A stretch of 49,310 nucleotides of DNA from Candidatus Altiarchaeota archaeon (GTDB lineage: Archaea > Altiarchaeota > Altiarchaeia > IMC4 > QMZM01): NCBI GenBank assembly GCA_038891095.1, contig JAWAEV010000006.1, positions 1 through 49,310 on the forward strand. Direction: 5' to 3'. This document shows, piece by piece, positions 1-49,310 of this stretch. The stretch's first letter is position 1; every line of letters begins with the position of its first letter. The notes beneath the pieces are model-generated. The model was not told the origin of the DNA, did no database searches, and saw only the letters and a program-made list of their open reading frames with translations. The position numbers were made by a program, and so were the translations under genes.

Positions 1-936
1 CTCTGAAAGCTCTTTGTTTTTAACAAAAAAATCATCAGTAAGAAGTAAAATTTCAATTGCTCCAAATTCAGATGCTTTCTCTACATCATTAAAGCCATAA
101 ATTCCAAATCCAGAATTTTTGCCTATCTCCTCAAGGAGTTTGCTAACATTTTTTACTTCCTCTGCTGAATTTACCTTTTCAGAAATTTTACTTATAACCT
201 CCTTTCTGAGAATTTCTCTCACAGCAGTTCTACCATAAGAATAACACTTTTCAAAGAAAATCTTGCTTTTCATATCAGGATATCTCATGATGAAAAAATT
301 GTAAAAATTCTCTGGCTCAAAACCTGGACCAGAAATCACAATTGCTGAGATGTTTTCCTTTTTAAAAAATTCATTTATAAATTCAGCAATTTCATTATAG
401 AACTCCTCCTGCCTTTCTTTCCTACCTTGCACATTATATTTCCCTCCAATTGATTTTGAAATGTCATAATAGAAAATTTTTGAGTCCCTTAGTAATGCAA
501 ATGTTGCATCTCCATAATCAATAACCACAATTAAAATTTTTGGTCTTAGTGAAGATTTTTCAGCTTCTTTAAGTCTTTGAATTTCAATTTCTGACCATTT
601 TTCCTTTACTATCTTTAAAGTTGAATCTTTTTGTACATTAAAAGTATGATAAGCTCCTTTAGCAACAATGTCCTCTGGACCATCAATTATTCTTCCAGAA
701 ATGCGCAAAATTTCATCTGTCTCGAATTCTATATTTTCAATTATTATACTAAGGGTAATAACTTCTCTAAAACTTTTTTCTCTTAGCGAATCCTCTTTTG
801 ACCTTACTCTCCTTTCAGTTTTTCCAGTTACTATGTCCCCCTTAGCTAAAATTCCGCTCAAGTACCACAAGTCATCTAAATTTTCTATTTTAACTTTTAC
901 AATACCTTTTTTTATGTTGCTATAAAGAATTTTCAT
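1..936 (-). CDS. pelA: mRNA surveillance/ribosome rescue protein pelota (aPelota), 3' end outside window
   Basis: Not in ORF track. Manual translation from ATG at 936: MKILYSNIKKGIVKVKIENLDDLWYLSGILAKGDIV...GAYHTFNV, later SGPGF and YG motifs typical of pelota/Dom34; appears open to position 1. Confidence 0.93.
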   Translation of the reverse strand, partial: MKILYSNIKKGIVKVKIENLDDLWYLSGILAKGDIVTGKTERRVRSKEDSLREKSFREVITLSIIIENIEFETDEILRISGRIIDGPEDIVAKGAYHTFNVQKDSTLKIVKEKWSEIEIQRLKEAEKSSLRPKILIVVIDYGDATFALLRDSKIFYYDISKSIGGKYNVQGRKERQEEFYNEIAEFINEFFKKENISAIVISGPGFEPENFYNFFIMRYPDMKSKIFFEKCYSYGRTAVREILRKEVISKISEKVNSAEEVKNVSKLLEEIGKNSGFGIYGFNDVEKASEFGAIEILLLTDDFFVKNKELSE

Positions 937-993
937 TCGCGTTAAGCATTAACAATCTACTTATTTATAGACTACAAAAGTAAATATCTTATC

Positions 994-1950
994 ATGTTTG
1001 ATGCAAATAAATTTATCCAGGAGAAAGTAAAAGAACTTAAAAATAGGATAAAAGATAATAATGCTATAATTGGCATCTCAGGTGGAGTTGATTCAACAAC
1101 ATCTGCAATTCTTGTAAATAAAGCAATCGGTAAAAATCTTTTATGCATACTTGTTGATACTGGCTTTATGAGAAAAAATGAAGTTGAACAAAATGAAAAA
1201 ATTCTTAAGAGTATTGGCTTAAATTTAAGAGTAGTTGATGCAAAGGAAAGATTCTATAAAAGTCTCAAAGGCATTACTGATCCGGAAAAAAAGAGAAAAA
1301 TCATAGGCGAACTTTTCATAAGAATTTTTGAGGAAATTGCAGAAAAAGAGAATGCAAAATTTTTTGTTCAGGGCACTATTGCTCCGGATTGGATAGAATC
1401 TGGCGGAGGACTTCGTGATAAAATAAAGTCACATCATAATGTTGCTGGTCTACCAAAGGATATTAAATTTGAGGTTGTTGAGCCTTTAAGAGACCTCTAT
1501 AAAGATGAAGTTCGCTTAGTTGCAAGAGAACTTTCTTTGCCAAAAGAAATTTATGAAAGACAACCATTTCCTGGCCCAGGTTTAGCAGTAAGGATTATTG
1601 GCGAAGCAACAAAAGAAAAAGCAGAAATTGTTAGAGAAGCTTCTGCGATAGTTGAAGAGGAAATTGAAAAAGCTGTAAGCGAGGGAAAAATTAAGAAACC
1701 ATGGCAATATTTCGCAGTTTTATTGCCTGTGAAAACAGTTGGAGTCCATGGTGATGTTAGAGCTTATGGTAATATTATAGCTGTAAGAATTGTTGATAGC
1801 ATTGATGCTATGTCAGCTGCATATTCAAAAATTCCTCATGAAATTTTGGAAAGGATTTCTATTAGGATCACAAATAACCTAAAGGACTCTATTACAAGAG
1901 TTGTTTTTGATATAACAAACAAGCCACCTGGGACGATTGAGTATGAGTAG
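994..1950 (+). CDS. guaAB: GMP synthase, ATP pyrophosphatase subunit B
   Basis: SGGVDS PP-loop, IKSHHNV, RQPFPGPGLAVR, KPPGTIEYE C-terminus. Confidence 0.97.
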   Translation: MFDANKFIQEKVKELKNRIKDNNAIIGISGGVDSTTSAILVNKAIGKNLLCILVDTGFMRKNEVEQNEKILKSIGLNLRVVDAKERFYKSLKGITDPEKKRKIIGELFIRIFEEIAEKENAKFFVQGTIAPDWIESGGGLRDKIKSHHNVAGLPKDIKFEVVEPLRDLYKDEVRLVARELSLPKEIYERQPFPGPGLAVRIIGEATKEKAEIVREASAIVEEEIEKAVSEGKIKKPWQYFAVLLPVKTVGVHGDVRAYGNIIAVRIVDSIDAMSAAYSKIPHEILERISIRITNNLKDSITRVVFDITNKPPGTIEYE

Positions 1951-1994
1951 ATAGGTAATATTTATGTAGCTATACATATAATGATATAGAAACA

Positions 1995-2483
1995 ATGGCT
2001 AATAACGAAAAATTGAGAGTTGATGAATCCCTATTGCCGAATTTACAATTAACTGGCGAAAAAATAGTTGGAGTTGCTTTCAGAAGGATAATCATCGAAG
2101 CTTGCAAGTTAACTGGTGAGAAAATAGCTGAGAAAATTTTAACTGGTGCAAATTATGAAGAAAAGTTAAGAAATATAGAACAGTACTTCAAAGAATGCGG
2201 TTTTGGAGATCTAAAAATAGAGGAATTTTCATTTGAAGAGAAAAAAGCTAAGATAAAACTTTTAAATAGTATCTTCCCAAAATATTACGCTAATACTAAA
2301 AGCAAAGGTACAGTGTGTTATGCAATTGTTGGCTTACTCTCAGGAATATTTTCAAAAATTTTCATGACAGAAGTTGAATGCAAAGAAGTTAAATGCGTTG
2401 CAAATAATGATCCAAACTGCGAGTTTATACTACTAACTAAAGGAGCAATAAATCGCTTAGAAGATTGGATAAAAAATTTCTAA
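1995..2483 (+). CDS. V4R (4-vinyl reductase) domain protein
   Basis: GFGDL..., C-x-x-x-x-GLLSG-x-F, EVKC-x-A-x-x-D-x-x-CEF signature. Confidence 0.85.
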   Translation: MANNEKLRVDESLLPNLQLTGEKIVGVAFRRIIIEACKLTGEKIAEKILTGANYEEKLRNIEQYFKECGFGDLKIEEFSFEEKKAKIKLLNSIFPKYYANTKSKGTVCYAIVGLLSGIFSKIFMTEVECKEVKCVANNDPNCEFILLTKGAINRLEDWIKNF

Positions 2484-2498
2484 CTTAGCTAAGTAAAA

Positions 2499-3281
2499 AT
2501 GTTAGAAATTAAAAAAATTTTAAAGGAGCATTTTACAATTTTCATCATAATATTTTTAATTTATGCATTGGGTGTGTACCTTGTGAGTGAGAAACCACTT
2601 TTCCAAGAGGTTAAGGAACTTGAGAAAACAGGTACATTATTTGGATTATCAATGAATGCAACTATTATTCTACTATGGATTTCTTTCTATTTACTATACA
2701 GATGGAATAAAACTAATAGAAAAAATTTAACAAATTTTATATGGGGAATTTCATTTCTGCTTTACAGCATAGTTTTCATTGGCATGATGCTTGAAGCTTT
2801 TGGGGTTGAGTGGGCAAATTCAAAAAGGCCAGAAATTTTCTTCATGTTTAGAGAATTTCAAATTCTCTGGGCAGCAGGTATGTACTTAGGAATTTCAAAA
2901 ATTTTAACAAAATCAAGAATTTTACAATTTTTGCCAACTATACTTATTTTAATTTTAGGTTATTCATGGTTTTATCATGGCCTTTTGAATGTTAAAGATA
3001 TAGAATATACAATGTATGGATTTCTTTATGGAATTTGGATTCCTCTTTGTGTTTTTTTAGGCTATTTATTTTTCCTTTATTCAAAGAGAAGCAAATTGAT
3101 TGCTCCAAAATATATAGCATTAGGTTTCATAGCAATAGCATTCACTTACACATATTGGGCACCATGGCATTTAACTAAATTTTACCTAATTTGTTTTTTC
3201 ACATATATTCTTGCATTAATACCTTTGCTAATTGGTTTTTTATTAATACCATATGAATCTAAAGCCAAAGGAATTGAGTAA
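2499..3281 (+). CDS. Polytopic membrane protein (7-8 TM), unknown function
   Basis: Repeated ~20 aa hydrophobic stretches over 260 aa, no soluble domain. Confidence 0.75.
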   Translation: MLEIKKILKEHFTIFIIIFLIYALGVYLVSEKPLFQEVKELEKTGTLFGLSMNATIILLWISFYLLYRWNKTNRKNLTNFIWGISFLLYSIVFIGMMLEAFGVEWANSKRPEIFFMFREFQILWAAGMYLGISKILTKSRILQFLPTILILILGYSWFYHGLLNVKDIEYTMYGFLYGIWIPLCVFLGYLFFLYSKRSKLIAPKYIALGFIAIAFTYTYWAPWHLTKFYLICFFTYILALIPLLIGFLLIPYESKAKGIE

Positions 3282-3342
3282 TCTAATTTCAATTTTAACT
3301 ACCAAATATAATATTTATACTGTTTTCAATTTTCTCAAAATA

Positions 3343-3900
3343 ATGAAAATTTATATTGTTGATAACGGCGGCCAATGGACTCATAGGGAGTTTAGAGTAG
3401 TAAGAGATCTTGGCTATGAAGCAAAAATTATACCGAATACAACACCTGTTAGCGAAATAGATGCAGACGCTCTCATTCTCAGTGGTGGAGCTCCAAGAAT
3501 CTCCTTTGAAGCGCCAAAACTTGGAAATTGTATAGACTATTTAGAAAAATTTTCTGGCCCAATACTTGGAATATGTGTTGGACATCAATTAATGGCAATT
3601 TTTCATGGCGGAAAAGCAGGTCCTGCAAAGATACCAGAATACGGATTAGCTAAAATTAAAATTTTAGAAAGAGATGATCTCTTTAGAGGAATAGAAAAAG
3701 AGGAATTTCTTGTATGGGAATCGCACAACGATGAAGTAAAAAAAGCCCCTGGATTTAAAATTTTAGCTAGTTCAGAAAATTGTAAAATCCAGGCAATGAA
3801 ACATGAAAAGAAAAAGCATTATGGCTTGCAATTTCATCCAGAAGTTAATAATACTGAGTATGGAGAAAAAATTATTGAAAACTTCATAAAAACAATATAA
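3343..3900 (+). CDS. guaAA: GMP synthase, glutamine amidotransferase subunit A
   Basis: DNGGQW, PILGICVGHQ (catalytic Cys), QFHPE; start moved to ATG 3343 (MKIYIVDNG) from the ORF-track start 3253, which overlaps the upstream gene. Confidence 0.96.
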   Translation: MKIYIVDNGGQWTHREFRVVRDLGYEAKIIPNTTPVSEIDADALILSGGAPRISFEAPKLGNCIDYLEKFSGPILGICVGHQLMAIFHGGKAGPAKIPEYGLAKIKILERDDLFRGIEKEEFLVWESHNDEVKKAPGFKILASSENCKIQAMKHEKKKHYGLQFHPEVNNTEYGEKIIENFIKTI

Positions 3901-3966
3901 AGCAATTCTTATGCGATTTCCTAGTTTTTTAGAAAGGTATCTGATATATAATCACATAGGATTAAA

Positions 3967-4467
3967 ATGGCAAAAAAAATCAATGAAAATACGGGAGATA
4001 TTGAAGATATGGAAAATGTTGAAATTAAAGAAAAACCTGAAGCGTCAGAAGCTAATGAGGCTTTAGAAGAAACTCAAGTTATTAGTGAGGAGGAAGAAGT
4101 TTTAGAAGAAGGTCTAGAGAGGGAGTATGCCTTTCCAATGGCACCTATAGTAAGAATTATGAAAGAAGAACTTGATAAGGACAAGATGATTCGTGCAAGA
4201 GTGAAAATAGAGATGAACAAATGGTTAGAACAATTGTGCAGGAGAATTGCAAGAAGAATGAACAGATCTGAATACACAATGGTTGAGTTAAGTGACTTTA
4301 GAACTGCAATTGAACCATATGAAAGAATTGACGATATTGAAATTGAAAAGGAGAGAATTATTGCAAGTCTGGAAAAGATAAAATATGATTGCGACTCATT
4401 AATAAGGGATGTTCAGCGAAAGTTTATCCCAATGGAGAAAGAGGAAGAATCTAACAAAAAAGAATAG
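3967..4467 (+). CDS. Histone-fold (NF-YB/HAP3-like) protein with acidic N-terminal tail and C-terminal coiled-coil helix
   Basis: FPMAPIVRIMK...IRARVK...TMVELSDF resembles the histone-fold LP-x-A-x-x-x-RIxK...TV-x-x-x-D pattern; long amphipathic C-terminal helix. Confidence 0.7.
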   Translation: MAKKINENTGDIEDMENVEIKEKPEASEANEALEETQVISEEEEVLEEGLEREYAFPMAPIVRIMKEELDKDKMIRARVKIEMNKWLEQLCRRIARRMNRSEYTMVELSDFRTAIEPYERIDDIEIEKERIIASLEKIKYDCDSLIRDVQRKFIPMEKEEESNKKE

Positions 4468-4477
4468 TTAGGTAGAA

Positions 4478-4885
4478 ATGAATTCCTATAAACAATTACT
4501 TGAAAGAGCATTTAGTAAAATTCCTGAGAAGTCAAAACCAACTGATAGATTTGAAATTCCAAGAGTAAATTTATTTATCGAAGGCAATCAAACAATTATA
4601 AAAAATTTCAATGATATCGTCTCAACTCTAAGAAGAGATCCAAAACATATATCAAGTTTTTTATCAAATGAATTGGCAGCGCCAGCATTAATTGATGGCA
4701 ATAGATTGATAATACAGAGAGTTTTAAAGGCACATATGATAGATCAAAAAATTGATTTATATGCCAAGGAATTTGTCCTCTGCAATGAATGTAAAAAGCC
4801 TGACACAAAGATAGCAGAACTTGAAAAAGAGAAGATAATAAAGTGTGAGGCATGTGGTGCATGGCGTCCATTGAGAAAAATTTAG
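4478..4885 (+). CDS. eif2b: Translation initiation factor aIF-2 beta subunit
   Basis: RFEIP, NF-x-x-I-x-x-x-L-x-R, CNECKKPDT...CEACGA zinc ribbon. Confidence 0.96.
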   Translation: MNSYKQLLERAFSKIPEKSKPTDRFEIPRVNLFIEGNQTIIKNFNDIVSTLRRDPKHISSFLSNELAAPALIDGNRLIIQRVLKAHMIDQKIDLYAKEFVLCNECKKPDTKIAELEKEKIIKCEACGAWRPLRKI

Positions 4886-4886
4886 T

Positions 4887-5183
4887 ATGAAAATTTATAT
4901 GAAGGTACATAAAGTTTCAAATGAAATAATACTTGCAGCTTGTGATGTAGAACTAATTGGAAAAAAAATTTCAGAAGGCGAATTAGAAATTGAAATAAAA
5001 AAAGAGTTCTATGGTGGTGAATTAAGAGATATAGAAGACCTTAAAAATGAAATTGAAGAAGCCACAATAGTTAACTTAATTGGAAATAAAGTTGTGGATT
5101 TTGCAATAAAAAACAATTTTGTTGATAAGAAAAATGTTCTGAAAATTGCAGATGTGAAGCATGCACAAATTATAGTTCTCTAA
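4887..5183 (+). CDS. DUF424 family protein
   Basis: AACD-x-ELIGK, FYGGE, NLIG motifs; usual neighbour of aIF-2beta. Confidence 0.88.
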   Translation: MKIYMKVHKVSNEIILAACDVELIGKKISEGELEIEIKKEFYGGELRDIEDLKNEIEEATIVNLIGNKVVDFAIKNNFVDKKNVLKIADVKHAQIIVL

Positions 5184-5187
5184 AAGA

Positions 5188-6195
5188 ATGAAAGACATTG
5201 AACTTCCAAGAAAAGTTGTTGTCGGTGAGAATGCAATCTTACAAATAAGGAATGTTGTTGAAGAACTTGGTTTAGGTGGTAGCTCACTTGTAATTGCTGA
5301 TGAAACAACAAAAGAAATCGCTGGCTATAAAATTCAAAAAGAGTTAAATGCAGAAATTTTCATTTTAAATCAAAATCCAGAGGAAGAAGTCAAAAAAATT
5401 CTTGAAAAAGTTTATAGTGAAAATATAAAATTTATAGTTGCTGTTGGTGGTGGAAGAGTTATTGATATTGCAAAGCTATCTTCATTCAAAGCAAAAATTC
5501 CTTTTATTAGTGTTCCGACAGCAGCATCACATGATGGCATAACTTCGCCGCAAGTTTCATTAAAGGGCGAAAAGCCAATATCTATAAGGGCAAAGCCACC
5601 TTTAGGAGTTATTGCAGATTTAACAATTTTAAGGAATGCACCTCAGAGATTGAATGCTTCCGGATGTGCTGATGTCATATCAAACTACACTGCTGTTCTT
5701 GACTGGAAGTTAGCTCATAAAGAATGTGGTGAGTACTATGGCGAGTATGCAGCAGCATTAGCAATGATGTCTGCAGAAATAGTAATGGCAAATGCTGCTC
5801 GTATAAAAGATGACATTTCTATTCTAATAGAAGCACTTATCTCCTCAGGAGTTGCAATTGGTATTGCTGGCTCTTCTAGGCCATGCTCCGGCTCAGAACA
5901 TCAATTTTCGCATGCTCTTGATATTATTGCTCCAAATCCTGCTTTACATGGAGAACAATGTGGCGTTGGTTGTATAATGATGGCCTACCTTCATAATGCA
6001 AATTGGTCCAAAGTAAGAAATTCTTTAAGAGCAATTGGTGCTCCGGTAAATGCTCGTGAATTAGGGATAGATGAAAAGTACATAATTCAAGCATTAGTTA
6101 TGGCGCATGAAATTCGTGATAGATACACTATACTAAAAGGCGGATTAACTGAGACAGAAGCAAAAAATCTTGCAAAAGCAACCTTAGTTATCTAA
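5188..6195 (+). CDS. egsA: sn-glycerol-1-phosphate dehydrogenase (archaeal lipid backbone)
   Basis: GGGRVIDIAK, PTAASHDG, SSRPCSGSEH, LHGEQ, RDRYTIL. Confidence 0.96.
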   Translation: MKDIELPRKVVVGENAILQIRNVVEELGLGGSSLVIADETTKEIAGYKIQKELNAEIFILNQNPEEEVKKILEKVYSENIKFIVAVGGGRVIDIAKLSSFKAKIPFISVPTAASHDGITSPQVSLKGEKPISIRAKPPLGVIADLTILRNAPQRLNASGCADVISNYTAVLDWKLAHKECGEYYGEYAAALAMMSAEIVMANAARIKDDISILIEALISSGVAIGIAGSSRPCSGSEHQFSHALDIIAPNPALHGEQCGVGCIMMAYLHNANWSKVRNSLRAIGAPVNARELGIDEKYIIQALVMAHEIRDRYTILKGGLTETEAKNLAKATLVI

Positions 6196-6201
6196 TGCAA
6201 A

Positions 6202-6621
6202 ATGAAAATTTTTACAAAAAAATTAAGTTTTCATATGAATGAAGAAGTTGATATAAAGGACATAACATCAGAAATTGAAAATTTTATTCAAGAAAAGAAA
6301 TTAAGGAATGGGTTTGCTGTTATCTTTTCAGTTGGCTCTACTGCCGCAATTTCAACAATGGAATACGAGCCTGGTTTAGTAAAAGATATCCAAAGAACAT
6401 TAGAAAGGATAGCTCCTTCTAACATTGATTATGAACATCATAAAACTTGGCATGATTATAATGGAAAAAGCCATGTAAGAGCAACACTTCTTGGACCAAG
6501 TCTGGTTGTCCCATTCATTGATTGTAAACTTATAACTGGAACATGGCAACAAATTGTTCTCATTAATTTAGACACAAGAGCAAGAGAGCGAGAAGTTGTG
6601 ATTCAAGTTATTGGTGAGTAA
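6202..6621 (+). CDS. YjbQ/UPF0047 family protein
   Basis: STA...EYEPGL, Y-x-H...NG-x-SH, GTWQQI motifs. Confidence 0.92.
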   Translation: MKIFTKKLSFHMNEEVDIKDITSEIENFIQEKKLRNGFAVIFSVGSTAAISTMEYEPGLVKDIQRTLERIAPSNIDYEHHKTWHDYNGKSHVRATLLGPSLVVPFIDCKLITGTWQQIVLINLDTRAREREVVIQVIGE

Positions 6622-6658
6622 ATTTATTTTTCAAAAAAATTTATATCAAATGTATAAT

Positions 6659-7174
6659 TCAATCAATTAATTTCAAAGCCAACTTTACTGCATCTTTTGC
6701 ATTCTTTACTGAGTAAACTTTCAGTTTTTCTTCGTCATCTTCAAATTTTTTTAATTCTGAAATTTTTTCTTTAATAATTTTTGTTGCACCACCAGTTTTT
6801 TCTATTAGTATGATAGGTTTTTTGTAATTTAATGCTAATGCTATCTCAGACAATGTTCCAATGCTGCCATCAATTGCTATTATAACATCAGATGCTGTAA
6901 CAACTAATAGATTTCTCCCATAGTTCAGAGAAGTGGTTATTGCAACATCCACATATTTATTAGCAGAATTTTTTTCAAGAGAAGGCAAAATACCAATTGT
7001 TAAACCATTAAATTTTTTTGCTCCTCTGCAAGAGGCTTCCATTACACCACCTCGACCACCACAAATTAAAATTGCATTGTTCTTAGCAATTTCAGCTCCA
7101 ACTTCTTCAGAGATTTTTTCTATCTTTCTCGGAATTTTGCCATCTCTGCCAATAACTCCTATATTAGGTTTCAT
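6659..7174 (-). CDS. LOG/SLOG family protein (TIGR00725-like)
   Basis: CGGRGGVMEA, GILP, RN, G-x-x-GTLSEIA. Confidence 0.9.
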   Translation of the reverse strand: MKPNIGVIGRDGKIPRKIEKISEEVGAEIAKNNAILICGGRGGVMEASCRGAKKFNGLTIGILPSLEKNSANKYVDVAITTSLNYGRNLLVVTASDVIIAIDGSIGTLSEIALALNYKKPIILIEKTGGATKIIKEKISELKKFEDDEEKLKVYSVKNAKDAVKLALKLID

Positions 7175-8090
7175 CTTTCAAAATTTGAGTCCCCGCTTCT
7201 CCTTTAAGTGCTTTTTTAATTTCATTTAAATGGCATATTATTGCTCTTTTACCATTACCTTCTAAAAAATTTATAGCTGCTTGAATTTTTGGTTTCATTG
7301 AGCCTTCAGAAAAGTGACCTTCTTGCAAATAACGCTTAGCTTCCTCTAAGGAAATTTTCTTAAGCTCTTTCTGATTTTCTTTTCCATAATTAATGCATGC
7401 ATATTTTACATCTGTTGCAATTAAAAGAATGTCAGCGTTTATATCTTGGGCTAATTTTGCACTTGCTAAATCTTTATCAATAACAGCTTCAATACCTTCA
7501 AATTTTCTATGCTCCTTTGTTACAGGGATGCCGCCACCACCACAAGCAATTACTATTATTCCAGAATTTAACATTGCTAAAATTTCATTCTTTTCAACAA
7601 TTTTCAATGGCAAAGGACTTGGAACAACTTTCCTATAACCCTTCTCAGTTTTTACAAAACCGGGCTTTTTTTCACTGAAAGTTGGGCCAATTGGTTTAGT
7701 TGGTCTTCTAAAAGCAGGATCATTTTCATCAACTTGAACATATGTTAACATAGTAGCTATCAACGGATTTTCTATACCCAAATTCATAAATTCATTGTCA
7801 AGAGAAACTTCGATCATATAACCAATTTGTCCTTGAGTCATTGCAACTAAAATTTCTAAAGGCATCTTTGGAATTTTTTTACTTTCACACTTCTCTTGCA
7901 TTAGTAGGAGATTTCCAACTTGTGGGCCATTACCATGAGTTATAACTATGCTATATTTTCCTTCAGAGAAAATTTCAACTATTTGTTTTGCAGGAATTTT
8001 CAAATTTTCAAGTTGCTCCTGAATAGTGCCTAATTGACCTTTTTTAATTAGTGCATTTCCACCAAGAGCAATAACCAACTTTTCTTTCAT
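7164..8090 (-). CDS. arcC: Carbamate kinase
   Basis: ALGGNAL, THGNGPQVG, PTKPIGP, GGGGIPV, EAVIDKD, GSMKPK. Confidence 0.96.
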   Translation of the reverse strand: MKEKLVIALGGNALIKKGQLGTIQEQLENLKIPAKQIVEIFSEGKYSIVITHGNGPQVGNLLLMQEKCESKKIPKMPLEILVAMTQGQIGYMIEVSLDNEFMNLGIENPLIATMLTYVQVDENDPAFRRPTKPIGPTFSEKKPGFVKTEKGYRKVVPSPLPLKIVEKNEILAMLNSGIIVIACGGGGIPVTKEHRKFEGIEAVIDKDLASAKLAQDINADILLIATDVKYACINYGKENQKELKKISLEEAKRYLQEGHFSEGSMKPKIQAAINFLEGNGKRAIICHLNEIKKALKGEAGTQILKDET

Positions 8091-9025
8091 AATCTTCCAA
8101 GAAGAAATAGCATTATAGCCTTTTGAATATGTAAACGATTTTCAGCCTGCTCAAAAATTATTGAATTTTTATGCTCAATTGCATCTCTTGTTATTTCATA
8201 ACCAACATGACATGGCATACAATGCATTATTTTAGCTTTAGGACAATATTTTTCTACAAGCTTTGAATTTAATTGATATGGTTTGAAAATTTTTACCCTT
8301 CTTTCATATTCTTTCTGATATTCCTTTTTTACCTTTCCATTTTCAAAGAATTCCATATCAAGCCATGTATCAGTATGCACATATTCTACATCTTTTAAAC
8401 CTTCCTCTAAATTCAAAGTTTTTTTGATCAAACCTGTTTCCTCTGCCATTCTATCTAATTCAGGATCAACACTTGGCTTATGAACTTCTGGTGTTATCAT
8501 TACAACTTCTATCCCCAATTTTGCACAAGCTAATTTTAATGTGTTAGAGACATTATTGCCTATGCCAAGCCATGCAATCTTCTTTATATTCTCAATTCCC
8601 TTAGAGAATTCTGCCATTGTTAGAATGTCTCCCAAAGCCTGACATGGATGGTATTTCTCACTGCAAGCATCAATCACAGGAATTCTATTAAATGAAGAAG
8701 CTAATATAACATCATCAGCCTTTAATGCTCTAAACATTAAAATATCACCAAAACGCATTATTGCTCTTATCTCATCTTTAAAGTCAGATAATGAAATTTG
8801 TGTTGTTCTCATATCTAAAAAAATTCCATGACCGCCAAGCTGAGTCATTGCAGCTTCAAAAGAGAGTCTTGTTCTTGTTGAAGTTTTTTGGAAGAGCATT
8901 ATAAGAGTTTTATTTTTTAAAGCATCAGAGTATCTCTCAGGATTTTTTTTAATTTCAATCGCTTTATTAACAACCTTTCTTATTTCATCAGCACTCCAGT
9001 CCTTTAAAGATATCAGATGTTTCAT
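8087..9025 (-). CDS. argF: Ornithine carbamoyltransferase-family transcarbamylase (divergent)
   Basis: STRTR, HPCQ, HCMP, QAENR; the SMG loop is replaced (DTWLDMEF), so substrate is not certain. Confidence 0.8.
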   Translation of the reverse strand: MKHLISLKDWSADEIRKVVNKAIEIKKNPERYSDALKNKTLIMLFQKTSTRTRLSFEAAMTQLGGHGIFLDMRTTQISLSDFKDEIRAIMRFGDILMFRALKADDVILASSFNRIPVIDACSEKYHPCQALGDILTMAEFSKGIENIKKIAWLGIGNNVSNTLKLACAKLGIEVVMITPEVHKPSVDPELDRMAEETGLIKKTLNLEEGLKDVEYVHTDTWLDMEFFENGKVKKEYQKEYERRVKIFKPYQLNSKLVEKYCPKAKIMHCMPCHVGYEITRDAIEHKNSIIFEQAENRLHIQKAIMLFLLGRL

Positions 9026-9095
9026 TTTTCCATAATAAATTAAATTTGTAAGATAAATATTACATCACTTTAAAGAATTTTAATTTATCTGGGAT

Positions 9096-10082
9096 TTAAA
9101 ATTTGATCATCTCTCCAAAAAATGTGTCAAGGAGATAACTTCCAAGTAAAAATAAACCTATTGAGAAAAAAAGCAAAATTGGTAAAAATTTAAATCCAGA
9201 TTTCTCATCTCCTTTTAGAATTAAACCCATTATTAGAGCCCCAAAAATTGAAGTTGATGTCAATGAAACCAAAGCAAAAGTTTTTATAAAGTCTATGCTT
9301 ATTTTTATTGTGCCAACTTTTATTGGTATTCCTTGCATTTCTTGCAATTGTGGCAGCTCAGCAGAGATAACCGACATATTCTCGACAAGCATTTTCACAA
9401 GGAAGGATGACATTGCGAAAAGCAATGGTGCTCCAAATGCAATTGCTATAAATATGAAGAGAACATACATCAAAACACTTGCAGAAATTTCTCTCTGAAT
9501 CATTTGTTGTTCTCTCAGATCAGAGGCAATTTGGTCGAGAATATCAGCAAGTTTACCACCTGAGCGAATGCTAACATTCACTAAATCAATAGTTTTTGAT
9601 AATGTTTCTGATTTTATTGATTCAGTCATCCTATTTAATGAATCAGTTAAACTTCTCCCAGTCATCGTTTCTTTACCAACTCTTTTTATCTCTAAAGCTA
9701 AAGGACCAAATTCCGGTCTTGCTGATAAAAGTAAAGCTCTGTCAGTTGTTAAACCAGCTCTTATATTAGAGGACATTAGTTGGAGAGCATCAGGAAGGAC
9801 ACTTTCAACAAATCTTGCTTTTGAATCTATTGATAAAAGAATCCAAATATAGATTATAAATTGAAAAACAATGAAAAATAAAATAAATGAAAGAACTAAT
9901 GGTAATACCTTGAGTGTATATGTAAGATAACTTGCTAATGCAGAAAAGATAATTCCGAATATAAATGCAAACCCCAATAACTTCTCAGGATTTATATCTA
10001 TATTTGAGTACCTAACTAACTGATAAAAATTTTTTGTTATTCTCTTCGGTAAAATTCTTCCTATGGAAGTATAAATATCCAT
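9096..10082 (-). CDS. Type II/IV secretion F-family (TadC-like) membrane platform protein
   Basis: LPDALQLMSSNIRAG...EFGPL...SGG-x-LAD-x-L T2SSF pattern; multiple TMs. Confidence 0.9.
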   Translation of the reverse strand: MDIYTSIGRILPKRITKNFYQLVRYSNIDINPEKLLGFAFIFGIIFSALASYLTYTLKVLPLVLSFILFFIVFQFIIYIWILLSIDSKARFVESVLPDALQLMSSNIRAGLTTDRALLLSARPEFGPLALEIKRVGKETMTGRSLTDSLNRMTESIKSETLSKTIDLVNVSIRSGGKLADILDQIASDLREQQMIQREISASVLMYVLFIFIAIAFGAPLLFAMSSFLVKMLVENMSVISAELPQLQEMQGIPIKVGTIKISIDFIKTFALVSLTSTSIFGALIMGLILKGDEKSGFKFLPILLFFSIGLFLLGSYLLDTFFGEMIKF

Positions 10083-10083
10083 T

Positions 10084-10980
10084 TTACATTAAATTTGGTC
10101 TTCTTGTTTTTATTATTGACATGAACATAAATTGCATAAATAGCACAGCAGCTAGTAAAATCCAAAATGTTTGTTCATTGCTAATTGCTTCCATTCCGGG
10201 AAATGATGAAAGAATTATCATAACAGTTATTCCCAAGGAAGGAGCTATAACTGCGATCATCATATACATCATTGCTAAAGGATTTAAAATTGATTGATAT
10301 CTCCTTATCTGAACAATTTGCTCTCTTGAAAGAGATTGAATTACATTTGATAAATTTTCTGCGACATCACTTCCAGACTTTAGAGCATTGACAAGTTGCC
10401 AAAGAGCTCTCCTAAAATAAATTGATGGATTTCTTACTGCAATCTCTTCTAAAGTATCAATAACCGATGCTCCAGATTCAACTTTTTCAACAACATATCT
10501 AAATTCATCTGAAATTTGGCCGTAATTTCCTTTAGAAACGGAAACCATTGCATTGAAAATCGGCACTCCTGAACGAATTTGAATTAAAATATTCCTTAGA
10601 GCAAAAAGTAAATTTCTTTCTAAGTCACGAACTCTCCTATCAATTAAAACTTTTGGATAAGAAAGCAATTCAAAATAAACTAAGAAGCCAACACCTAAGC
10701 CAATTAATGGGCCTAAAATTAGCATAGAGCTGCCACCTATATAAAGGATCAAAGTTAGGCCGATGGTAAGAATTATTGCAATTATGCAACCCAAAAGAAA
10801 GCAAAATGCTATATATTCTCTTGCTGAAATTTCATACTCCTCAGAAAGACCAGATTGCCTTAACTGAATTGAAATATATGGCGAAACCTTAAGCATCGAA
10901 TCTCCAAACGGAATAAAAAATTTTGAAATTTCTCTCAATGGCCCCTTTCTAAGGAGCGGCATCTTCTCCTTTTTTGCCAT
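10084..10980 (-). CDS. Type II/IV secretion F-family (TadB/TadC-like) membrane platform protein
   Basis: RSGVP-x-FNAM...YG-x-IS-x-EF...SG T2SSF pattern; tandem with second platform gene. Confidence 0.9.
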   Translation of the reverse strand: MAKKEKMPLLRKGPLREISKFFIPFGDSMLKVSPYISIQLRQSGLSEEYEISAREYIAFCFLLGCIIAIILTIGLTLILYIGGSSMLILGPLIGLGVGFLVYFELLSYPKVLIDRRVRDLERNLLFALRNILIQIRSGVPIFNAMVSVSKGNYGQISDEFRYVVEKVESGASVIDTLEEIAVRNPSIYFRRALWQLVNALKSGSDVAENLSNVIQSLSREQIVQIRRYQSILNPLAMMYMMIAVIAPSLGITVMIILSSFPGMEAISNEQTFWILLAAVLFMQFMFMSIIKTRRPNLM

Positions 10981-10995
10981 TTTTCCTTTATTTAA

Positions 10996-11230
10996 TTACT
11001 TTTTATAACCTAAGAATCTTTCTTTTTCTAGTTTTTGTTCCAATTCTTTAACTCTAAGTTCTAACTCCTCAAACTCTTTCTTTGATCCTTTAAAATTTCT
11101 ACCAAGTAAGAAATCACTGGTACTCTATGGTATCAGGTAACCTCTCTCTATTATAGCCAACTAATCCCCTAAGTTGCAGTTTATCAAAATTTTTTGCTAA
11201 AAAAGACAAAAATTTTATTAAATTTTTCAT
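10996..11230 (-). pseudogene. Frameshifted remnant resembling a peptidase S74 / intramolecular chaperone C-terminus
   Basis: Three frames stitch to FLAKNFDKLQLRGLVGYNRERLPDTIEY / ISYLVEILKDQ / KKEFEELELRVKELEQKLEKE; family call from recalled similarity, not a search. Confidence 0.55.
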
Positions 11231-11259
11231 ATATTTAGATTTTATGCAATCTTAAGCTT

Positions 11260-12918
11260 TTACGCCACCCTCAAAGCGAATATCCTTGCATTTCTTATAT
11301 ATGCAGTGTAACTACTACTGTAAGAGTGATATTGTATTGCAATTGTTGCACTTCCTGAGATTGTATAAGGAACAACCCATGACTGAGTATTTGCATAGGT
11401 ATTCGCAGTATGAACACTTGGTCTTAATTCACCACCAAGTGTGACACCATTCGTCAGGTCCACTAAGCTAACATATGGGAAATATGATGCTGAGGTCGAG
11501 CTACCAGTAACTTCACATGATGCAATTATTATATAAGTTCCAGCACTTGGTAATGTCAATGAGACTTTAGTTTGATAAGAAGTAGAAGTGGTACTACTCT
11601 GAGCGTCACTAACACTATAAAATGTGGCACCTTTCAATCCGCCATTGCTTATGCTAAGATTACCATCAACTACTAACTTCTCAGTTGGACTTGTAGTTCC
11701 GATGCCGACATTGCCGGTAACCCTTGCAATTGCTATTCCTTGTTTTTCTACGCTGTTTTGAAGAGTATTAAGATAAAGAACATCAGGCCCAGCATCGTAT
11801 CCTACGATTCCTCCATAAGCGTTGTTTCCACCCTCCCTAAAGAATATCCTTACCTTCTTAGTCCAGTCTGGTTCGTCAATTGTGATGCCTTGTCCATCTG
11901 TTAGACCAGAGATGTGTAATTTATTAACTGGATCTGTCGTCCCGATGCCGACGTTGCCGTTACCATCGATTCTCATCTTCTCACCACCTGCACCATTATA
12001 ACCGGCGCTAAATGTTAAAACACTTCCTCCTACTCCTCCTTGAATTAGATAACCTCCCACATTGTGTTGAGCGAGAGATAGACCTCCATATCCAGACCAA
12101 GCAAAAATCCCTAAACGTTGATTTCCAGTATTATAAGATACGCCATTGTTCCACTTTGGACCAATCATTGTGACAATACAATCGCCGCTAGCACATCCTT
12201 GGTCAACTTGAAGATGAGCGCCAGGCGCTATCGTCCCAATGCCGACATTGCCAGCTGAATCTATGGTTAATCTACTGACTTTATTTGTCGCAAAACTCAA
12301 TGGGTGAGCGGTGTGCGTTCCAATAATCATCCCTGCTGGAGCACCCCACCATCCGGAATCATGAGCTAACACACGAGCATCTATGTTAGGAGTTCTAATT
12401 GATAATTTTGTAGCTCCTCCACCAAAAATATCTAAAACCTTACTCCAACCCTCTGCGTTTTCAGGTGTAGTTGTCCCAATGCCGACATTACCATTACTGT
12501 AATTAATGCAAAATTTTGAGGAACACTCTAAGCGAGATGTCATATATGTATACCCAGAACTTGCAACCCTTTGTCTTGGGGAGAGAACTTCATCTTTCAC
12601 TTGGATTTCAAGCCAATAATCTTCTGTAAAATTTAAATCCAAAGGATTAATACTACCTAAGAGAACACTGAAAATTCCTGTGTTGGAAGTTGTGATATTG
12701 TTAACTCCTGAATGTTCTTCCTTCCAAAGTGGATTTCCTCCAGTTGGAGAATTGTAAATTGTAAAGGTCATATTAAAGTTTCCATATAGTGGTATTCCCT
12801 CAGAATTTGTTAATTTTCCTTCAAGATTTATCAACTTTGGGATTGCAAATACATTAACAACAAAAAAGTTAAAAAAAACAGAAATCATAATCAAGTAGTA
12901 TAGGTTTCTCATTTTCAT
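11260..12918 (-). CDS. Secreted tail-fibre-like adhesin 1 (conserved N-domain, 4 GNVGIGT repeats, unique C-terminal beta-rich tip)
   Basis: Signal peptide ending VFA; IPKLINLEGKLT N-domain; GNVGIGT x4; start set to ATG 12918, 8 nt after GAGGTGA. Confidence 0.8.
   Translation of the reverse strand: MKMRNLYYLIMISVFFNFFVVNVFAIPKLINLEGKLTNSEGIPLYGNFNMTFTIYNSPTGGNPLWKEEHSGVNNITTSNTGIFSVLLGSINPLDLNFTEDYWLEIQVKDEVLSPRQRVASSGYTYMTSRLECSSKFCINYSNGNVGIGTTTPENAEGWSKVLDIFGGGATKLSIRTPNIDARVLAHDSGWWGAPAGMIIGTHTAHPLSFATNKVSRLTIDSAGNVGIGTIAPGAHLQVDQGCASGDCIVTMIGPKWNNGVSYNTGNQRLGIFAWSGYGGLSLAQHNVGGYLIQGGVGGSVLTFSAGYNGAGGEKMRIDGNGNVGIGTTDPVNKLHISGLTDGQGITIDEPDWTKKVRIFFREGGNNAYGGIVGYDAGPDVLYLNTLQNSVEKQGIAIARVTGNVGIGTTSPTEKLVVDGNLSISNGGLKGATFYSVSDAQSSTTSTSYQTKVSLTLPSAGTYIIIASCEVTGSSTSASYFPYVSLVDLTNGVTLGGELRPSVHTANTYANTQSWVVPYTISGSATIAIQYHSYSSSYTAYIRNARIFALRVA
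11695..12492 (-). repeat. Four dispersed 21 bp GC-rich repeats encoding GNVGIGT (11695-11715, 11938-11958, 12232-12252, 12472-12492)
   Basis: Read directly; coding-strand consensus GGYAAYGTCGGCATYGGRACN. Confidence 0.9.
12463..12847. repeat. Direct repeat copy 1 (385 bp, fibre N-domain); copy 2 at 20896-21280
   Basis: Ungapped alignment at offset 8433, including a 98 bp perfectly identical block (12524-12621 = 20957-21054). Confidence 0.95.
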
Positions 12919-12971
12919 CTTTTCTTTCACCTCTTAATTTTATATTAAATTTATATTTCTCAAATAAAAAC

Positions 12972-14513
12972 TCACCCCAATAATTTTTTTGGTGACACTT
13001 CTCTTTTTACAGCATTTTCAACTGTTTTAGTATCTCTATAGTAAATATTTAATATTTTTCCAACATCCTCTATTTGCCTTACATTGTTTTTTAGCATCCA
13101 TTCTAAAATACTTTTCTTTAATTTAATTTCATCTTCAATTTCTTCTTGAGTTAAACCAGTATGGGTCCCTATTTTTTCATAGAGGGATGCTGAGGTTTTT
13201 GTTCTTTCTATGCTGTCATCTCTTGCATTCCATTTATAAAGAATATTTGGAATAAATTTTATCTTCTCAGAATTTGGATCCTGAACAAATTCTCCAATTT
13301 CATAAACTCTTCTTATGCCTCGCCTTCTGTCACGAAACATAACGACATTTAGATGAACAGCATCAAGCATTGATTCTGGTATGTCTATTGGTGGATTTGT
13401 AAGCCTTGTTATTGTTTGAGCGCAAGTATCTGCATGTAATGTTGCATAGACTGAATGCCCAGTATGCATTGCCTCAAATAAAACTTCTGCCTCTCTTTTC
13501 TTTCTAATTTCACCCATTATTATTCTATCAGGCCTCATTCTTAAAGAATTTACAAGAAGGTCAAGCATACTAACTTCTCCTTTGCCTTCAGGGTTTGGTT
13601 GCCTTGTTGTTAGAGGACACCAATATAAGTATTGAGGCAATTGTAATTCTCTTGTATCCTCTATTGATATGATTCTATGATTTGGCGGTATGAAAGGCAT
13701 GCATATATTTAGAAATGAAGTTTTTCCAGAGCCTGTGCCACCAGAAATTAAAATATTCATCTCATATTGTATAGTGAGCCAAATTAGGGCCATTATTTCA
13801 GAGTTAGCAGTTTTGTTCTGTATAAAATCTGTTACTGTCCAAGGATCACGAGCAAATTTTCTTATTGTTATAGTGTTGCCCTTTGTTGCAATTGGCGAGA
13901 TGATAGCATTTGCTCTATCCTTAGTTATAAGGTGTGCATCTAACAAAGGATTTAGAGTTGTTATTTCTCTGCCAACTCTTCTGGCAATAGTATTCGCATA
14001 ATTCTGAATTTGCGCTTCTGAATCTGGAGTTATATTTGTTGCGATCCAACCATATCTCTTATGATAAACTCTTATCGGCTCTTTTGCTGAATTAACAACA
14101 ACTTCTTCAATTGATGGGTCATTGAGGAAGAACTCTATTTTCCCTAATCCAAGAAGCTCATTCAATAAATTAAGAATAAAATTTTCTTTTATTTTTTTAT
14201 CTAATTCAGGAAGTTCACTATCTAAGAGAAATTCAGCATCTTTCTTAAATTCTTCTTTTAACTTATTCATAACTTCTGGCTCAAATATTTCAGAGGTAAT
14301 TTCGATTTTTCCTATAAGTCTTTCTTTTATGCTATCAAGTAATGCTCCCGTAGCAGTATCAACTTCAGGAATTAAAATTCTATATAAAGGTACATGGTCT
14401 TTCTCAACTATTTCAACCTTTGTTTTTATTCCTTCAGAGTCAATTTCATAAGTTTCTAAAATTTTTTCCTTCCTTTCCAAAATTTCCTTTTTAATTTCTG
14501 ATAAATTTTTCAT
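12972..14513 (-). CDS. Type IV pilus / secretion ATPase (TadA/CpaF/VirB11 family)
   Basis: Walker A GGTGSGKT, SIEDTREL, LRMRPDRIIMGEIR, MHTGH...TLHA; ATG 14513 preferred over TTG 14531. Confidence 0.95.
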   Translation of the reverse strand: MKNLSEIKKEILERKEKILETYEIDSEGIKTKVEIVEKDHVPLYRILIPEVDTATGALLDSIKERLIGKIEITSEIFEPEVMNKLKEEFKKDAEFLLDSELPELDKKIKENFILNLLNELLGLGKIEFFLNDPSIEEVVVNSAKEPIRVYHKRYGWIATNITPDSEAQIQNYANTIARRVGREITTLNPLLDAHLITKDRANAIISPIATKGNTITIRKFARDPWTVTDFIQNKTANSEIMALIWLTIQYEMNILISGGTGSGKTSFLNICMPFIPPNHRIISIEDTRELQLPQYLYWCPLTTRQPNPEGKGEVSMLDLLVNSLRMRPDRIIMGEIRKKREAEVLFEAMHTGHSVYATLHADTCAQTITRLTNPPIDIPESMLDAVHLNVVMFRDRRRGIRRVYEIGEFVQDPNSEKIKFIPNILYKWNARDDSIERTKTSASLYEKIGTHTGLTQEEIEDEIKLKKSILEWMLKNNVRQIEDVGKILNIYYRDTKTVENAVKREVSPKKLLG

Positions 14514-14514
14514 T

Positions 14515-15450
14515 TTAATCTTTCTTTTCAATTATTCTCATTTCAGGTTCACCAATTGCTGGATAGTGCAACTCTATAAGGTTATGCTCTTCAAGAATTA
14601 CAGCCCAACTTTCAATTTGTGCTTTACTGACATTTAATTTTTTTGCAAGTGAGTCATTCAGCTTTACAATTTTATTCTTTTTCACTAAATCATAGAGTTC
14701 ATCTATTTTTGTTTTTACTTTTCCTTCAGTTTTTTTCTCCAAAGGAGTTTTTGGTTCACTCCAAAATTTTGACAATCTTTGGGCAATTTCCTGATCAATA
14801 ACCCATCTCCTTTTTCTTAATTTTTCTAATAAACTTTGCTTTTTTTCTGAACTAATTGATGAAATTCCCTCAAAAATTTTTGGAATTTCTCTTTCTGATA
14901 TGTGCAAGCCAACTAATGAGTCACTTGATATTCCTCCTTTTTCTATCTCGTTCCTTACCTCTTCAAAGTGTTTTCCTATACTCACTTCTTTTGCCTTCTT
15001 TTTCATTGGCTCTTGGAATGAAATCGTTCCAAAAAAATTTCTCTCACCAGACTTCTCCTCTTTTATAACTCTCGAGCTTATTGGCTTAATCTTCATGCCG
15101 AGACTCTCTATTGGGATCTCTTTTAGAATTGCTCTAAAATTTTCTTTTTTTATTTTTTCAAGTTCTTCCTCACTAAGTTGGTAGAGGTCTAATCTTCCAG
15201 CTGATTTTACAAATTCTTCTCTTATTTTTTTAATAGCATTTTCTCCAAGATAAAGTTCTGCCTTTTCCAAATTTTCACATGTCGCTGCAATTATTTTGCC
15301 TTTATTGATTAAAAGGATTGCCTCATAGAAATCCCCAGAAATTTTTCCGAAAAGCCTCATTGCTCCAGTGAAGCTATTAAGAGAACTGCAAATTTTATAG
15401 AATTCCTTATCATCTTTTGGTGTTATATGTCTACCAATAATTAAATCCAT
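14515..15450 (-). CDS. Cytoplasmic protein with DUF2226-like N-domain and C-terminal winged-helix-like domain
   Basis: FTG-x-x-R...G-x-IIAA...G-x-x-A N-domain; KTKIDELYDLVK...IESWAVILEEHNLIELHYP C-domain; family names from recall. Confidence 0.55.
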   Translation of the reverse strand: MDLIIGRHITPKDDKEFYKICSSLNSFTGAMRLFGKISGDFYEAILLINKGKIIAATCENLEKAELYLGENAIKKIREEFVKSAGRLDLYQLSEEELEKIKKENFRAILKEIPIESLGMKIKPISSRVIKEEKSGERNFFGTISFQEPMKKKAKEVSIGKHFEEVRNEIEKGGISSDSLVGLHISEREIPKIFEGISSISSEKKQSLLEKLRKRRWVIDQEIAQRLSKFWSEPKTPLEKKTEGKVKTKIDELYDLVKKNKIVKLNDSLAKKLNVSKAQIESWAVILEEHNLIELHYPAIGEPEMRIIEKKD

Positions 15451-15532
15451 CTTTGTAATGTTAAGAATTATGTATAGAAGACTTATAAAGATTTAGCTTT
15501 TTATTTTTGAACTATTTGGAAATTACAATAAA

Positions 15533-16405
15533 TCAGCAATCAGGGTCGTTACAATAACAATTTTTACAGAAATCTCTTGGACAAATACCATCAATTGAGC
15601 CACAAAAATATAAGCTACTACAAATTTGAACAGCACTAATGCTTTGTAGTGTTGTTGTAGTAGTAGTTGTAGTAGTAGTTGTTGTCGTAGTTGTAGTAGT
15701 GGTAATAGTTGTAGTAATTTGTGTTGTAGTTGTTGTTGTAGTAGTAGTTGGTACAACACAATGTGTGTTCCCAGGTCCTTCACAACATTCTGAGCAATCT
15801 GCTGCAGGTAATTTAAATCCTTCAGCACAAACCTTCGGAGGTGAGCAACAATGACCTTGCTTTGGAGTTCCAGAATACCAATCAGCACAATTTTTTATTG
15901 TTGGAGTTTTCTCTGAGTATGCACCATAAATCATTCCTTGTTCAATTCTTTCTATAGGAACATTTGCTATTTGACCAATGTAAGAAATAGTAATCCTAAG
16001 GTTATATGTTTCTCCCGGGAAATGTTCTCTTGAGCAGCATTTAGATTGTTTCACATGTATTGTATCACCAGAGAAGTGTTGTCCTTCACCTTCCACCTTA
16101 TCTTGGCATTTCCATGAATCTTGCATGTTATAAATTTCTATGTTAGTTATATTTATCGTATACCCTGCACCATTCACAAAAATTCCACTAAAATTGCAAT
16201 CAGTTGTTAGAACAATACTTGGATTTAATGGTTTTATCATTGAAAACCCGGAAACAGTTACTGTGCTTTCATGTCTTGTTGTAAAAATTCCAAGATACCA
16301 CATTGATGCTATTATTGCTACTATAGCTATAATTGCCCATCCATAATTAAGAAGATATTCTGCTGCTCCTTGTGCTTTCTGAACTTTATATTTTTTATTT
16401 TTCAA
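15533..16405 (-). CDS. Class III signal peptide (type IV pilin-like) protein with Cys-rich domains and Thr-rich linker
   Basis: Basic leader, then KAQGAAEYLLNYGWAIIAIVAII; TTG start. Confidence 0.85.
   Translation of the reverse strand: MKNKKYKVQKAQGAAEYLLNYGWAIIAIVAIIASMWYLGIFTTRHESTVTVSGFSMIKPLNPSIVLTTDCNFSGIFVNGAGYTINITNIEIYNMQDSWKCQDKVEGEGQHFSGDTIHVKQSKCCSREHFPGETYNLRITISYIGQIANVPIERIEQGMIYGAYSEKTPTIKNCADWYSGTPKQGHCCSPPKVCAEGFKLPAADCSECCEGPGNTHCVVPTTTTTTTTTQITTTITTTTTTTTTTTTTTTTTTLQSISAVQICSSLYFCGSIDGICPRDFCKNCYCNDPDC
15649..15749. repeat. Imperfect (ACA/ACT)n trinucleotide tract encoding a poly-Thr linker
   Basis: GTT/GTA triplet run on + strand; over 30 codons, almost all Thr, in the pilin ORF. 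Confidence 0.92.
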
Positions 16406-16412
16406 TTTATGA

Positions 16413-16904
16413 TTAAATTACTTGTGTTTGCATTACAACACCACTACAACAAGCTTGATCATAATAACCAACACCACTATCCCTAACTTGATGGGAGCCT
16501 TTTGTAACCCAACCAACACAATTTGAGCAAGGTCCACCTAAAACGCATGCTCCTGGACTTCCACCACCTGTTGTTACTGTTAAAGGAAGCCATATATCTC
16601 CTCTTCTTTGCCAAGTTCCTGTTGGAGAAGCATCATAAGCATTATTTATCTTAAATGTTACAGTATCGCCATTATTACCTTCATAAACATAAACTCTATA
16701 ATAGCCAACTGCAATCATGCCACCTTCAGTTCTCACAGGATTACCATTGATATAAGCAACAATATTTGTCCCTAATGGGGCTGATTGACCATCAATATGC
16801 AAAGAACCATAAAATTTACATGCATCCTCTGGTATCAGCTGTGCAAAAACAAGATAGATTAATATTGCTAAAATTGCTGAAAATACAATTATAACTTTTT
16901 TCAT
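16413..16904 (-). CDS. Small secreted protein with FYG...DG..AP.GT domain and Cys-rich tail
   Basis: Signal peptide ending VFA; domain paralogous to the middle of the upstream 883 aa protein. Confidence 0.75.
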   Translation of the reverse strand: MKKVIIVFSAILAILIYLVFAQLIPEDACKFYGSLHIDGQSAPLGTNIVAYINGNPVRTEGGMIAVGYYRVYVYEGNNGDTVTFKINNAYDASPTGTWQRRGDIWLPLTVTTGGGSPGACVLGGPCSNCVGWVTKGSHQVRDSGVGYYDQACCSGVVMQTQVI

Positions 16905-16908
16905 TTTG

Positions 16909-19560
16909 TTATGTCATTAAATTTAAGGGAATTGAAATTAAATTCCAACCTTGTTGTAATGGTATTGTATAGCTTATTTGCAAGTTCTCTCCACCAATCT
17001 TGAAATAACTTAAGTGGGATAAATTTGCCCATACAAAATTTTCTTCTGTATTAACACCAGTGCCATAGACCCAATCCCAAGTCTCATCTAATGCAATCCA
17101 TTCAGCTAATGATTCATTAAACCAATAAAATCTTAGTGACGATTCATTTAAATTTTTTGCAGAAATTTCCTCATCTGTATAATAAACTTTTAGCATAAAA
17201 GATGATAGGGTTGCATTCAATTCAGGTGAGATATCAACCCTCATATATTCTCTAATTCCAGGTATAGCAAAAGAAGCCTCAGTTGGGTTTTCTGTAAATA
17301 GAGTTAAATTTATATTTGCATCTGTTATATTTTCTAAAGGCAATATTTCAAAGATTATATTGGCTTCTGATAAATTAATTAAATTTGTATAGTTTGCTGT
17401 TAAATTTTCAAATCTTTCTATTAATTTTCCAACTATAATTTTTTGAGATGTAGTCTGTGTTTTATTATAACCATCATATGCAAGGAAGTAAAACGAATAT
17501 ACTCCCTGGGACAATGTTTTATTATAGAAATATTCTTTCCCATCTTTTACATCATTATCTTCAATATCCAACTCATACATCTGATAGCTATATGTAACAT
17601 TTTCTGAATTTACAAGAGTTAAATTTACATATTCTGGAGTATCATTATCGTAATCAATATAAACTACTGAAAAGTTGTAGGTATCAAAATTATTACCAAT
17701 TTTTTGGCTGACTTGGGCATTAGTTAAAATTGGAAGTAGATTGAATATTGCTGGTCCTGTTTGTAAGGGAGTTTCAGTAATATTAAAGTTATCATATGCA
17801 GAGAATTTATATGTATGTTGCCCCATTGAAAATCCACTTAAATTATAAGTGAAAAGTCTCCCATTAACCTTTAATTCATCTTGTAGAGTTGCATTCGAGT
17901 AATTCCCAAACATTTTATAACTGACATTATCAACTGTTAAATTTACCCAAATTGGAGCATCATTATCAATATCTTTGTAAAAAACTGAAAAAGTGAAAGT
18001 TGATGATCTGTTGCCAAATTCATTGCTGAGAGAGTAATTTGTTAAAAGAGCTAAATTGTTACAATTTGTGCAAAATATGTCAAGTTGCTGTCTTCCATGA
18101 TTAAAGAAATTCCAGAAGGTTCCATTATTTGCTGTAAAGTTATTAATTTTAAAAATTATTTTATCTCCGTCATTTCCATCATAAACTTTCATACCTATCC
18201 CTTCGTTTCCATACTCGCCAATTTTAGTTGAAATATTATACTCAACAGGATACTCTTGTCCAGAAATTTTAAATGCTCTTATTTTAGTTCCAATTGGTGC
18301 TGGTTTTCCATCTCTTGTAAGATTTCCAAAGAAAACTGCAGGAGGTTTAGCTTGTGAAATTTCATGCTCAGAGACTGATTTACCACCGAATATATGCTCA
18401 TTTGCTGTAAAATTATAAATTAAAGTGCAAGTTTCATTTATATAAATTTCATAGCCTACGCCAGGTTCTAATTGCTTTATATCCCACAAATATTCCGGGA
18501 GCTTAGAATCTGCAGATTGTCCTAACCACCCTGTTATATTGCCAGAAAGTGTAGTGCAGTATGGATTACAATATCTCCAAATGCTTTTCCATTTACCGCT
18601 AATTGATGATAATACTATGCTTAAATTTTGTGGATAGTCATAAAGATAAGGAATAATATTCCAACCAAGAGTTAGCGGAATTTCAACAGTCCTATTTTTT
18701 ACACTATCTTGATAGCTTACACCTTCTATTTCTAAAGTGTCATTCTCCTTCATTTTAATCCAGTAGCCCAGTGTAAAATTTATGTCATCAAAATCTGAGC
18801 CGAATGGAGCAGCAAATAACCATTTAGTTCCATTATTTATGTAAGTTGCTAAGAAACTCCAATTCTCATAAACAGATGAAGTAAAGGATTTATAACTTTT
18901 ATTTATTAGCATTAATGGCGAGGATATCAAAGACCAGTTATAAGTGACATTTATTCCTGAAGTTAAATTTATCCCATAGTTTCTCAAGGGTAAAACCTCA
19001 AATTCAACGATCTCTGAGGTAATAGAATTTTCTGATGGTGGAATTGAGAGAGAGGTTATATCTAAAGCTGTGCAATTTTCATAATATAAGCCTAAAGGCC
19101 ATGTTGAAATATCAGTAAAATTCAAAACATTATAAGCTGTATAATAGGTTAAATCCCATGATTTACTTAAGTAGATATCATTTGTTGAATTATAAACTGT
19201 GCAGTTTAGATAATATAAATTCGTATCTAATGCACTGATATTCTCATTAAGCCATTTTGCAACTAAAGTTGAGTTATCTTGCGATGGTTGGATAAAGTTA
19301 ATCCTTGGTTTATCAGTGTCAATATCCTTTAAAAAAAATCCAAGATAAACTTTAAAATTATTTGAAGAGGAATTTCCAATTATTGTTTCGGCAAGTGTTA
19401 TATAACTCTGATGAGTTATGGAAGAGGAGTTCTCACCACCAGAATCTAAAATAGCAGAAATTTTATAGTTTGAACTCTCCATTGAAGAGGAGGACATTAA
19501 GCTTAGTCCTATATCCAAGAATAATAAAAAAAATAATGAAAAGATAGCTCCTTTTTTCAT
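16909..19560 (-). CDS. Large secreted surface glycoprotein (GWN-type repeats, paired Ig-like repeats, PGF-pre-PGF-like C-domain)
   Basis: Signal peptide; very dense N-x-S/T sequons; two FSVxYxDxDNDxPxxVNLT repeats; LTLGWNII and LQQGWNLIS motifs. Confidence 0.78.
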   Translation of the reverse strand: MKKGAIFSLFFLLFLDIGLSLMSSSSMESSNYKISAILDSGGENSSSITHQSYITLAETIIGNSSSNNFKVYLGFFLKDIDTDKPRINFIQPSQDNSTLVAKWLNENISALDTNLYYLNCTVYNSTNDIYLSKSWDLTYYTAYNVLNFTDISTWPLGLYYENCTALDITSLSIPPSENSITSEIVEFEVLPLRNYGINLTSGINVTYNWSLISSPLMLINKSYKSFTSSVYENWSFLATYINNGTKWLFAAPFGSDFDDINFTLGYWIKMKENDTLEIEGVSYQDSVKNRTVEIPLTLGWNIIPYLYDYPQNLSIVLSSISGKWKSIWRYCNPYCTTLSGNITGWLGQSADSKLPEYLWDIKQLEPGVGYEIYINETCTLIYNFTANEHIFGGKSVSEHEISQAKPPAVFFGNLTRDGKPAPIGTKIRAFKISGQEYPVEYNISTKIGEYGNEGIGMKVYDGNDGDKIIFKINNFTANNGTFWNFFNHGRQQLDIFCTNCNNLALLTNYSLSNEFGNRSSTFTFSVFYKDIDNDAPIWVNLTVDNVSYKMFGNYSNATLQDELKVNGRLFTYNLSGFSMGQHTYKFSAYDNFNITETPLQTGPAIFNLLPILTNAQVSQKIGNNFDTYNFSVVYIDYDNDTPEYVNLTLVNSENVTYSYQMYELDIEDNDVKDGKEYFYNKTLSQGVYSFYFLAYDGYNKTQTTSQKIIVGKLIERFENLTANYTNLINLSEANIIFEILPLENITDANINLTLFTENPTEASFAIPGIREYMRVDISPELNATLSSFMLKVYYTDEEISAKNLNESSLRFYWFNESLAEWIALDETWDWVYGTGVNTEENFVWANLSHLSYFKIGGENLQISYTIPLQQGWNLISIPLNLMT

Positions 19561-19593
19561 TTTTCCTTCCTATCGTTGCATTTTTTCTTTATT

Positions 19594-21351
19594 TTAACAT
19601 TTATAACAATAAATTTCTTTGTTGCCAAGGACATTTTTACAACTTGTGGCACTCCATCCAGAAGGACAAGTTGGACAAGAATCCCTATTACGAAGATTTA
19701 TAGTTTGGCATGCTATATCAGTTCTATAGCAAGTTAATTCCAAAAGCATATTTCCTGCCTGGGTTACATTATAACAATTGTGTGAATTCCAGCCACTTGG
19801 GCAAGTATTGGTGCAAGAAACCGGGGGAATTTTATAACAAGCTCCTGAGTAATATTGATAGCTACTATAAACACCATAAGCTCTTTCATTAGCTCTCCAC
19901 CTTGTATATCCAGAGGGACAAGTTACAGAGTCAGGAGAACTATATGCTTTCCATGTGAAAACATCATTAACTGCAGAAGGATTATAACAAGCACCAGTAT
20001 AAGCACTATCCCCAGAAGAACTTGAATAATAATAAGCATTAGAATTCCACCATCTTACATAACCAGCAGGGCAATTTATATATGAATTCGGCGAATAACT
20101 TGTGTATAATTCCCAAGTGAAAGAACGAAGGTCTGGAAAATCTTCTCTCAAAATCATAACGCTATTACCTGGCTTACTTCCAACTAAGTCAACATATGCA
20201 TTAGAATTCTCAGAAACTTTAAATTTATTTGTTGTTGAATCAAAGTATATCCTACCTTGGCCTGATGGAGCAGTCGAAGGAGTTGATATGCCTCTAAAAC
20301 TGAGAGCACCATTTAAATCCAAAGCAGTGTTCGGGCTCGTCGTCCCGATGCCGACATTGCCGGTTCCATCAATTACAACTACACTGGGGGAGGTTGTAGT
20401 ATTTTTTAAAATTGCAAACCTTCTTAAAGCTCCGCCCCCAGGTGGGTATTCCCAGAATTCAACACTATTAGGTGCAACACCATAGCCTCCGCCTATAGGA
20501 GCAGTATACATTTTCCATGTGTGTCTATTGCCTCCGGTATCCCTACTAGTAAGTGTTAACGATACCAAGCCTTGAGTTGTATCATCTGCGGGGAAAATAT
20601 TAAGTTTTATATTCCCTCCAGAAACCAACTCAAGTTTCTCTGCAGGCGCTATCGTCCCGATGCCAACATTGCCGGTCATATACACAGTTGAAGCTTCTAA
20701 TTTTAATCTATCATCAGCATCGTTTTGAATTCTTACATTATAATCTTGAGCCGTTCCTTTGCCATAATGGAAATCAATATAAGGAACCTTACCAGAACTT
20801 AAAGAATTGCCTAATTCAATTGAACCATCTTGATCAAGAGCAAGATAAGAATACCCCCACTTTATTGGACCACCTTGGACATCTAACTTCGCTGTAGGTG
20901 TAGTTGTCCCAATGCCAACATTACCATTACTGTAATTAATGCAAAACATTGAAGAGCACTCTAAGCGAGATGTCATATATGTATACCCAGAACTTGCAAC
21001 CCTTTGTCTTGGGGAGAGAACTTCATCTTTCACTTGGATTTCAAGCCAATAATCCTCTGTAAAGTTCAAGTTAAGCTCTGTTATACTACCTAAGAGAACA
21101 CTGAAAATTCCTGTGTTGGAAGTTGTAACATTATTTAAATCTTCATGTTTTTCTTCCCAAAGTAAAGTCCCTCCAGAAGCAGCATTGTAAATCCTGAAAG
21201 TCATATTAAAGTTTCCATATAGTGGTATCCCCTCAGAATTTGTTAATTTTCCTTCAAGATTTATCAACTTTGGAATTGCAGATGCGGTAATAACAAAACA
21301 AAACAAAAAAACTAAAAAAGCCCAAAATTTTAATTTTATTATATTCTTCAT
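19594..21351 (-). CDS. Secreted tail-fibre-like adhesin 2 (same N-domain, 3 GNVGIGT repeats, Cys-rich CPxG[YW] tip)
   Basis: Signal peptide ending ASA; N-domain near-identical to adhesin 1; four CP[AS]G[YW] motifs. Confidence 0.8.
   Translation of the reverse strand: MKNIIKLKFWAFLVFLFCFVITASAIPKLINLEGKLTNSEGIPLYGNFNMTFRIYNAASGGTLLWEEKHEDLNNVTTSNTGIFSVLLGSITELNLNFTEDYWLEIQVKDEVLSPRQRVASSGYTYMTSRLECSSMFCINYSNGNVGIGTTTPTAKLDVQGGPIKWGYSYLALDQDGSIELGNSLSSGKVPYIDFHYGKGTAQDYNVRIQNDADDRLKLEASTVYMTGNVGIGTIAPAEKLELVSGGNIKLNIFPADDTTQGLVSLTLTSRDTGGNRHTWKMYTAPIGGGYGVAPNSVEFWEYPPGGGALRRFAILKNTTTSPSVVVIDGTGNVGIGTTSPNTALDLNGALSFRGISTPSTAPSGQGRIYFDSTTNKFKVSENSNAYVDLVGSKPGNSVMILREDFPDLRSFTWELYTSYSPNSYINCPAGYVRWWNSNAYYYSSSSGDSAYTGACYNPSAVNDVFTWKAYSSPDSVTCPSGYTRWRANERAYGVYSSYQYYSGACYKIPPVSCTNTCPSGWNSHNCYNVTQAGNMLLELTCYRTDIACQTINLRNRDSCPTCPSGWSATSCKNVLGNKEIYCYKC
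20341..20925 (-). repeat. Three dispersed 21 bp GC-rich repeats encoding GNVGIGT (20341-20361, 20653-20673, 20905-20925)
   Basis: Read directly; GGCAATGTCGGCATCGGGACG, GGCAATGTTGGCATCGGGACG, GGTAATGTTGGCATTGGGACA. Confidence 0.9.
20896..21280. repeat. Direct repeat copy 2 (385 bp, fibre N-domain)
   Basis: Aligns to 12463-12847 without gaps. Confidence 0.95.
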
Positions 21352-21425
21352 TTTAAATTTTTAGGATATTTCGTATAATAATTACTTTTTTATTTTAAAA
21401 AGTCTTCTGAGAAATGTTTTAATTG

Positions 21426-21857
21426 TCATATAGCCATTTCAAGAATTTCAAATTTCTTAAGAATTTCTCTGCTTTTTGGATCATAAAGAATTAGCAGAGT
21501 TGTTTTATTTTCATTGATAAATTCTATTTTGTATATTGGTGCTTTTATTTTGCCATAGATAACTGGCTGTTTTTGTGATAAGTCATTTAGCTCCTCTTGA
21601 TTTAAAATAGTTATTTTAAAACTTTGGTTAAGATAATTTTCCAACTCTGAAAAATTTTCTTTAATTTTCTCTTTAATTTCTTGAATTTGGGTTTCAGCTA
21701 TTATGGTAGAAGTGTTCTCCTTAGATATCTTCACTTCATAAATTTCCTGAATTAATAATCTATTTTTTATGAGCAATACTAAGATAGCAAGAGTTAATAT
21801 AATTAGCAATACTTTGTAATAACTTTCAGACATTTTTTTTGTTTTGGCTCTTTTCAT
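21426..21857 (-). CDS. Hypothetical protein with N-terminal membrane anchor
   Basis: 143 aa ORF with single hydrophobic helix (VLLIILTLAILVLLI). Confidence 0.7.
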   Translation of the reverse strand: MKRAKTKKMSESYYKVLLIILTLAILVLLIKNRLLIQEIYEVKISKENTSTIIAETQIQEIKEKIKENFSELENYLNQSFKITILNQEELNDLSQKQPVIYGKIKAPIYKIEFINENKTTLLILYDPKSREILKKFEILEMAI

Positions 21858-21903
21858 TTTGGTTGATTATTATATTTTTAAACTCTTATGTAAATAGAAT
21901 AAC

Positions 21904-22092
21904 ATGCTCAGGGATATAGATGTCCTTTATGATACTGAAAAGAAGCAATATATTATCATTTCTGAAGGCTATAAATTAATCCTAAATGAGGAAGATTTTA
22001 AAGCAATAAGTCGCTCATTGAATGGAATTTCCTATGCCTTAAGTTTAAAGAGGAAACAATTGCAAGAGCAAGCAAAGTCTGAAGTAAAATAA
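21904..22092 (+). CDS. Small hypothetical protein
   Basis: 62 aa ATG ORF filling the gap, normal composition. Confidence 0.6.
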   Translation: MLRDIDVLYDTEKKQYIIISEGYKLILNEEDFKAISRSLNGISYALSLKRKQLQEQAKSEVK

Positions 22093-22113
22093 ATTTTTTA
22101 TTTTTTCTAAATT

Positions 22114-22127
22114 AACTTTATAAAGTT
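22114..22127 (+). promoter_or_regulatory. Probable TATA box of pyrBI, within a perfect 14 bp palindrome AACTTTATAAAGTT
   Basis: TTTATAAA at 22117-22124, ending about 25 nt before the ATG at 22150, consistent with an archaeal promoter and very short leader. Confidence 0.5.
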
Positions 22128-22149
22128 TCTTGCATAATTATTATAAAAA

Positions 22150-23079
22150 ATGGTTAAGTGGGATAAAAACCATATAATTTCTATAAGAGACTTTTCAAGA
22201 GAGGAAATTGACTATATTCTCGAAAAATCCTATTTAATGGAAAAGAAAATTTCTCATGGAAAAGCCTCCTCTTTAATGAAAAACAAAATTCTTGGTATTC
22301 TATTTTTTGAGCCATCTACAAGGACGAGAATGTCATTTGAAGCTGCAATGAAAATTCTTGGTGGAACTACAATTGGCTTTGACTCTTCTTTAGCAACATC
22401 AGAAGTTAAAGGTGAGACAATTGCTGATACTATAAAAATTGTATCCTCATATACTGATATTATTGTTATGCGGCATCCTGTTGAAGGTTCTGCGAGACTT
22501 GCAACAGAATTTTCAGAAGTGCCAATAATTAATGGTGGTGATGGTTCCAATCAACATCCAACACAAACACTTTTGGATTTATACACAATAAAGAAAAAAT
22601 TTAAAAGGATAGATGGCCTAACTATAGCAATGGTCGGAGATTTAAAATATGGTAGAACCGTTCATTCATTAACAGATGGTTTAATGAATTATAATGATAT
22701 TTCTCTGAGGTTAATTTCCCCACCGGATTTAAGAATGCCTGATAGAATTTTAAGAGAGCTGAAAGAAAAGAAAATAAAAGTTTCTGAAACATCAAAATTA
22801 AATTTAAAGGATTGTGATGTTATTTATGCAACGAGAATTCAAAGGGAGAGATTTCCAGATCCGCAAGAATATGAGAGAGTTAAAGATGCTTATGTTCTTG
22901 ACATAAGAATTTTGGATGATTTAAAGGAAGATGCGATAATAATGCATCCTTTGCCGAGAGTTTCTGAAATTTCTCCTGAATTAGATAAAACAAAATTTGC
23001 ATTTTATTTCGAACAAGCTAAGAATGGAATTCCTGTAAGGGCTACCTTGCTGTGTTTAGTTTCAGGAGTAAAATTCTAA
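22150..23079 (+). CDS. pyrB: Aspartate carbamoyltransferase catalytic subunit
   Basis: FFEPSTRT, HPTQTLLD, GDLKYGRTVHS, TRIQRERF, MHPLPR. Confidence 0.98.
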   Translation: MVKWDKNHIISIRDFSREEIDYILEKSYLMEKKISHGKASSLMKNKILGILFFEPSTRTRMSFEAAMKILGGTTIGFDSSLATSEVKGETIADTIKIVSSYTDIIVMRHPVEGSARLATEFSEVPIINGGDGSNQHPTQTLLDLYTIKKKFKRIDGLTIAMVGDLKYGRTVHSLTDGLMNYNDISLRLISPPDLRMPDRILRELKEKKIKVSETSKLNLKDCDVIYATRIQRERFPDPQEYERVKDAYVLDIRILDDLKEDAIIMHPLPRVSEISPELDKTKFAFYFEQAKNGIPVRATLLCLVSGVKF

Positions 23080-23080
23080 A

Positions 23081-23551
23081 ATGTCCCAAATGAAAAAACA
23101 CTTAAAGGTTGAGATGATTAAAGATGGCACAGTTATCGATCATATAAAGCATGGAAAAGCTCCAGAGGTTTTAAAAATTTTAGGCATAGATGAAAATTTT
23201 CCAGGAGTTATAGCCATAGCAATGAATGTCCAAAGCAAAATTTTAGGAAAAAAAGATATAGTGAAAATTGAAAATCGCGATCTTAATGGTAAGGAAGTCA
23301 ACAAGATAGCAATAATCTCGCCAAATGCAACAATTAACAAAATTCGAAGTTATAAAGTTGTTGAAAAATATAAAGTTTCTCTACCAAATGAAATTATAGG
23401 TATATTAAAATGTCCAAATCCAGTGTGCATAACAAATAAATCACTTGAACCAGTTATTACGAAATTTTTGGTTAAATCTCAGGAGCCTTTAATATTGGTA
23501 TGTAAATATTGTGAGAGGGAAATAAAAGAAGACGAAATTAAGGAAAAATGA
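23081..23551 (+). CDS. pyrI: Aspartate carbamoyltransferase regulatory subunit
   Basis: [23 protein letters not shown]...CKYCE zinc site. Confidence 0.97.
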
Positions 23552-24036
23552 AAACAAAAATTTCAGTTATAGAGATGGAAAATCCTCAGAGACTAAATTT
23601 AATTCTTGGGCAAAGTCATTTTATTAAAACTGTTGAAGATATCTATGAAATTCTCATAACATCAGTACCGGGAGTAAAATTTGGTTTAGCATTTTGTGAA
23701 GCTTCAGGTGATAAACTTGTTAGAAGTGATGGCAATGATCAAGAGCTGATAAAACTTGCTGAAAAAAATGCAATGAAAATTGCAGCAGGACATACATTTA
23801 TAATTTTTCTTAAAGATGCTTATCCAATAAATGTTCTTAATCAAATAAAAAATTGTCAAGAAGTTTGTAGAATTTTTTGTGCAACTTCAAATCCCTTACA
23901 AGTTATAGTCGCAGAAACTTCTCAAGGTAGGGGAATTCTTGGAGTTATAGATGGTGAAAAACCTGTTGGAATTGAAACTGAGGAAAATAAAAAAGAGCGA
24001 AAAGAATTTCTGAGAAAAATTATGTACAAGAGATAA
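23548..24036 (+). CDS. Adenosine-specific kinase family protein (DUF355)
   Basis: [39 protein letters not shown]. Confidence 0.92.
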
Positions 24037-24110
24037 AGTAACTGAATTTATTTGCTATGCTGAGATTACACAATGTTAAAAGAAAGAAGATATTTAAATT
24101 TTTCTCATGC

Positions 24111-24989
24111 CTACTCTTTCGCTACTCTTTCTGATTTTGATATAAAGTAAACACCAACAGCAAGGAAAATTAAACCTAAAATTTGCAGCTCAGTTATTTT
24201 CTCATTTAAAAAAATCCATGCCAAAATTGCAGTTGAAAATGGTGCACATAGCTCAATAAATCCAACTTGCGCTGCCTTCAAAATTTTTAATCCTTCATAG
24301 AAGAGAATTGCACCAATAGCAACTGAAATTCCAATTATTGGCTGATAAATTGAGTCAATTCTGAGATAAGAAAAGGGAAGCATATATGCTAAAAAAATTA
24401 CCATTGCTATCAAATATCTGTAAAACACAATAATTGAAGAATCTAAATTTTGTAAATATCTCTTTGCAACAATTGAGTCGGACGCCCATAAAATTGTTGC
24501 AATTAAAACTGCTACCTCACCTAATGTTCCAAATTTCATGTTCATTAAATTTTCAATTGTTTTTGAACTTACAAGAAATGCAGATAAAAGCATTAATGCT
24601 CCGCCTATATAATCAAAGAAAGACATCTTTTCTTCCTTGAGAAAAATATAGCTCATTAAAATTATGAAAACTGGTTGTGTATGGCCTATTAAAACAACAT
24701 TTAGTGGGTGTGTGATAAATAGAGCAAAATTATAAAGTAGGTCTGCAAGAACTGCACCAGTTATGCTAATATAAAAAATTGCCTTTGCATTGGTCTTTGT
24801 AATATAAAAATTTTTTCTTTTTAGTAAAGAATATATGAAAGATGTCAGAAAGATAAAAACAAAAGCGATGAATGTCGTGCTAAGAAAACTTGCATTTTCT
24901 TTATAAGCAAGTTCTGTTAAAATTGCTTGAAATGCCCACATTAGACTTGCAAGAAAAACAAATAAAATCCCCTTTGTTTTTTTATTCAT
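24111..24989 (-). CDS. DMT/EamA family transporter
   Basis: About 10 TM, two EamA repeats (P-x-F...FLKE and P...FLNE). Confidence 0.92.
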   Translation of the reverse strand: MNKKTKGILFVFLASLMWAFQAILTELAYKENASFLSTTFIAFVFIFLTSFIYSLLKRKNFYITKTNAKAIFYISITGAVLADLLYNFALFITHPLNVVLIGHTQPVFIILMSYIFLKEEKMSFFDYIGGALMLLSAFLVSSKTIENLMNMKFGTLGEVAVLIATILWASDSIVAKRYLQNLDSSIIVFYRYLIAMVIFLAYMLPFSYLRIDSIYQPIIGISVAIGAILFYEGLKILKAAQVGFIELCAPFSTAILAWIFLNEKITELQILGLIFLAVGVYFISKSERVAKE

Positions 24990-24990
24990 T

Positions 24991-25638
24991 CTAAGCTAAA
25001 GTTATTTCAATCCTTTCTTTTCCTTTGCCAAGATTTTTTCTCTTCAGTTTGACTTTTCCTATTTCATTTAAATTTTTCACATGAGTTCCACCACAGGGGC
25101 ATTTCCATCCTTTAGTTGGAACTTCCCATATTCTTTTCTTACTTTCTTTTTCATCAAAATAAATTTTCACAGGTATATCTTTGCGGAATAACTCATTTGC
25201 TTCATTTTCCAAATCAGTTAAAAATTTTGAAATATTCTCAGCATAGGAATAATCTAATCTTGATTTTTCTTCACTAACATTAGAGCCTATAAGCTTATCT
25301 ATAGATGTTTTGTCTCTGAATAAAAAGAAAATTACATGAGCAGCAGAATGCAATTTCATTATTTTATATCTTTTTTCCCAATCAATTTTAACTTTAACTT
25401 TATCACCAATTTTAAAATTAGGCAGTCTATCAAGTGTATAAATAATTTCATCATTAGAGACAAATGCTTCTATAACTGGAATTTCATTTATTGTTCCAGA
25501 ATCAGAAGCTTGCCCACCAGAAAAAGCATAGAAAATTGTCCTGTCAAGAGTAACTTTGTTATTTTCAATTTTTACAACATTTGCTTCACATTCCTTAAGG
25601 TAAGAATCTTCCCAAAAAAGTCTTATTGTTGGCGACAT
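24991..25638 (-). CDS. alaX: Free-standing alanyl-tRNA editing protein AlaX
   Basis: DRTIFY-x-x-SGGQ-x-x-D, HSAAH and CGGTH zinc motifs; start moved to ATG 25638 (MSPTIRLFWEDSY). Confidence 0.92.
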   Translation of the reverse strand: MSPTIRLFWEDSYLKECEANVVKIENNKVTLDRTIFYAFSGGQASDSGTINEIPVIEAFVSNDEIIYTLDRLPNFKIGDKVKVKIDWEKRYKIMKLHSAAHVIFFLFRDKTSIDKLIGSNVSEEKSRLDYSYAENISKFLTDLENEANELFRKDIPVKIYFDEKESKKRIWEVPTKGWKCPCGGTHVKNLNEIGKVKLKRKNLGKGKERIEITLA

Positions 25639-25721
25639 TTTGGAATGGAAAAGTATATATAGGATAAAGAGAGATATATAAAAGAATATATAAAAGAAAA
25701 GATATGGGAGGATATTTAAAA

Positions 25722-27347
25722 ATGAAAAAAACAAATTTTCTTTTATGGGCTGTTGTTTTTGTTTTTCTCTCTGCTGAGGTTTTTGCAGTTGCTATGGATA
25801 TTAGCTGCGATGAATTCTATGACTTTCAAAATGGAATAAAATTTGAGGATTTTCATTCTGAGAAAATTTCATATGCTCCTGGAGAGGAGGTAATTCTTTC
25901 ATATAATTTAGTAAATTTAATGTCAATGCCAGTAGTTGAAGGTAGAGTCAGAGTACAAATATTTTATGTTGATCCAAATGAAGATGAGCAAATTATTGAT
26001 GAATTTTTTGCATTTGAAAATTTGAATTTGATGCCAAATGATATCCTACAACAGGAAATTAAGTGGAAAGTTCCTTCAGGGGCGAAATCTGGGAGATATG
26101 AAGCAAAGGTTTATTTTTTAGTGAAAGATTTAAATCTTGCTGGTTTGAGTTTCATGGCTTATGGGACAACAGGTATTCCAGGGGCGTTGACTGAGTTCAA
26201 TGTTAAAAATTCAGTTGCTGAATCAAGGATTTACTTTAGTAAGAAAGAGACAAAAATAAACAATAAACCTTATGAATTTGTTGGCTATTTATTCTCAAGA
26301 AATTCTGAGCCATTGAAAATTGAGACAAAAATTTTCAATGAAGGTAAAGCAAAAGAAGTAACTCTTAAGTTAATGACATATTCATGGGATGATGTAAATG
26401 AAAAACCTTTGGATGAGTATACTATTGAAAAGAAAATTTCTATAGGAGAAAATTCTAATGAGTTGATAAGTTATGAACTGCCAGCTTTAGGGCCAGGAGT
26501 TTATGAGCTAAAATTTTTAGCTTTGTCAGGAGAGGAAAAATCAATCCTAAAGCTAAGAATCCCTATATCTGGAGCAAAAGGGAGATTCCTCTATTTAACC
26601 TTAGATAAATTCCCATTGAATGCAAATGAAAAAACAAAAGCATTTGTGTGCTTTTCAAATTCAGCAGATAAAGTGACAACATTTAATGGAAAAATAAGTT
26701 TAGAGTTAAAAGACAGAGATGGCAAGATTATATTCTCAGAAAAAACTTCAGCATTTGAAATCTTCTCAGATCCAATGGGCAAATTTTTTGAATTTACTCC
26801 AAAAGATAGCTACACAAAATTAACATTAAATGCAAAACTACTTGATGAAAATGAAAAGACTCATGATGAAATTTCTTTGGATTATGATTATTCCAAGTTC
26901 TCTAATATACCAAAGAGATTAATGCTTTCAACAGAAAAGAAAAATTTTAAATTTGGAGAAGAAATTCCTTATACTTTGACATATACTGATAATGATGGGA
27001 GAAACCTTAAAGGAAAGTTTTTACTATATCTCCTAAATGAAGAGGGCACAATTCTTGATATGGTTGAAAAAGAGATTAATGGAGAATTTAAAGGAAAATT
27101 AATGCCAATAAACAAAGCTGGAAATTATAGGATAACTGCAAGAGAATTAGTTAAGGATATAAAAATTGAAACTGATTTTAAAGTAGGTTATGAAGAAGCA
27201 CAAATAACAACAGAGGGTAAGATAGTAACAACAACTCTACCAAGAACAGAAGAAATGCCAATTGCAAATTTAATAATTTGGATTTTAATAGTCATCTCCT
27301 TGATTTACTTGGTTGTATTTTTCATAAGAAAGAAAAAAGGTGAGTGA
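25722..27347 (+). CDS. Secreted multi-Ig-like protein with C-terminal membrane anchor
   Basis: Signal peptide, beta-rich domains, C-terminal TM followed by RKKK; GGAGG upstream of ATG 25722. Confidence 0.78.
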   Translation: MKKTNFLLWAVVFVFLSAEVFAVAMDISCDEFYDFQNGIKFEDFHSEKISYAPGEEVILSYNLVNLMSMPVVEGRVRVQIFYVDPNEDEQIIDEFFAFENLNLMPNDILQQEIKWKVPSGAKSGRYEAKVYFLVKDLNLAGLSFMAYGTTGIPGALTEFNVKNSVAESRIYFSKKETKINNKPYEFVGYLFSRNSEPLKIETKIFNEGKAKEVTLKLMTYSWDDVNEKPLDEYTIEKKISIGENSNELISYELPALGPGVYELKFLALSGEEKSILKLRIPISGAKGRFLYLTLDKFPLNANEKTKAFVCFSNSADKVTTFNGKISLELKDRDGKIIFSEKTSAFEIFSDPMGKFFEFTPKDSYTKLTLNAKLLDENEKTHDEISLDYDYSKFSNIPKRLMLSTEKKNFKFGEEIPYTLTYTDNDGRNLKGKFLLYLLNEEGTILDMVEKEINGEFKGKLMPINKAGNYRITARELVKDIKIETDFKVGYEEAQITTEGKIVTTTLPRTEEMPIANLIIWILIVISLIYLVVFFIRKKKGE

Positions 27348-29320
27348 AAATGAAAAAAAATACAAAAATTTTCTGGACTTTTATAGTTTTGCTTTTTTTA
27401 GTTTTGAGTGTAAATGCAAAGGATATTGAACTTTTTACTTCACCAGATAGCGCGAATGTAAATGCAGGTTCTACAGCGACTTTTACATTAACTATAAAGA
27501 ACAACCAGGAGGTTTCAGAGGGGATATCAATTTTATTAGCCGGAGAAGCAGCAACTTGGGCATCTTCCTCAAGGGATAAATTTACTATCTCTGCAGGAGG
27601 AACTGAAAATGTTGTATTGAGAGTAACCCCACCAGCAAATACACTAACTGGTACATATATTCTGAAAGTTTCTGCATCTAATTTAAAAGATAAATGGGAC
27701 ATAAAAGATATAAAAATTTCTGTCCTTGGAACAAAAACAAGTGGAATTTCAATCTCAGAAAAAGTAGCTTTAAGTCCTGTTGGTGCACTACCAACTTATT
27801 TAGATTTTGGTAATGTACGTCTTAACCTATATTTCAATCCAAAACTTATAGTTGGGGATTACATACTAAAGAATGGTGATGAGGTTTGTGTTGGTGACAG
27901 TTTTAAGCTACAGCAAAATTCAGTTGGTGGCGATTGGTGGGATGATGGAGGCCCAGTTGATTCTCCGCCAGTGTATATTGTTCCTGATTTAGGACAAGCG
28001 ATATGGCAAATTTCTCAGAGAGCTTTTGATGCACCCACATATCAAGCTTACATATGTTATTTCAATGGATATTGCTCTAGAGATTGTCCAAAACCTTATG
28101 AACCAAAAGGTGGCTGTTCTATTGGCTGTGGGCCAAGATGCACTGTTGACGGAACCCTTGTTTGCTCACCAATTTGTGAGACTAACTCTAAGGGTGTAGA
28201 GTTAGGAAAGACAGAAAATGAATTCATCATTTCTAAAGAAGGTGAAATTTCGGCAGATATACAATGCACATTGCAATGTATATTCTTTGTGAAGAAATGT
28301 CCTTTATTTGACGATGCTGAGCACTCTCTAAAAACATATGGATTTTTAGCGACAAATCCTGACACATGGGAATTCTCAGTAAATTTATCACTTAAGGCAG
28401 TAAAAAATGAAATCAAACCTCAATTGAAAATTTTGGATTCAAAAATGAGCAAAGTTAATGCAGCATATGCTATAAGAGCAATAGTGAAAAATTCAGGTGA
28501 AAATACAGCAAAAATTGATAAGATATCTCTAAATTTACCAGAATATAAAATCTTGTATGCCCCAAAGGTTTTATCTCCAAGTGAGGAGTCGGAGATTATA
28601 ATTGAAATTAATCCAGTGATATTAGAAAACTTTTTAGAGGACATAAAGATAACCTTCGAATATAGAGCAGACAAATTAGGCTGCTTATCAAGCAAGGAAT
28701 TTAAAGAAACAATTACTTTAAGTGGTCTAACCAATTTCCCGCTAATAAAGTCAGTTCAAGTATATAAAATGATTGTTGAAGGAGATTGCAAAAATGAATA
28801 CTATGCTTGTGCTTCTCCTAATAAAGAAGGTAAATTCTATGTAGGTTATCAATGCAATAATAAAGATCCTTACTTTGTTACAAGTGCTGAAAGAGTTAAC
28901 TTAATGTTTGATTTAAGTTCATTGCCAGAAAATGCAAATGTTCTCTCAGCAAAGTTGTTCTTGCCTGTAGAAGCAGTTAATGAGCCTTTAACAATAAGTA
29001 TTTTTGAGATTGATGATTTTGATCAGAAGAATTGTGAACCTGGAGGAGATATTTGTACTCAACCTTATTGTAAAGAATGCTCTCCATCATTTGAACTGCA
29101 AGGAAAGTTAATAGAAACTAAGAAAATTTCAATGCCTGGAAGTTATTCATTTGATATTTCAAAGATAGTTAAAAATAAAAAGTTAATTGCTTTCCAAGTT
29201 CAAGGAAGCAATGAAAATAAATGGGCTGAAAAAGCAGAAAGCTCTTGCACTAAGCCAAAAGAGTGGGATCATTATGATCTACAGCTAAGTAAGCCGTATC
29301 TGAAAATTTTATTTACTTAA
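27344..29320 (+). CDS. Secreted Cys-rich protein (N-terminal Ig-like domain; C-terminal DNRLRE/CBM96-like motif)
   Basis: Signal peptide ending VNA; LMFDLSSLPENANVLSAKL motif; two Cys clusters; start may be ATG 27350. Confidence 0.7.
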   Translation: MKMKKNTKIFWTFIVLLFLVLSVNAKDIELFTSPDSANVNAGSTATFTLTIKNNQEVSEGISILLAGEAATWASSSRDKFTISAGGTENVVLRVTPPANTLTGTYILKVSASNLKDKWDIKDIKISVLGTKTSGISISEKVALSPVGALPTYLDFGNVRLNLYFNPKLIVGDYILKNGDEVCVGDSFKLQQNSVGGDWWDDGGPVDSPPVYIVPDLGQAIWQISQRAFDAPTYQAYICYFNGYCSRDCPKPYEPKGGCSIGCGPRCTVDGTLVCSPICETNSKGVELGKTENEFIISKEGEISADIQCTLQCIFFVKKCPLFDDAEHSLKTYGFLATNPDTWEFSVNLSLKAVKNEIKPQLKILDSKMSKVNAAYAIRAIVKNSGENTAKIDKISLNLPEYKILYAPKVLSPSEESEIIIEINPVILENFLEDIKITFEYRADKLGCLSSKEFKETITLSGLTNFPLIKSVQVYKMIVEGDCKNEYYACASPNKEGKFYVGYQCNNKDPYFVTSAERVNLMFDLSSLPENANVLSAKLFLPVEAVNEPLTISIFEIDDFDQKNCEPGGDICTQPYCKECSPSFELQGKLIETKKISMPGSYSFDISKIVKNKKLIAFQVQGSNENKWAEKAESSCTKPKEWDHYDLQLSKPYLKILFT

Positions 29321-29344
29321 TTTTTAATTTTTTTCTTTTTTACT

Positions 29345-30670
29345 ATGCAGAATTATGATTTAATAATAGTTGGAGGTGGCGCTGCAGGGATTACAGCAAT
29401 GATAGAAGCAAGAAAATTCAATTTCAATGCAAAAATTTTACTAATAAGTGCTGAAAAAAAATTTTACTCTAAATGTGCTTTGCCTTTTCTTATATCCAAT
29501 GAAGTTAAAACTGAAAAAATTTCTCAGAGTGTAGAGCAAATGTGCAAGAGCATGAATGTTGATTTTGTATTTGAAAATGCCATAGCAATTGATATAAAAA
29601 ATAAGAGTGTTAAAACAAAAAATTCAGAATTTTTCTATAAGTCATTAGTTATTGCAACCGGCAGCTATTGTGAGATTCCAAAAATTCCTGGAGTTGATAG
29701 AGAAGGTGTATTTACTCTTAAATCTTTAGAAGATGCAGAAAAAATAAAGAGTTATGCTAAAAAATGCAAGAGTGCATTAGTTGTTGGCTCTGGTGCAACT
29801 GGAATAGAAATTGCAGTTTCTCTAAAAAAGTTAAATCTTAATGTTACAATAGTTGAAATTTCTGATGCTATACTCCCTTTTTGTCTTTCAAAGGATTTTT
29901 CAGAAATTGTTGCTAAAAAGTTAAAGGAAAATGGAATTAAATTGCTCACTAATTCAAAAATTGAAAAAATTTTAGGAGATATAAAAGTTCAAGGAGCAAT
30001 AATTTCAGGGAATGAAGTATCGACTGATATGATAGTTTTCTGCACTGGCTTAAAACCAAATATAAAAATTGCAAAAGAAGCAGGGATAAAGGTTGATAAA
30101 GGTATTTTAGTAGATGAAAAAATGCAAACTTCTATAAATGGAATTTTCGCAGCAGGTGATTGCGCTCAAATTAAAGATAGGATAACTTCTGAGAAAATTT
30201 TAAGTCAACTTGGCACAACTGCAATTCGTGAAGCAGAGATTGCAGCATTAAATGCTCTTGGCGCTAATGAAAATTTAAGTCAAGGAATAATGAACTCCTT
30301 AGTGATGAAAATTTTTGACCTACAAGTTGGAAAAACAGGATTGAATGAGCAAGAGGCAAAAGCAAAAGGTTTTGAAATTTTTACAGGAAAAGTGAAAACA
30401 TTAACCAAAGAGGAATATTTTCCAGAAGCAAAAGAACTATTAGTTAAGTTAATCTTCAGTAAGAAGGATTTGAGAATTTTAGGCTGTGAAATTTTAGGCT
30501 ATGAGCATGTTGCAACTTTAGTTGATCTGATAGCATTTGCAATTTTAAAAAATTCAACATTGGATGACTTTGAAAAATTTGATTATTGCTACAATCCAGC
30601 AGTAATCCCTGCGCATAACGCTTTAGTTTTAGCAGCAAAAAATGCAAGAAAGAAGTTGAAATATTTGTGA
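29345..30670 (+). CDS. FAD-dependent NADH oxidase / CoA-disulfide reductase family protein
   Basis: GGGAAG, YSKCALP (redox Cys), IATGS, GSGATG-x-E, FAAGDC. Confidence 0.9.
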   Translation: MQNYDLIIVGGGAAGITAMIEARKFNFNAKILLISAEKKFYSKCALPFLISNEVKTEKISQSVEQMCKSMNVDFVFENAIAIDIKNKSVKTKNSEFFYKSLVIATGSYCEIPKIPGVDREGVFTLKSLEDAEKIKSYAKKCKSALVVGSGATGIEIAVSLKKLNLNVTIVEISDAILPFCLSKDFSEIVAKKLKENGIKLLTNSKIEKILGDIKVQGAIISGNEVSTDMIVFCTGLKPNIKIAKEAGIKVDKGILVDEKMQTSINGIFAAGDCAQIKDRITSEKILSQLGTTAIREAEIAALNALGANENLSQGIMNSLVMKIFDLQVGKTGLNEQEAKAKGFEIFTGKVKTLTKEEYFPEAKELLVKLIFSKKDLRILGCEILGYEHVATLVDLIAFAILKNSTLDDFEKFDYCYNPAVIPAHNALVLAAKNARKKLKYL

Positions 30671-30698
30671 TTTATCAACTTGAATTTTCTCATTGAGG

Positions 30699-31202
30699 TT
30701 AAACATACGCTCTTAATATATCAGAATGCTCCCTCATTATTAATTTTCTTAAACTTTTCCTGAGATTTAGCTCTAATTTTTCCTGTGCTTCAGAAAATTT
30801 TAATTTTTCTTTATGATAAGCAATAACTGGTCCCTCAACAAGCAGCTTAGCATTAGTATGACATTCATCTAATGCAACCGGTGCTTTTTCAAATACTTTC
30901 TTAACAGTAGAAATTTTTCCTAATAGCAAATTTTTTGCTTCTTTTTTGTTTAATGGTCTAAGTCCAAAAGAGAAGAGATTACTTTTTATTTTTTTAGCAT
31001 TTGTTTTGCTTCCTAAGCCAATAAATTTGTAAGGATTAATTGGAAATTCTTTTATGATCCATACTTTGCCTTCATGAAGAAATAAACTTGTTAGATAATT
31101 CTCATCATCAATGCCAGAGAAAGCATACCAATTTTCAGGATTTCTATTATAGAACTTTAAAATTTCTTCCTTTAATTTATCTGCAGATTTTATTTCAGGC
31201 AT
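30699..31202 (-). CDS. Hypothetical protein
   Basis: 167 aa ATG ORF, tandem with neighbour. Confidence 0.75.
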   Translation of the reverse strand: MPEIKSADKLKEEILKFYNRNPENWYAFSGIDDENYLTSLFLHEGKVWIIKEFPINPYKFIGLGSKTNAKKIKSNLFSFGLRPLNKKEAKNLLLGKISTVKKVFEKAPVALDECHTNAKLLVEGPVIAYHKEKLKFSEAQEKLELNLRKSLRKLIMREHSDILRAYV

Positions 31203-31206
31203 GGTA

Positions 31207-31578
31207 CTAAATTTTCTTCATTTTCTTCATGACAGATTTTCTAAAATTTTCCCATTCTTTGCTCAATTCATCAACTGCTTTTATAAATTCCTTCTTTGCA
31301 TTTTTCGCTGATATGTGTAATGCATATTTTGGCACTAAGGAATGTCTTTCATATGTATATGCATCAATCCCTCTTTTGATTAAAATTTCACATAACATAT
31401 TTGCAACTTCAATATCTTTCATATCCTTGAAAAGAACACCTTTTTTTTCAGTTTCCCATCCCATACTTTCTAAAATTTTTGCATTCTCCTCTTCTGCATG
31501 TTTATATATCCTTTCAGAAAATTCTATATCAAACTCGTCACCTTTATCCTTAACAATTTCTATTTGAAAAATTGGCAT
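31207..31578 (-). CDS. Hypothetical protein
   Basis: 123 aa ATG ORF with K/E-rich composition typical of the genome. Confidence 0.72.
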   Translation of the reverse strand: MPIFQIEIVKDKGDEFDIEFSERIYKHAEEENAKILESMGWETEKKGVLFKDMKDIEVANMLCEILIKRGIDAYTYERHSLVPKYALHISAKNAKKEFIKAVDELSKEWENFRKSVMKKMKKI

Positions 31579-31795
31579 TTTCCTTTTTTAATTTTAATAT
31601 TTAAACTCAAAATTCTTAAATTATATTGTATACATTCAAACCCATTGAATTTATCTTTTTAATTTTATTCGCTAACTTTTCAATATTAGTAATTTTCAGA
31701 TAGCTAAAGTTAATTAATATTTTAGTTATAGCTGTACTTATTTAAATTTCAATTTAATAAAGAATGGAGGTTAAGATAAGGAGGTGTATGAAAAA

Positions 31796-33415
31796 ATGGC
31801 ACAACAACAACCTATTTTGATTTTGCCAGAAGGAGCATTAAGGACTATTGGAAGAGATGCACAAAGGAATAATATAATGGCTGCAAAGCAAGTTGCTGAA
31901 ACAGTAAGGACAACTCTTGGCCCAAGAGGAATGGATAAAATGTTAGTAGATGATTTAGGTGACATAACAATAACGAATGATGGCGCAACTATTGTCGACG
32001 AGCTAAATGTTGAGCACCCAGCAGCAAAGATGTTAGTTGAAGTTGCAAAAACCCAAGATGAGGAAGTTGGTGATGGAACAACAACAGCAGTTGTATTAGC
32101 AGGTGAACTATTAGCAAATGCAGAGAAATTATTAGATCAGGATATACATCCAACAGTTATAGCTAAAGGCTACAGAATGGCAGAAGAAAAGGCAAATGAG
32201 GTATTACAGAAAATAGCTAAAAATGTAACAGCTAATGACTACGAAATTTTGAAGAAAATAGCAATGACTGCAATGACAGGAAAAAGTGCAGAATATGCTC
32301 GTGAAGCTCTTGCTGATTTAGCAGTTAAGGCAGTTAAACAAGTTTTAGATAATGGAAAAGTTGATTTAGATGATATAAAAATTGAGAAAAAACAAGGTAA
32401 AAGCATATCTGATTCAGAGCTCATCCAAGGTGTTATAATCGACAAAGAAAGGGTTCATTCAGGAATGCCAAAAAAGGTAGAAGATGCAAAAATTGCTCTT
32501 GTTGATGTTGCAATTGAAGTTAAAAAAACAGAAACTGATGCAAAAATTAATATAACTTCTCCAGAGCAGTTAGAGGCTTTCCTAAAGCAAGAAGAGCAAA
32601 TGCTAAAGCAAATGGTTGAAAAAATTGCTAAATCAGGAGCAAATGTTCTATTCTGCCAGAAGGGAATTGATGATCTAGCACAACATTACTTAGCCCAGAA
32701 AGGTATATATGCTGTAAGAAGAGTTAAAGAATCTGATATGAAAAAACTTGAAAAAGCAACTGGTGCAAGAAATGTTACAAATTTAGATGACCTATCACCA
32801 AAGGACTTAGGATATGCAAAATTAGTTGAGGAAGTAAAAATTGGCGGAGATGAGATGACTTTCGTTAGAGATTGCAAAAATCCAAAATCAGTTAGCATAC
32901 TTGTAAGAGGTGGCACAGAGCATGTCGTTGATGAAGTTGAGAGATCAGTAAAGGATGCTATTGGTGCAGTTGCATCATCAATTGAAGAAGGGAAAGTTGT
33001 TGCTGGTGGTGGTGCTCCAGAAATTGCACTTGCTCGAGAGTTAAGAGAGTATGCAAAGAAAGTAGGTGGCAGAGAGCAATTAGCAATTGATGCATTTGCA
33101 GATACTTTAGAGATAATTCCAAGAACTCTTGCAGAGTCTGCAGGACTTGATGCTATTGATACAATAGTTGATCTGAGAGCAAAGCATGTAAATTCATCAA
33201 CATATGGAGTTGATGTATTCAATAGAAAAACAGCAGACATGTGGAAACTTGGTGTAGTTGAGCCATTGAAAATTAAAACCCAAGCATTGAAATCAGCGAC
33301 AGAAGCTGCAATGATGATTCTGAGAATAGATGATGTTATTGCAGCATCAAAGAAATCAACTCCTAAACCAGGAGGAGGAACCCCAGGAATGGGTGAAGAG
33401 ATGCCGGAGGATTAA
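31796..33415 (+). CDS. ths: Thermosome (group II chaperonin) subunit
   Basis: [32 protein letters not shown]; GGAGGTG SD before ATG 31796. Confidence 0.98.
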
Positions 33416-33420
33416 TAACG

Positions 33421-33451
33421 CCTTTCTTTCTTATTTTTTATTTTTTTATTT
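33421..33451 (+). terminator. Probable oligo-T archaeal terminator after thermosome
   Basis: CCTTTCTTTCTTATTTTTTATTTTTTTATTT just after the stop; overlaps the end of the convergent gene. Confidence 0.4.
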
Positions 33452-34166
33452 GCATGCACTTTTGAAACTCAAGACTTTTGCAATTTTCAAGCATACATCT
33501 TAGAAAAAATTCCCTTTTGTTTGTAAAATTGTCAAATAGACAATATTCTGGATTTTTATCACAAAATTCCTTTGAGTGAATTACTCCAGAGTAAAATTCA
33601 GCAAGAGATTCTTCAATTGATTTATTAGTTATATTGCAATTATATGCTAAAAAATGATGCATTAACTCGTGTCTTATAGTTGCATGCAAGGTAAAAATTT
33701 CATTCCAATCATTGTGAAAAGTATTCAAATATATTTTACCTAAGAAATATGTGCCATATGAAGAATCGTTCTTTGATGTATACTTAATTTTTGGGATTGG
33801 TATTGTTTTCCCAGTAAAATTTTCTATTTTCTCTTTTTCTATCAACAAAATTTCTTCAGGAGTATTAGCATTAAATTTATTCTCATGAGTAATTTTTTTG
33901 CTATAAAAATTAGTTCCATCACTTAGGATATTACTATCTATAACACAAAAATTACAATCAATAAAATCATTTCTCTTTAGTGCAGTTGTCATTCCAAAAT
34001 GAAAAGAAATAGCTGCTATTGAAAAAATAAAAATCAAGAAAATAAAGTCTCTATAAATTTTTTTGGTGTAATATCTAAATAGAACTTCCTCTTTGAGTAT
34101 TCTCACAAAATATAAAATTTTTGAAAAATTTTTGAAAAATTTTAATCTATTTTGTTTTTTCTTCAT
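33438..34166 (-). CDS. Membrane-anchored protein with HExxH zinc-metallopeptidase motif
   Basis: One TM, RHELMHH plus downstream EESLAE, Cys-rich tail; true start uncertain. Confidence 0.65.
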   Translation of the reverse strand: MKKKQNRLKFFKNFSKILYFVRILKEEVLFRYYTKKIYRDFIFLIFIFSIAAISFHFGMTTALKRNDFIDCNFCVIDSNILSDGTNFYSKKITHENKFNANTPEEILLIEKEKIENFTGKTIPIPKIKYTSKNDSSYGTYFLGKIYLNTFHNDWNEIFTLHATIRHELMHHFLAYNCNITNKSIEESLAEFYSGVIHSKEFCDKNPEYCLFDNFTNKREFFLRCMLENCKSLEFQKCMQIKK

Positions 34167-34210
34167 TTGTTAAAAAGCCAATATATCTTTGGAATAAGAG
34201 AATAAAAGTT

Positions 34211-34630
34211 CTACTTTAGAGTTAGTTCTATTACAACAGTGGCCTTAGGATTCTTTAATTTTTCTATTAGCGCTGTACTTAGATCTTTAGCAGCTTTATC
34301 AGCTTTTATTGCAAGAGTTCTTTCGCAAATGAAATTGCTTTTCCTGATGACCATCTCTTTTGAGTGTGTTAAAATTAATTTTGAATTTCCATGAGCAATA
34401 ATCTTTTCCTCTACTTCTTGACAAGAGATTTTTATCTCAAGAATTGAATTATCATTCCTCAGCATTTCTTTAAATTTTTCAGATAAATCTTGAAAGCATT
34501 TATTTGCTGAAACTGCAATGATACAATCTCCTCTTGGAGTTAAATATTGCTCTTTTGTTATCTCAAAACTTGTTGGATGTTTTGCAGAGATATTTTCATG
34601 TCCTTTTGCTAAGATTTTTTCAGTGAGCAT
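34211..34630 (-). CDS. DUF371 family protein
   Basis: GHENI-x-A-x-H-x-TSFEIT, LTPRGDCII, VIRKS...RTL-x-I-x-ADKAA. Confidence 0.93.
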   Translation of the reverse strand: MLTEKILAKGHENISAKHPTSFEITKEQYLTPRGDCIIAVSANKCFQDLSEKFKEMLRNDNSILEIKISCQEVEEKIIAHGNSKLILTHSKEMVIRKSNFICERTLAIKADKAAKDLSTALIEKLKNPKATVVIELTLK

Positions 34631-35336
34631 TTTTTACCCATTCTAAAACTTCATTTTCATCTTTTTTAATTTCAAATTCTTTGAAGTATCTTAATACATT
34701 CCTTACATCTCTAATTAGCAACTCCTCAGCTAATGGATGTGTTATCAGAACACCCATTGAAAAATCAATAAGCCAAGGTTCGTCTTTCCAGTATAGTATG
34801 TTATATTCTGAAAGATCACCATGTACAAAATTTTTCATATACATCACTTTAATGAAATTCAAAATTTTTTCAAGAGTTTTCTCTGGGTTTTCTGGCAAAA
34901 CATCTTTTAGTTTTGGTGCTGGAATTCCTTTGCTACCAATAAAACTCATAACAAGAACATTATCGTGAAGTGCAACTGGCTCTGGGCAGTTTACATATCT
35001 GTGAATTTTCCATAGATTATGGAATTCCCTTTTCGCCCATAAGTGAACGAGATGTCTTCTGTTTTTCCATTTTGGAAATCTCACATCGTTGGCAAGATAT
35101 TTATCCATATTTCTAAAATCAGAAGTTTCAACTGCATAAATTTTTATTACAATTTCCTTTCCATCAGATGAGAAACCATGATAGACATTTGCCTCTTTTC
35201 CTATGGATATAATTCCAGAAAATTTTTCTATTTTTCTCTCTCGCATTAATTTTTCTATTGCAAAAAGAGTTGCATCATCAAAAACACCATGAGAAATTTT
35301 CTTTTCGTCAAGAGGAACTCTTCTCTTTTCTTTCAA
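34620..35336 (-). CDS. rio1: RIO1 family Ser/Thr kinase/ATPase
   Basis: GKEANVY, WAKREF-x-NL, HGDLSEYNIL, IDFS. Confidence 0.93.
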   Translation of the reverse strand: MKEKRRVPLDEKKISHGVFDDATLFAIEKLMRERKIEKFSGIISIGKEANVYHGFSSDGKEIVIKIYAVETSDFRNMDKYLANDVRFPKWKNRRHLVHLWAKREFHNLWKIHRYVNCPEPVALHDNVLVMSFIGSKGIPAPKLKDVLPENPEKTLEKILNFIKVMYMKNFVHGDLSEYNILYWKDEPWLIDFSMGVLITHPLAEELLIRDVRNVLRYFKEFEIKKDENEVLEWVKNAH

Positions 35337-35923
35337 TTTATGCTCTCAATTTTCTCAGCAATATCAATAGTTAAATCTATTATAGCCCTTAATCTATTTA
35401 TATCAATAATAACTTTTTGTTCTTCAAATTCTGCTTTTTCACCATTAACTCCAAGATTGAAATTTTTTGTATTTAAAATTTTCATTTGTATTGAACAGCT
35501 CAAAATTTCTCTAACAAATTTTTCATTGTTCCCCTTCACAATAAATTCCTTGTCAAAGTTTTCATTCCCAAGAGAAATGTCTTGCATACCAAAAGTCTTT
35601 TCAATTTTGCTAATAAAATTTTCAGGATAAATCTTCAAAGAAACACCTTTTTGATTTTTTATTTTTACAATAAGTTTAGTAAATCTTCGACTGTGCCTTC
35701 CATACTGCTTAAGATAAGTATATAAATTTAGATAATGGTCTCTATATGTGCCTTCTAATTTATTACTCACAAAACTAAGAAAACCTTCTTGACTAAATTT
35801 AAGTCCTAACATCTGAGAGAGTTTTTGCCAGTTTTCTTTTACTGCCCTATTTCTATCCAAAATATGATATATAATCACAAAAAGAATTAGAATTGGTAAA
35901 GCTATAAAAATTTCATTTATCAT
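35333..35923 (-). CDS. Single-TM hypothetical protein (DUF3137-like)
   Basis: N-terminal TM; QDI-x-x-G-x-x-x-FDKEF-x-V motif; start set to ATG 35923 (ATGA overlap with aIF-1A stop). Confidence 0.65.
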   Translation of the reverse strand: MINEIFIALPILILFVIIYHILDRNRAVKENWQKLSQMLGLKFSQEGFLSFVSNKLEGTYRDHYLNLYTYLKQYGRHSRRFTKLIVKIKNQKGVSLKIYPENFISKIEKTFGMQDISLGNENFDKEFIVKGNNEKFVREILSCSIQMKILNTKNFNLGVNGEKAEFEEQKVIIDINRLRAIIDLTIDIAEKIESIN

Positions 35924-36252
35924 TTTTCTAAATCTTTCAAAAAACCTTTCTTTCTCAGCCAATCAGCTTGTTGATAAGTATAGCGCCAAAGTATGTCCCC
36001 TTTTTTATTTGTTTCAACTTGCCAAGGTTCTATTAGAACAATATCACCTTCCTTAAGCCAAATTCTCCTTCTGATTTTGCCAGGAATTCTACAAAGTCTT
36101 GTGTTGCCATCTACACATTTTACAAGCATTCTCCTATCTCCTAAAAGTTGTTCAACCTCTCCTAAAATTTCACCTTTTTTTGGAGTTCTAACTCTAAAAA
36201 CTCCCTCCTCAGACTCATCATTATAGTTCTTTTTCTTCTCATCATTTGTCAT
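35920..36252 (-). CDS. eif1a: Translation initiation factor aIF-1A
   Basis: LG-x-x-RM-x-V-x-C-x-DG-x-x-R-x-CRIPGK, W-x-x-EGD-x-V-x-x-x-PW, KGDI-x-WRY. Confidence 0.97.
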   Translation of the reverse strand: MTNDEKKKNYNDESEEGVFRVRTPKKGEILGEVEQLLGDRRMLVKCVDGNTRLCRIPGKIRRRIWLKEGDIVLIEPWQVETNKKGDILWRYTYQQADWLRKKGFLKDLEK

Positions 36253-37717
36253 TTTCCTTAAATTTCATTCTCTCAATAATTTCTTTTGGGTTTATGTGAT
36301 ATCTTTGGAAGATTTCTATTACTTCCTCATTAGATCTGATGTTATTCCTTAGCATCCATTCTAAAACTTTCTCTCTTATGTATATCTCCCTATCTAACTC
36401 CCTTTTATCAAGACCGCACCATCTTGATATTTTCTCTTTTAAGAGAATTGGATAATGTGTTCTTTGAATTTTATCTGTTTTTAAGTCCCAAGTATAAATT
36501 TCTCCTAATTGAACTACATCTCCTTCTATGCCAGAAATTTCAGCAACTTCTGTAACTCTTCTTATGACCCCTTTCTTTCTGTCAAAATATCTATTCATTA
36601 CAACAATCAAATCAATTAAAGGCAGCATTCTTATTGGTACATTCATTGGTTCATGCATAAGCCTTATTGTTGATTCTCTTGCATTATTTGAGTGTATTGT
36701 ACACATCGAGCCATTTAAACCAATATCCATTGCTACAAATAATGTATTTGCTTCTCTACCACGAACTTCACCAACAAAAACTCTATCAGGCCGCATTCTT
36801 AGAGAATTTTCAACTAGGGCTTCCATATCTAAATTCGTTTTTTCTATCACTGAAGGATTTGCCTCTAAAGCAACCCAATTTTCAAGAAATTCTAAATTTA
36901 GTTCCAAAGTATCTTCAACTGTTACAACTCTCTCTGTTGGTGGGATGAACATAGCCAATGCATTAAATAAAGTTGTTTTTCCAGAACCTGAGCCACCTGC
37001 AATTAATATATCACAAGGATGTAGACCAAATCCCTCAACACAAACCCACAAAAATGCAGCAAGGTCAAGACTTATTGAATTAAGTGCGATTAAATCTATG
37101 ATGTTGTAAGGTGCCTTTTTAAATTTTCTTATTGTGATTGCAGGTCCATGTGGAGCAGCAGGTTCAATTGCAATATTTGCTCTTGAGCCATCTGGCATAT
37201 GACCATCAAGTAATGGCTTCTTCTCATTTATCTCTCTACCAGAATAAACTGATAGAAAATTTATAATTTCATTTATTTCATTTCTAGATTCATACCTTAA
37301 ATTTGTCATACACATACCATACTTTCTGTGAACAACAAATATTGGAACACCTACACCATTTACCATTATCTCCTCTAAATTGTCATCTCTCATAAGACAA
37401 CCAATCTTTCCATAACCAAGAAAAATGTCATCCATTATCATCTCTATTAACTTATCTTGATTTGCTGAAGAGACTCCTCTTTCATTTAGTTTAACACTAA
37501 GATATTTTCTCAAAAAGTCCTCTTTCTCAGCAGAGGTTCTGTAAGCCTCTAACTTTTTCACAATTTCTTTGTAGTCAGAAACTAAAGCTTTTGGATGCTT
37601 GATAATTGCTTCTTCTTCTGGAGTTAATTTTGGTGGCATTATTATATACATGAGCATTGATGTACCTTCCTCACGAATTATCTTCACATCACCATAAGAA
37701 TCAACAACTTCTGGCAT
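36242..37717 (-). CDS. Second TadA/CpaF/VirB11-family secretion ATPase
   Basis: GGSGSGKTT, TVEDTLEL, LRMRPDR-x-x-VGEVRG-x-EA. Confidence 0.93.
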   Translation of the reverse strand: MPEVVDSYGDVKIIREEGTSMLMYIIMPPKLTPEEEAIIKHPKALVSDYKEIVKKLEAYRTSAEKEDFLRKYLSVKLNERGVSSANQDKLIEMIMDDIFLGYGKIGCLMRDDNLEEIMVNGVGVPIFVVHRKYGMCMTNLRYESRNEINEIINFLSVYSGREINEKKPLLDGHMPDGSRANIAIEPAAPHGPAITIRKFKKAPYNIIDLIALNSISLDLAAFLWVCVEGFGLHPCDILIAGGSGSGKTTLFNALAMFIPPTERVVTVEDTLELNLEFLENWVALEANPSVIEKTNLDMEALVENSLRMRPDRVFVGEVRGREANTLFVAMDIGLNGSMCTIHSNNARESTIRLMHEPMNVPIRMLPLIDLIVVMNRYFDRKKGVIRRVTEVAEISGIEGDVVQLGEIYTWDLKTDKIQRTHYPILLKEKISRWCGLDKRELDREIYIREKVLEWMLRNNIRSNEEVIEIFQRYHINPKEIIERMKFKENDK

Positions 37718-37771
37718 TTTTAGTTTTATATAAAAATAAGAACAGAGGTATATAAACTTTAGTATGCAACT

Positions 37772-38689
37772 TTACTTTTTACTTAATAAAACAACTCTTG
37801 AATCTTTCTTCTCATCCTTGAAATTATAATTAAGAAATTCATTAATTTTCTCAGCAAAATTTTTGCATTCTTCAAATGATGGCATATTCTCTAAGCTGAG
37901 TCTTTTTCTTGAACCTCCAAGAAACATATAACTTTTTACCTCTAAAAAATCTGGCTCTGCCTTCTCAATCAATTTTGCATATTCATCAGGCAAAGCGTCA
38001 TTTAATCCCTTCACTAAAGTCAACCTTACAACCTTTTTAGTTTCAAGCGATGGAAATAACTCAAGTGAAGTGTTAAATTTTTTCCAACCATCTGAAATTA
38101 ATGGGTTGCAAATTCTTCTGTAATACTCCTCTGTTGGAGCAACTAAGGAAATATAAAGTTGTGTTGGCATTTTCATTCTTTCTAAAACTTCTGGAAAAGT
38201 GCCATTAGTTACAAGAAATGTTGTGAAATTTTTTCTATGGAAAATTTCTATTAGTTCTGAAATTTTTGGATATATTGTAGGCTCTCCAGAAAGAGAAATT
38301 GCAACATTAGTTGGATTTTGAGCTTCTTTAAGTTTTTTCATATTAACTCTATCTGGGATTCCACCATAACCACTTAACAAACTCCTCTGTGCTTTTATTG
38401 CTTCCTCAAAAATAAATTCAGGCTCATCAAAATTTTCTTTTTTATATTTTAGGGTATACTCTGTATCTCTCCAACAAAACAAACATTTTTGGCTACAAAA
38501 AACAACTGCTGGAGTGAATTGCATACATCTATGCGAACAGATACCATAAAATTTTTGTTTATAACAAAAATTCTTGTCAAGCAAACTCTTTTTAAGCCAA
38601 TGACATAACTTAACTGCTGAATGATTTCCAACGAGTTTATAATGCTGCCTTACTAAAATCCTTTTAATATCTTTCGATATCACTTGCAT
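37772..38689 (-). CDS. taw1: 4-demethylwyosine synthase TYW1 (radical SAM)
   Basis: HSAVKLCHW, CYKQKFYGI-x-SHRC, CSQKCLFCWR, SLSGEPT, EVKSYM. Confidence 0.96.
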   Translation of the reverse strand: MQVISKDIKRILVRQHYKLVGNHSAVKLCHWLKKSLLDKNFCYKQKFYGICSHRCMQFTPAVVFCSQKCLFCWRDTEYTLKYKKENFDEPEFIFEEAIKAQRSLLSGYGGIPDRVNMKKLKEAQNPTNVAISLSGEPTIYPKISELIEIFHRKNFTTFLVTNGTFPEVLERMKMPTQLYISLVAPTEEYYRRICNPLISDGWKKFNTSLELFPSLETKKVVRLTLVKGLNDALPDEYAKLIEKAEPDFLEVKSYMFLGGSRKRLSLENMPSFEECKNFAEKINEFLNYNFKDEKKDSRVVLLSKK

Positions 38690-38764
38690 TTTAAATTTAT
38701 ATTTTTAGGTTTTTATATTTAGAAGTATATAATATTACATTTAAAATTTTTAATCTAAGCAAAA

Positions 38765-39007
38765 ATGGTTAGATATATTATTGCAAGACAATTAGGTGGG
38801 AAACCAGTTATAACAGTTTCTGGTGAGGAATTAGGAAGATTAGATGATATTGTGATTGATGAAAAAACAGGTAAATTTATTTCAATAATTGTAGAGCCAG
38901 TTGCTGACCTACCAAGAGTGCCATATCCAAAAGACAAAGATGGTTTCTTAGTTATTCCATATGATGCAGTGAATGCCATATCAAAGATAGTTGTTGTAAA
39001 AGACTAA
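38765..39007 (+). CDS. PRC-barrel domain protein
   Basis: L-x-GK-x-V-x-x-x-x-G-x-x-LG-x-x-x-D-x-x-ID-x-x-TG, IPY-x-AV-x-AI. Confidence 0.9.
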   Translation: MVRYIIARQLGGKPVITVSGEELGRLDDIVIDEKTGKFISIIVEPVADLPRVPYPKDKDGFLVIPYDAVNAISKIVVVKD

Positions 39008-39068
39008 GTGACTATTTTCATTATGGAAGGCTAAGATATTTATCCTATCATTTTCGCTCTCTATTTCT

Positions 39069-39587
39069 TTAACTATTTCCAAAAAATCCAGAGACCATAT
39101 CAGTAAATAGATGTGTTATAATTATCACTAAAATTGCTATTGTCAAATGCTCTAAAGCTATTTTTATTGGATTTTTTCCCTGGGAGCGAGCCATTAAATA
39201 GCTTAGCACTACCAAAGAAAGAAGGCCCCAAATTATGTTAACATAAATAGCACTTTGCACATCAAGAAGTATTAGAGGTATTGCGAAGGTCAATGGAAAG
39301 AAAAATTTTGTAAAAAACGTTGCAAATGTTGAAGTCCAAATTTCTTTATCAGTATGTACATTTTCCGACTCTTCTGAAAGATGAATTCCTAATGCATCTG
39401 AAAGTGCATCTGCAATTGCTATTGTAAATATTGCCCCTAAGATTACTAACTTACTTCCAGAGAAGGAATGTAGGCCTATCATTAACCCAAGAGTAGTTAT
39501 TATTGCGGATGTTAAACCAAAAGAGACCCCTACTATTAATGAATGCTCATTTGAATGCTCATTTGCGTGTTTTGTGTACATGGCCAA
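39069..39587 (-). CDS. VIT1/CCC1-like membrane protein
   Basis: FGLTS-x-IIT, AIADALSDALG-x-H-x-SEESE. Confidence 0.82.
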   Translation of the reverse strand: MAMYTKHANEHSNEHSLIVGVSFGLTSAIITTLGLMIGLHSFSGSKLVILGAIFTIAIADALSDALGIHLSEESENVHTDKEIWTSTFATFFTKFFFPLTFAIPLILLDVQSAIYVNIIWGLLSLVVLSYLMARSQGKNPIKIALEHLTIAILVIIITHLFTDMVSGFFGNS

Positions 39588-39615
39588 TAACTTACTAATA
39601 AATTAAAATCTCAAT

Positions 39616-40179
39616 CTAAATAAATAGAATGAAGGATATACCAAATGCAATAAATATTATTCCTGAAATTTTTGAAATTTTTCCTTCGTTAAATTTACAT
39701 ATAAAATTTTTACTAAGATAAATTGCAATAAGTGAGAGGAAAAATAATGCTGTTAAAGCGCCAAAAAAAACCATTAAGGGTGCATAATTCATAGCAAGAA
39801 TTCCTGACAGTATCTGAGTTTTATCTCCAAATTCAGCTAAGAAAATCATAGAAAACCCTATAGTGAAAGGGTTTTTATTTATTGCTTTATCAACTACTCC
39901 AAATTTTTTAAATTTAGAGTCGATTAAGATAAATGCTCCAAAGAGAATAAAAATTATAGCTGAAAAAACTCTTATCAGCTCCTTGATGAAAAATTCTCTC
40001 AGTAAAGAGCCAAAAAAAATTCCAATACCATCAACAATCAAAAAAGCTAACATAGCTGAAAGTAAAAGTTCTTTATGTTTTTTTGTTTTTGAGGATAATA
40101 ACATAAGTGTTATTTGTGTCTTATCACAAATTTCTGAGAGGGCAACAAAAACTGCAGATAATATAAACTCTTCTAACAT
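39616..40179 (-). CDS. GDT1/TMEM165 (UPF0016) cation transporter
   Basis: Two motifs, EICDKTQ and EFGDKTQ. Confidence 0.92.
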   Translation of the reverse strand: MLEEFILSAVFVALSEICDKTQITLMLLSSKTKKHKELLLSAMLAFLIVDGIGIFFGSLLREFFIKELIRVFSAIIFILFGAFILIDSKFKKFGVVDKAINKNPFTIGFSMIFLAEFGDKTQILSGILAMNYAPLMVFFGALTALFFLSLIAIYLSKNFICKFNEGKISKISGIIFIAFGISFILFI

Positions 40180-40185
40180 ATAAAA

Positions 40186-41496
40186 TTATAGTTTATTTGC
40201 TATTTTAATTGCAATTTCTACAGCTTCATTTGCATCCTTTGCAAGAATTCTTATCATTGCTTCTTTCCCTTTTCCACCTTCATCGTATATAATATCAGGC
40301 ACTACTCCATTTTTTTCTATTGCTTCTCTTGTTCCCCATTCCATTGTGCTGACATTTTTTGGCTCTTTATCTCTTTCAAAATTTCCAATACTAAAGCCTA
40401 ATTTTTTACAAATTTCTAAAATTTCATCAGAAAATTTTATATTTATTGCTGCTCTTTTTTCTTTATTAAATTTCATTGCTGTGAGAACAACCCTTGCAAC
40501 ATGTTCTGATCCTGAGAAATCCACAATGCCAACAGGGATTGCTCTCTTGTAACTTCTCACAATTCTTCCAGTAATTCCTGCTATCTCATTGATAGTTTTC
40601 GCATTTTGCAATGCCATAACAATATTGCATCCAACTTCTGGGATAATTTTATAACTTCTATCATTATCACAAAATTTCTCTATCGCATTTGAAACACATT
40701 CTAAAACTTCCTTTTTTTCTTTCTCTTCATATGTCACTGCAAGTTTTATGTTTGCAACATCTATAACTCTTAGCCCAAAACCAATGGAAAAATTTTTTGC
40801 AATTGCCTCATCAATAAAATTTTTTGTTTTTTTAACTGCAATTTCAACTGGAAAATTTCTTGCTAAAAAAGCAGCAATTGCAGCTGAAAATGCACATCCT
40901 GCTCCATGAAGTTTAGCTTTAATTTTTAAATCGCTCTTAAATTTCTTAAATTTTCCATTAAAGTGGAGAAGATCAATGCCATGGAACTCACTACCAGTGA
41001 TGACACAATTTCCGATTTTTTTTGCAGCAATTTTTGCATCTTCAAAATTTTTTATTTCCACTCCAGATAAAATTTCTGCCTCTCTTCTGTTAGGCGTCGT
41101 TATCTTTGCTAAAGAGATTAACTTTTTTAATTGAGGTAATGCATCGCTTTGCAAAAGCATTTCCCCAGAAGTTGATTTCATAACAGGGTCAACAACTAAA
41201 TTTTCAACTTTATACTCTTTAATTTTTTTACAAACTAAATCAATGATTTCTTTGTTATAGAGCAATCCTGTTTTTACAGAATTAACTTTTATATCTGAAA
41301 AAATTGCATCAATTTGTTCTTCAACAATTTCCTTACTTAGAGGATAAATCTTATGTACGCCCTTTGTATTTTGTGCTGTTATTGCTGTTATCACAGATGT
41401 GCCATAAACTCTTAAGTAAGAGAAAGTTTTTAAGTCTTGTTGTATTCCTGCTCCTGAGCAAGAATCTGAGCCTGCTATAGTTAAAGCAATTTTCAT
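40186..41496 (-). CDS. thiDN: Bifunctional HMP/HMP-P kinase - thiamine-phosphate synthase (ThiD-ThiN fusion)
   Basis: TIAGSDS-x-x-GAGIQ-x-D, VVDPVM, HGAGC; C-terminal IPEVG-x-N, S-x-HVAR, GKEAMIR. Confidence 0.93.
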   Translation of the reverse strand: MKIALTIAGSDSCSGAGIQQDLKTFSYLRVYGTSVITAITAQNTKGVHKIYPLSKEIVEEQIDAIFSDIKVNSVKTGLLYNKEIIDLVCKKIKEYKVENLVVDPVMKSTSGEMLLQSDALPQLKKLISLAKITTPNRREAEILSGVEIKNFEDAKIAAKKIGNCVITGSEFHGIDLLHFNGKFKKFKSDLKIKAKLHGAGCAFSAAIAAFLARNFPVEIAVKKTKNFIDEAIAKNFSIGFGLRVIDVANIKLAVTYEEKEKKEVLECVSNAIEKFCDNDRSYKIIPEVGCNIVMALQNAKTINEIAGITGRIVRSYKRAIPVGIVDFSGSEHVARVVLTAMKFNKEKRAAINIKFSDEILEICKKLGFSIGNFERDKEPKNVSTMEWGTREAIEKNGVVPDIIYDEGGKGKEAMIRILAKDANEAVEIAIKIANKL

Positions 41497-42545
41497 CTTT
41501 TTGAATTTGTTAATATCCTCTCTTTAATTTCCTCTTCAACTTTAAATTCTTCTTCCTTCAATATATTTATCCCATAATGAACAGAGAGTATCGCTCCAAT
41601 GATTGATGGCAAAAGATAAAAAAGACTTCTATCTATTAGCGTTATTGCAGCTGCTTCTGTTGCTGATATCTCAGCTATTATACTGAATAAAAGAACACTT
41701 GCCCCTTCCCATATACCTAAGGAACCTGGAATTAATGGGATTCCAGATAAAATCAAAATTGATGTCTCTACAATCAAAACATGGGAAAATAAAACTTTTA
41801 TATTCAAAGCAATTGCTATAAGATAAACTCTAAATAGAACTAATAACCATTTTAAACATGAGATTATAGTTCCAAATAGTAAAACATTAAAGTCTATCAT
41901 GCTCTCCTTAACTGCATTTGTAAATTTCTCTTGTATATCATAAATTTTTGACTTAAAATTTATTGCCCTCCTTTTCAAAATTGGGACATATGAAATGCAT
42001 TTTATAAAAACTTCAATAAGTTTATGAGAAAGTGAAGGATTTATAACTAAGTTTATTGAGATTAAAAAAAGAAAGAAAAGTAAAAATGTAAGAAATACTA
42101 ACATGAGAGCTATCTCAACTTCTATACCCTTAATAATGATCAAAAATATTGAAATAACTGCAAGAAAAAATATTGGTAAAATTTCTAAGAATAAGTCGAC
42201 TATAACACTTGCAAAAGAGCGCTCAATAGGAATTTTCTTTATTTTATAGAGAAGATATGCTCTTACTGGTTCACCACCAGCAATGCCTATAGGTGTTATA
42301 TTTGTAAAAAGATAACCAACTATTGAAATTGGTATTAATGCCGCCGTTGAAATTTTTTCTTTTAGTACAACTTTCCATTTTATCGATGAAAAAATTATAA
42401 TTAAAATTTCAATAAAGAGCAAAATTAGGAGATATCTTAAAGGAAAAGTTGCTATGATCTCTAAAACTTTATAGAAATCAACCATGTAGAGAGTAAACGC
42501 AAGTATTGCTATCCCTAAAAACAATAAAATTGCTCGTTTATACAT
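41493..42545 (-). CDS. UPF0104 / lysylphosphatidylglycerol-synthase TM (flippase-like) protein
   Basis: NITP-x-x-x-x-GGEPVR, PGSLG-x-x-E, DR motifs; polytopic. Confidence 0.9.
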   Translation of the reverse strand: MYKRAILLFLGIAILAFTLYMVDFYKVLEIIATFPLRYLLILLFIEILIIIFSSIKWKVVLKEKISTAALIPISIVGYLFTNITPIGIAGGEPVRAYLLYKIKKIPIERSFASVIVDLFLEILPIFFLAVISIFLIIIKGIEVEIALMLVFLTFLLFFLFLISINLVINPSLSHKLIEVFIKCISYVPILKRRAINFKSKIYDIQEKFTNAVKESMIDFNVLLFGTIISCLKWLLVLFRVYLIAIALNIKVLFSHVLIVETSILILSGIPLIPGSLGIWEGASVLLFSIIAEISATEAAAITLIDRSLFYLLPSIIGAILSVHYGINILKEEEFKVEEEIKERILTNSKR

Positions 42546-42583
42546 TATAATTTTTATTAATTGTCACAAGTATAAATACATAT

Positions 42584-43303
42584 ATGCCAAATATTTCGGT
42601 TATTATTCCAACAAAGAATGAAGAAGCAGAAATAAAGCAATGTTTAGAGTCTATAAAATCTCAAACCTATAGGGACTTTGATATATGGGTTGTGGATGCA
42701 TACTCAACTGATAAAACTGAAGAAATTGCTAAGGAATACACAAAAAATGTAATAAAAACTAAAGCAAAATTTCCAGGACAAGCAAGAAATGAAGGTGTTA
42801 AAAAATGTGACAGCAAAATAGTTGCGTTTATTGATGCTGACACTATTGCCCCAAAAGATTGGCTTGAGAGAATTGCAAAGGATTTTTCTGAGAGGGATAT
42901 TGTTGCATTAGGTGGAGTTTTAAGGCCTTTAAATCCAAGATTGCTTGATAAGATAATGTTCAAGATAAATTCTGATTTATGGTATAGACTAACTGCAAAA
43001 TTTGGTTTTTATCAGCTTCCTACTCCAAATTGTGCATATAAGAGAGAAATTTTTCTTAAGGCAAATGGCTTTAATGAGGAGATGTCAATGCTTGAAGATA
43101 CAGAACTTTCATTAAGGATTAAAAAATATGGTAAAGTTTTTATAGATAAAAATTTATATACATTAAATTCAACAAGGAGGTTTAGGCAGGAGGGCTATTT
43201 TAAAGTTTTCTGCCGATATTTAATAGCCTATACAAATATGTTTCTTGGCAGAAAAGTTAAGTCAAGACATTTTGATGTGATTGAGCATGAAGAGCAAGTA
43301 TAA
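42584..43303 (+). CDS. Glycosyltransferase family 2
   Basis: SVIIPT-x-NEE, VVD-x-x-STD, FIDAD, ED-x-EL, STRRF. Confidence 0.95.
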   Translation: MPNISVIIPTKNEEAEIKQCLESIKSQTYRDFDIWVVDAYSTDKTEEIAKEYTKNVIKTKAKFPGQARNEGVKKCDSKIVAFIDADTIAPKDWLERIAKDFSERDIVALGGVLRPLNPRLLDKIMFKINSDLWYRLTAKFGFYQLPTPNCAYKREIFLKANGFNEEMSMLEDTELSLRIKKYGKVFIDKNLYTLNSTRRFRQEGYFKVFCRYLIAYTNMFLGRKVKSRHFDVIEHEEQV

Positions 43304-43429
43304 CTCAAAAACTTATAGCTAAAAAATTGAAATTTTTTTGTTATAGGTTCTAAAAGAGCAGTCTTCCTACTCTTTACATATACCATATATCTCATCAAAT
43401 TTTTTCTTTATCTTTCTTTCCATAAATTT

Positions 43430-43866
43430 TTAGCATATCCAAATTCTCTCAAGAACCTTTTCCTTGCTGATATTGTGGTCTCTATGGAGTTTAAGTATAT
43501 ATTTTATTCTGTAATCCAATAAAGTATAAGGGATAACTGAAAACTCTCTACAACATAAAAAGATTTTACTCCTTACAAGTTTTTGAGCTTCTTGTACAAG
43601 TCATGTTTGTGTTGAGATTTCCTCAAATTTTTTTAGTTCGTCCAAAAACTTTTCCCTTCTCTTTCTCAAAATTTTTTTGATTTGGTCAAAGTTCACAGCA
43701 TATACCCCTTTTTCTCTCAGAATTTAGAGCTCTGTAAGCTCTCTTGTAATTTTTTCATATTCCTTTCTATGTTATTTGGTGTTGTTGTTTTTTCTTCTCC
43801 GCTGATTTCAAGGCTATATAAACTAATTAAAATTTCAGGTTGCTGCTCAGTCAAATCTAACAACAT
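43430..43866 (-). pseudogene. Decayed gene fragments, possibly a winged-helix regulator
   Basis: Adjacent short frames MLLDLTEQQPEILISLYSLEISG... / ILREKGVYAVNFDQIKKILRKRREKFLDELKKFEE with coding-like composition, broken by stops and frameshifts. Confidence 0.35.
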
Positions 43867-44314
43867 TGAATTTCTTTTGAGCTGAACCCTTTTTTTCTTC
43901 AGTAGTGTTTTTTATGATATTGGTGTTTACGCTACAATAATTTATCTTGAATCTATCTATAGCAAAAAAATTTAAATATAAATATAACTTTAGAAATTTT
44001 TGTTTGTGAGATGAAATTGGATTAAAAATAATGGGGGTTTATGAAGAAACTTCAAAGATACTTGCGTTAGAAAAATTTAGAGAAGGAAGAGAGAAAAAGA
44101 AGCTTTAAAATTTTTACACTATTGTAAAACAGTACTGTAAATATAAAAAATAAAACCCTATATATACATATCATAAAAAATCCAAATAAACGATGAATTT
44201 TATTCATATTGGGGATTTTGGGTTGTGGTCTGTTCAGCTTGACCATTATGGAGAATTCTTCAATAATACTAAATACTTTCTCCTCCTTTCTGATATTCAA
44301 AAAATAAGTAAAAA

Positions 44315-44322
44315 GGAGGTGG
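44315..44322 (+). promoter_or_regulatory. Shine-Dalgarno sequence GGAGGTGG
   Basis: Ends 6 nt before the ATG at 44329. Confidence 0.75.
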
Positions 44323-44328
44323 TAAGAA

Positions 44329-47300
44329 ATGAAAGCTGCAAAAAACCATAAAAAGAGAATAATTTTTTTAGTATGGCTTCTTTTTATTCTTCTTTTTGTT
44401 CTATTTCCTGGTATAGTTTTTGCTATTAGTGAGTATAGAATACCATTAAAAACTGGCTGGAATATGATCTCCACGCCTTTTGATCTAGAAAAAAGCAATT
44501 TGAAGGATGCTTTATCTTCAATAGATGGTAAGTACAACTATGTATATTCCTATAGTAATGGAGAATGGAAATTTTATATATCAGGTTATGAACAAGCCAG
44601 TTCATTAAAGGAATTAAAACCAGGAGAAGGTTATTGGATTTATATGAATTCAGAGGGAAATTTAACTTTTCGTGGCAATCTTCTTAAAAAGGTCTCTATT
44701 CCTCTGAAAAGAGGTTGGAACATGATAGGTTATCCTTCCTTAGAACCAAGAGATGTTAAAGATGTCTTGTTTTTAATAGATGGAAAGTATAGTTCTATAT
44801 CAACTTTTTCAGGGGGTTCACGAAAAAGCTATATTGTTGATGCGCCAAAAAATTCTTTAGAAAAATTATTTCCAGGTGAAGGTTACTGGATTAGCATGAC
44901 TCAAGATGCAGTTTTGGAAATAGAAAATTCAAATAGCCCAGGATCAAGTTGTAAAAAAACTTTTCAACCTTGTTTATCAAACTCAGAATGCTGCTCTAAT
45001 TTCTGTGTAGATGGTTTTTGTAGATACCCTATAATAAATAAATCTTGTAATGCAGATAATGCCAAAGATGAAAGCATCGAAGATGGTTTAGATGATAAGT
45101 ATTGCACCTGGAATGAACACGATAACTGCTTAGTTAGATCTTCCATTGAGATAATTTCAGGTCAATTAAATCCAACATATTGGGAAGGTGATAGTTGTAG
45201 TGCTGAGGATAATGGAACAAGTGACTTATATGGAGAAAAGAAAGTCTATGTTGATAATCTTGAAAAATACAAAATCGAAGGAAAACTTTTGGTGGATGAT
45301 TTTGCATATCTTTGGATAAATGACAAAGCAATTTCTAATTTGCAAGGTGTAAGTGGAGAAACTTCATGGGTAGATCTTACACCATACTTTAATTCAGGTT
45401 GGAATTTAATAAAATTTAAGGCTGTTGATTCTTGCTCTGGTAATAGATACTTTAAATTTGAGATAAAGGTAAAGAAGAAAAATGGCTATGAATGTAATAA
45501 AAACTCAGAATGTCTTTCTAATTATTGTATTGAAGATATAGGAAATGGAAAATGCGACTCTGAAAAAAAAATTTGTGCAGCAAACGATTCTGGTCCCTAT
45601 GTTTGCTCATGTTCTCTTTCTCAAGACGAAAATTCTGGGGATATAAAGATAACTTGGAATGTCGCAGATGATGTTCCTGATACTCCAAGCTCAAGTGGGA
45701 AATGGGTATTAATGTTGAGTAACTCATACAATTCAGAAATTTATTATGATTCTAAAAAACAAAATGAATGTTCAAAAGGAACTACTTTCACTAAGATCAT
45801 CCCTTTTTCATCTTTCCAGAAAAAACCTTCCTCATCAGTAGAAATTTTTGCAGAATTAAGTGAGGAAACATGCAACAATAAAATGCATATCTCCTCATTG
45901 TCTAATGAAAATATCAACAAAAATGAGGGTTATTGCAACACAACTCTAAAAATAAAAATTCCTGAAGGTTATTCTTGTAATTCAAATGAAGACTGTCTCT
46001 CAGGTTTTTGTATAGATAACATTTGCAAAAAGCTAAGTGAAGAAGAAAAAAATTTAAGAGCTCACTTAAGCTTAGATGAAGGTTTTGGAAATGTTGCGAA
46101 AGACTCATCGATGTATAAAAACAATGGGAATGTGCAAGGAGCTTCATGGACAGAAAGCAAATTTGGAAAAGCTCTAAGCTTTGATGAAAATTCCTTCATT
46201 GAGATAAAAAACTCTGAAAGTTTAAATCCAAGAGATGAGATAACTATATCCTACTGGATAAAACCAAATTGTGATGATAATGATATGGTTATACTTTCTA
46301 AACAAGGAATTTTTGAAAATGAATTAAAATGCGGTAATAGAACTTTCTTTTTCAGATCAATCATAAATGAAACTTTAAAAGAAATTTCCTTTACAGAAAA
46401 TTTGAATGCTAATGAGTGGTATTACATTGTTGAAACTTATGATGGCAACACTGTAAAAATTTATGTGAATAGCGAATTAAAGAGCTCTATGAATGCCTCT
46501 GGCAAGCTATCTCAATCGAAAAGTTCTTTGTTCATAGGTAAAAAGTTTAAAGGAATTATAGATGAAATCAAAATATATTCTTATGCCTTATCACCTTTAG
46601 AAATTCTACAAAATTATCTCCTTAGTGAAAAAGTTTTACATTTGGAGCTAAATGAAAATTCTGGAATTGTGGCTCATGACTCCTCTATTTTTAGAAATGA
46701 TGGAACAATTTATGGTGGATCTTCTTGGGTTGAAGGTATCCTCGGAAAAGCTCTTTATTTTGATGGGAAAGATGATTATATTGTAGTAGAAGAAGATGGA
46801 AGCTTAAATGAATTTAATGAAATCACTTTAGGGGTATGGATTTACAGAAAATCTCAAGGAGCTAATTGGATTTTTGGAAGAAATTTTGAGCATGATATCT
46901 CCTTAGAAAATGAAAAAATTAAAGTTTCGATGAAGGATCTTTCTATAGAAAATTGGAGCATAGAACTCTTAGTTCCACTAAATGAATGGACTCATATCGC
47001 AGTAACTTATAACAGAACTTCCATTAAAATTTATAAAAATTCTGAGTTAGTTGCAGAAAAGAAAGCTTTTGGAAAAATCTCAACGAAAGAACCTTTATAT
47101 ATAGGTAAATACTTCAATGGCAAGCTTGATGAGATTCTTATATTTTCAAGAGCTTTAACAGAACAAGAAATAAAAAAGTATTTCTATCAAGGTTATAGAA
47201 ATTTATTATACAAAGATTTTAACATTCCTCTCAACCCAGAAACAGGAAGTGGCGTTACTGGTGAAAATTCTAATTCAGGATCATCATCGGCTTCATTACC

Positions 47301-49310
47301 TTCTTTACCTTTCGCTCCTTTAACAGCAGCGACAGCAGCAGCTGCTGCCGGAGCAGCTTTCTTATTAATGCAATCCTCAGGGTTCTTCTCTTCCCTAAAA
47401 CAATCCTTAGGAAACAACCAAAAACAAGACTACTTGAATAAAATCGTGGATGACTTGAAGAGAGCAAGAGAAATTGCGTTGTTCAATAAAAATTACTGGC
47501 AAAGAGTTCTGGATGGCTCTGAGTATCGTAGATGGGAATATGAAGAGAGACTAAAAGCAGCAAAGGCAGAATTTGAAAAATGCGATGCCTTATATCAGAA
47601 ATTCAAAAATGCAAATTTAGAAAACTTAGAAATAATTTCTGATAAGACATTCAAGTTTGAGAATGAGCTCTGGACAAGAGAAAACTCTTTAGTAAGAAAA
47701 CTAGATGCAGAGGAAATTCCAAATAGATTCAAATTTGAGAGTGAAGAACTTAACAAAAAATTCAAAGAGAACTTAGAAAAGATAAATGAGCAACTCAGAA
47801 AACTTTTTAACGAAGGAAAGATGTCCTTCCCTGTTTACCAGTCATTAATACAACAAGCAATAAACTTAAGAATCCAAGAGAGGGAGAATCTCAACAAACT
47901 AAAAAAACTTTTCATTCTAGAAAAAGACAAAACATTTAAAAAAGAAGTAGGCTTTTTAAAAACCAAAGAATTTAGCGTAAATTCTTTGCTAAAAGAAAAG
48001 TTCTTAGAAGCAGAAAAAGCTTTAGATGATTCATTAGAGTGGTTCAAAAATCAATTTTATGTTAAATGTTTATATAGCAAAGAAGCTTTCAAATCTTTTC
48101 TTATGAACATTTCTCAAAATGGTCCTTGGTATGTCCCAAAACTTTTCTCAGAGATAAAAAACTGGGATGCAAATAAATTAGAAATAGTTGGTGAGTATAA
48201 ATTCAAATATCGCAGTAAAACCTATATTGGAATAAAATACGATGGAAAGACATACTTTTTGAAACCTCATAAAGATAAGTGGTATATTGAGAGGATTACA
48301 GATGAAGAAGCGGTTATGAGATTTGAAAACGATTCTAACTCTTTATTTGATAAGTTCAAAGGAGCTCTAGAAAAACTCCGCGACAAAGCAGAGCAAGAAA
48401 TGGCTTCTTTAGACTTTGCTTTTAGAGCAGATTATTTGAATAAAGTGAAAGATACTGCTCGCTCTCTATGGAAATTGTTTAGAGAAAAACTAAATGCAAA
48501 GATAAATGAATATTATAATGAAGGCTTCTATAAGGGTAAGGGTCTTTCTAACATCCATGAGATTGATAGGGAAATTCGTACTTATGGAGAAAAGTACTTT
48601 AAAGAATTCAATGAGTGTATGGATAGAGTCTATAACAATCTTATACCCAAAGATATAAAAGATAAGCAAACAAACGAAGCTCTAAGAAAATTTGAAGAGA
48701 AAATGCAGAGATGGAGAAGTCATGCTAAGGATTTATTGGATCATCAATACAGAGAACTTAAGGAAAGAGCGGAAAGGAATAAAAATGGTTTGTCTTATGA
48801 TATTATAAAGCAAGAGATTGATGCATGGTATCAAAATAAGTTATCTAACTTAGATGCTGAAATACTCATAAGCAAGATAAAGAACAACTCAAGCGATATA
48901 ATGACTGGAAAAAACAGCGAGGAAGAAAAAGCAATAACTTTTGAATATCTCAGAAATTTAACAAAGATTTCATCAATGGAAAAACTAAATAAGCAAATGG
49001 AAAAACAGATTGAGATTGCACAAATGAGCCAAAAACCACAACAGCAAACAATAAGTAACAACTTCCCAGTGATTGAAGATCCAAAGCCAGAAGTTTATTT
49101 GAAAGGAAATTCACTATATGTCCAAAAACCAGATGGTAACTATTTAATTTACAACTACGATAAATTAAAAGAAAAGTTTCAAGGAAGAGATCCAAGAAAA
49201 ATGTCTCCAAGAGAAGTTTTTGATACTTTGTATGGGAAAGATAGTGAGTATAATCCTTATAGCCAAAGATACTACACAAATACTGCAACCACAACAACTG
49301 AATCTGCTAT
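44329..49310 (+). CDS. Giant secreted multidomain protein (>1660 aa, 3' end outside window): 2 GWN repeats, Cys-rich repeats, 2 LamG domains, Ala-rich hydrophobic helix, long charged helical region
   Basis: Not in ORF track. Manual translation MKAAKNHKKRIIFLVWLLFILLFVLFPGIVFA-ISEYRIPLKTGWNMIS...; LDEGFGNVAKDSS...GKALSFD and LNENSGIVAHDSS...GKALYFDG...FNGKLDE LamG signatures; no stop seen in frame to window end. Confidence 0.9.
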   Translation, partial: MKAAKNHKKRIIFLVWLLFILLFVLFPGIVFAISEYRIPLKTGWNMISTPFDLEKSNLKDALSSIDGKYNYVYSYSNGEWKFYISGYEQASSLKELKPGEGYWIYMNSEGNLTFRGNLLKKVSIPLKRGWNMIGYPSLEPRDVKDVLFLIDGKYSSISTFSGGSRKSYIVDAPKNSLEKLFPGEGYWISMTQDAVLEIENSNSPGSSCKKTFQPCLSNSECCSNFCVDGFCRYPIINKSCNADNAKDESIEDGLDDKYCTWNEHDNCLVRSSIEIISGQLNPTYWEGDSCSAEDNGTSDLYGEKKVYVDNLEKYKIEGKLLVDDFAYLWINDKAISNLQGVSGETSWVDLTPYFNSGWNLIKFKAVDSCSGNRYFKFEIKVKKKNGYECNKNSECLSNYCIEDIGNGKCDSEKKICAANDSGPYVCSCSLSQDENSGDIKITWNVADDVPDTPSSSGKWVLMLSNSYNSEIYYDSKKQNECSKGTTFTKIIPFSSFQKKPSSSVEIFAELSEETCNNKMHISSLSNENINKNEGYCNTTLKIKIPEGYSCNSNEDCLSGFCIDNICKKLSEEEKNLRAHLSLDEGFGNVAKDSSMYKNNGNVQGASWTESKFGKALSFDENSFIEIKNSESLNPRDEITISYWIKPNCDDNDMVILSKQGIFENELKCGNRTFFFRSIINETLKEISFTENLNANEWYYIVETYDGNTVKIYVNSELKSSMNASGKLSQSKSSLFIGKKFKGIIDEIKIYSYALSPLEILQNYLLSEKVLHLELNENSGIVAHDSSIFRNDGTIYGGSSWVEGILGKALYFDGKDDYIVVEEDGSLNEFNEITLGVWIYRKSQGANWIFGRNFEHDISLENEKIKVSMKDLSIENWSIELLVPLNEWTHIAVTYNRTSIKIYKNSELVAEKKAFGKISTKEPLYIGKYFNGKLDEILIFSRALTEQEIKKYFYQGYRNLLYKDFNIPLNPETGSGVTGENSNSGSSSASLPSLPFAPLTAATAAAAAGAAFLLMQSSGFFSSLKQSLGNNQKQDYLNKIVDDLKRAREIALFNKNYWQRVLDGSEYRRWEYEERLKAAKAEFEKCDALYQKFKNANLENLEIISDKTFKFENELWTRENSLVRKLDAEEIPNRFKFESEELNKKFKENLEKINEQLRKLFNEGKMSFPVYQSLIQQAINLRIQERENLNKLKKLFILEKDKTFKKEVGFLKTKEFSVNSLLKEKFLEAEKALDDSLEWFKNQFYVKCLYSKEAFKSFLMNISQNGPWYVPKLFSEIKNWDANKLEIVGEYKFKYRSKTYIGIKYDGKTYFLKPHKDKWYIERITDEEAVMRFENDSNSLFDKFKGALEKLRDKAEQEMASLDFAFRADYLNKVKDTARSLWKLFREKLNAKINEYYNEGFYKGKGLSNIHEIDREIRTYGEKYFKEFNECMDRVYNNLIPKDIKDKQTNEALRKFEEKMQRWRSHAKDLLDHQYRELKERAERNKNGLSYDIIKQEIDAWYQNKLSNLDAEILISKIKNNSSDIMTGKNSEEEKAITFEYLRNLTKISSMEKLNKQMEKQIEIAQMSQKPQQQTISNNFPVIEDPKPEVYLKGNSLYVQKPDGNYLIYNYDKLKEKFQGRDPRKMSPREVFDTLYGKDSEYNPYSQRYYTNTATTTTESA

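Follow-up and report, generated by a model that had tools for sequence, protein, structure and literature searches.

MAT-like fibre genes as probable exchangeable cargo of a pilus-like operon in an altiarchaeon

What are two genes for phage-tail-fibre-like proteins doing in an archaeal pilus operon? The question is raised by contig JAWAEV010000006.1 of Candidatus Altiarchaeota, whose whole analysed stretch of 49,310 nt is called the window here. Ten genes lie within 9096..21857, all on the minus strand and in the order given by a preliminary description of the locus (Table 1). The source organism is a small hot-spring archaeon. The answer favoured here, and held to be moderately probable, is that a conserved pilus-like operon has exchanged its surface cargo; the fibres would then be accessory, strain-variable adhesins like the MAT (mosaic adhesive trimer) fibres of Bdellovibrio, and not structural parts of a pilus.

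Table 1. Features of the fibre-bearing operon, with positions in the window
Feature	Position	Strand	Basis
143-aa membrane-anchored small protein	21426..21857	-	one N-terminal hydrophobic segment, residues 9-39
Fibre 2, 585 aa	19594..21351	-	signal peptide, MAT-like N-domain, GNVGIGT shaft, Cys-rich tip
883-aa secreted sequon-rich surface protein	16909..19560	-	48 N-x-S/T sequons
163-aa small secreted protein	16413..16904	-	N-terminal hydrophobic segment
290-aa type IV pilin-like protein	15533..16405	-	class III signal-peptide motif
DUF2226 protein, conserved upstream partner of ATPase	14515..15450	-	Pfam PF09987 2e-9
FlaI/PilB-family secretion ATPase of pilus motor	12972..14531	-	T2SSE 4.8e-35
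Fibre 1, 556 aa (552 aa from ATG at 12918)	11260..12930	-	
Spacer between fibre 1 and TadC1, 279 nt	10981..11259	-	sequence read directly
Strain-specific insertion, 1,988 bp	10984..12971	.	joint 10983->12972 in contigs of other samples
TadC1 platform protein	10084..10980	-	T2SSF 1.8e-20
TadC2 platform protein	9096..10082	-	T2SSF 1.4e-17

The core of the locus (DUF2226, ATPase, TadC1 and TadC2) is a conserved archaeal type IV pilus-like assembly operon. The ATPase matches NCBIfam FlaI at 7.3e-86, yet with 289 bits against a cut-off of 550; its orthologues (64-74% identity) occur in about 40 of the 48 other genomes of the order, and a DUF2226 homologue is present at 21 of the 24 orthologous loci fetched. 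In relatives, TadC1 orthologues (54-62% identical) lie directly 3' of the ATPase, TadC2 orthologues show 48-62% identity, and in the closest of them an OTC-like gene stands one to three genes past TadC2. ATPase and TadC genes are expected to adjoin as a rule, which is partly borne out: they are immediate neighbours at 12 of the 24 loci and are separated only by an opposite-strand KaiC-like gene at 5, but at 7 no TadC stands beside the ATPase. No prepilin peptidase was found in the source genome, so this motor may or may not build a pilus.

The cargo, on the other hand, appears to have been swapped in this lineage for other surface proteins. Homologues of either fibre, or of the 883-aa, 163-aa, 290-aa pilin and 143-aa proteins, were found at none of the 24 orthologous loci. 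In relatives, the place upstream of DUF2226 and the ATPase is occupied by pilin-like proteins of vWA and CARDB type, in the manner of minor-pilin/vWA tip-adhesin modules (TadE/F/G-like), whereas here it is taken by a set of fibre, glycoprotein and pilin; a vWA orthologue (55-58% identity) is on another contig of the source genome (C4:8084-10777). Archaeal pilus loci, in the part of Makarova, Koonin and Albers 2016 (PMC4858521) drawn on here, commonly hold extra adhesins and evolve modularly. The present locus resembles those in its ATPase and two TadC genes, its class III signal-peptide pilin, its extra secreted proteins, the KaiC-like gene (here in relatives) and the modular exchange of cargo. 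It differs in the adhesins: in that part of the source these are pilin-like or PilY-like, whereas here they are Sec-type MAT-like fibres, one of which splits the ATPase-TadC pair.

The remaining cargo comprises the small anchored protein, the 883-aa glycoprotein, the small secreted protein and one extended pilin. The 883-aa protein appears to be a patchwork of surface-protein modules that occur widely, rather than a dedicated scaffold. It has 5.4 sequons per 100 aa, whereas the density in the 14 other proteins that were counted is 0-2.8. Residues 410-474 form a 65-aa domain in common with the 163-aa protein (BLASTP 42% identity, E 4e-10); residues ~500-700 are two tandem repeats also present in giant proteins; residues ~715-880 are a C-terminal module that ends diverse secreted enzymes, for example a subtilase. 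Its relatives at E<=1e-3 number 1,619, FG-GAP and beta-helix domain proteins among them, and the number of repeat stretches rises to 33 in a protein of 6,784 aa; sequence comparison with Pfam and PDB gave no match. The 143-aa protein has a conserved C-terminal domain of ~70 aa whose small family is found repeatedly next to large secreted proteins: two paralogues lie on contig C13 of the source genome, between secreted proteins of 824, 722 and 955 aa, and there are homologues in G022 (L080) and G229 (L199). In the 290-aa pilin (motif KAQG/AAEYLL, by reading and regular expression), the pilin domain runs to about residue 165 and is followed by an extension peculiar to this protein, about 125 aa long and in turn Cys-rich, poly-Thr and Cys-rich (19 Cys in the protein). 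Four pilin-like proteins, encoded in tandem next to a paralogous motor on contig C1, show 27-38% identity to the 290-aa pilin.

The fibres themselves are 45% identical across 422 aa and near-identical over their first ~150 residues. Each has a single hydrophobic segment, N-terminal, followed by VFA/ASA and then IP; this is consistent with the Sec-type signal peptides and lack of membrane anchor first proposed, a prediction made by inspection. GNVGIGT occurs four times in fibre 1 and three times in fibre 2. The MAT-like N-domain of fibre 2 covers about residues 25-140, and its Cys-rich tip, with CPSGW/Y repeats, about 395-585; the protein holds 17 cysteines, and an atlas search with the tip gave no usable match. 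The tip of fibre 1 (residues ~432-556) is a TNF/C1q-like jelly roll: VIA comparison of 432-556 with the TNF-like lectin PLTL gave Z 10.7 (rmsd 2.6, 117 aligned), and with the Bdellovibrio fibre Bd2734 Z 7.7. In the AF2 monomer of fibre 1, pLDDT is 90-98 in the N-domain, 75-87 in the tip and mostly <60 in the shaft. At 1e-6, fibre 2 is matched in 5 of 61 genomes of the phylum.

The preliminary description called the system undescribed. The fibre family is in fact a named one; what is new is an archaeal variant of it. On sequence grounds, both fibres probably belong to, or adjoin, the Bdellovibrio MAT superfamily, non-S74 type. The N-domains match NCBIfam NF053851 Bdello_MAT_N at 5.2e-6 (fibre 1) and 1.9e-7 (fibre 2), as do 17 of the 18 proteins in the N-domain family (best 8e-11); the scores of 26-31 bits (fibre 2: 31) fall below the NCBI cut-off of 60, so family membership rests on E-values and architecture. 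Sequence matches in PDB at E<=0.01 are Bdellovibrio fibres only (Bd2133 8ond, then 8oml, 8ojn and 8ol4), with fibre 1 matching Bd2133 at 5.9e-10; Foldseek places Bd2133 (2.6e-9), Bd2439 and Bd3182 among the top nine matches to fibre 1. Fibres of this kind are used by the predatory bacterium Bdellovibrio to grip prey.

According to the portion of Caulton 2024 (PMC10769870) used here, all 21 of 21 MAT fibres have a beta-rich domain of ~130 aa directly after the signal peptide, tips are swapped between fibres, homologues with solved tips are surface-displayed adhesins, and the partner of the N-domain is unknown, type IV pili being named as possibly of interest. The archaeal fibres are like those of Bdellovibrio bacteriovorus (non-S74: Bd2133, Bd2439, Bd2734) in having a signal peptide followed by a conserved beta-rich N-domain of ~120-130 aa, a repeat shaft homologous to solved MAT shafts, a variable C-terminal tip (TNF-like in fibre 1, as in Bd2439 and Bd2734), and paralogues with a common N-domain, different tips and signs of tip swapping. 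They are unlike them in several respects: their host, an archaeon, lacks an outer membrane; the copies number 2 instead of 21; the N-domain scores are lower than the NCBIfam threshold; the genes are placed within a pilus-motor operon, and one of them is a strain-level insertion; and no counterpart was found for the Cys-rich tip of fibre 2.

That insertion bears directly on whether fibre 1 has a built-in place in the operon. Fibre 1 does sit between the ATPase and the platform genes, as first noticed, and there it interrupts a junction that is normally tight. Three further samples from the same study yielded contigs, about 99% identical and without fibre 1, in which the ATPase stop codon is 3 nt from the TadC1 start; fibre 1 and its spacer are a 1,988-bp insertion relative to these, and homologues are missing from all 24 orthologous loci too, which speaks for a strain-specific insertion and against a fixed place. 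The joint 10983->12972 is present in runs X2, X3 and X4, not X1; in X2 it is supported by a 6,394-bp contig with 255 nt on the shorter side. Besides the fibre 1 gene, the inserted DNA comprises a 41-nt leader, in which there is a TATA-like box, and 276 nt of the 279-nt spacer; no target duplication or terminal inverted repeat was seen at its ends. The spacer has oligo-T runs after the fibre 1 stop, a TATA-like 'ggttataaaaag' ~28 nt before the TadC1 ATG, and short stop-to-stop frames only. To judge from these motifs, the leader and ggttataaaaag may act as promoters and the oligo-T runs as a terminator; fibre 1 would thus have entered the junction recently, as a cassette equipped with a promoter-like leader of its own and a T-rich end, and with a further promoter-like element to serve TadC.

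Exchange is also visible within the fibre genes. Their 5' ends are blocks of near-identical DNA beside divergent patches, while the upstream DNA is unrelated; the N-domain parts of the two genes may thus swap sequence with each other. The protein P0003 (NCBI: Candidatus Altiarchaeota MAG) joins a fibre 2 N-domain (98% identity) to a fibre 1 tip (85%, 128/150), a chimera indicating that tips are shuffled between fibre genes, and probably between those of related strains. The earlier idea of tail-fibre-like adhesins with a common N-domain and interchangeable tips is borne out by this chimera and the near-identical N-ends. Insertion polymorphism, together with exchange of tips and N-domains, points to accessory, strain-variable adhesins.

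One alternative, that of the preliminary description, supposes a fibre-display system, in which fibres with exchangeable tips are docked, through their common N-domain, to the pilus, the extended 290-aa pilin or the 883-aa protein. The lack of an anchor and the position of the genes inside the operon suit it, as does the suggestion about type IV pili cited above; so does a scan of fibre loci in other genomes, with DNA fetched up to 10 kb on each side. In the DPANN phylum that holds G061, a pilus ATPase, a TadC or both lie near the fibre at 12 of 60 loci; the ATPases number 10, where a density of 3.5 per Mb would predict 2.4. A same-strand cluster of ATPase, TadC, TadC, pilin-like gene and then fibre recurs (in L246 the fibre gene follows 8 bp after the end of the pilin-like gene), and at the one other archaeal locus that the wide scan turned up, a fibre stands against a motor operon and pilin genes. 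Fibre genes unlinked to pilus loci in relatives were to have counted against display; linkage does recur, but is not the rule, as 48 of the 60 loci have no pilus gene nearby, and the 12 linked ones amount to about five lineages; counted in that way, the excess falls short of significance (Poisson P about 0.1). Moreover, the sister strain has an intact motor operon without fibre 1; none of 10 N-domain proteins elsewhere in the order is within a pilus locus; and no pilus ATPase or TadC was found in the DNA fetched around 66 bacterial loci with a 30-51% identical N-domain. Conservation of the N-domain at such loci argues against a lineage-specific pilin as partner: a domain so conserved is unlikely to bind fast-evolving archaeal pilins. 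Display on the pilus is, on this evidence, unlikely.

A second alternative makes the fibres secreted lectins, free or bound to the envelope, that have no part in this cell's adhesion and serve, for instance, in the envelope, in a matrix or in competition; their position in a pilus locus would be a recombination accident. The recent, strain-specific insertion of fibre 1 would fit, as would the generic modules of the adjoining 883-aa protein and the recurrence of the anchored small protein beside other big secreted proteins of the genome. Against it stand the surface display of the MAT homologues with solved tips in the portion of PMC10769870 used here, and the fact that both copies in the genome, the only two, are at one locus. 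In addition, other small-genome archaea repeatedly show such fibres linked to pilus genes, which exceeds the prediction for accidental neighbours and leaves room for real coupling. This account, too, is given little credence.

The resemblance to phage tail fibres and tailspikes lies in the GNVGIGT shaft repeats (PHROG 9942 and 18345; PF13884). PF13884, the S74 intramolecular chaperone, is carried by many database relatives of fibre 2, whereas a Pfam search found no S74 domain in either window fibre; unlike phage fibres, moreover, these have secretion signals and an N-domain that yielded just 2 weak loci among 2.9 million viral contigs and no viral structure at E<=0.001, near-absence that favours a cellular origin. 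That the genes are remnants or cargo of a virus or mobile element, encoding viral receptor-binding proteins or tailocin parts landed in the locus, is thus very improbable: PHROG tail-fibre families match both fibres (4.1e-20, and 2.2e-10 for fibre 2), fibre 1 is a presence/absence insertion and the family is patchily spread over bacteria and archaea, but the insert holds fibre gene and spacer and nothing else, terminal repeats are lacking, no integrase-, capsid- or tail-like ORF was seen in the fetched flanks (by eye and by comparison with the window's own proteins), and both fibres pair signal peptides with a cell-type MAT N-domain.

In the preferred reading, of a pilus-like operon with exchanged cargo, the fibres would leave the cell via Sec, not via the pilus motor, and trimerise along the GNVGIGT shaft (the AF2 model is of a monomer). 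The conserved beta-sandwich N-domain would hold them on some surface element; the variable tips, a TNF-like lectin-type jelly roll in fibre 1 and a Cys-rich module in fibre 2, would bind ligands, possibly glycans, on partner cells or on surfaces. With their genes in an island of adhesion genes, the fibres may act in parallel with the pilus; they have the look of adhesins that are added and exchanged, not of built-in pilus parts.

The two fibre proteins of this locus, fibre 1 (556 aa) and fibre 2 (585 aa), are best understood through a family described from a bacterial predator. As outlined by Caulton et al. (2024, PMC10769870), the mosaic adhesive trimer (MAT) fibres of Bdellovibrio combine a signal peptide, a conserved domain that is rich in beta structure and ~130 aa long, a trimeric shaft and exchangeable tips, and the window fibres have the same layout: signal peptide, beta-rich N-domain, shaft and variable tip. 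Hydrophobic segments are limited to one per fibre, at the N-terminus, in keeping with the absence of a membrane anchor read earlier from the sequence; a beta-rich N-domain common to both fibres follows. The two proteins are 45% identical over 422 residues, and their N-terminal ~150 residues are almost the same. In an AlphaFold2 monomer model of fibre 1 (mean pLDDT 69), the N-domain (residues 31-122) is modelled at 90-98 and the tip at 75-87; confidence in the shaft is poor, as expected, because a single chain of an intertwined fibre was modelled.

Against the NCBIfam model for the Bdellovibrio domain (NF053851, Bdello_MAT_N), the N-domains give E-values of 5.2e-6 (fibre 1) and 1.9e-7 (fibre 2), at 26.3 and 31 bits, short of the curated cut-off of 60 bits. 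A search with the N-domain only collected 18 proteins, 17 of which match the same model (best 8e-11). Despite the sub-cut-off scores, these E-values and family matches point to homology with the MAT N-domain. For the shaft, phmmer matches in the PDB were essentially Bdellovibrio MAT fibre structures alone (Bd2133, 5.9e-10; 8oml, 6.4e-6; 8ojn, 1.5e-5; then 8ol4), and Foldseek placed Bd2133 (2.6e-9) and Bd2439 (3.5e-5) among the top matches of the fibre 1 model. The model of the N-domain alone (pLDDT 69) has the fold of a generic beta-sandwich and matches nothing specifically (best VIA Z 6.6). The Peptidase_S74 chaperone domain (PF13884) is absent from both fibres at E<=0.1, which would make them non-S74 fibres; it does occur in one of the 18 N-domain relatives.

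The tips are variable in the manner of the family. That of fibre 1 (residues 432-556) is a jelly roll of the TNF/C1q type, which aligns with the TNF-like lectin PLTL (VIA Z 10.7, rmsd 2.6, 117 aligned); TNF-like tips are reported for Bd2439 and Bd2734 (PMC10769870), and the match to the Bd2734 tip, at Z 7.7, lies within the range that VIA calls common. The tip of fibre 2 is an unrelated Cys-rich module of CPSGW/Y repeats, for which searches found no relative or fold and the structure atlas gave no usable match. Exchange is visible in a related 907-aa protein (P0003) from a Candidatus Altiarchaeota metagenome-assembled genome: an N-domain 98% identical to that of fibre 2 is joined, through a different middle, to the tip of fibre 1 (128/150 identical, 85%), and the proposal of interchangeable tips is thereby upheld. 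At the DNA level, the fibre genes show blocks of near-identity from the first mature codon on, broken by divergent patches; their promoter and signal-peptide regions are unrelated. This pattern fits duplication followed by gene conversion. The genome (958,546 bp in 15 contigs, 93.65% complete) has two fibre copies only, both in the window, which is contig C6 in its entirety.

The preliminary description had proposed an undescribed system. By architecture, shaft homology, tip type and mosaicism, the fibres instead fit the MAT family, their curated NCBIfam score excepted, and they would be trimeric and displayed at the surface. Judged from their sequences, they are a variant of a known family, which places MAT-type adhesins in archaea. 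We found no description of MAT-type fibres in archaea among the papers listed in a literature search, the matches to mosaic adhesive trimer concerning predatory bacteria; a search on DPANN, tail fiber and adhesin found nothing relevant.

How fibre 1 came to lie between the ATPase and TadC1 genes can be read from sister strains. Contigs from four sequencing runs of one study (X1-X4) were compared over window positions 8000-23000; the runs containing this DNA carry the label hot springs metagenome. In X2, X3 and X4, a joint from 10983 to 12972 skips 1,988 bp. One 6,394-bp contig of X2 (depth 10.3) spans it with 255 nt on the shorter side, and differs from the window at 28 positions over 8000-10983 and 16 over 12972-15751; in X3 and X4, the shorter side is 46 and 79 nt. 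The joint was not seen in X1, the likely source of the window. The sister strains thus run from the ATPase stop codon through 3 nt to the TadC1 start, which is the arrangement of relatives: fibre 1 is a cassette-type, strain-level insertion. The X2 strain keeps the pilin, 163-aa and 883-aa genes (15724-19482, 57 differences), the fibre 2 N-domain region and the 143-aa gene (20906-23000); the fibre 2 shaft and tip (19483-20905) lack a long X2 contig, which is not read as absence. Short joints from 11958 to about 20332 (20-26 nt on the shorter side) were rejected as real junctions and taken as cross-matches between GNVGIGT-coding repeats.

The insert opens with a 41-nt leader that contains a TATA-like box, continues with the fibre gene and includes most of a 279-nt spacer, in which oligo-T runs precede a TATA-like element ~28 nt before TadC1; these would be putative promoter and terminator elements. 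A promoter and terminator scan (67 promoter-like sites against 58.6 expected, one terminator-like against 6.3) used bacterial-type models and is uninformative for an archaeon. Neither a target duplication nor terminal inverted repeats were seen at either end of the 1,988-bp insert. The spacer also contains a stop-to-stop frame of 42 codons, whose end encodes a coiled-coil-like peptide (…KKEFEELELRVKELEQKLEKERFLGYKK); the frame may be a gene remnant brought in by the cassette.

The machinery that receives this cassette is an archaeal type IV pilus-like motor of the Tad-like kind, with a PilB/FlaI-family ATPase and TadC/FlaJ platform proteins in one locus. Its ten genes all run in one direction on the minus strand, in the order first described: 143-aa protein, fibre 2, 883-aa protein, 163-aa protein, 290-aa pilin, DUF2226 protein, ATPase, fibre 1, TadC1 and TadC2. 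Pfam assigns four of the ten products; a literature search found no paper on DUF2226. In the 290-aa protein, a hydrophobic helix comes after a putative class III signal peptide (KAQG/AAEYLL). Over its first ~165 residues, the protein shows 27-38% identity to four pilin-like proteins encoded in tandem next to a paralogous motor on another contig (C1) of the genome; its C-terminal part is a unique extension of ~125 residues, Cys-rich, then poly-Thr, then Cys-rich again. At the poly-Thr linker (15650-15750), there are insertions, small joints and extra letters in the contigs from the four runs, a sign that the repeat may vary in length among strains. An archaellum is not indicated: the ATPase is FlaI-like at 289 bits against an NCBIfam equivalog cut-off of 550, none of the ten locus proteins has a strong Pfam match to archaellum proteins, and the 143-aa protein matches an NCBIfam flagellin model only weakly (12.9 bits, where the cut-off is 210; E 0.071). 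A prepilin peptidase (Peptidase_A24) was not found in the 93.65% complete genome with PF01478 or with a relative's 295-aa peptidase as query; 19 of 20 relatives searched have one. The genome still encodes four T2SSE ATPases and seven pilin-like genes. The window has a second T2SSE-family ATPase, with no TadC gene nearby and housekeeping-like neighbours.

Positions in the window of pilus-locus genes and of other features mentioned in the text
Feature	Position	Strand	Assignment or remark
TadC2, T2SSF platform	9096-10082	-	Pfam 1.4e-17
TadC1, T2SSF platform	10084-10980	-	Pfam 1.8e-20
Stop-to-stop frame, fibre 1-TadC1 spacer	10996-11124	-	42 codons
ATPase, T2SSE	12972-14531	-	Pfam 4.8e-35
DUF2226 protein	14515-15450	-	Pfam 2e-9
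290-aa pilin-like protein	15533-16405	-	class III signal-peptide motif
883-aa protein	16909-19560	-	48 N-x-S/T sequons
Two signal-peptide proteins	25704-29320		547 and 658 aa
Second T2SSE-family ATPase	36242-37717	-	491 aa, 38% identical to locus ATPase
ORF running off contig end	44329-49308	+	at least 1,660 aa

Comparison within the order separates this motor from what it is associated with. About 40 of the 48 other genomes have an ATPase orthologue (64-74% identity), and 24 orthologous loci were fetched and tallied, homologues being called by phmmer at 1e-5. The expectation that ATPase and TadC genes are normally adjacent held in part: TadC1 directly follows the ATPase in 12 of the 24 loci, an opposite-strand KaiC-like gene alone intervenes in five, and in seven the ATPase has no TadC beside it. 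A DUF2226 homologue is present in 21/24; none of the loci has a homologue of either fibre, of the 883-aa, 163-aa or 143-aa protein, or of the 290-aa pilin. Upstream of DUF2226, the relatives carry a set of pilin-like proteins, one with a vWA domain and one with a CARDB domain; in this genome, the orthologue of the vWA protein (55-58% identity) is found elsewhere, on contig C4 (8084-10777). An OTC-like gene, which comes directly after TadC2 in the window, stands one to three genes past it in the closest relatives. The pilus core is thus conserved and its cargo replaced in this genome. The core fits the archaeal type IV pilus loci surveyed by Makarova et al. (2016, PMC4858521), some of which are described there as having two TadC genes and added adhesins.

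The remaining cargo proteins look like surface proteins of a general kind. The 163-aa protein and the 883-aa protein (residues 410-474) have one 65-aa domain in common (42% identity, 4e-10). The latter has 1,619 relatives at E<=1e-3: its residues ~500-700 form two copies of a repeat present up to 33 times in giant proteins, and residues ~715-880 form a module that ends unrelated secreted proteins, a subtilase for example. By its domain matches, it is a mosaic surface protein and not evidently the scaffold it had been taken for. It is also about 100.6 kDa, of pI 4.5, Sec-type and sequon-rich, gross properties like those given for the 97-kDa hamus subunit of Altiarchaeum (PMC4460559), from which it differs in composition, the two being compared by description only. 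The 143-aa protein belongs to a small family with two paralogues (88 and 143 aa) on contig C13 (5032-13525), placed among secreted proteins that measure 824, 722 and 955 aa; its members seem to be general companions of large surface proteins. Because its paralogues adjoin other large secreted proteins, the protein is not fibre-specific, and it was rejected as a dedicated fibre anchor; just three fetched fibre loci have such a gene. The long ORF at the contig end and the two signal-peptide proteins of the table are further large surface-protein candidates.

If the fibres work with the pilus, their genes might be expected to travel together, and here the picture is mixed. A wide protein search with fibre 2 scored 8,000 proteins; 1,819 of them are relatives at E<=1e-5, drawn from numerous bacterial phyla and from several DPANN archaea. 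The same phylum gave fibre 2 matches in 5/61 genomes at 1e-6; within the same order, the N-domain has weak matches in 11/49 genomes, and none of ten fetched contexts contained pilus genes or GNVGIGT repeats. In one family of the order (loci L076-L079, four genomes), the weak N-domain homologues adjoin a conserved gene of ~188 aa (MVGAEPSF…). A metagenome-contig scan with fibre 2 yielded 43 pattern matches, none confirmed. A scan of contigs from one genome per species, with an eight-row N-domain alignment, found 67 loci (866 kb), 66 bacterial and one archaeal; none of the 66 has a pilus ATPase or TadC within the fetched DNA. The sole archaeal locus (L147, Candidatus Aenigmatarchaeota) has its fibre gene facing, in convergent orientation, an operon in which ATPase, TadC and TadC are joined by six pilin-like genes; further pilin genes lie on the other side.

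In the DPANN phylum of that genome, fibre matches occur in 91 of 371 genomes, many of them in the N-domain at 40-47% identity. Sixty loci around N-domain matches (693 kb in total) were sampled for linkage, and 12 have a pilus ATPase and/or TadC, the ATPase in ten. At the ATPase density of ten fibre-bearing genomes (29 T2SSE matches over about 8.4 Mb), the fetched DNA would be expected to contain 2.4 ATPases; ten were seen, a clear excess when counted by loci (Poisson 2e-4). The 12 linked loci represent about five lineages, and at that level the excess is not significant (Poisson about 0.1). In the linked lineages, the order is ATPase, (KaiC-like), TadC, TadC, a DNA-binding-like protein (labelled by eye, no significant Pfam match), a pilin-like gene and then the fibre, which sits 7-10 kb from the ATPase start; in one locus (L246), 8 bp separate the end of a pilin-like gene from the fibre gene. 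Fibre-pilus linkage, then, recurs in small-genome archaea, and is neither universal nor yet statistically secure: it is found at L147 and in the 12 of 60 DPANN loci, not in the 24 orthologous loci or the 66 bacterial ones.

Some further details of these loci deserve record. In an AR5-like clade of the same phylum (L203, L211, L213 and L222), a gene of ~60 aa, a small DNA-binding protein by eye, lies directly upstream of the fibre gene (the L203 copy has no Pfam match), and a KaiC-family gene lies between ATPase and TadC (Pfam 4.5e-65 in L203); there may be a dedicated fibre regulator here. The Aenigmatarchaeota fibre at L165 (G061:C4, 13756-15392) is split into two overlapping ORFs, 373 and 192 aa long; a frameshift, a sequencing error or a programmed event might be the reason.

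One way to account for the recurrent linkage is to suppose that the pilus, or the extended pilin, is the docking site of the N-domain. The models speak neither for nor against this: a complex predicted from the N-domain, residues 45-205 of the 290-aa pilin, the 163-aa protein and the 143-aa ectodomain scored 0.32, against 0.38 with an unrelated protein replacing the pilin, and the similarity of the N-domain model to an archaeal pilin (VIA Z 6.3) is level with unrelated entries. We regard such docking as rather unlikely in this locus, and we would give slightly less credence still to the broader proposal that the MAT N-domain of small-genome (DPANN-type) archaea is held by their type IV pilus apparatus, or by a pilin-like base which that apparatus builds. 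That the fibre genes are of viral origin, or part of a provirus or tailocin, is unlikely because the insert contains the fibre gene and spacer only and because the N-domain is almost absent from viral contigs (two weak loci in 2.9 million) and viral structures (no match at E<=0.001 in the library); nor were virion, integrase or sheath genes noticed in the neighbouring ORFs, read by eye.

The account we prefer is that of a MAT-type adhesin: the fibres would be exported by Sec, trimerize, and be held at the surface through the N-domain, while the tips would bind ligands, probably glycans for the TNF-like tip. They would act as strain-variable adhesins, perhaps cooperating with the pilus. Should the N-domain after all be pilus-held, then motor, pilin and fibres would be a single organ of host or surface recognition, its tips swapped between strains by cassette insertion and recombination, as fibre 1 and P0003 illustrate.

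To our knowledge, little is established about how ultrasmall archaea recognise surfaces or partner cells and hold on to them. An adhesin family of a bacterial predator, already understood in structural terms, is now placed in archaea, and is common in one DPANN phylum. Co-occurring strains differ in it through gain or loss of a cassette and through exchanged tips, which is how a specificity determinant would be expected to behave. The TNF-like tip of fibre 1 and the shared N-domain are reagents for tests of ligand specificity. The work also offers a tractable route to a question from Bdellovibrio itself, the binding partner of the conserved N-domain on the cell, which the account of the MAT fibres gives as unknown (PMC10769870).

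What the first reader, a model, noticed from the sequence alone, without database searches (positions are those of the whole stretch)
11695..20925. GNVGIGT junctions conserved as DNA, not just protein: candidate recombination sites for shuffling adhesin modules
Seen: seven 21 bp copies (11695, 11938, 12232, 12472, 20341, 20653, 20905), consensus GGC AAT GTC GGC ATY GGG ACG. Synonymous positions are skewed to G/C in a strongly A/T-ending genome: second Gly GGC in 7/7, third Gly GGG in 6/7, Val GTC in 5/7, Thr ACG in 4/7. Copies at 12232 and 20653 share a further ATAGCGCCTG. The modules between copies (80, 98, 81, 84, 104 aa) look unrelated to each other, and identity between the two paralogues stops right after the first copy. 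Inference: the motif is an in-frame crossover site allowing cassette exchange (shufflon- or integron-like, or microhomology-driven), building variable fibres from a shared module pool. No recombinase is visible in the window.
Basis: partly seen in the sequence, partly recalled or inferred. Interest (0 to 1): 0.88.

Follow-up and report, generated by a model that had tools for sequence, protein, structure and literature searches.

The report
Mosaic archaeal fibre adhesins, recombining junctions
Two tail-fibre-like surface adhesin genes beside an archaeal pilus cluster are built from swappable modules, and the short GNVGIGT junctions between modules look like the places where ordinary recombination swaps them, as is already known for phage tail fibres.

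Summary
Seven in-frame GNVGIGT copies lie on the minus strand in two paralogous genes, A (11260-12930) and B (19594-21351). They use 32 of 49 G/C-ending codons where genome usage predicts 9.5. P-loop, neighbour-context and rest-of-gene controls do not explain this.

Both proteins are secreted fibres of the phage tail-fibre / Bdellovibrio MAT type, and a homotrimer is predicted. They flank an archaeal type IV pilus cluster. GNVGIGT-x-x-P opens each 80-104 aa module.

The modules are mosaic. An A-module-1-like unit occurs in 40 other proteins with unrelated neighbours. A and B share 88% identical DNA that ends right after junction 1. In sister strains gene A is missing, and one contig joins a B-like N-domain to A module 2 inside the motif.

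In all 33 genes with three or more copies, from two independent samples, junction codons are more alike than the gene's own usage predicts. The excess covers only about 30 nt.

The DNA sequence is not universal: low-GC phage genes mostly use A/T-ending codons. All copies are direct, and the genome shows no integrase, resolvase or reverse transcriptase.

Verdict: crossovers by general recombination at structural junctions, not a shufflon or integron. This is a new variant of a known kind.

The parts
11260..12930 (-). Fibre gene A (P0001, 556 aa). It has a Sec-type signal peptide, a beta-rich N-domain, four GNVGIGT junctions, three modules of 80, 98 and 81 aa, and a last module plus a C-terminal tip that looks TNF-like.
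   Evidence: ORF and translation. PHROG tail-fibre hits at 4e-20 and 1e-15. Best PDB sequence hits are Bdellovibrio MAT fibres, 8OND at 6e-10. AF2 model and Foldseek hits to 8OND at 5.8e-13 and to TNF-like lectins. Homotrimer model scores 0.95 against 0.00 for the best control.
19594..21351 (-). Fibre gene B (P0002, 585 aa). It has the same N-domain, three junctions, modules of 84 and 104 aa, and a Cys-rich C-terminal region with repeated CPSG(Y/W) motifs.
12472..12492 (-). Junction A1: GGT AAT GTC GGC ATT GGG ACA (GNVGIGT, followed by TTP).
12232..12252 (-). Junction A2: GGC AAT GTC GGC ATT GGG ACG, followed by ATA GCG CCT, which it shares with B2.
   Evidence: A contig in run X3 joins here to the B-like junction 1.
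11938..11958 (-). Junction A3: GGC AAC GTC GGC ATC GGG ACG.
11695..11715 (-). Junction A4: GGC AAT GTC GGC ATC GGA ACT.
20905..20925 (-). Junction B1: GGT AAT GTT GGC ATT GGG ACA.
   Evidence: The X2 contig of 9448 nt begins at 20906, and the X3 chimeric contig resumes at 20906.
20653..20673 (-). Junction B2: GGC AAT GTT GGC ATC GGG ACG, followed by ATA GCG CCT.
20341..20361 (-). Junction B3: GGC AAT GTC GGC ATC GGG ACG.
   Evidence: X1 contigs break at 20364 and 20335.
12463..12852 (-). Block of A shared with B at 20896-21285, running from the mature N-terminus through GNVGIGTTTP. There are 46 mismatches in 380 nt. Of 130 codons, 14 differ synonymously and 18 non-synonymously. Identity rises to 93-100% in the last 150 nt or so before the junction.
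   Evidence: (repeat families D1, D3).
10984..12971 (.). A 1988-bp segment holding the whole of gene A with its flanks. It is absent from contigs of related strains in three runs.
   Evidence: Joint 10983->12972 in X2 (6394-nt contig, depth 10.3, side 255), X3 and X4.
9096..10980 (-). Two T2SSF (PilC/TadC-like) membrane protein genes of the pilus cluster.
   Evidence: Pfam PF00482 at 1.4e-17 and 1.8e-20.
12972..14531 (-). T2SSE-type secretion/pilus ATPase gene.
   Evidence: Pfam PF00437 at 4.8e-35.
14515..15450 (-). Archaeal DUF2226 protein gene.
   Evidence: Pfam PF09987 at 2e-9.
15533..16405 (-). Pilin-like protein gene. The N-terminus reads KAQG/AAEYLL followed by a hydrophobic stretch, and the protein has a long poly-Thr tract and a Cys-rich end. 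Reading this as an archaeal prepilin signal is my own, from recall of such signals.
   Evidence: Translation. No Pfam or NCBIfam family matched.
16413..19560 (-). Two secreted proteins of unknown family (163 and 883 aa). The larger one is rich in N-x-S/T sequons.
   Evidence: Translations. No family matched.

Best explanation
A and B are paralogous, secreted, homotrimeric fibre adhesins of the phage tail-fibre / Bdellovibrio MAT kind, encoded on either side of an archaeal type IV pilus cluster. Each fibre module of 80-104 aa opens with GNVGIGT-x-x-P-x-x-(K)L. This is a structural element of the trimeric beta-prism/helix, which explains why the peptide is conserved.

These junctions are the only stretches that stay alike between otherwise diverged modules. 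The cell's general recombination, by homologous or short-homology crossover or by gene conversion, therefore tends to resolve inside them. Recombinants made there are in frame and can fold.

Repeated events of this kind swap, delete and duplicate modules between paralogues, strains and lineages. As a by-product they keep about 30 nt of junction DNA more uniform than codon usage predicts, and more G/C-ending, possibly through GC-biased repair of heteroduplex.

No dedicated recombinase or site-specific machinery is involved.

Shown: the copies, the codon skew and its controls, the fibre identity, the mosaicism, the breakpoints at junction 1, and the variant contigs.

Inferred: that recombination causes the codon signature, and that the signature in turn favours further crossovers.
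For: 1. Fibre identity.
- PHROG tail-fibre families match.
- Four of the five PDB sequence hits for A (E up to 1) are MAT fibres 8OND, 8OML, 8OJN and 8OL4, with the motif aligned to their GN(V/L)G(I/L)G repeats. Foldseek top hits are the same entries.
- The trimer model scores 0.95 against a best control of 0.00. The three runs share at least 94% of their contacts and partner pLDDT is at least 92. Twenty of 30 calibration proteins solved as pairs of one chain reached the mark, against 1 of 23 solved as single chains. The pass may come from memory, because like complexes are solved.
- At least 3439 homologues at E<=0.001 were found among 8000 candidates scored.

2. Mosaicism.
- An A-module-1-like unit matches at 60-78% identity in 43 places in 40 of 118 fetched proteins, at different positions. 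Flanking module cores are only 13-44% identical where 25 or more residues aligned.
- A module 3 is 85% identical to a module of P0018 and 78% to one of P0017.
- P0005 has an N-domain 97% identical to B and a C-terminal 151 aa 85% identical to A, with a different middle.

3. Breakpoints at the junction.
- A/B identity ends directly after GNVGIGTTTP.
- X3 contig record 17 (787 nt) lays 390 nt on 11843-12232 with 2 differences. It then lays 380 nt on 20906-21285 with 13 differences, against 46 between A and B. That is a B-like N-domain joined inside the motif to A modules 2-3.
- The X2 9448-nt contig starts at 20906, and X2 has no cover at 19716-20099.
- X1 contigs break at B3 and B1.
- Gene A is absent from its place in X2, X3 and X4.

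4. DNA-level signature.
- Window: 32 of 49 G/C-ending codons against 9.5 expected.
- In 21 of 21 genes with three or more copies, the same-codon fraction at the motif exceeds the gene's own expectation, by 0.28 on average. These are 16 viral genes, 3 from archaeal relatives and 2 from the window.
- The excess is confined to codon columns about -3 to +8. It is absent at the conserved Pro (0.41 vs 0.40 in 282 pairs) and Leu (0.24 vs 0.25).
- An independent metagenome sample replicates this: 12 of 12 genes with three or more copies and 29 of 33 with two or more, again with no excess at Pro.
- Motif GC3 exceeds expectation in 90 of 129 genes (p=6.5e-9) and in 74 of 116 (p=3e-5).
- The cause is not use of the commonest codon. 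Motif codons are slightly rarer than expected (0.367 vs 0.400, lower in 81 of 129 genes), and the three Gly positions prefer different codons.
- One relative, G012, carries nine copies on three contigs that are identical at 19 of 20 positions.
Against: - The DNA sequence is not universal. In viral genes with GC3 below 0.3 (120 instances) the motif is mostly A/T-ending, at 0.25-0.29.
- In the window alone the same-codon excess is carried by Gly1, Val, Gly2 and Gly3. Ile, Thr and the following codons show none.
- Exact identity between copies is short, and only 5 nt are invariant in all seven. By my recollection this is below the homology usually needed for RecA/RadA-type exchange.
- Breakpoints at domain boundaries are also what selection for foldable chimeras would leave after random recombination.
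- The chimeric contig is one contig of depth 3.49 in one run, from one study. Logan contigs cannot show rates, and many other 'joints' at the motif had sides under 30 nt and were set aside.
- Recent import of the genes from GC-richer relatives, followed by partial amelioration, could account for part of the window's skew. Relatives have motif GC3 0.57-1.0 against 0.33-0.64 for the rest of the gene.
- GC-biased conversion in archaea is assumed, not shown.
Confidence: 0.55

Rival explanations
1. The motif is purely structural. Module boundaries coincide with it only because chimeras joined elsewhere do not fold. The window's G/C-ending codons are a leftover of recent import from GC-richer relatives or a community gene pool, and junction DNA identity has no role in where crossovers happen.
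For: - Relatives in the same order have 45-55% GC loci and nearly all-G/C-ending motif codons.
- Gene A is absent from sister strains, so it may be a recent arrival.
- Module GC3 in the window is patchy, 0.13-0.47.
- Low-GC phage genes mostly follow their own codon usage.
- The peptide aligns with the repeat unit of solved MAT fibres. The MAT paper describes a related capping-loop motif, V-G-G/N-pi-X-X-P-X-X-X-L (PMC10769870, passages).
Against: - This only moves the question to the donors, where motif GC3 is 0.57-1.0 against 0.33-0.64 in the rest of the same genes.
- It does not explain the same-codon excess confined to about 30 nt in 21 of 21 and 12 of 12 multi-copy genes, while the equally conserved Pro and Leu show none.
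- The rest of A and B has near-host GC3 of 0.24-0.27.
- The genome depletes CpG to 0.36 of expectation, yet the junctions keep theirs.
Confidence: 0.25
2. Junction codons are selected at the RNA or translation level. Examples would be a pause at each module boundary to aid co-translational folding and trimerisation, or a local mRNA structure. The selection would have nothing to do with recombination.
For: - In the window the junction codons are rare ones: GTC 7.6%, ATC 8.6%, GGG 9.5%, ACG 4%.
- Across 129 genes, motif codons are slightly rarer than expected (0.367 vs 0.400).
- The signal sits exactly at module starts.
Against: - In GC-richer relatives and many phage genes the codons used are not rare, and in low-GC phages they are the common ones. 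There is thus no consistent rare-codon rule.
- Different genes fix different codon sets, and different Gly codons by position. That looks like shared descent or conversion rather than one translational optimum.
- No RNA fold was tested here.
Confidence: 0.1
3. A dedicated site-specific or programmed system (shufflon-, integron- or DGR-like) uses the 21-mer as its recombination site to generate fibre variants within a cell line.
For: There are seven in-frame copies of a GC-rich, CpG-retaining sequence in two genes of a 31% GC genome. Assemblies are fragmented, and variant contigs occur around the copies in the source community.
Against: - All copies are direct and none is inverted.
- No Phage_integrase, Resolvase or RVT_1 match was found in the genome, which is 93.65% complete. 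The same searches found these families in 14, 12 and 3 of 14 control genomes.
- The same peptide junction in other genomes is written with other codons.
- The two genes lie 7.4 kb apart in the same orientation with essential pilus genes between them. Reciprocal exchange between them would delete those genes.
Confidence: 0.03

Closest known systems
Bdellovibrio bacteriovorus MAT (mosaic adhesive trimer) fibres (Caulton et al. 2024, PMC10769870; PDB 8OND, 8OML, 8OJN/8ONC, 8OL4)
   Same: - Both have a signal peptide followed by a conserved beta-rich N-domain of about 115-130 aa.
- Both have a long trimeric beta fibre built of repeats carrying the G-N-(V/L)-G-(I/L)-G...P...L motif.
- Both have swappable, unrelated C-terminal tips. 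A's tip gives TNF-like fold hits, as the paper reports for Bd2439 and Bd2734.
- Both occur as several paralogues per genome.
- The MAT structures are the best PDB matches by sequence and by fold. There is a weak NCBIfam Bdello_MAT_N hit.
   Different: - The host here is an archaeon with a small genome (thermosome, ThiN, DUF2226), not a predatory bacterium.
- The N-domain scores only 26-31 bits against a cut-off of 60.
- The proteins are about half as long and have no S74 domain.
- The genes flank a type IV pilus cluster.
- In the passages I read, the MAT paper says nothing about codon-level conservation of the junction or about recombination sites. Its supplements could not be seen.
T-even phage tail-fibre adhesins gp37/gp38: hypervariable segments between conserved glycine-rich motifs, with exchanges within or near the motifs (Trojet et al. 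2011, PMC3157838, which cites Tetart et al. 1996 and 1998; I did not read those two)
   Same: Conserved glycine-rich motifs form the structural core and separate variable segments. [quoted passage not shown] This is the same logic as proposed here.
   Different: - The protein family and fold differ: gp38 is a small monomeric adhesin, whereas these are trimeric fibre repeats.
- The variable units here are whole 80-104 aa modules, not loops.
- The setting is a cellular chromosome, not a phage.
- The searches listed in this report found no description of the synonymous-site signature measured here.
Shufflons (Rci-type site-specific inversion of pilus-tip adhesin segments) and integrons; both descriptions are recalled
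   Same: Both are variable adhesin or cassette systems linked to type IV pili, with short repeated sites at segment borders.
   Different: These systems need inverted sites or attC sites and a tyrosine recombinase. Here all sites are direct and no such recombinase was found.

Membership tests
MAT superfamily / tail-fibre-like trimeric fibres | Repeat fibre region homologous to solved MAT or phage fibre repeats | tested here: met
   phmmer against PDB gives 8OND at 6.1e-10, 8OML at 6.4e-6 and 8OJN at 1.5e-5, with the motif aligned. Foldseek gives 8OND at 5.8e-13, though TM-scores are low at 0.14-0.5 because the query is a monomer model. PHROG tail-fibre families match at 4e-20.
MAT superfamily / tail-fibre-like trimeric fibres | Conserved beta-rich N-terminal domain of about 130 aa directly after the signal peptide (NCBIfam NF053851 Bdello_MAT_N) | tested here: inconclusive
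   Hits of 26.3 and 31 bits (E 5e-6 and 2e-7) cover profile positions 2-78 of 162, below the curated cut-off of 60 bits. In the AF2 model residues 31-120 are beta-rich with block pLDDT 89-98. No solved structure of the MAT N-domain exists for comparison (PMC10769870, passage).
MAT superfamily / tail-fibre-like trimeric fibres | Homotrimer | tested here: met
   This is a prediction only. Three copies of residues 300-556 score 0.95 against a best control of 0.00. The runs share at least 94% of contacts and pLDDT is at least 92. Like complexes are solved, so the pass may come from memory.
MAT superfamily / tail-fibre-like trimeric fibres | Diversified C-terminal tip, either S74 or non-S74 | tested here: met
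   No Pfam S74 domain in A or B. The tips of A and B are unrelated to each other. A's tip gives TNF-like fold hits 9IB7, 6YF6 and 6A3V at E 3e-3 to 6e-3.
MAT superfamily / tail-fibre-like trimeric fibres | Exposed on the cell surface and binding a partner cell | not testable with these tools
   A Sec-type signal peptide is visible. There are no localisation or binding data.
Shufflon | Inverted copies of the recombination site flanking invertible segments | tested here: not met
   All 7 copies lie on the minus strand. No inverted pair involves the motif among the 25 longest of 133 inverted pairs listed.
Shufflon / integron | Tyrosine recombinase (Rci or IntI) encoded with the sites | tested here: not met
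   PF00589 gives 0 matches in the own genome, which is 93.65% complete. The control search hit 14 of 14 genomes.
Serine-recombinase invertible systems | Resolvase/invertase gene | tested here: not met
   PF00239 gives 0 matches in the own genome. The control search hit 12 of 14 genomes.
Diversity-generating retroelement | Reverse transcriptase with a template repeat | tested here: not met
   PF00078 gives 0 matches in the own genome. The control search hit 3 of 14 genomes. No template repeat was searched for.
Motif-guided recombination of phage adhesins (T-even gp37/gp38 type) | Conserved motifs bordering variable segments, with natural recombinants whose exchanges lie in or near the motifs | tested here: met
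   Mosaic modules are bounded by the motif. The paralogue block ends at junction 1. One strain contig joins inside the motif. This shows a likeness in how the system works. These are not gp37/gp38 homologues.

The most novel reading that the evidence does not exclude
The roughly 30-nt junction may be more than a by-product. It could be a selected 'crossover box' whose DNA is kept G/C-rich, keeps its CpGs, and stays uniform across genes, genera and possibly viruses of one community. In that reading, fibre modules would circulate in frame between small symbiotic archaea, their neighbours and their viruses as a shared adhesin module pool. The family-wide synonymous-site signature would be its footprint.
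Probability: 0.12. Interest if true: 0.8.

Novelty: new variant of a known kind. Interest (0 to 1): 0.55.

Why it matters
Fibre adhesins decide which partner a phage, a predator or a symbiont can attach to, and they evolve by swapping modules. This locus shows the same architecture in a small-genome archaeon from hot springs, placed beside its pilus machinery. Different fibre versions occur among co-existing strains.

The measurable part is new, as far as my searches of the held library go. The codons of the GNVGIGT junction are homogenised and G/C-enriched over about 30 nt in every multi-copy gene examined, in two independent samples. The neighbouring, equally conserved Pro and Leu codons are not.

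If recombination causes this, the signature is a simple sequence-only marker of where fibre genes exchange modules. It could guide breakpoint choice when engineering chimeric fibres in laboratory phage systems. It also gives a concrete test for GC-biased conversion in archaea and phages.

If recombination does not cause it, a local synonymous constraint of unknown origin still needs explaining.

Tried and rejected
- **Optimal-codon or accuracy selection at conserved glycines.** Rejected. The genome's 38 P-loops have GC3 0.204 and its G[IVL]G contexts follow genome usage. Motif codons are not the commonest ones in 81 of 129 genes, and Gly codons differ by position.
- **Neighbour-dependent codon bias.** Rejected for this genome, where context makes the motif codons rarer.
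- **Whole-gene recent transfer with uniform GC.** Rejected, because GC3 outside the motif is 0.24-0.27.
- **Recent tandem duplication of modules as the cause of codon identity.** Rejected, because the excess stops at column +8.
- **Shufflon, integron or DGR.** Rejected.

Searches that led nowhere:
- No paper in the held library contains GNVGIGT, NVGIGT, GNVGIG, VGIGTT or NVGIGTT.
- A search on tail fiber, microhomology, mosaic and related terms listed only general papers on receptor-binding-protein modularity. I saw the listing only.
- A search on DPANN and tail fiber gave one cryo-ET paper that mentions tail-fibre-like 'antennae' on the host cell (PMC11329633, passages read).
- The search for related loci with P0001 found one distant locus in genome contigs (34% identity) and none in metagenome contigs. 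I therefore could not obtain DNA of the close homologues P0005, P0018 and P0017, and no fine DNA breakpoint analysis between species was possible.
- Only 61 genomes of the phylum are held, and the same 7 carry the motif.
- No tRNA gene lies in the window.

Set aside from read laying:
- The many joints between 11958/11959 and 20331-20336 or 20645 have sides of only 20-26 nt, which the tool warns often come from other organisms or repeats.
- Depth peaks in the bins holding motifs, because summed contig depth is no measure.
- Parts without cover, except where a contig joins across them.

Supplements are closed. Supplementary Fig. 18 and Tables 3-4 of PMC10769870 (capping-loop alignment, MAT-like proteins in other organisms) may already show this consensus or archaeal members. 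I did not see them.

Recalled and not checked: GC-biased gene conversion in bacteria, minimal homology lengths for RecA/RadA exchange, and the features of shufflons and integrons.

Full report
**The observation**

The degenerate pattern for G-N-V-G-I-G-T finds seven copies, all on the minus strand, at 11695, 11938, 12232, 12472, 20341, 20653 and 20905. It finds none in 100 shuffles. They lie in frame in two ORFs: A at 11260-12930 (556 aa) and B at 19594-21351 (585 aa). They are the only GNVGIGT copies in the 958,546-base, 15-contig, 31% GC genome.

Genome usage from 613 long ORFs, 6 of them excluded, gives GGC 0.17, GGG 0.095, GTC 0.076, ATC 0.086, ACG 0.04 and GC3 0.216. The motif copies carry 32 G/C-ending codons of 49 where 9.5 are expected, and the maximum in a million draws was 24.

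The skew is local. The rest of A and B has GC3 0.27 and 0.24, and a sliding profile peaks at 0.43-0.50 only around junctions.

**Controls for the skew**

- The 38 P-loops in the genome have GC3 0.204, and 294 G[IVL]G contexts follow genome usage. Conserved glycines as such do not attract G/C-ending codons.
- Conditioning on neighbouring residues makes the motif codons rarer still: AAC before Val 1%, GTC before Gly 5%, ATC before Gly 6%, ACG after Gly 2%.
- The genome depletes CpG to 0.36 of expectation, yet each copy keeps 1-4 CpGs.

One limit applies. Within the window the copies are not long identical DNA. Ile (ATC/ATT), Thr (ACG/ACA/ACT) and Val (GTC/GTT) vary, and the same-codon excess sits at Gly1, Val, Gly2 (20 of 20 pairs) and Gly3.

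**What the genes are**

Pfam finds nothing in A or B. Other evidence places them:

- PHROGs gives tail-fibre families at 4e-20 and 1e-15.
- NCBIfam gives a sub-threshold hit to Bdello_MAT_N, at 26 and 31 bits against a cut-off of 60.
- Four of the five PDB chains matched by A's sequence (E up to 1) are Bdellovibrio MAT fibres: 8OND at 6e-10, plus 8OML, 8OJN and 8OL4. The motif aligns to their own GN(V/L)G(I/L)G...P...L repeats.
- An AF2 model (mean pLDDT 70, with blocks covering residues 31-120 at 89-98) again hits these entries first by Foldseek, 8OND at 5.8e-13. It also hits TNF-like lectins for the tip of A. TM-scores are low because the model is a monomer.
- Three copies of residues 300-556 are predicted to form a trimer, with a score of 0.95 against a best control of 0.00. 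The runs share at least 94% of contacts and pLDDT is at least 92. Twenty of 30 calibration proteins solved as pairs of one chain reached the mark, against 1 of 23 solved as single chains. Like complexes are solved, so the pass may come from memory.

[quoted passage not shown] The family is very large, with at least 3439 proteins at E<=0.001 among 8000 scored. Sources name members from archaea and several bacterial phyla, and many carry the S74 chaperone domain.

**The surroundings**

Between and beside the two genes lie:

- two T2SSF genes, a T2SSE ATPase and a DUF2226 protein;
- a protein whose N-terminus I read as an archaeal prepilin signal, from recall, with a poly-Thr tract;
- two secreted proteins of no known family.

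A thermosome gene and a ThiN gene in the window fit an archaeon. The cluster sits between two carbamoyltransferase genes on what looks like ordinary chromosome. The closest homologue, P0005, is labelled by its source as a Candidatus Altiarchaeota MAG. I could not check the taxonomy further.

**Are the modules a shared pool?**

Yes, at the protein level.

- The 80-aa first module of A recurs at 60-78% identity in 43 places in 40 of the 118 fetched homologues, at different positions and twice within P0010, P0012 and P0015. The cores of the neighbouring modules are only 13-44% identical where 25 or more residues aligned.
- Module 3 of A is 85% identical to a module of P0018 and 78% to one of P0017.
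- P0005 combines an N-domain 97% identical to B with a last module and tip 85% identical to A, around a different middle.
- Within the window the modules match each other only over the first 10-39 residues, apart from A3/B3 at 34% over 68 aa.

They are nonetheless divergent versions of one repeat unit rather than unrelated folds. Module order is therefore not fixed among homologues.

**Breakpoints**

A and B share 380 nt of 88% identical DNA (46 mismatches; 14 synonymous and 18 non-synonymous codon differences in the 130-codon block). The block runs from the first residue of the mature protein to the Pro codon after junction 1. Signal peptide, upstream DNA and everything downstream sit at background identity. 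Identity rises to 93-100% in the last 150 nt or so before the junction. That is what a conversion tract ending at the junction would give.

Four runs from one hot-spring study hold the region. When their contigs are laid on it:

- A 6394-nt X2 contig, and contigs in X3 and X4, join 10983 to 12972. Related strains therefore lack gene A entirely.
- An X3 contig of 787 nt lies on 11843-12232 with 2 differences and continues on 20906-21285 with 13 differences. That is a B-like N-domain joined within the motif to A modules 2-3.
- A 9448-nt X2 contig begins at 20906, and X2 has no cover at 19716-20099.
- Contigs of the probable source run X1 break at junctions B3 and B1.

These are contigs from a single study, and the chimeric one has depth 3.49. 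They show that such forms exist, not how often.

**Is the junction conserved as DNA elsewhere?**

Not as one universal sequence. In 233 motif instances from 120 IMG/VR loci, genes with GC3 below 0.3 write the motif mostly with A/T-ending codons. Motif GC3 is 0.25-0.29 against 0.16-0.24 for the rest of the gene.

A subtler signal is consistent, however:

- In all 21 genes with three or more copies (16 viral, 3 from archaeal relatives, 2 from the window), pairs of copies share the same codon more often than the gene's own usage predicts, by 0.28 on average.
- The excess runs from about codon -3 to +8. It is absent at the conserved Pro (0.41 vs 0.40 in 282 pairs) and Leu (0.24 vs 0.25) further on.
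- An independent sample of 120 metagenome loci gives 12 of 12 genes with three or more copies and 29 of 33 with two or more, with the same limits.
- Motif GC3 exceeds the gene's own expectation in 90 of 129 genes (Wilcoxon p=6.5e-9) and in 74 of 116 (p=3e-5).
- Motif codons are not the commonest ones, and the three Gly positions prefer different codons.

In the window's own phylum, 7 of 61 held genomes carry the motif. Most write it GGCAAYGTCGGCATCGGKAC although their loci have 45-55% GC. One genome has nine copies on three contigs identical at 19 of 20 positions. Eight of 8 archaeal genes, two of them the window's, have motif GC3 above expectation, at 0.78 against 0.42.

**Interpretation**

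- A dedicated inversion or cassette system is excluded as far as these tools go. The copies are all direct, and the 93.65%-complete genome shows no tyrosine recombinase, serine recombinase or reverse transcriptase.
- What fits best is what has been described for T-even phage adhesins. [quoted passage not shown] General recombination resolves in the only stretches that remain alike, selection keeps the in-frame and foldable products, and repeated events homogenise the junction DNA.
- The G/C enrichment would follow if heteroduplex repair is GC-biased. This is assumed.
- The main rival is a purely structural motif, with a selection filter on random recombination and inherited or imported codons. 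It explains the boundaries, but not the 30-nt synonymous signature.
- A translational cause is not excluded, but it has no consistent codon rule across genomes.

**Novelty and score**

The kind is known: mosaic trimeric fibres with exchange at conserved motifs. New points are the archaeal, pilus-linked setting, the strain-level variants, and the replicated synonymous-site signature of the GNVGIGT junction. No paper in the held library mentions this junction.

I rate it a new variant of a known kind, with interest 0.55. It is above ordinary, because the codon signature is real, general and unexplained in mechanism.

Noticed in passing
window 10984-12971: The whole of gene A with its flanks (1988 bp) is missing from contigs of related strains in three runs. 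There the ATPase gene abuts the T2SSF gene directly, with 2 nt of ambiguity at the join. Whether this is an insertion in the window's strain or a deletion in the others is open.
   Followed up: partly
window 19594-20150, and 19831-20125 in run X1: The C-terminal region of B is Cys-rich with repeated CPSG(Y/W) units and had no BLAST hit among the 118 fetched homologues. A 295-nt X1 contig of higher depth (27) lies there with 9 differences. A back-joint 20125->19831 with 11 letters between hints at repeat copy-number variants.
   Followed up: no
window 15640-15765 (gene 15533-16405, minus strand): The poly-Thr tract of the pilin-like protein is written as a 9-15 nt tandem repeat. Contigs in X1, X2 and X3 show back-joints with inserted letters there, which suggests length variation of the linker between strains.
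   Followed up: no
P0001 residues 147-226 (window 12253-12492): The first module of A is a sharply conserved 80-aa unit, 60-78% identical in 40 of 118 homologues. It lies at varying positions and matches no Pfam family. It behaves as a discrete unnamed fibre domain.
   Followed up: partly
whole genome G000: CpG is strongly depleted (observed/expected 0.36) and NNC-GNN codon pairs are avoided; for example, AAC before Val is 1%. No cause was looked for.
   Followed up: no
G012: C1:33496-34022, C34:3061-4524, C38:12357-13105: A relative in the same family carries nine motif copies on three contigs that are identical at 19 of 20 bases, in genes with GC3 0.39-0.53. This is the strongest single case of junction homogeneity seen.
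   Followed up: partly
window 36242-37717 and 44329-49308: There is a second T2SSE-type ATPase gene. There is also a very large open-ended protein (over 1660 aa) with two Laminin_G_3 (concanavalin-like lectin) domains, so further surface and adhesion machinery lies in the same window.
   Followed up: no
window 8087-9025 and 22150-23079: Two aspartate/ornithine carbamoyltransferase paralogues bracket the pilus-fibre cluster on opposite strands.
   Followed up: no
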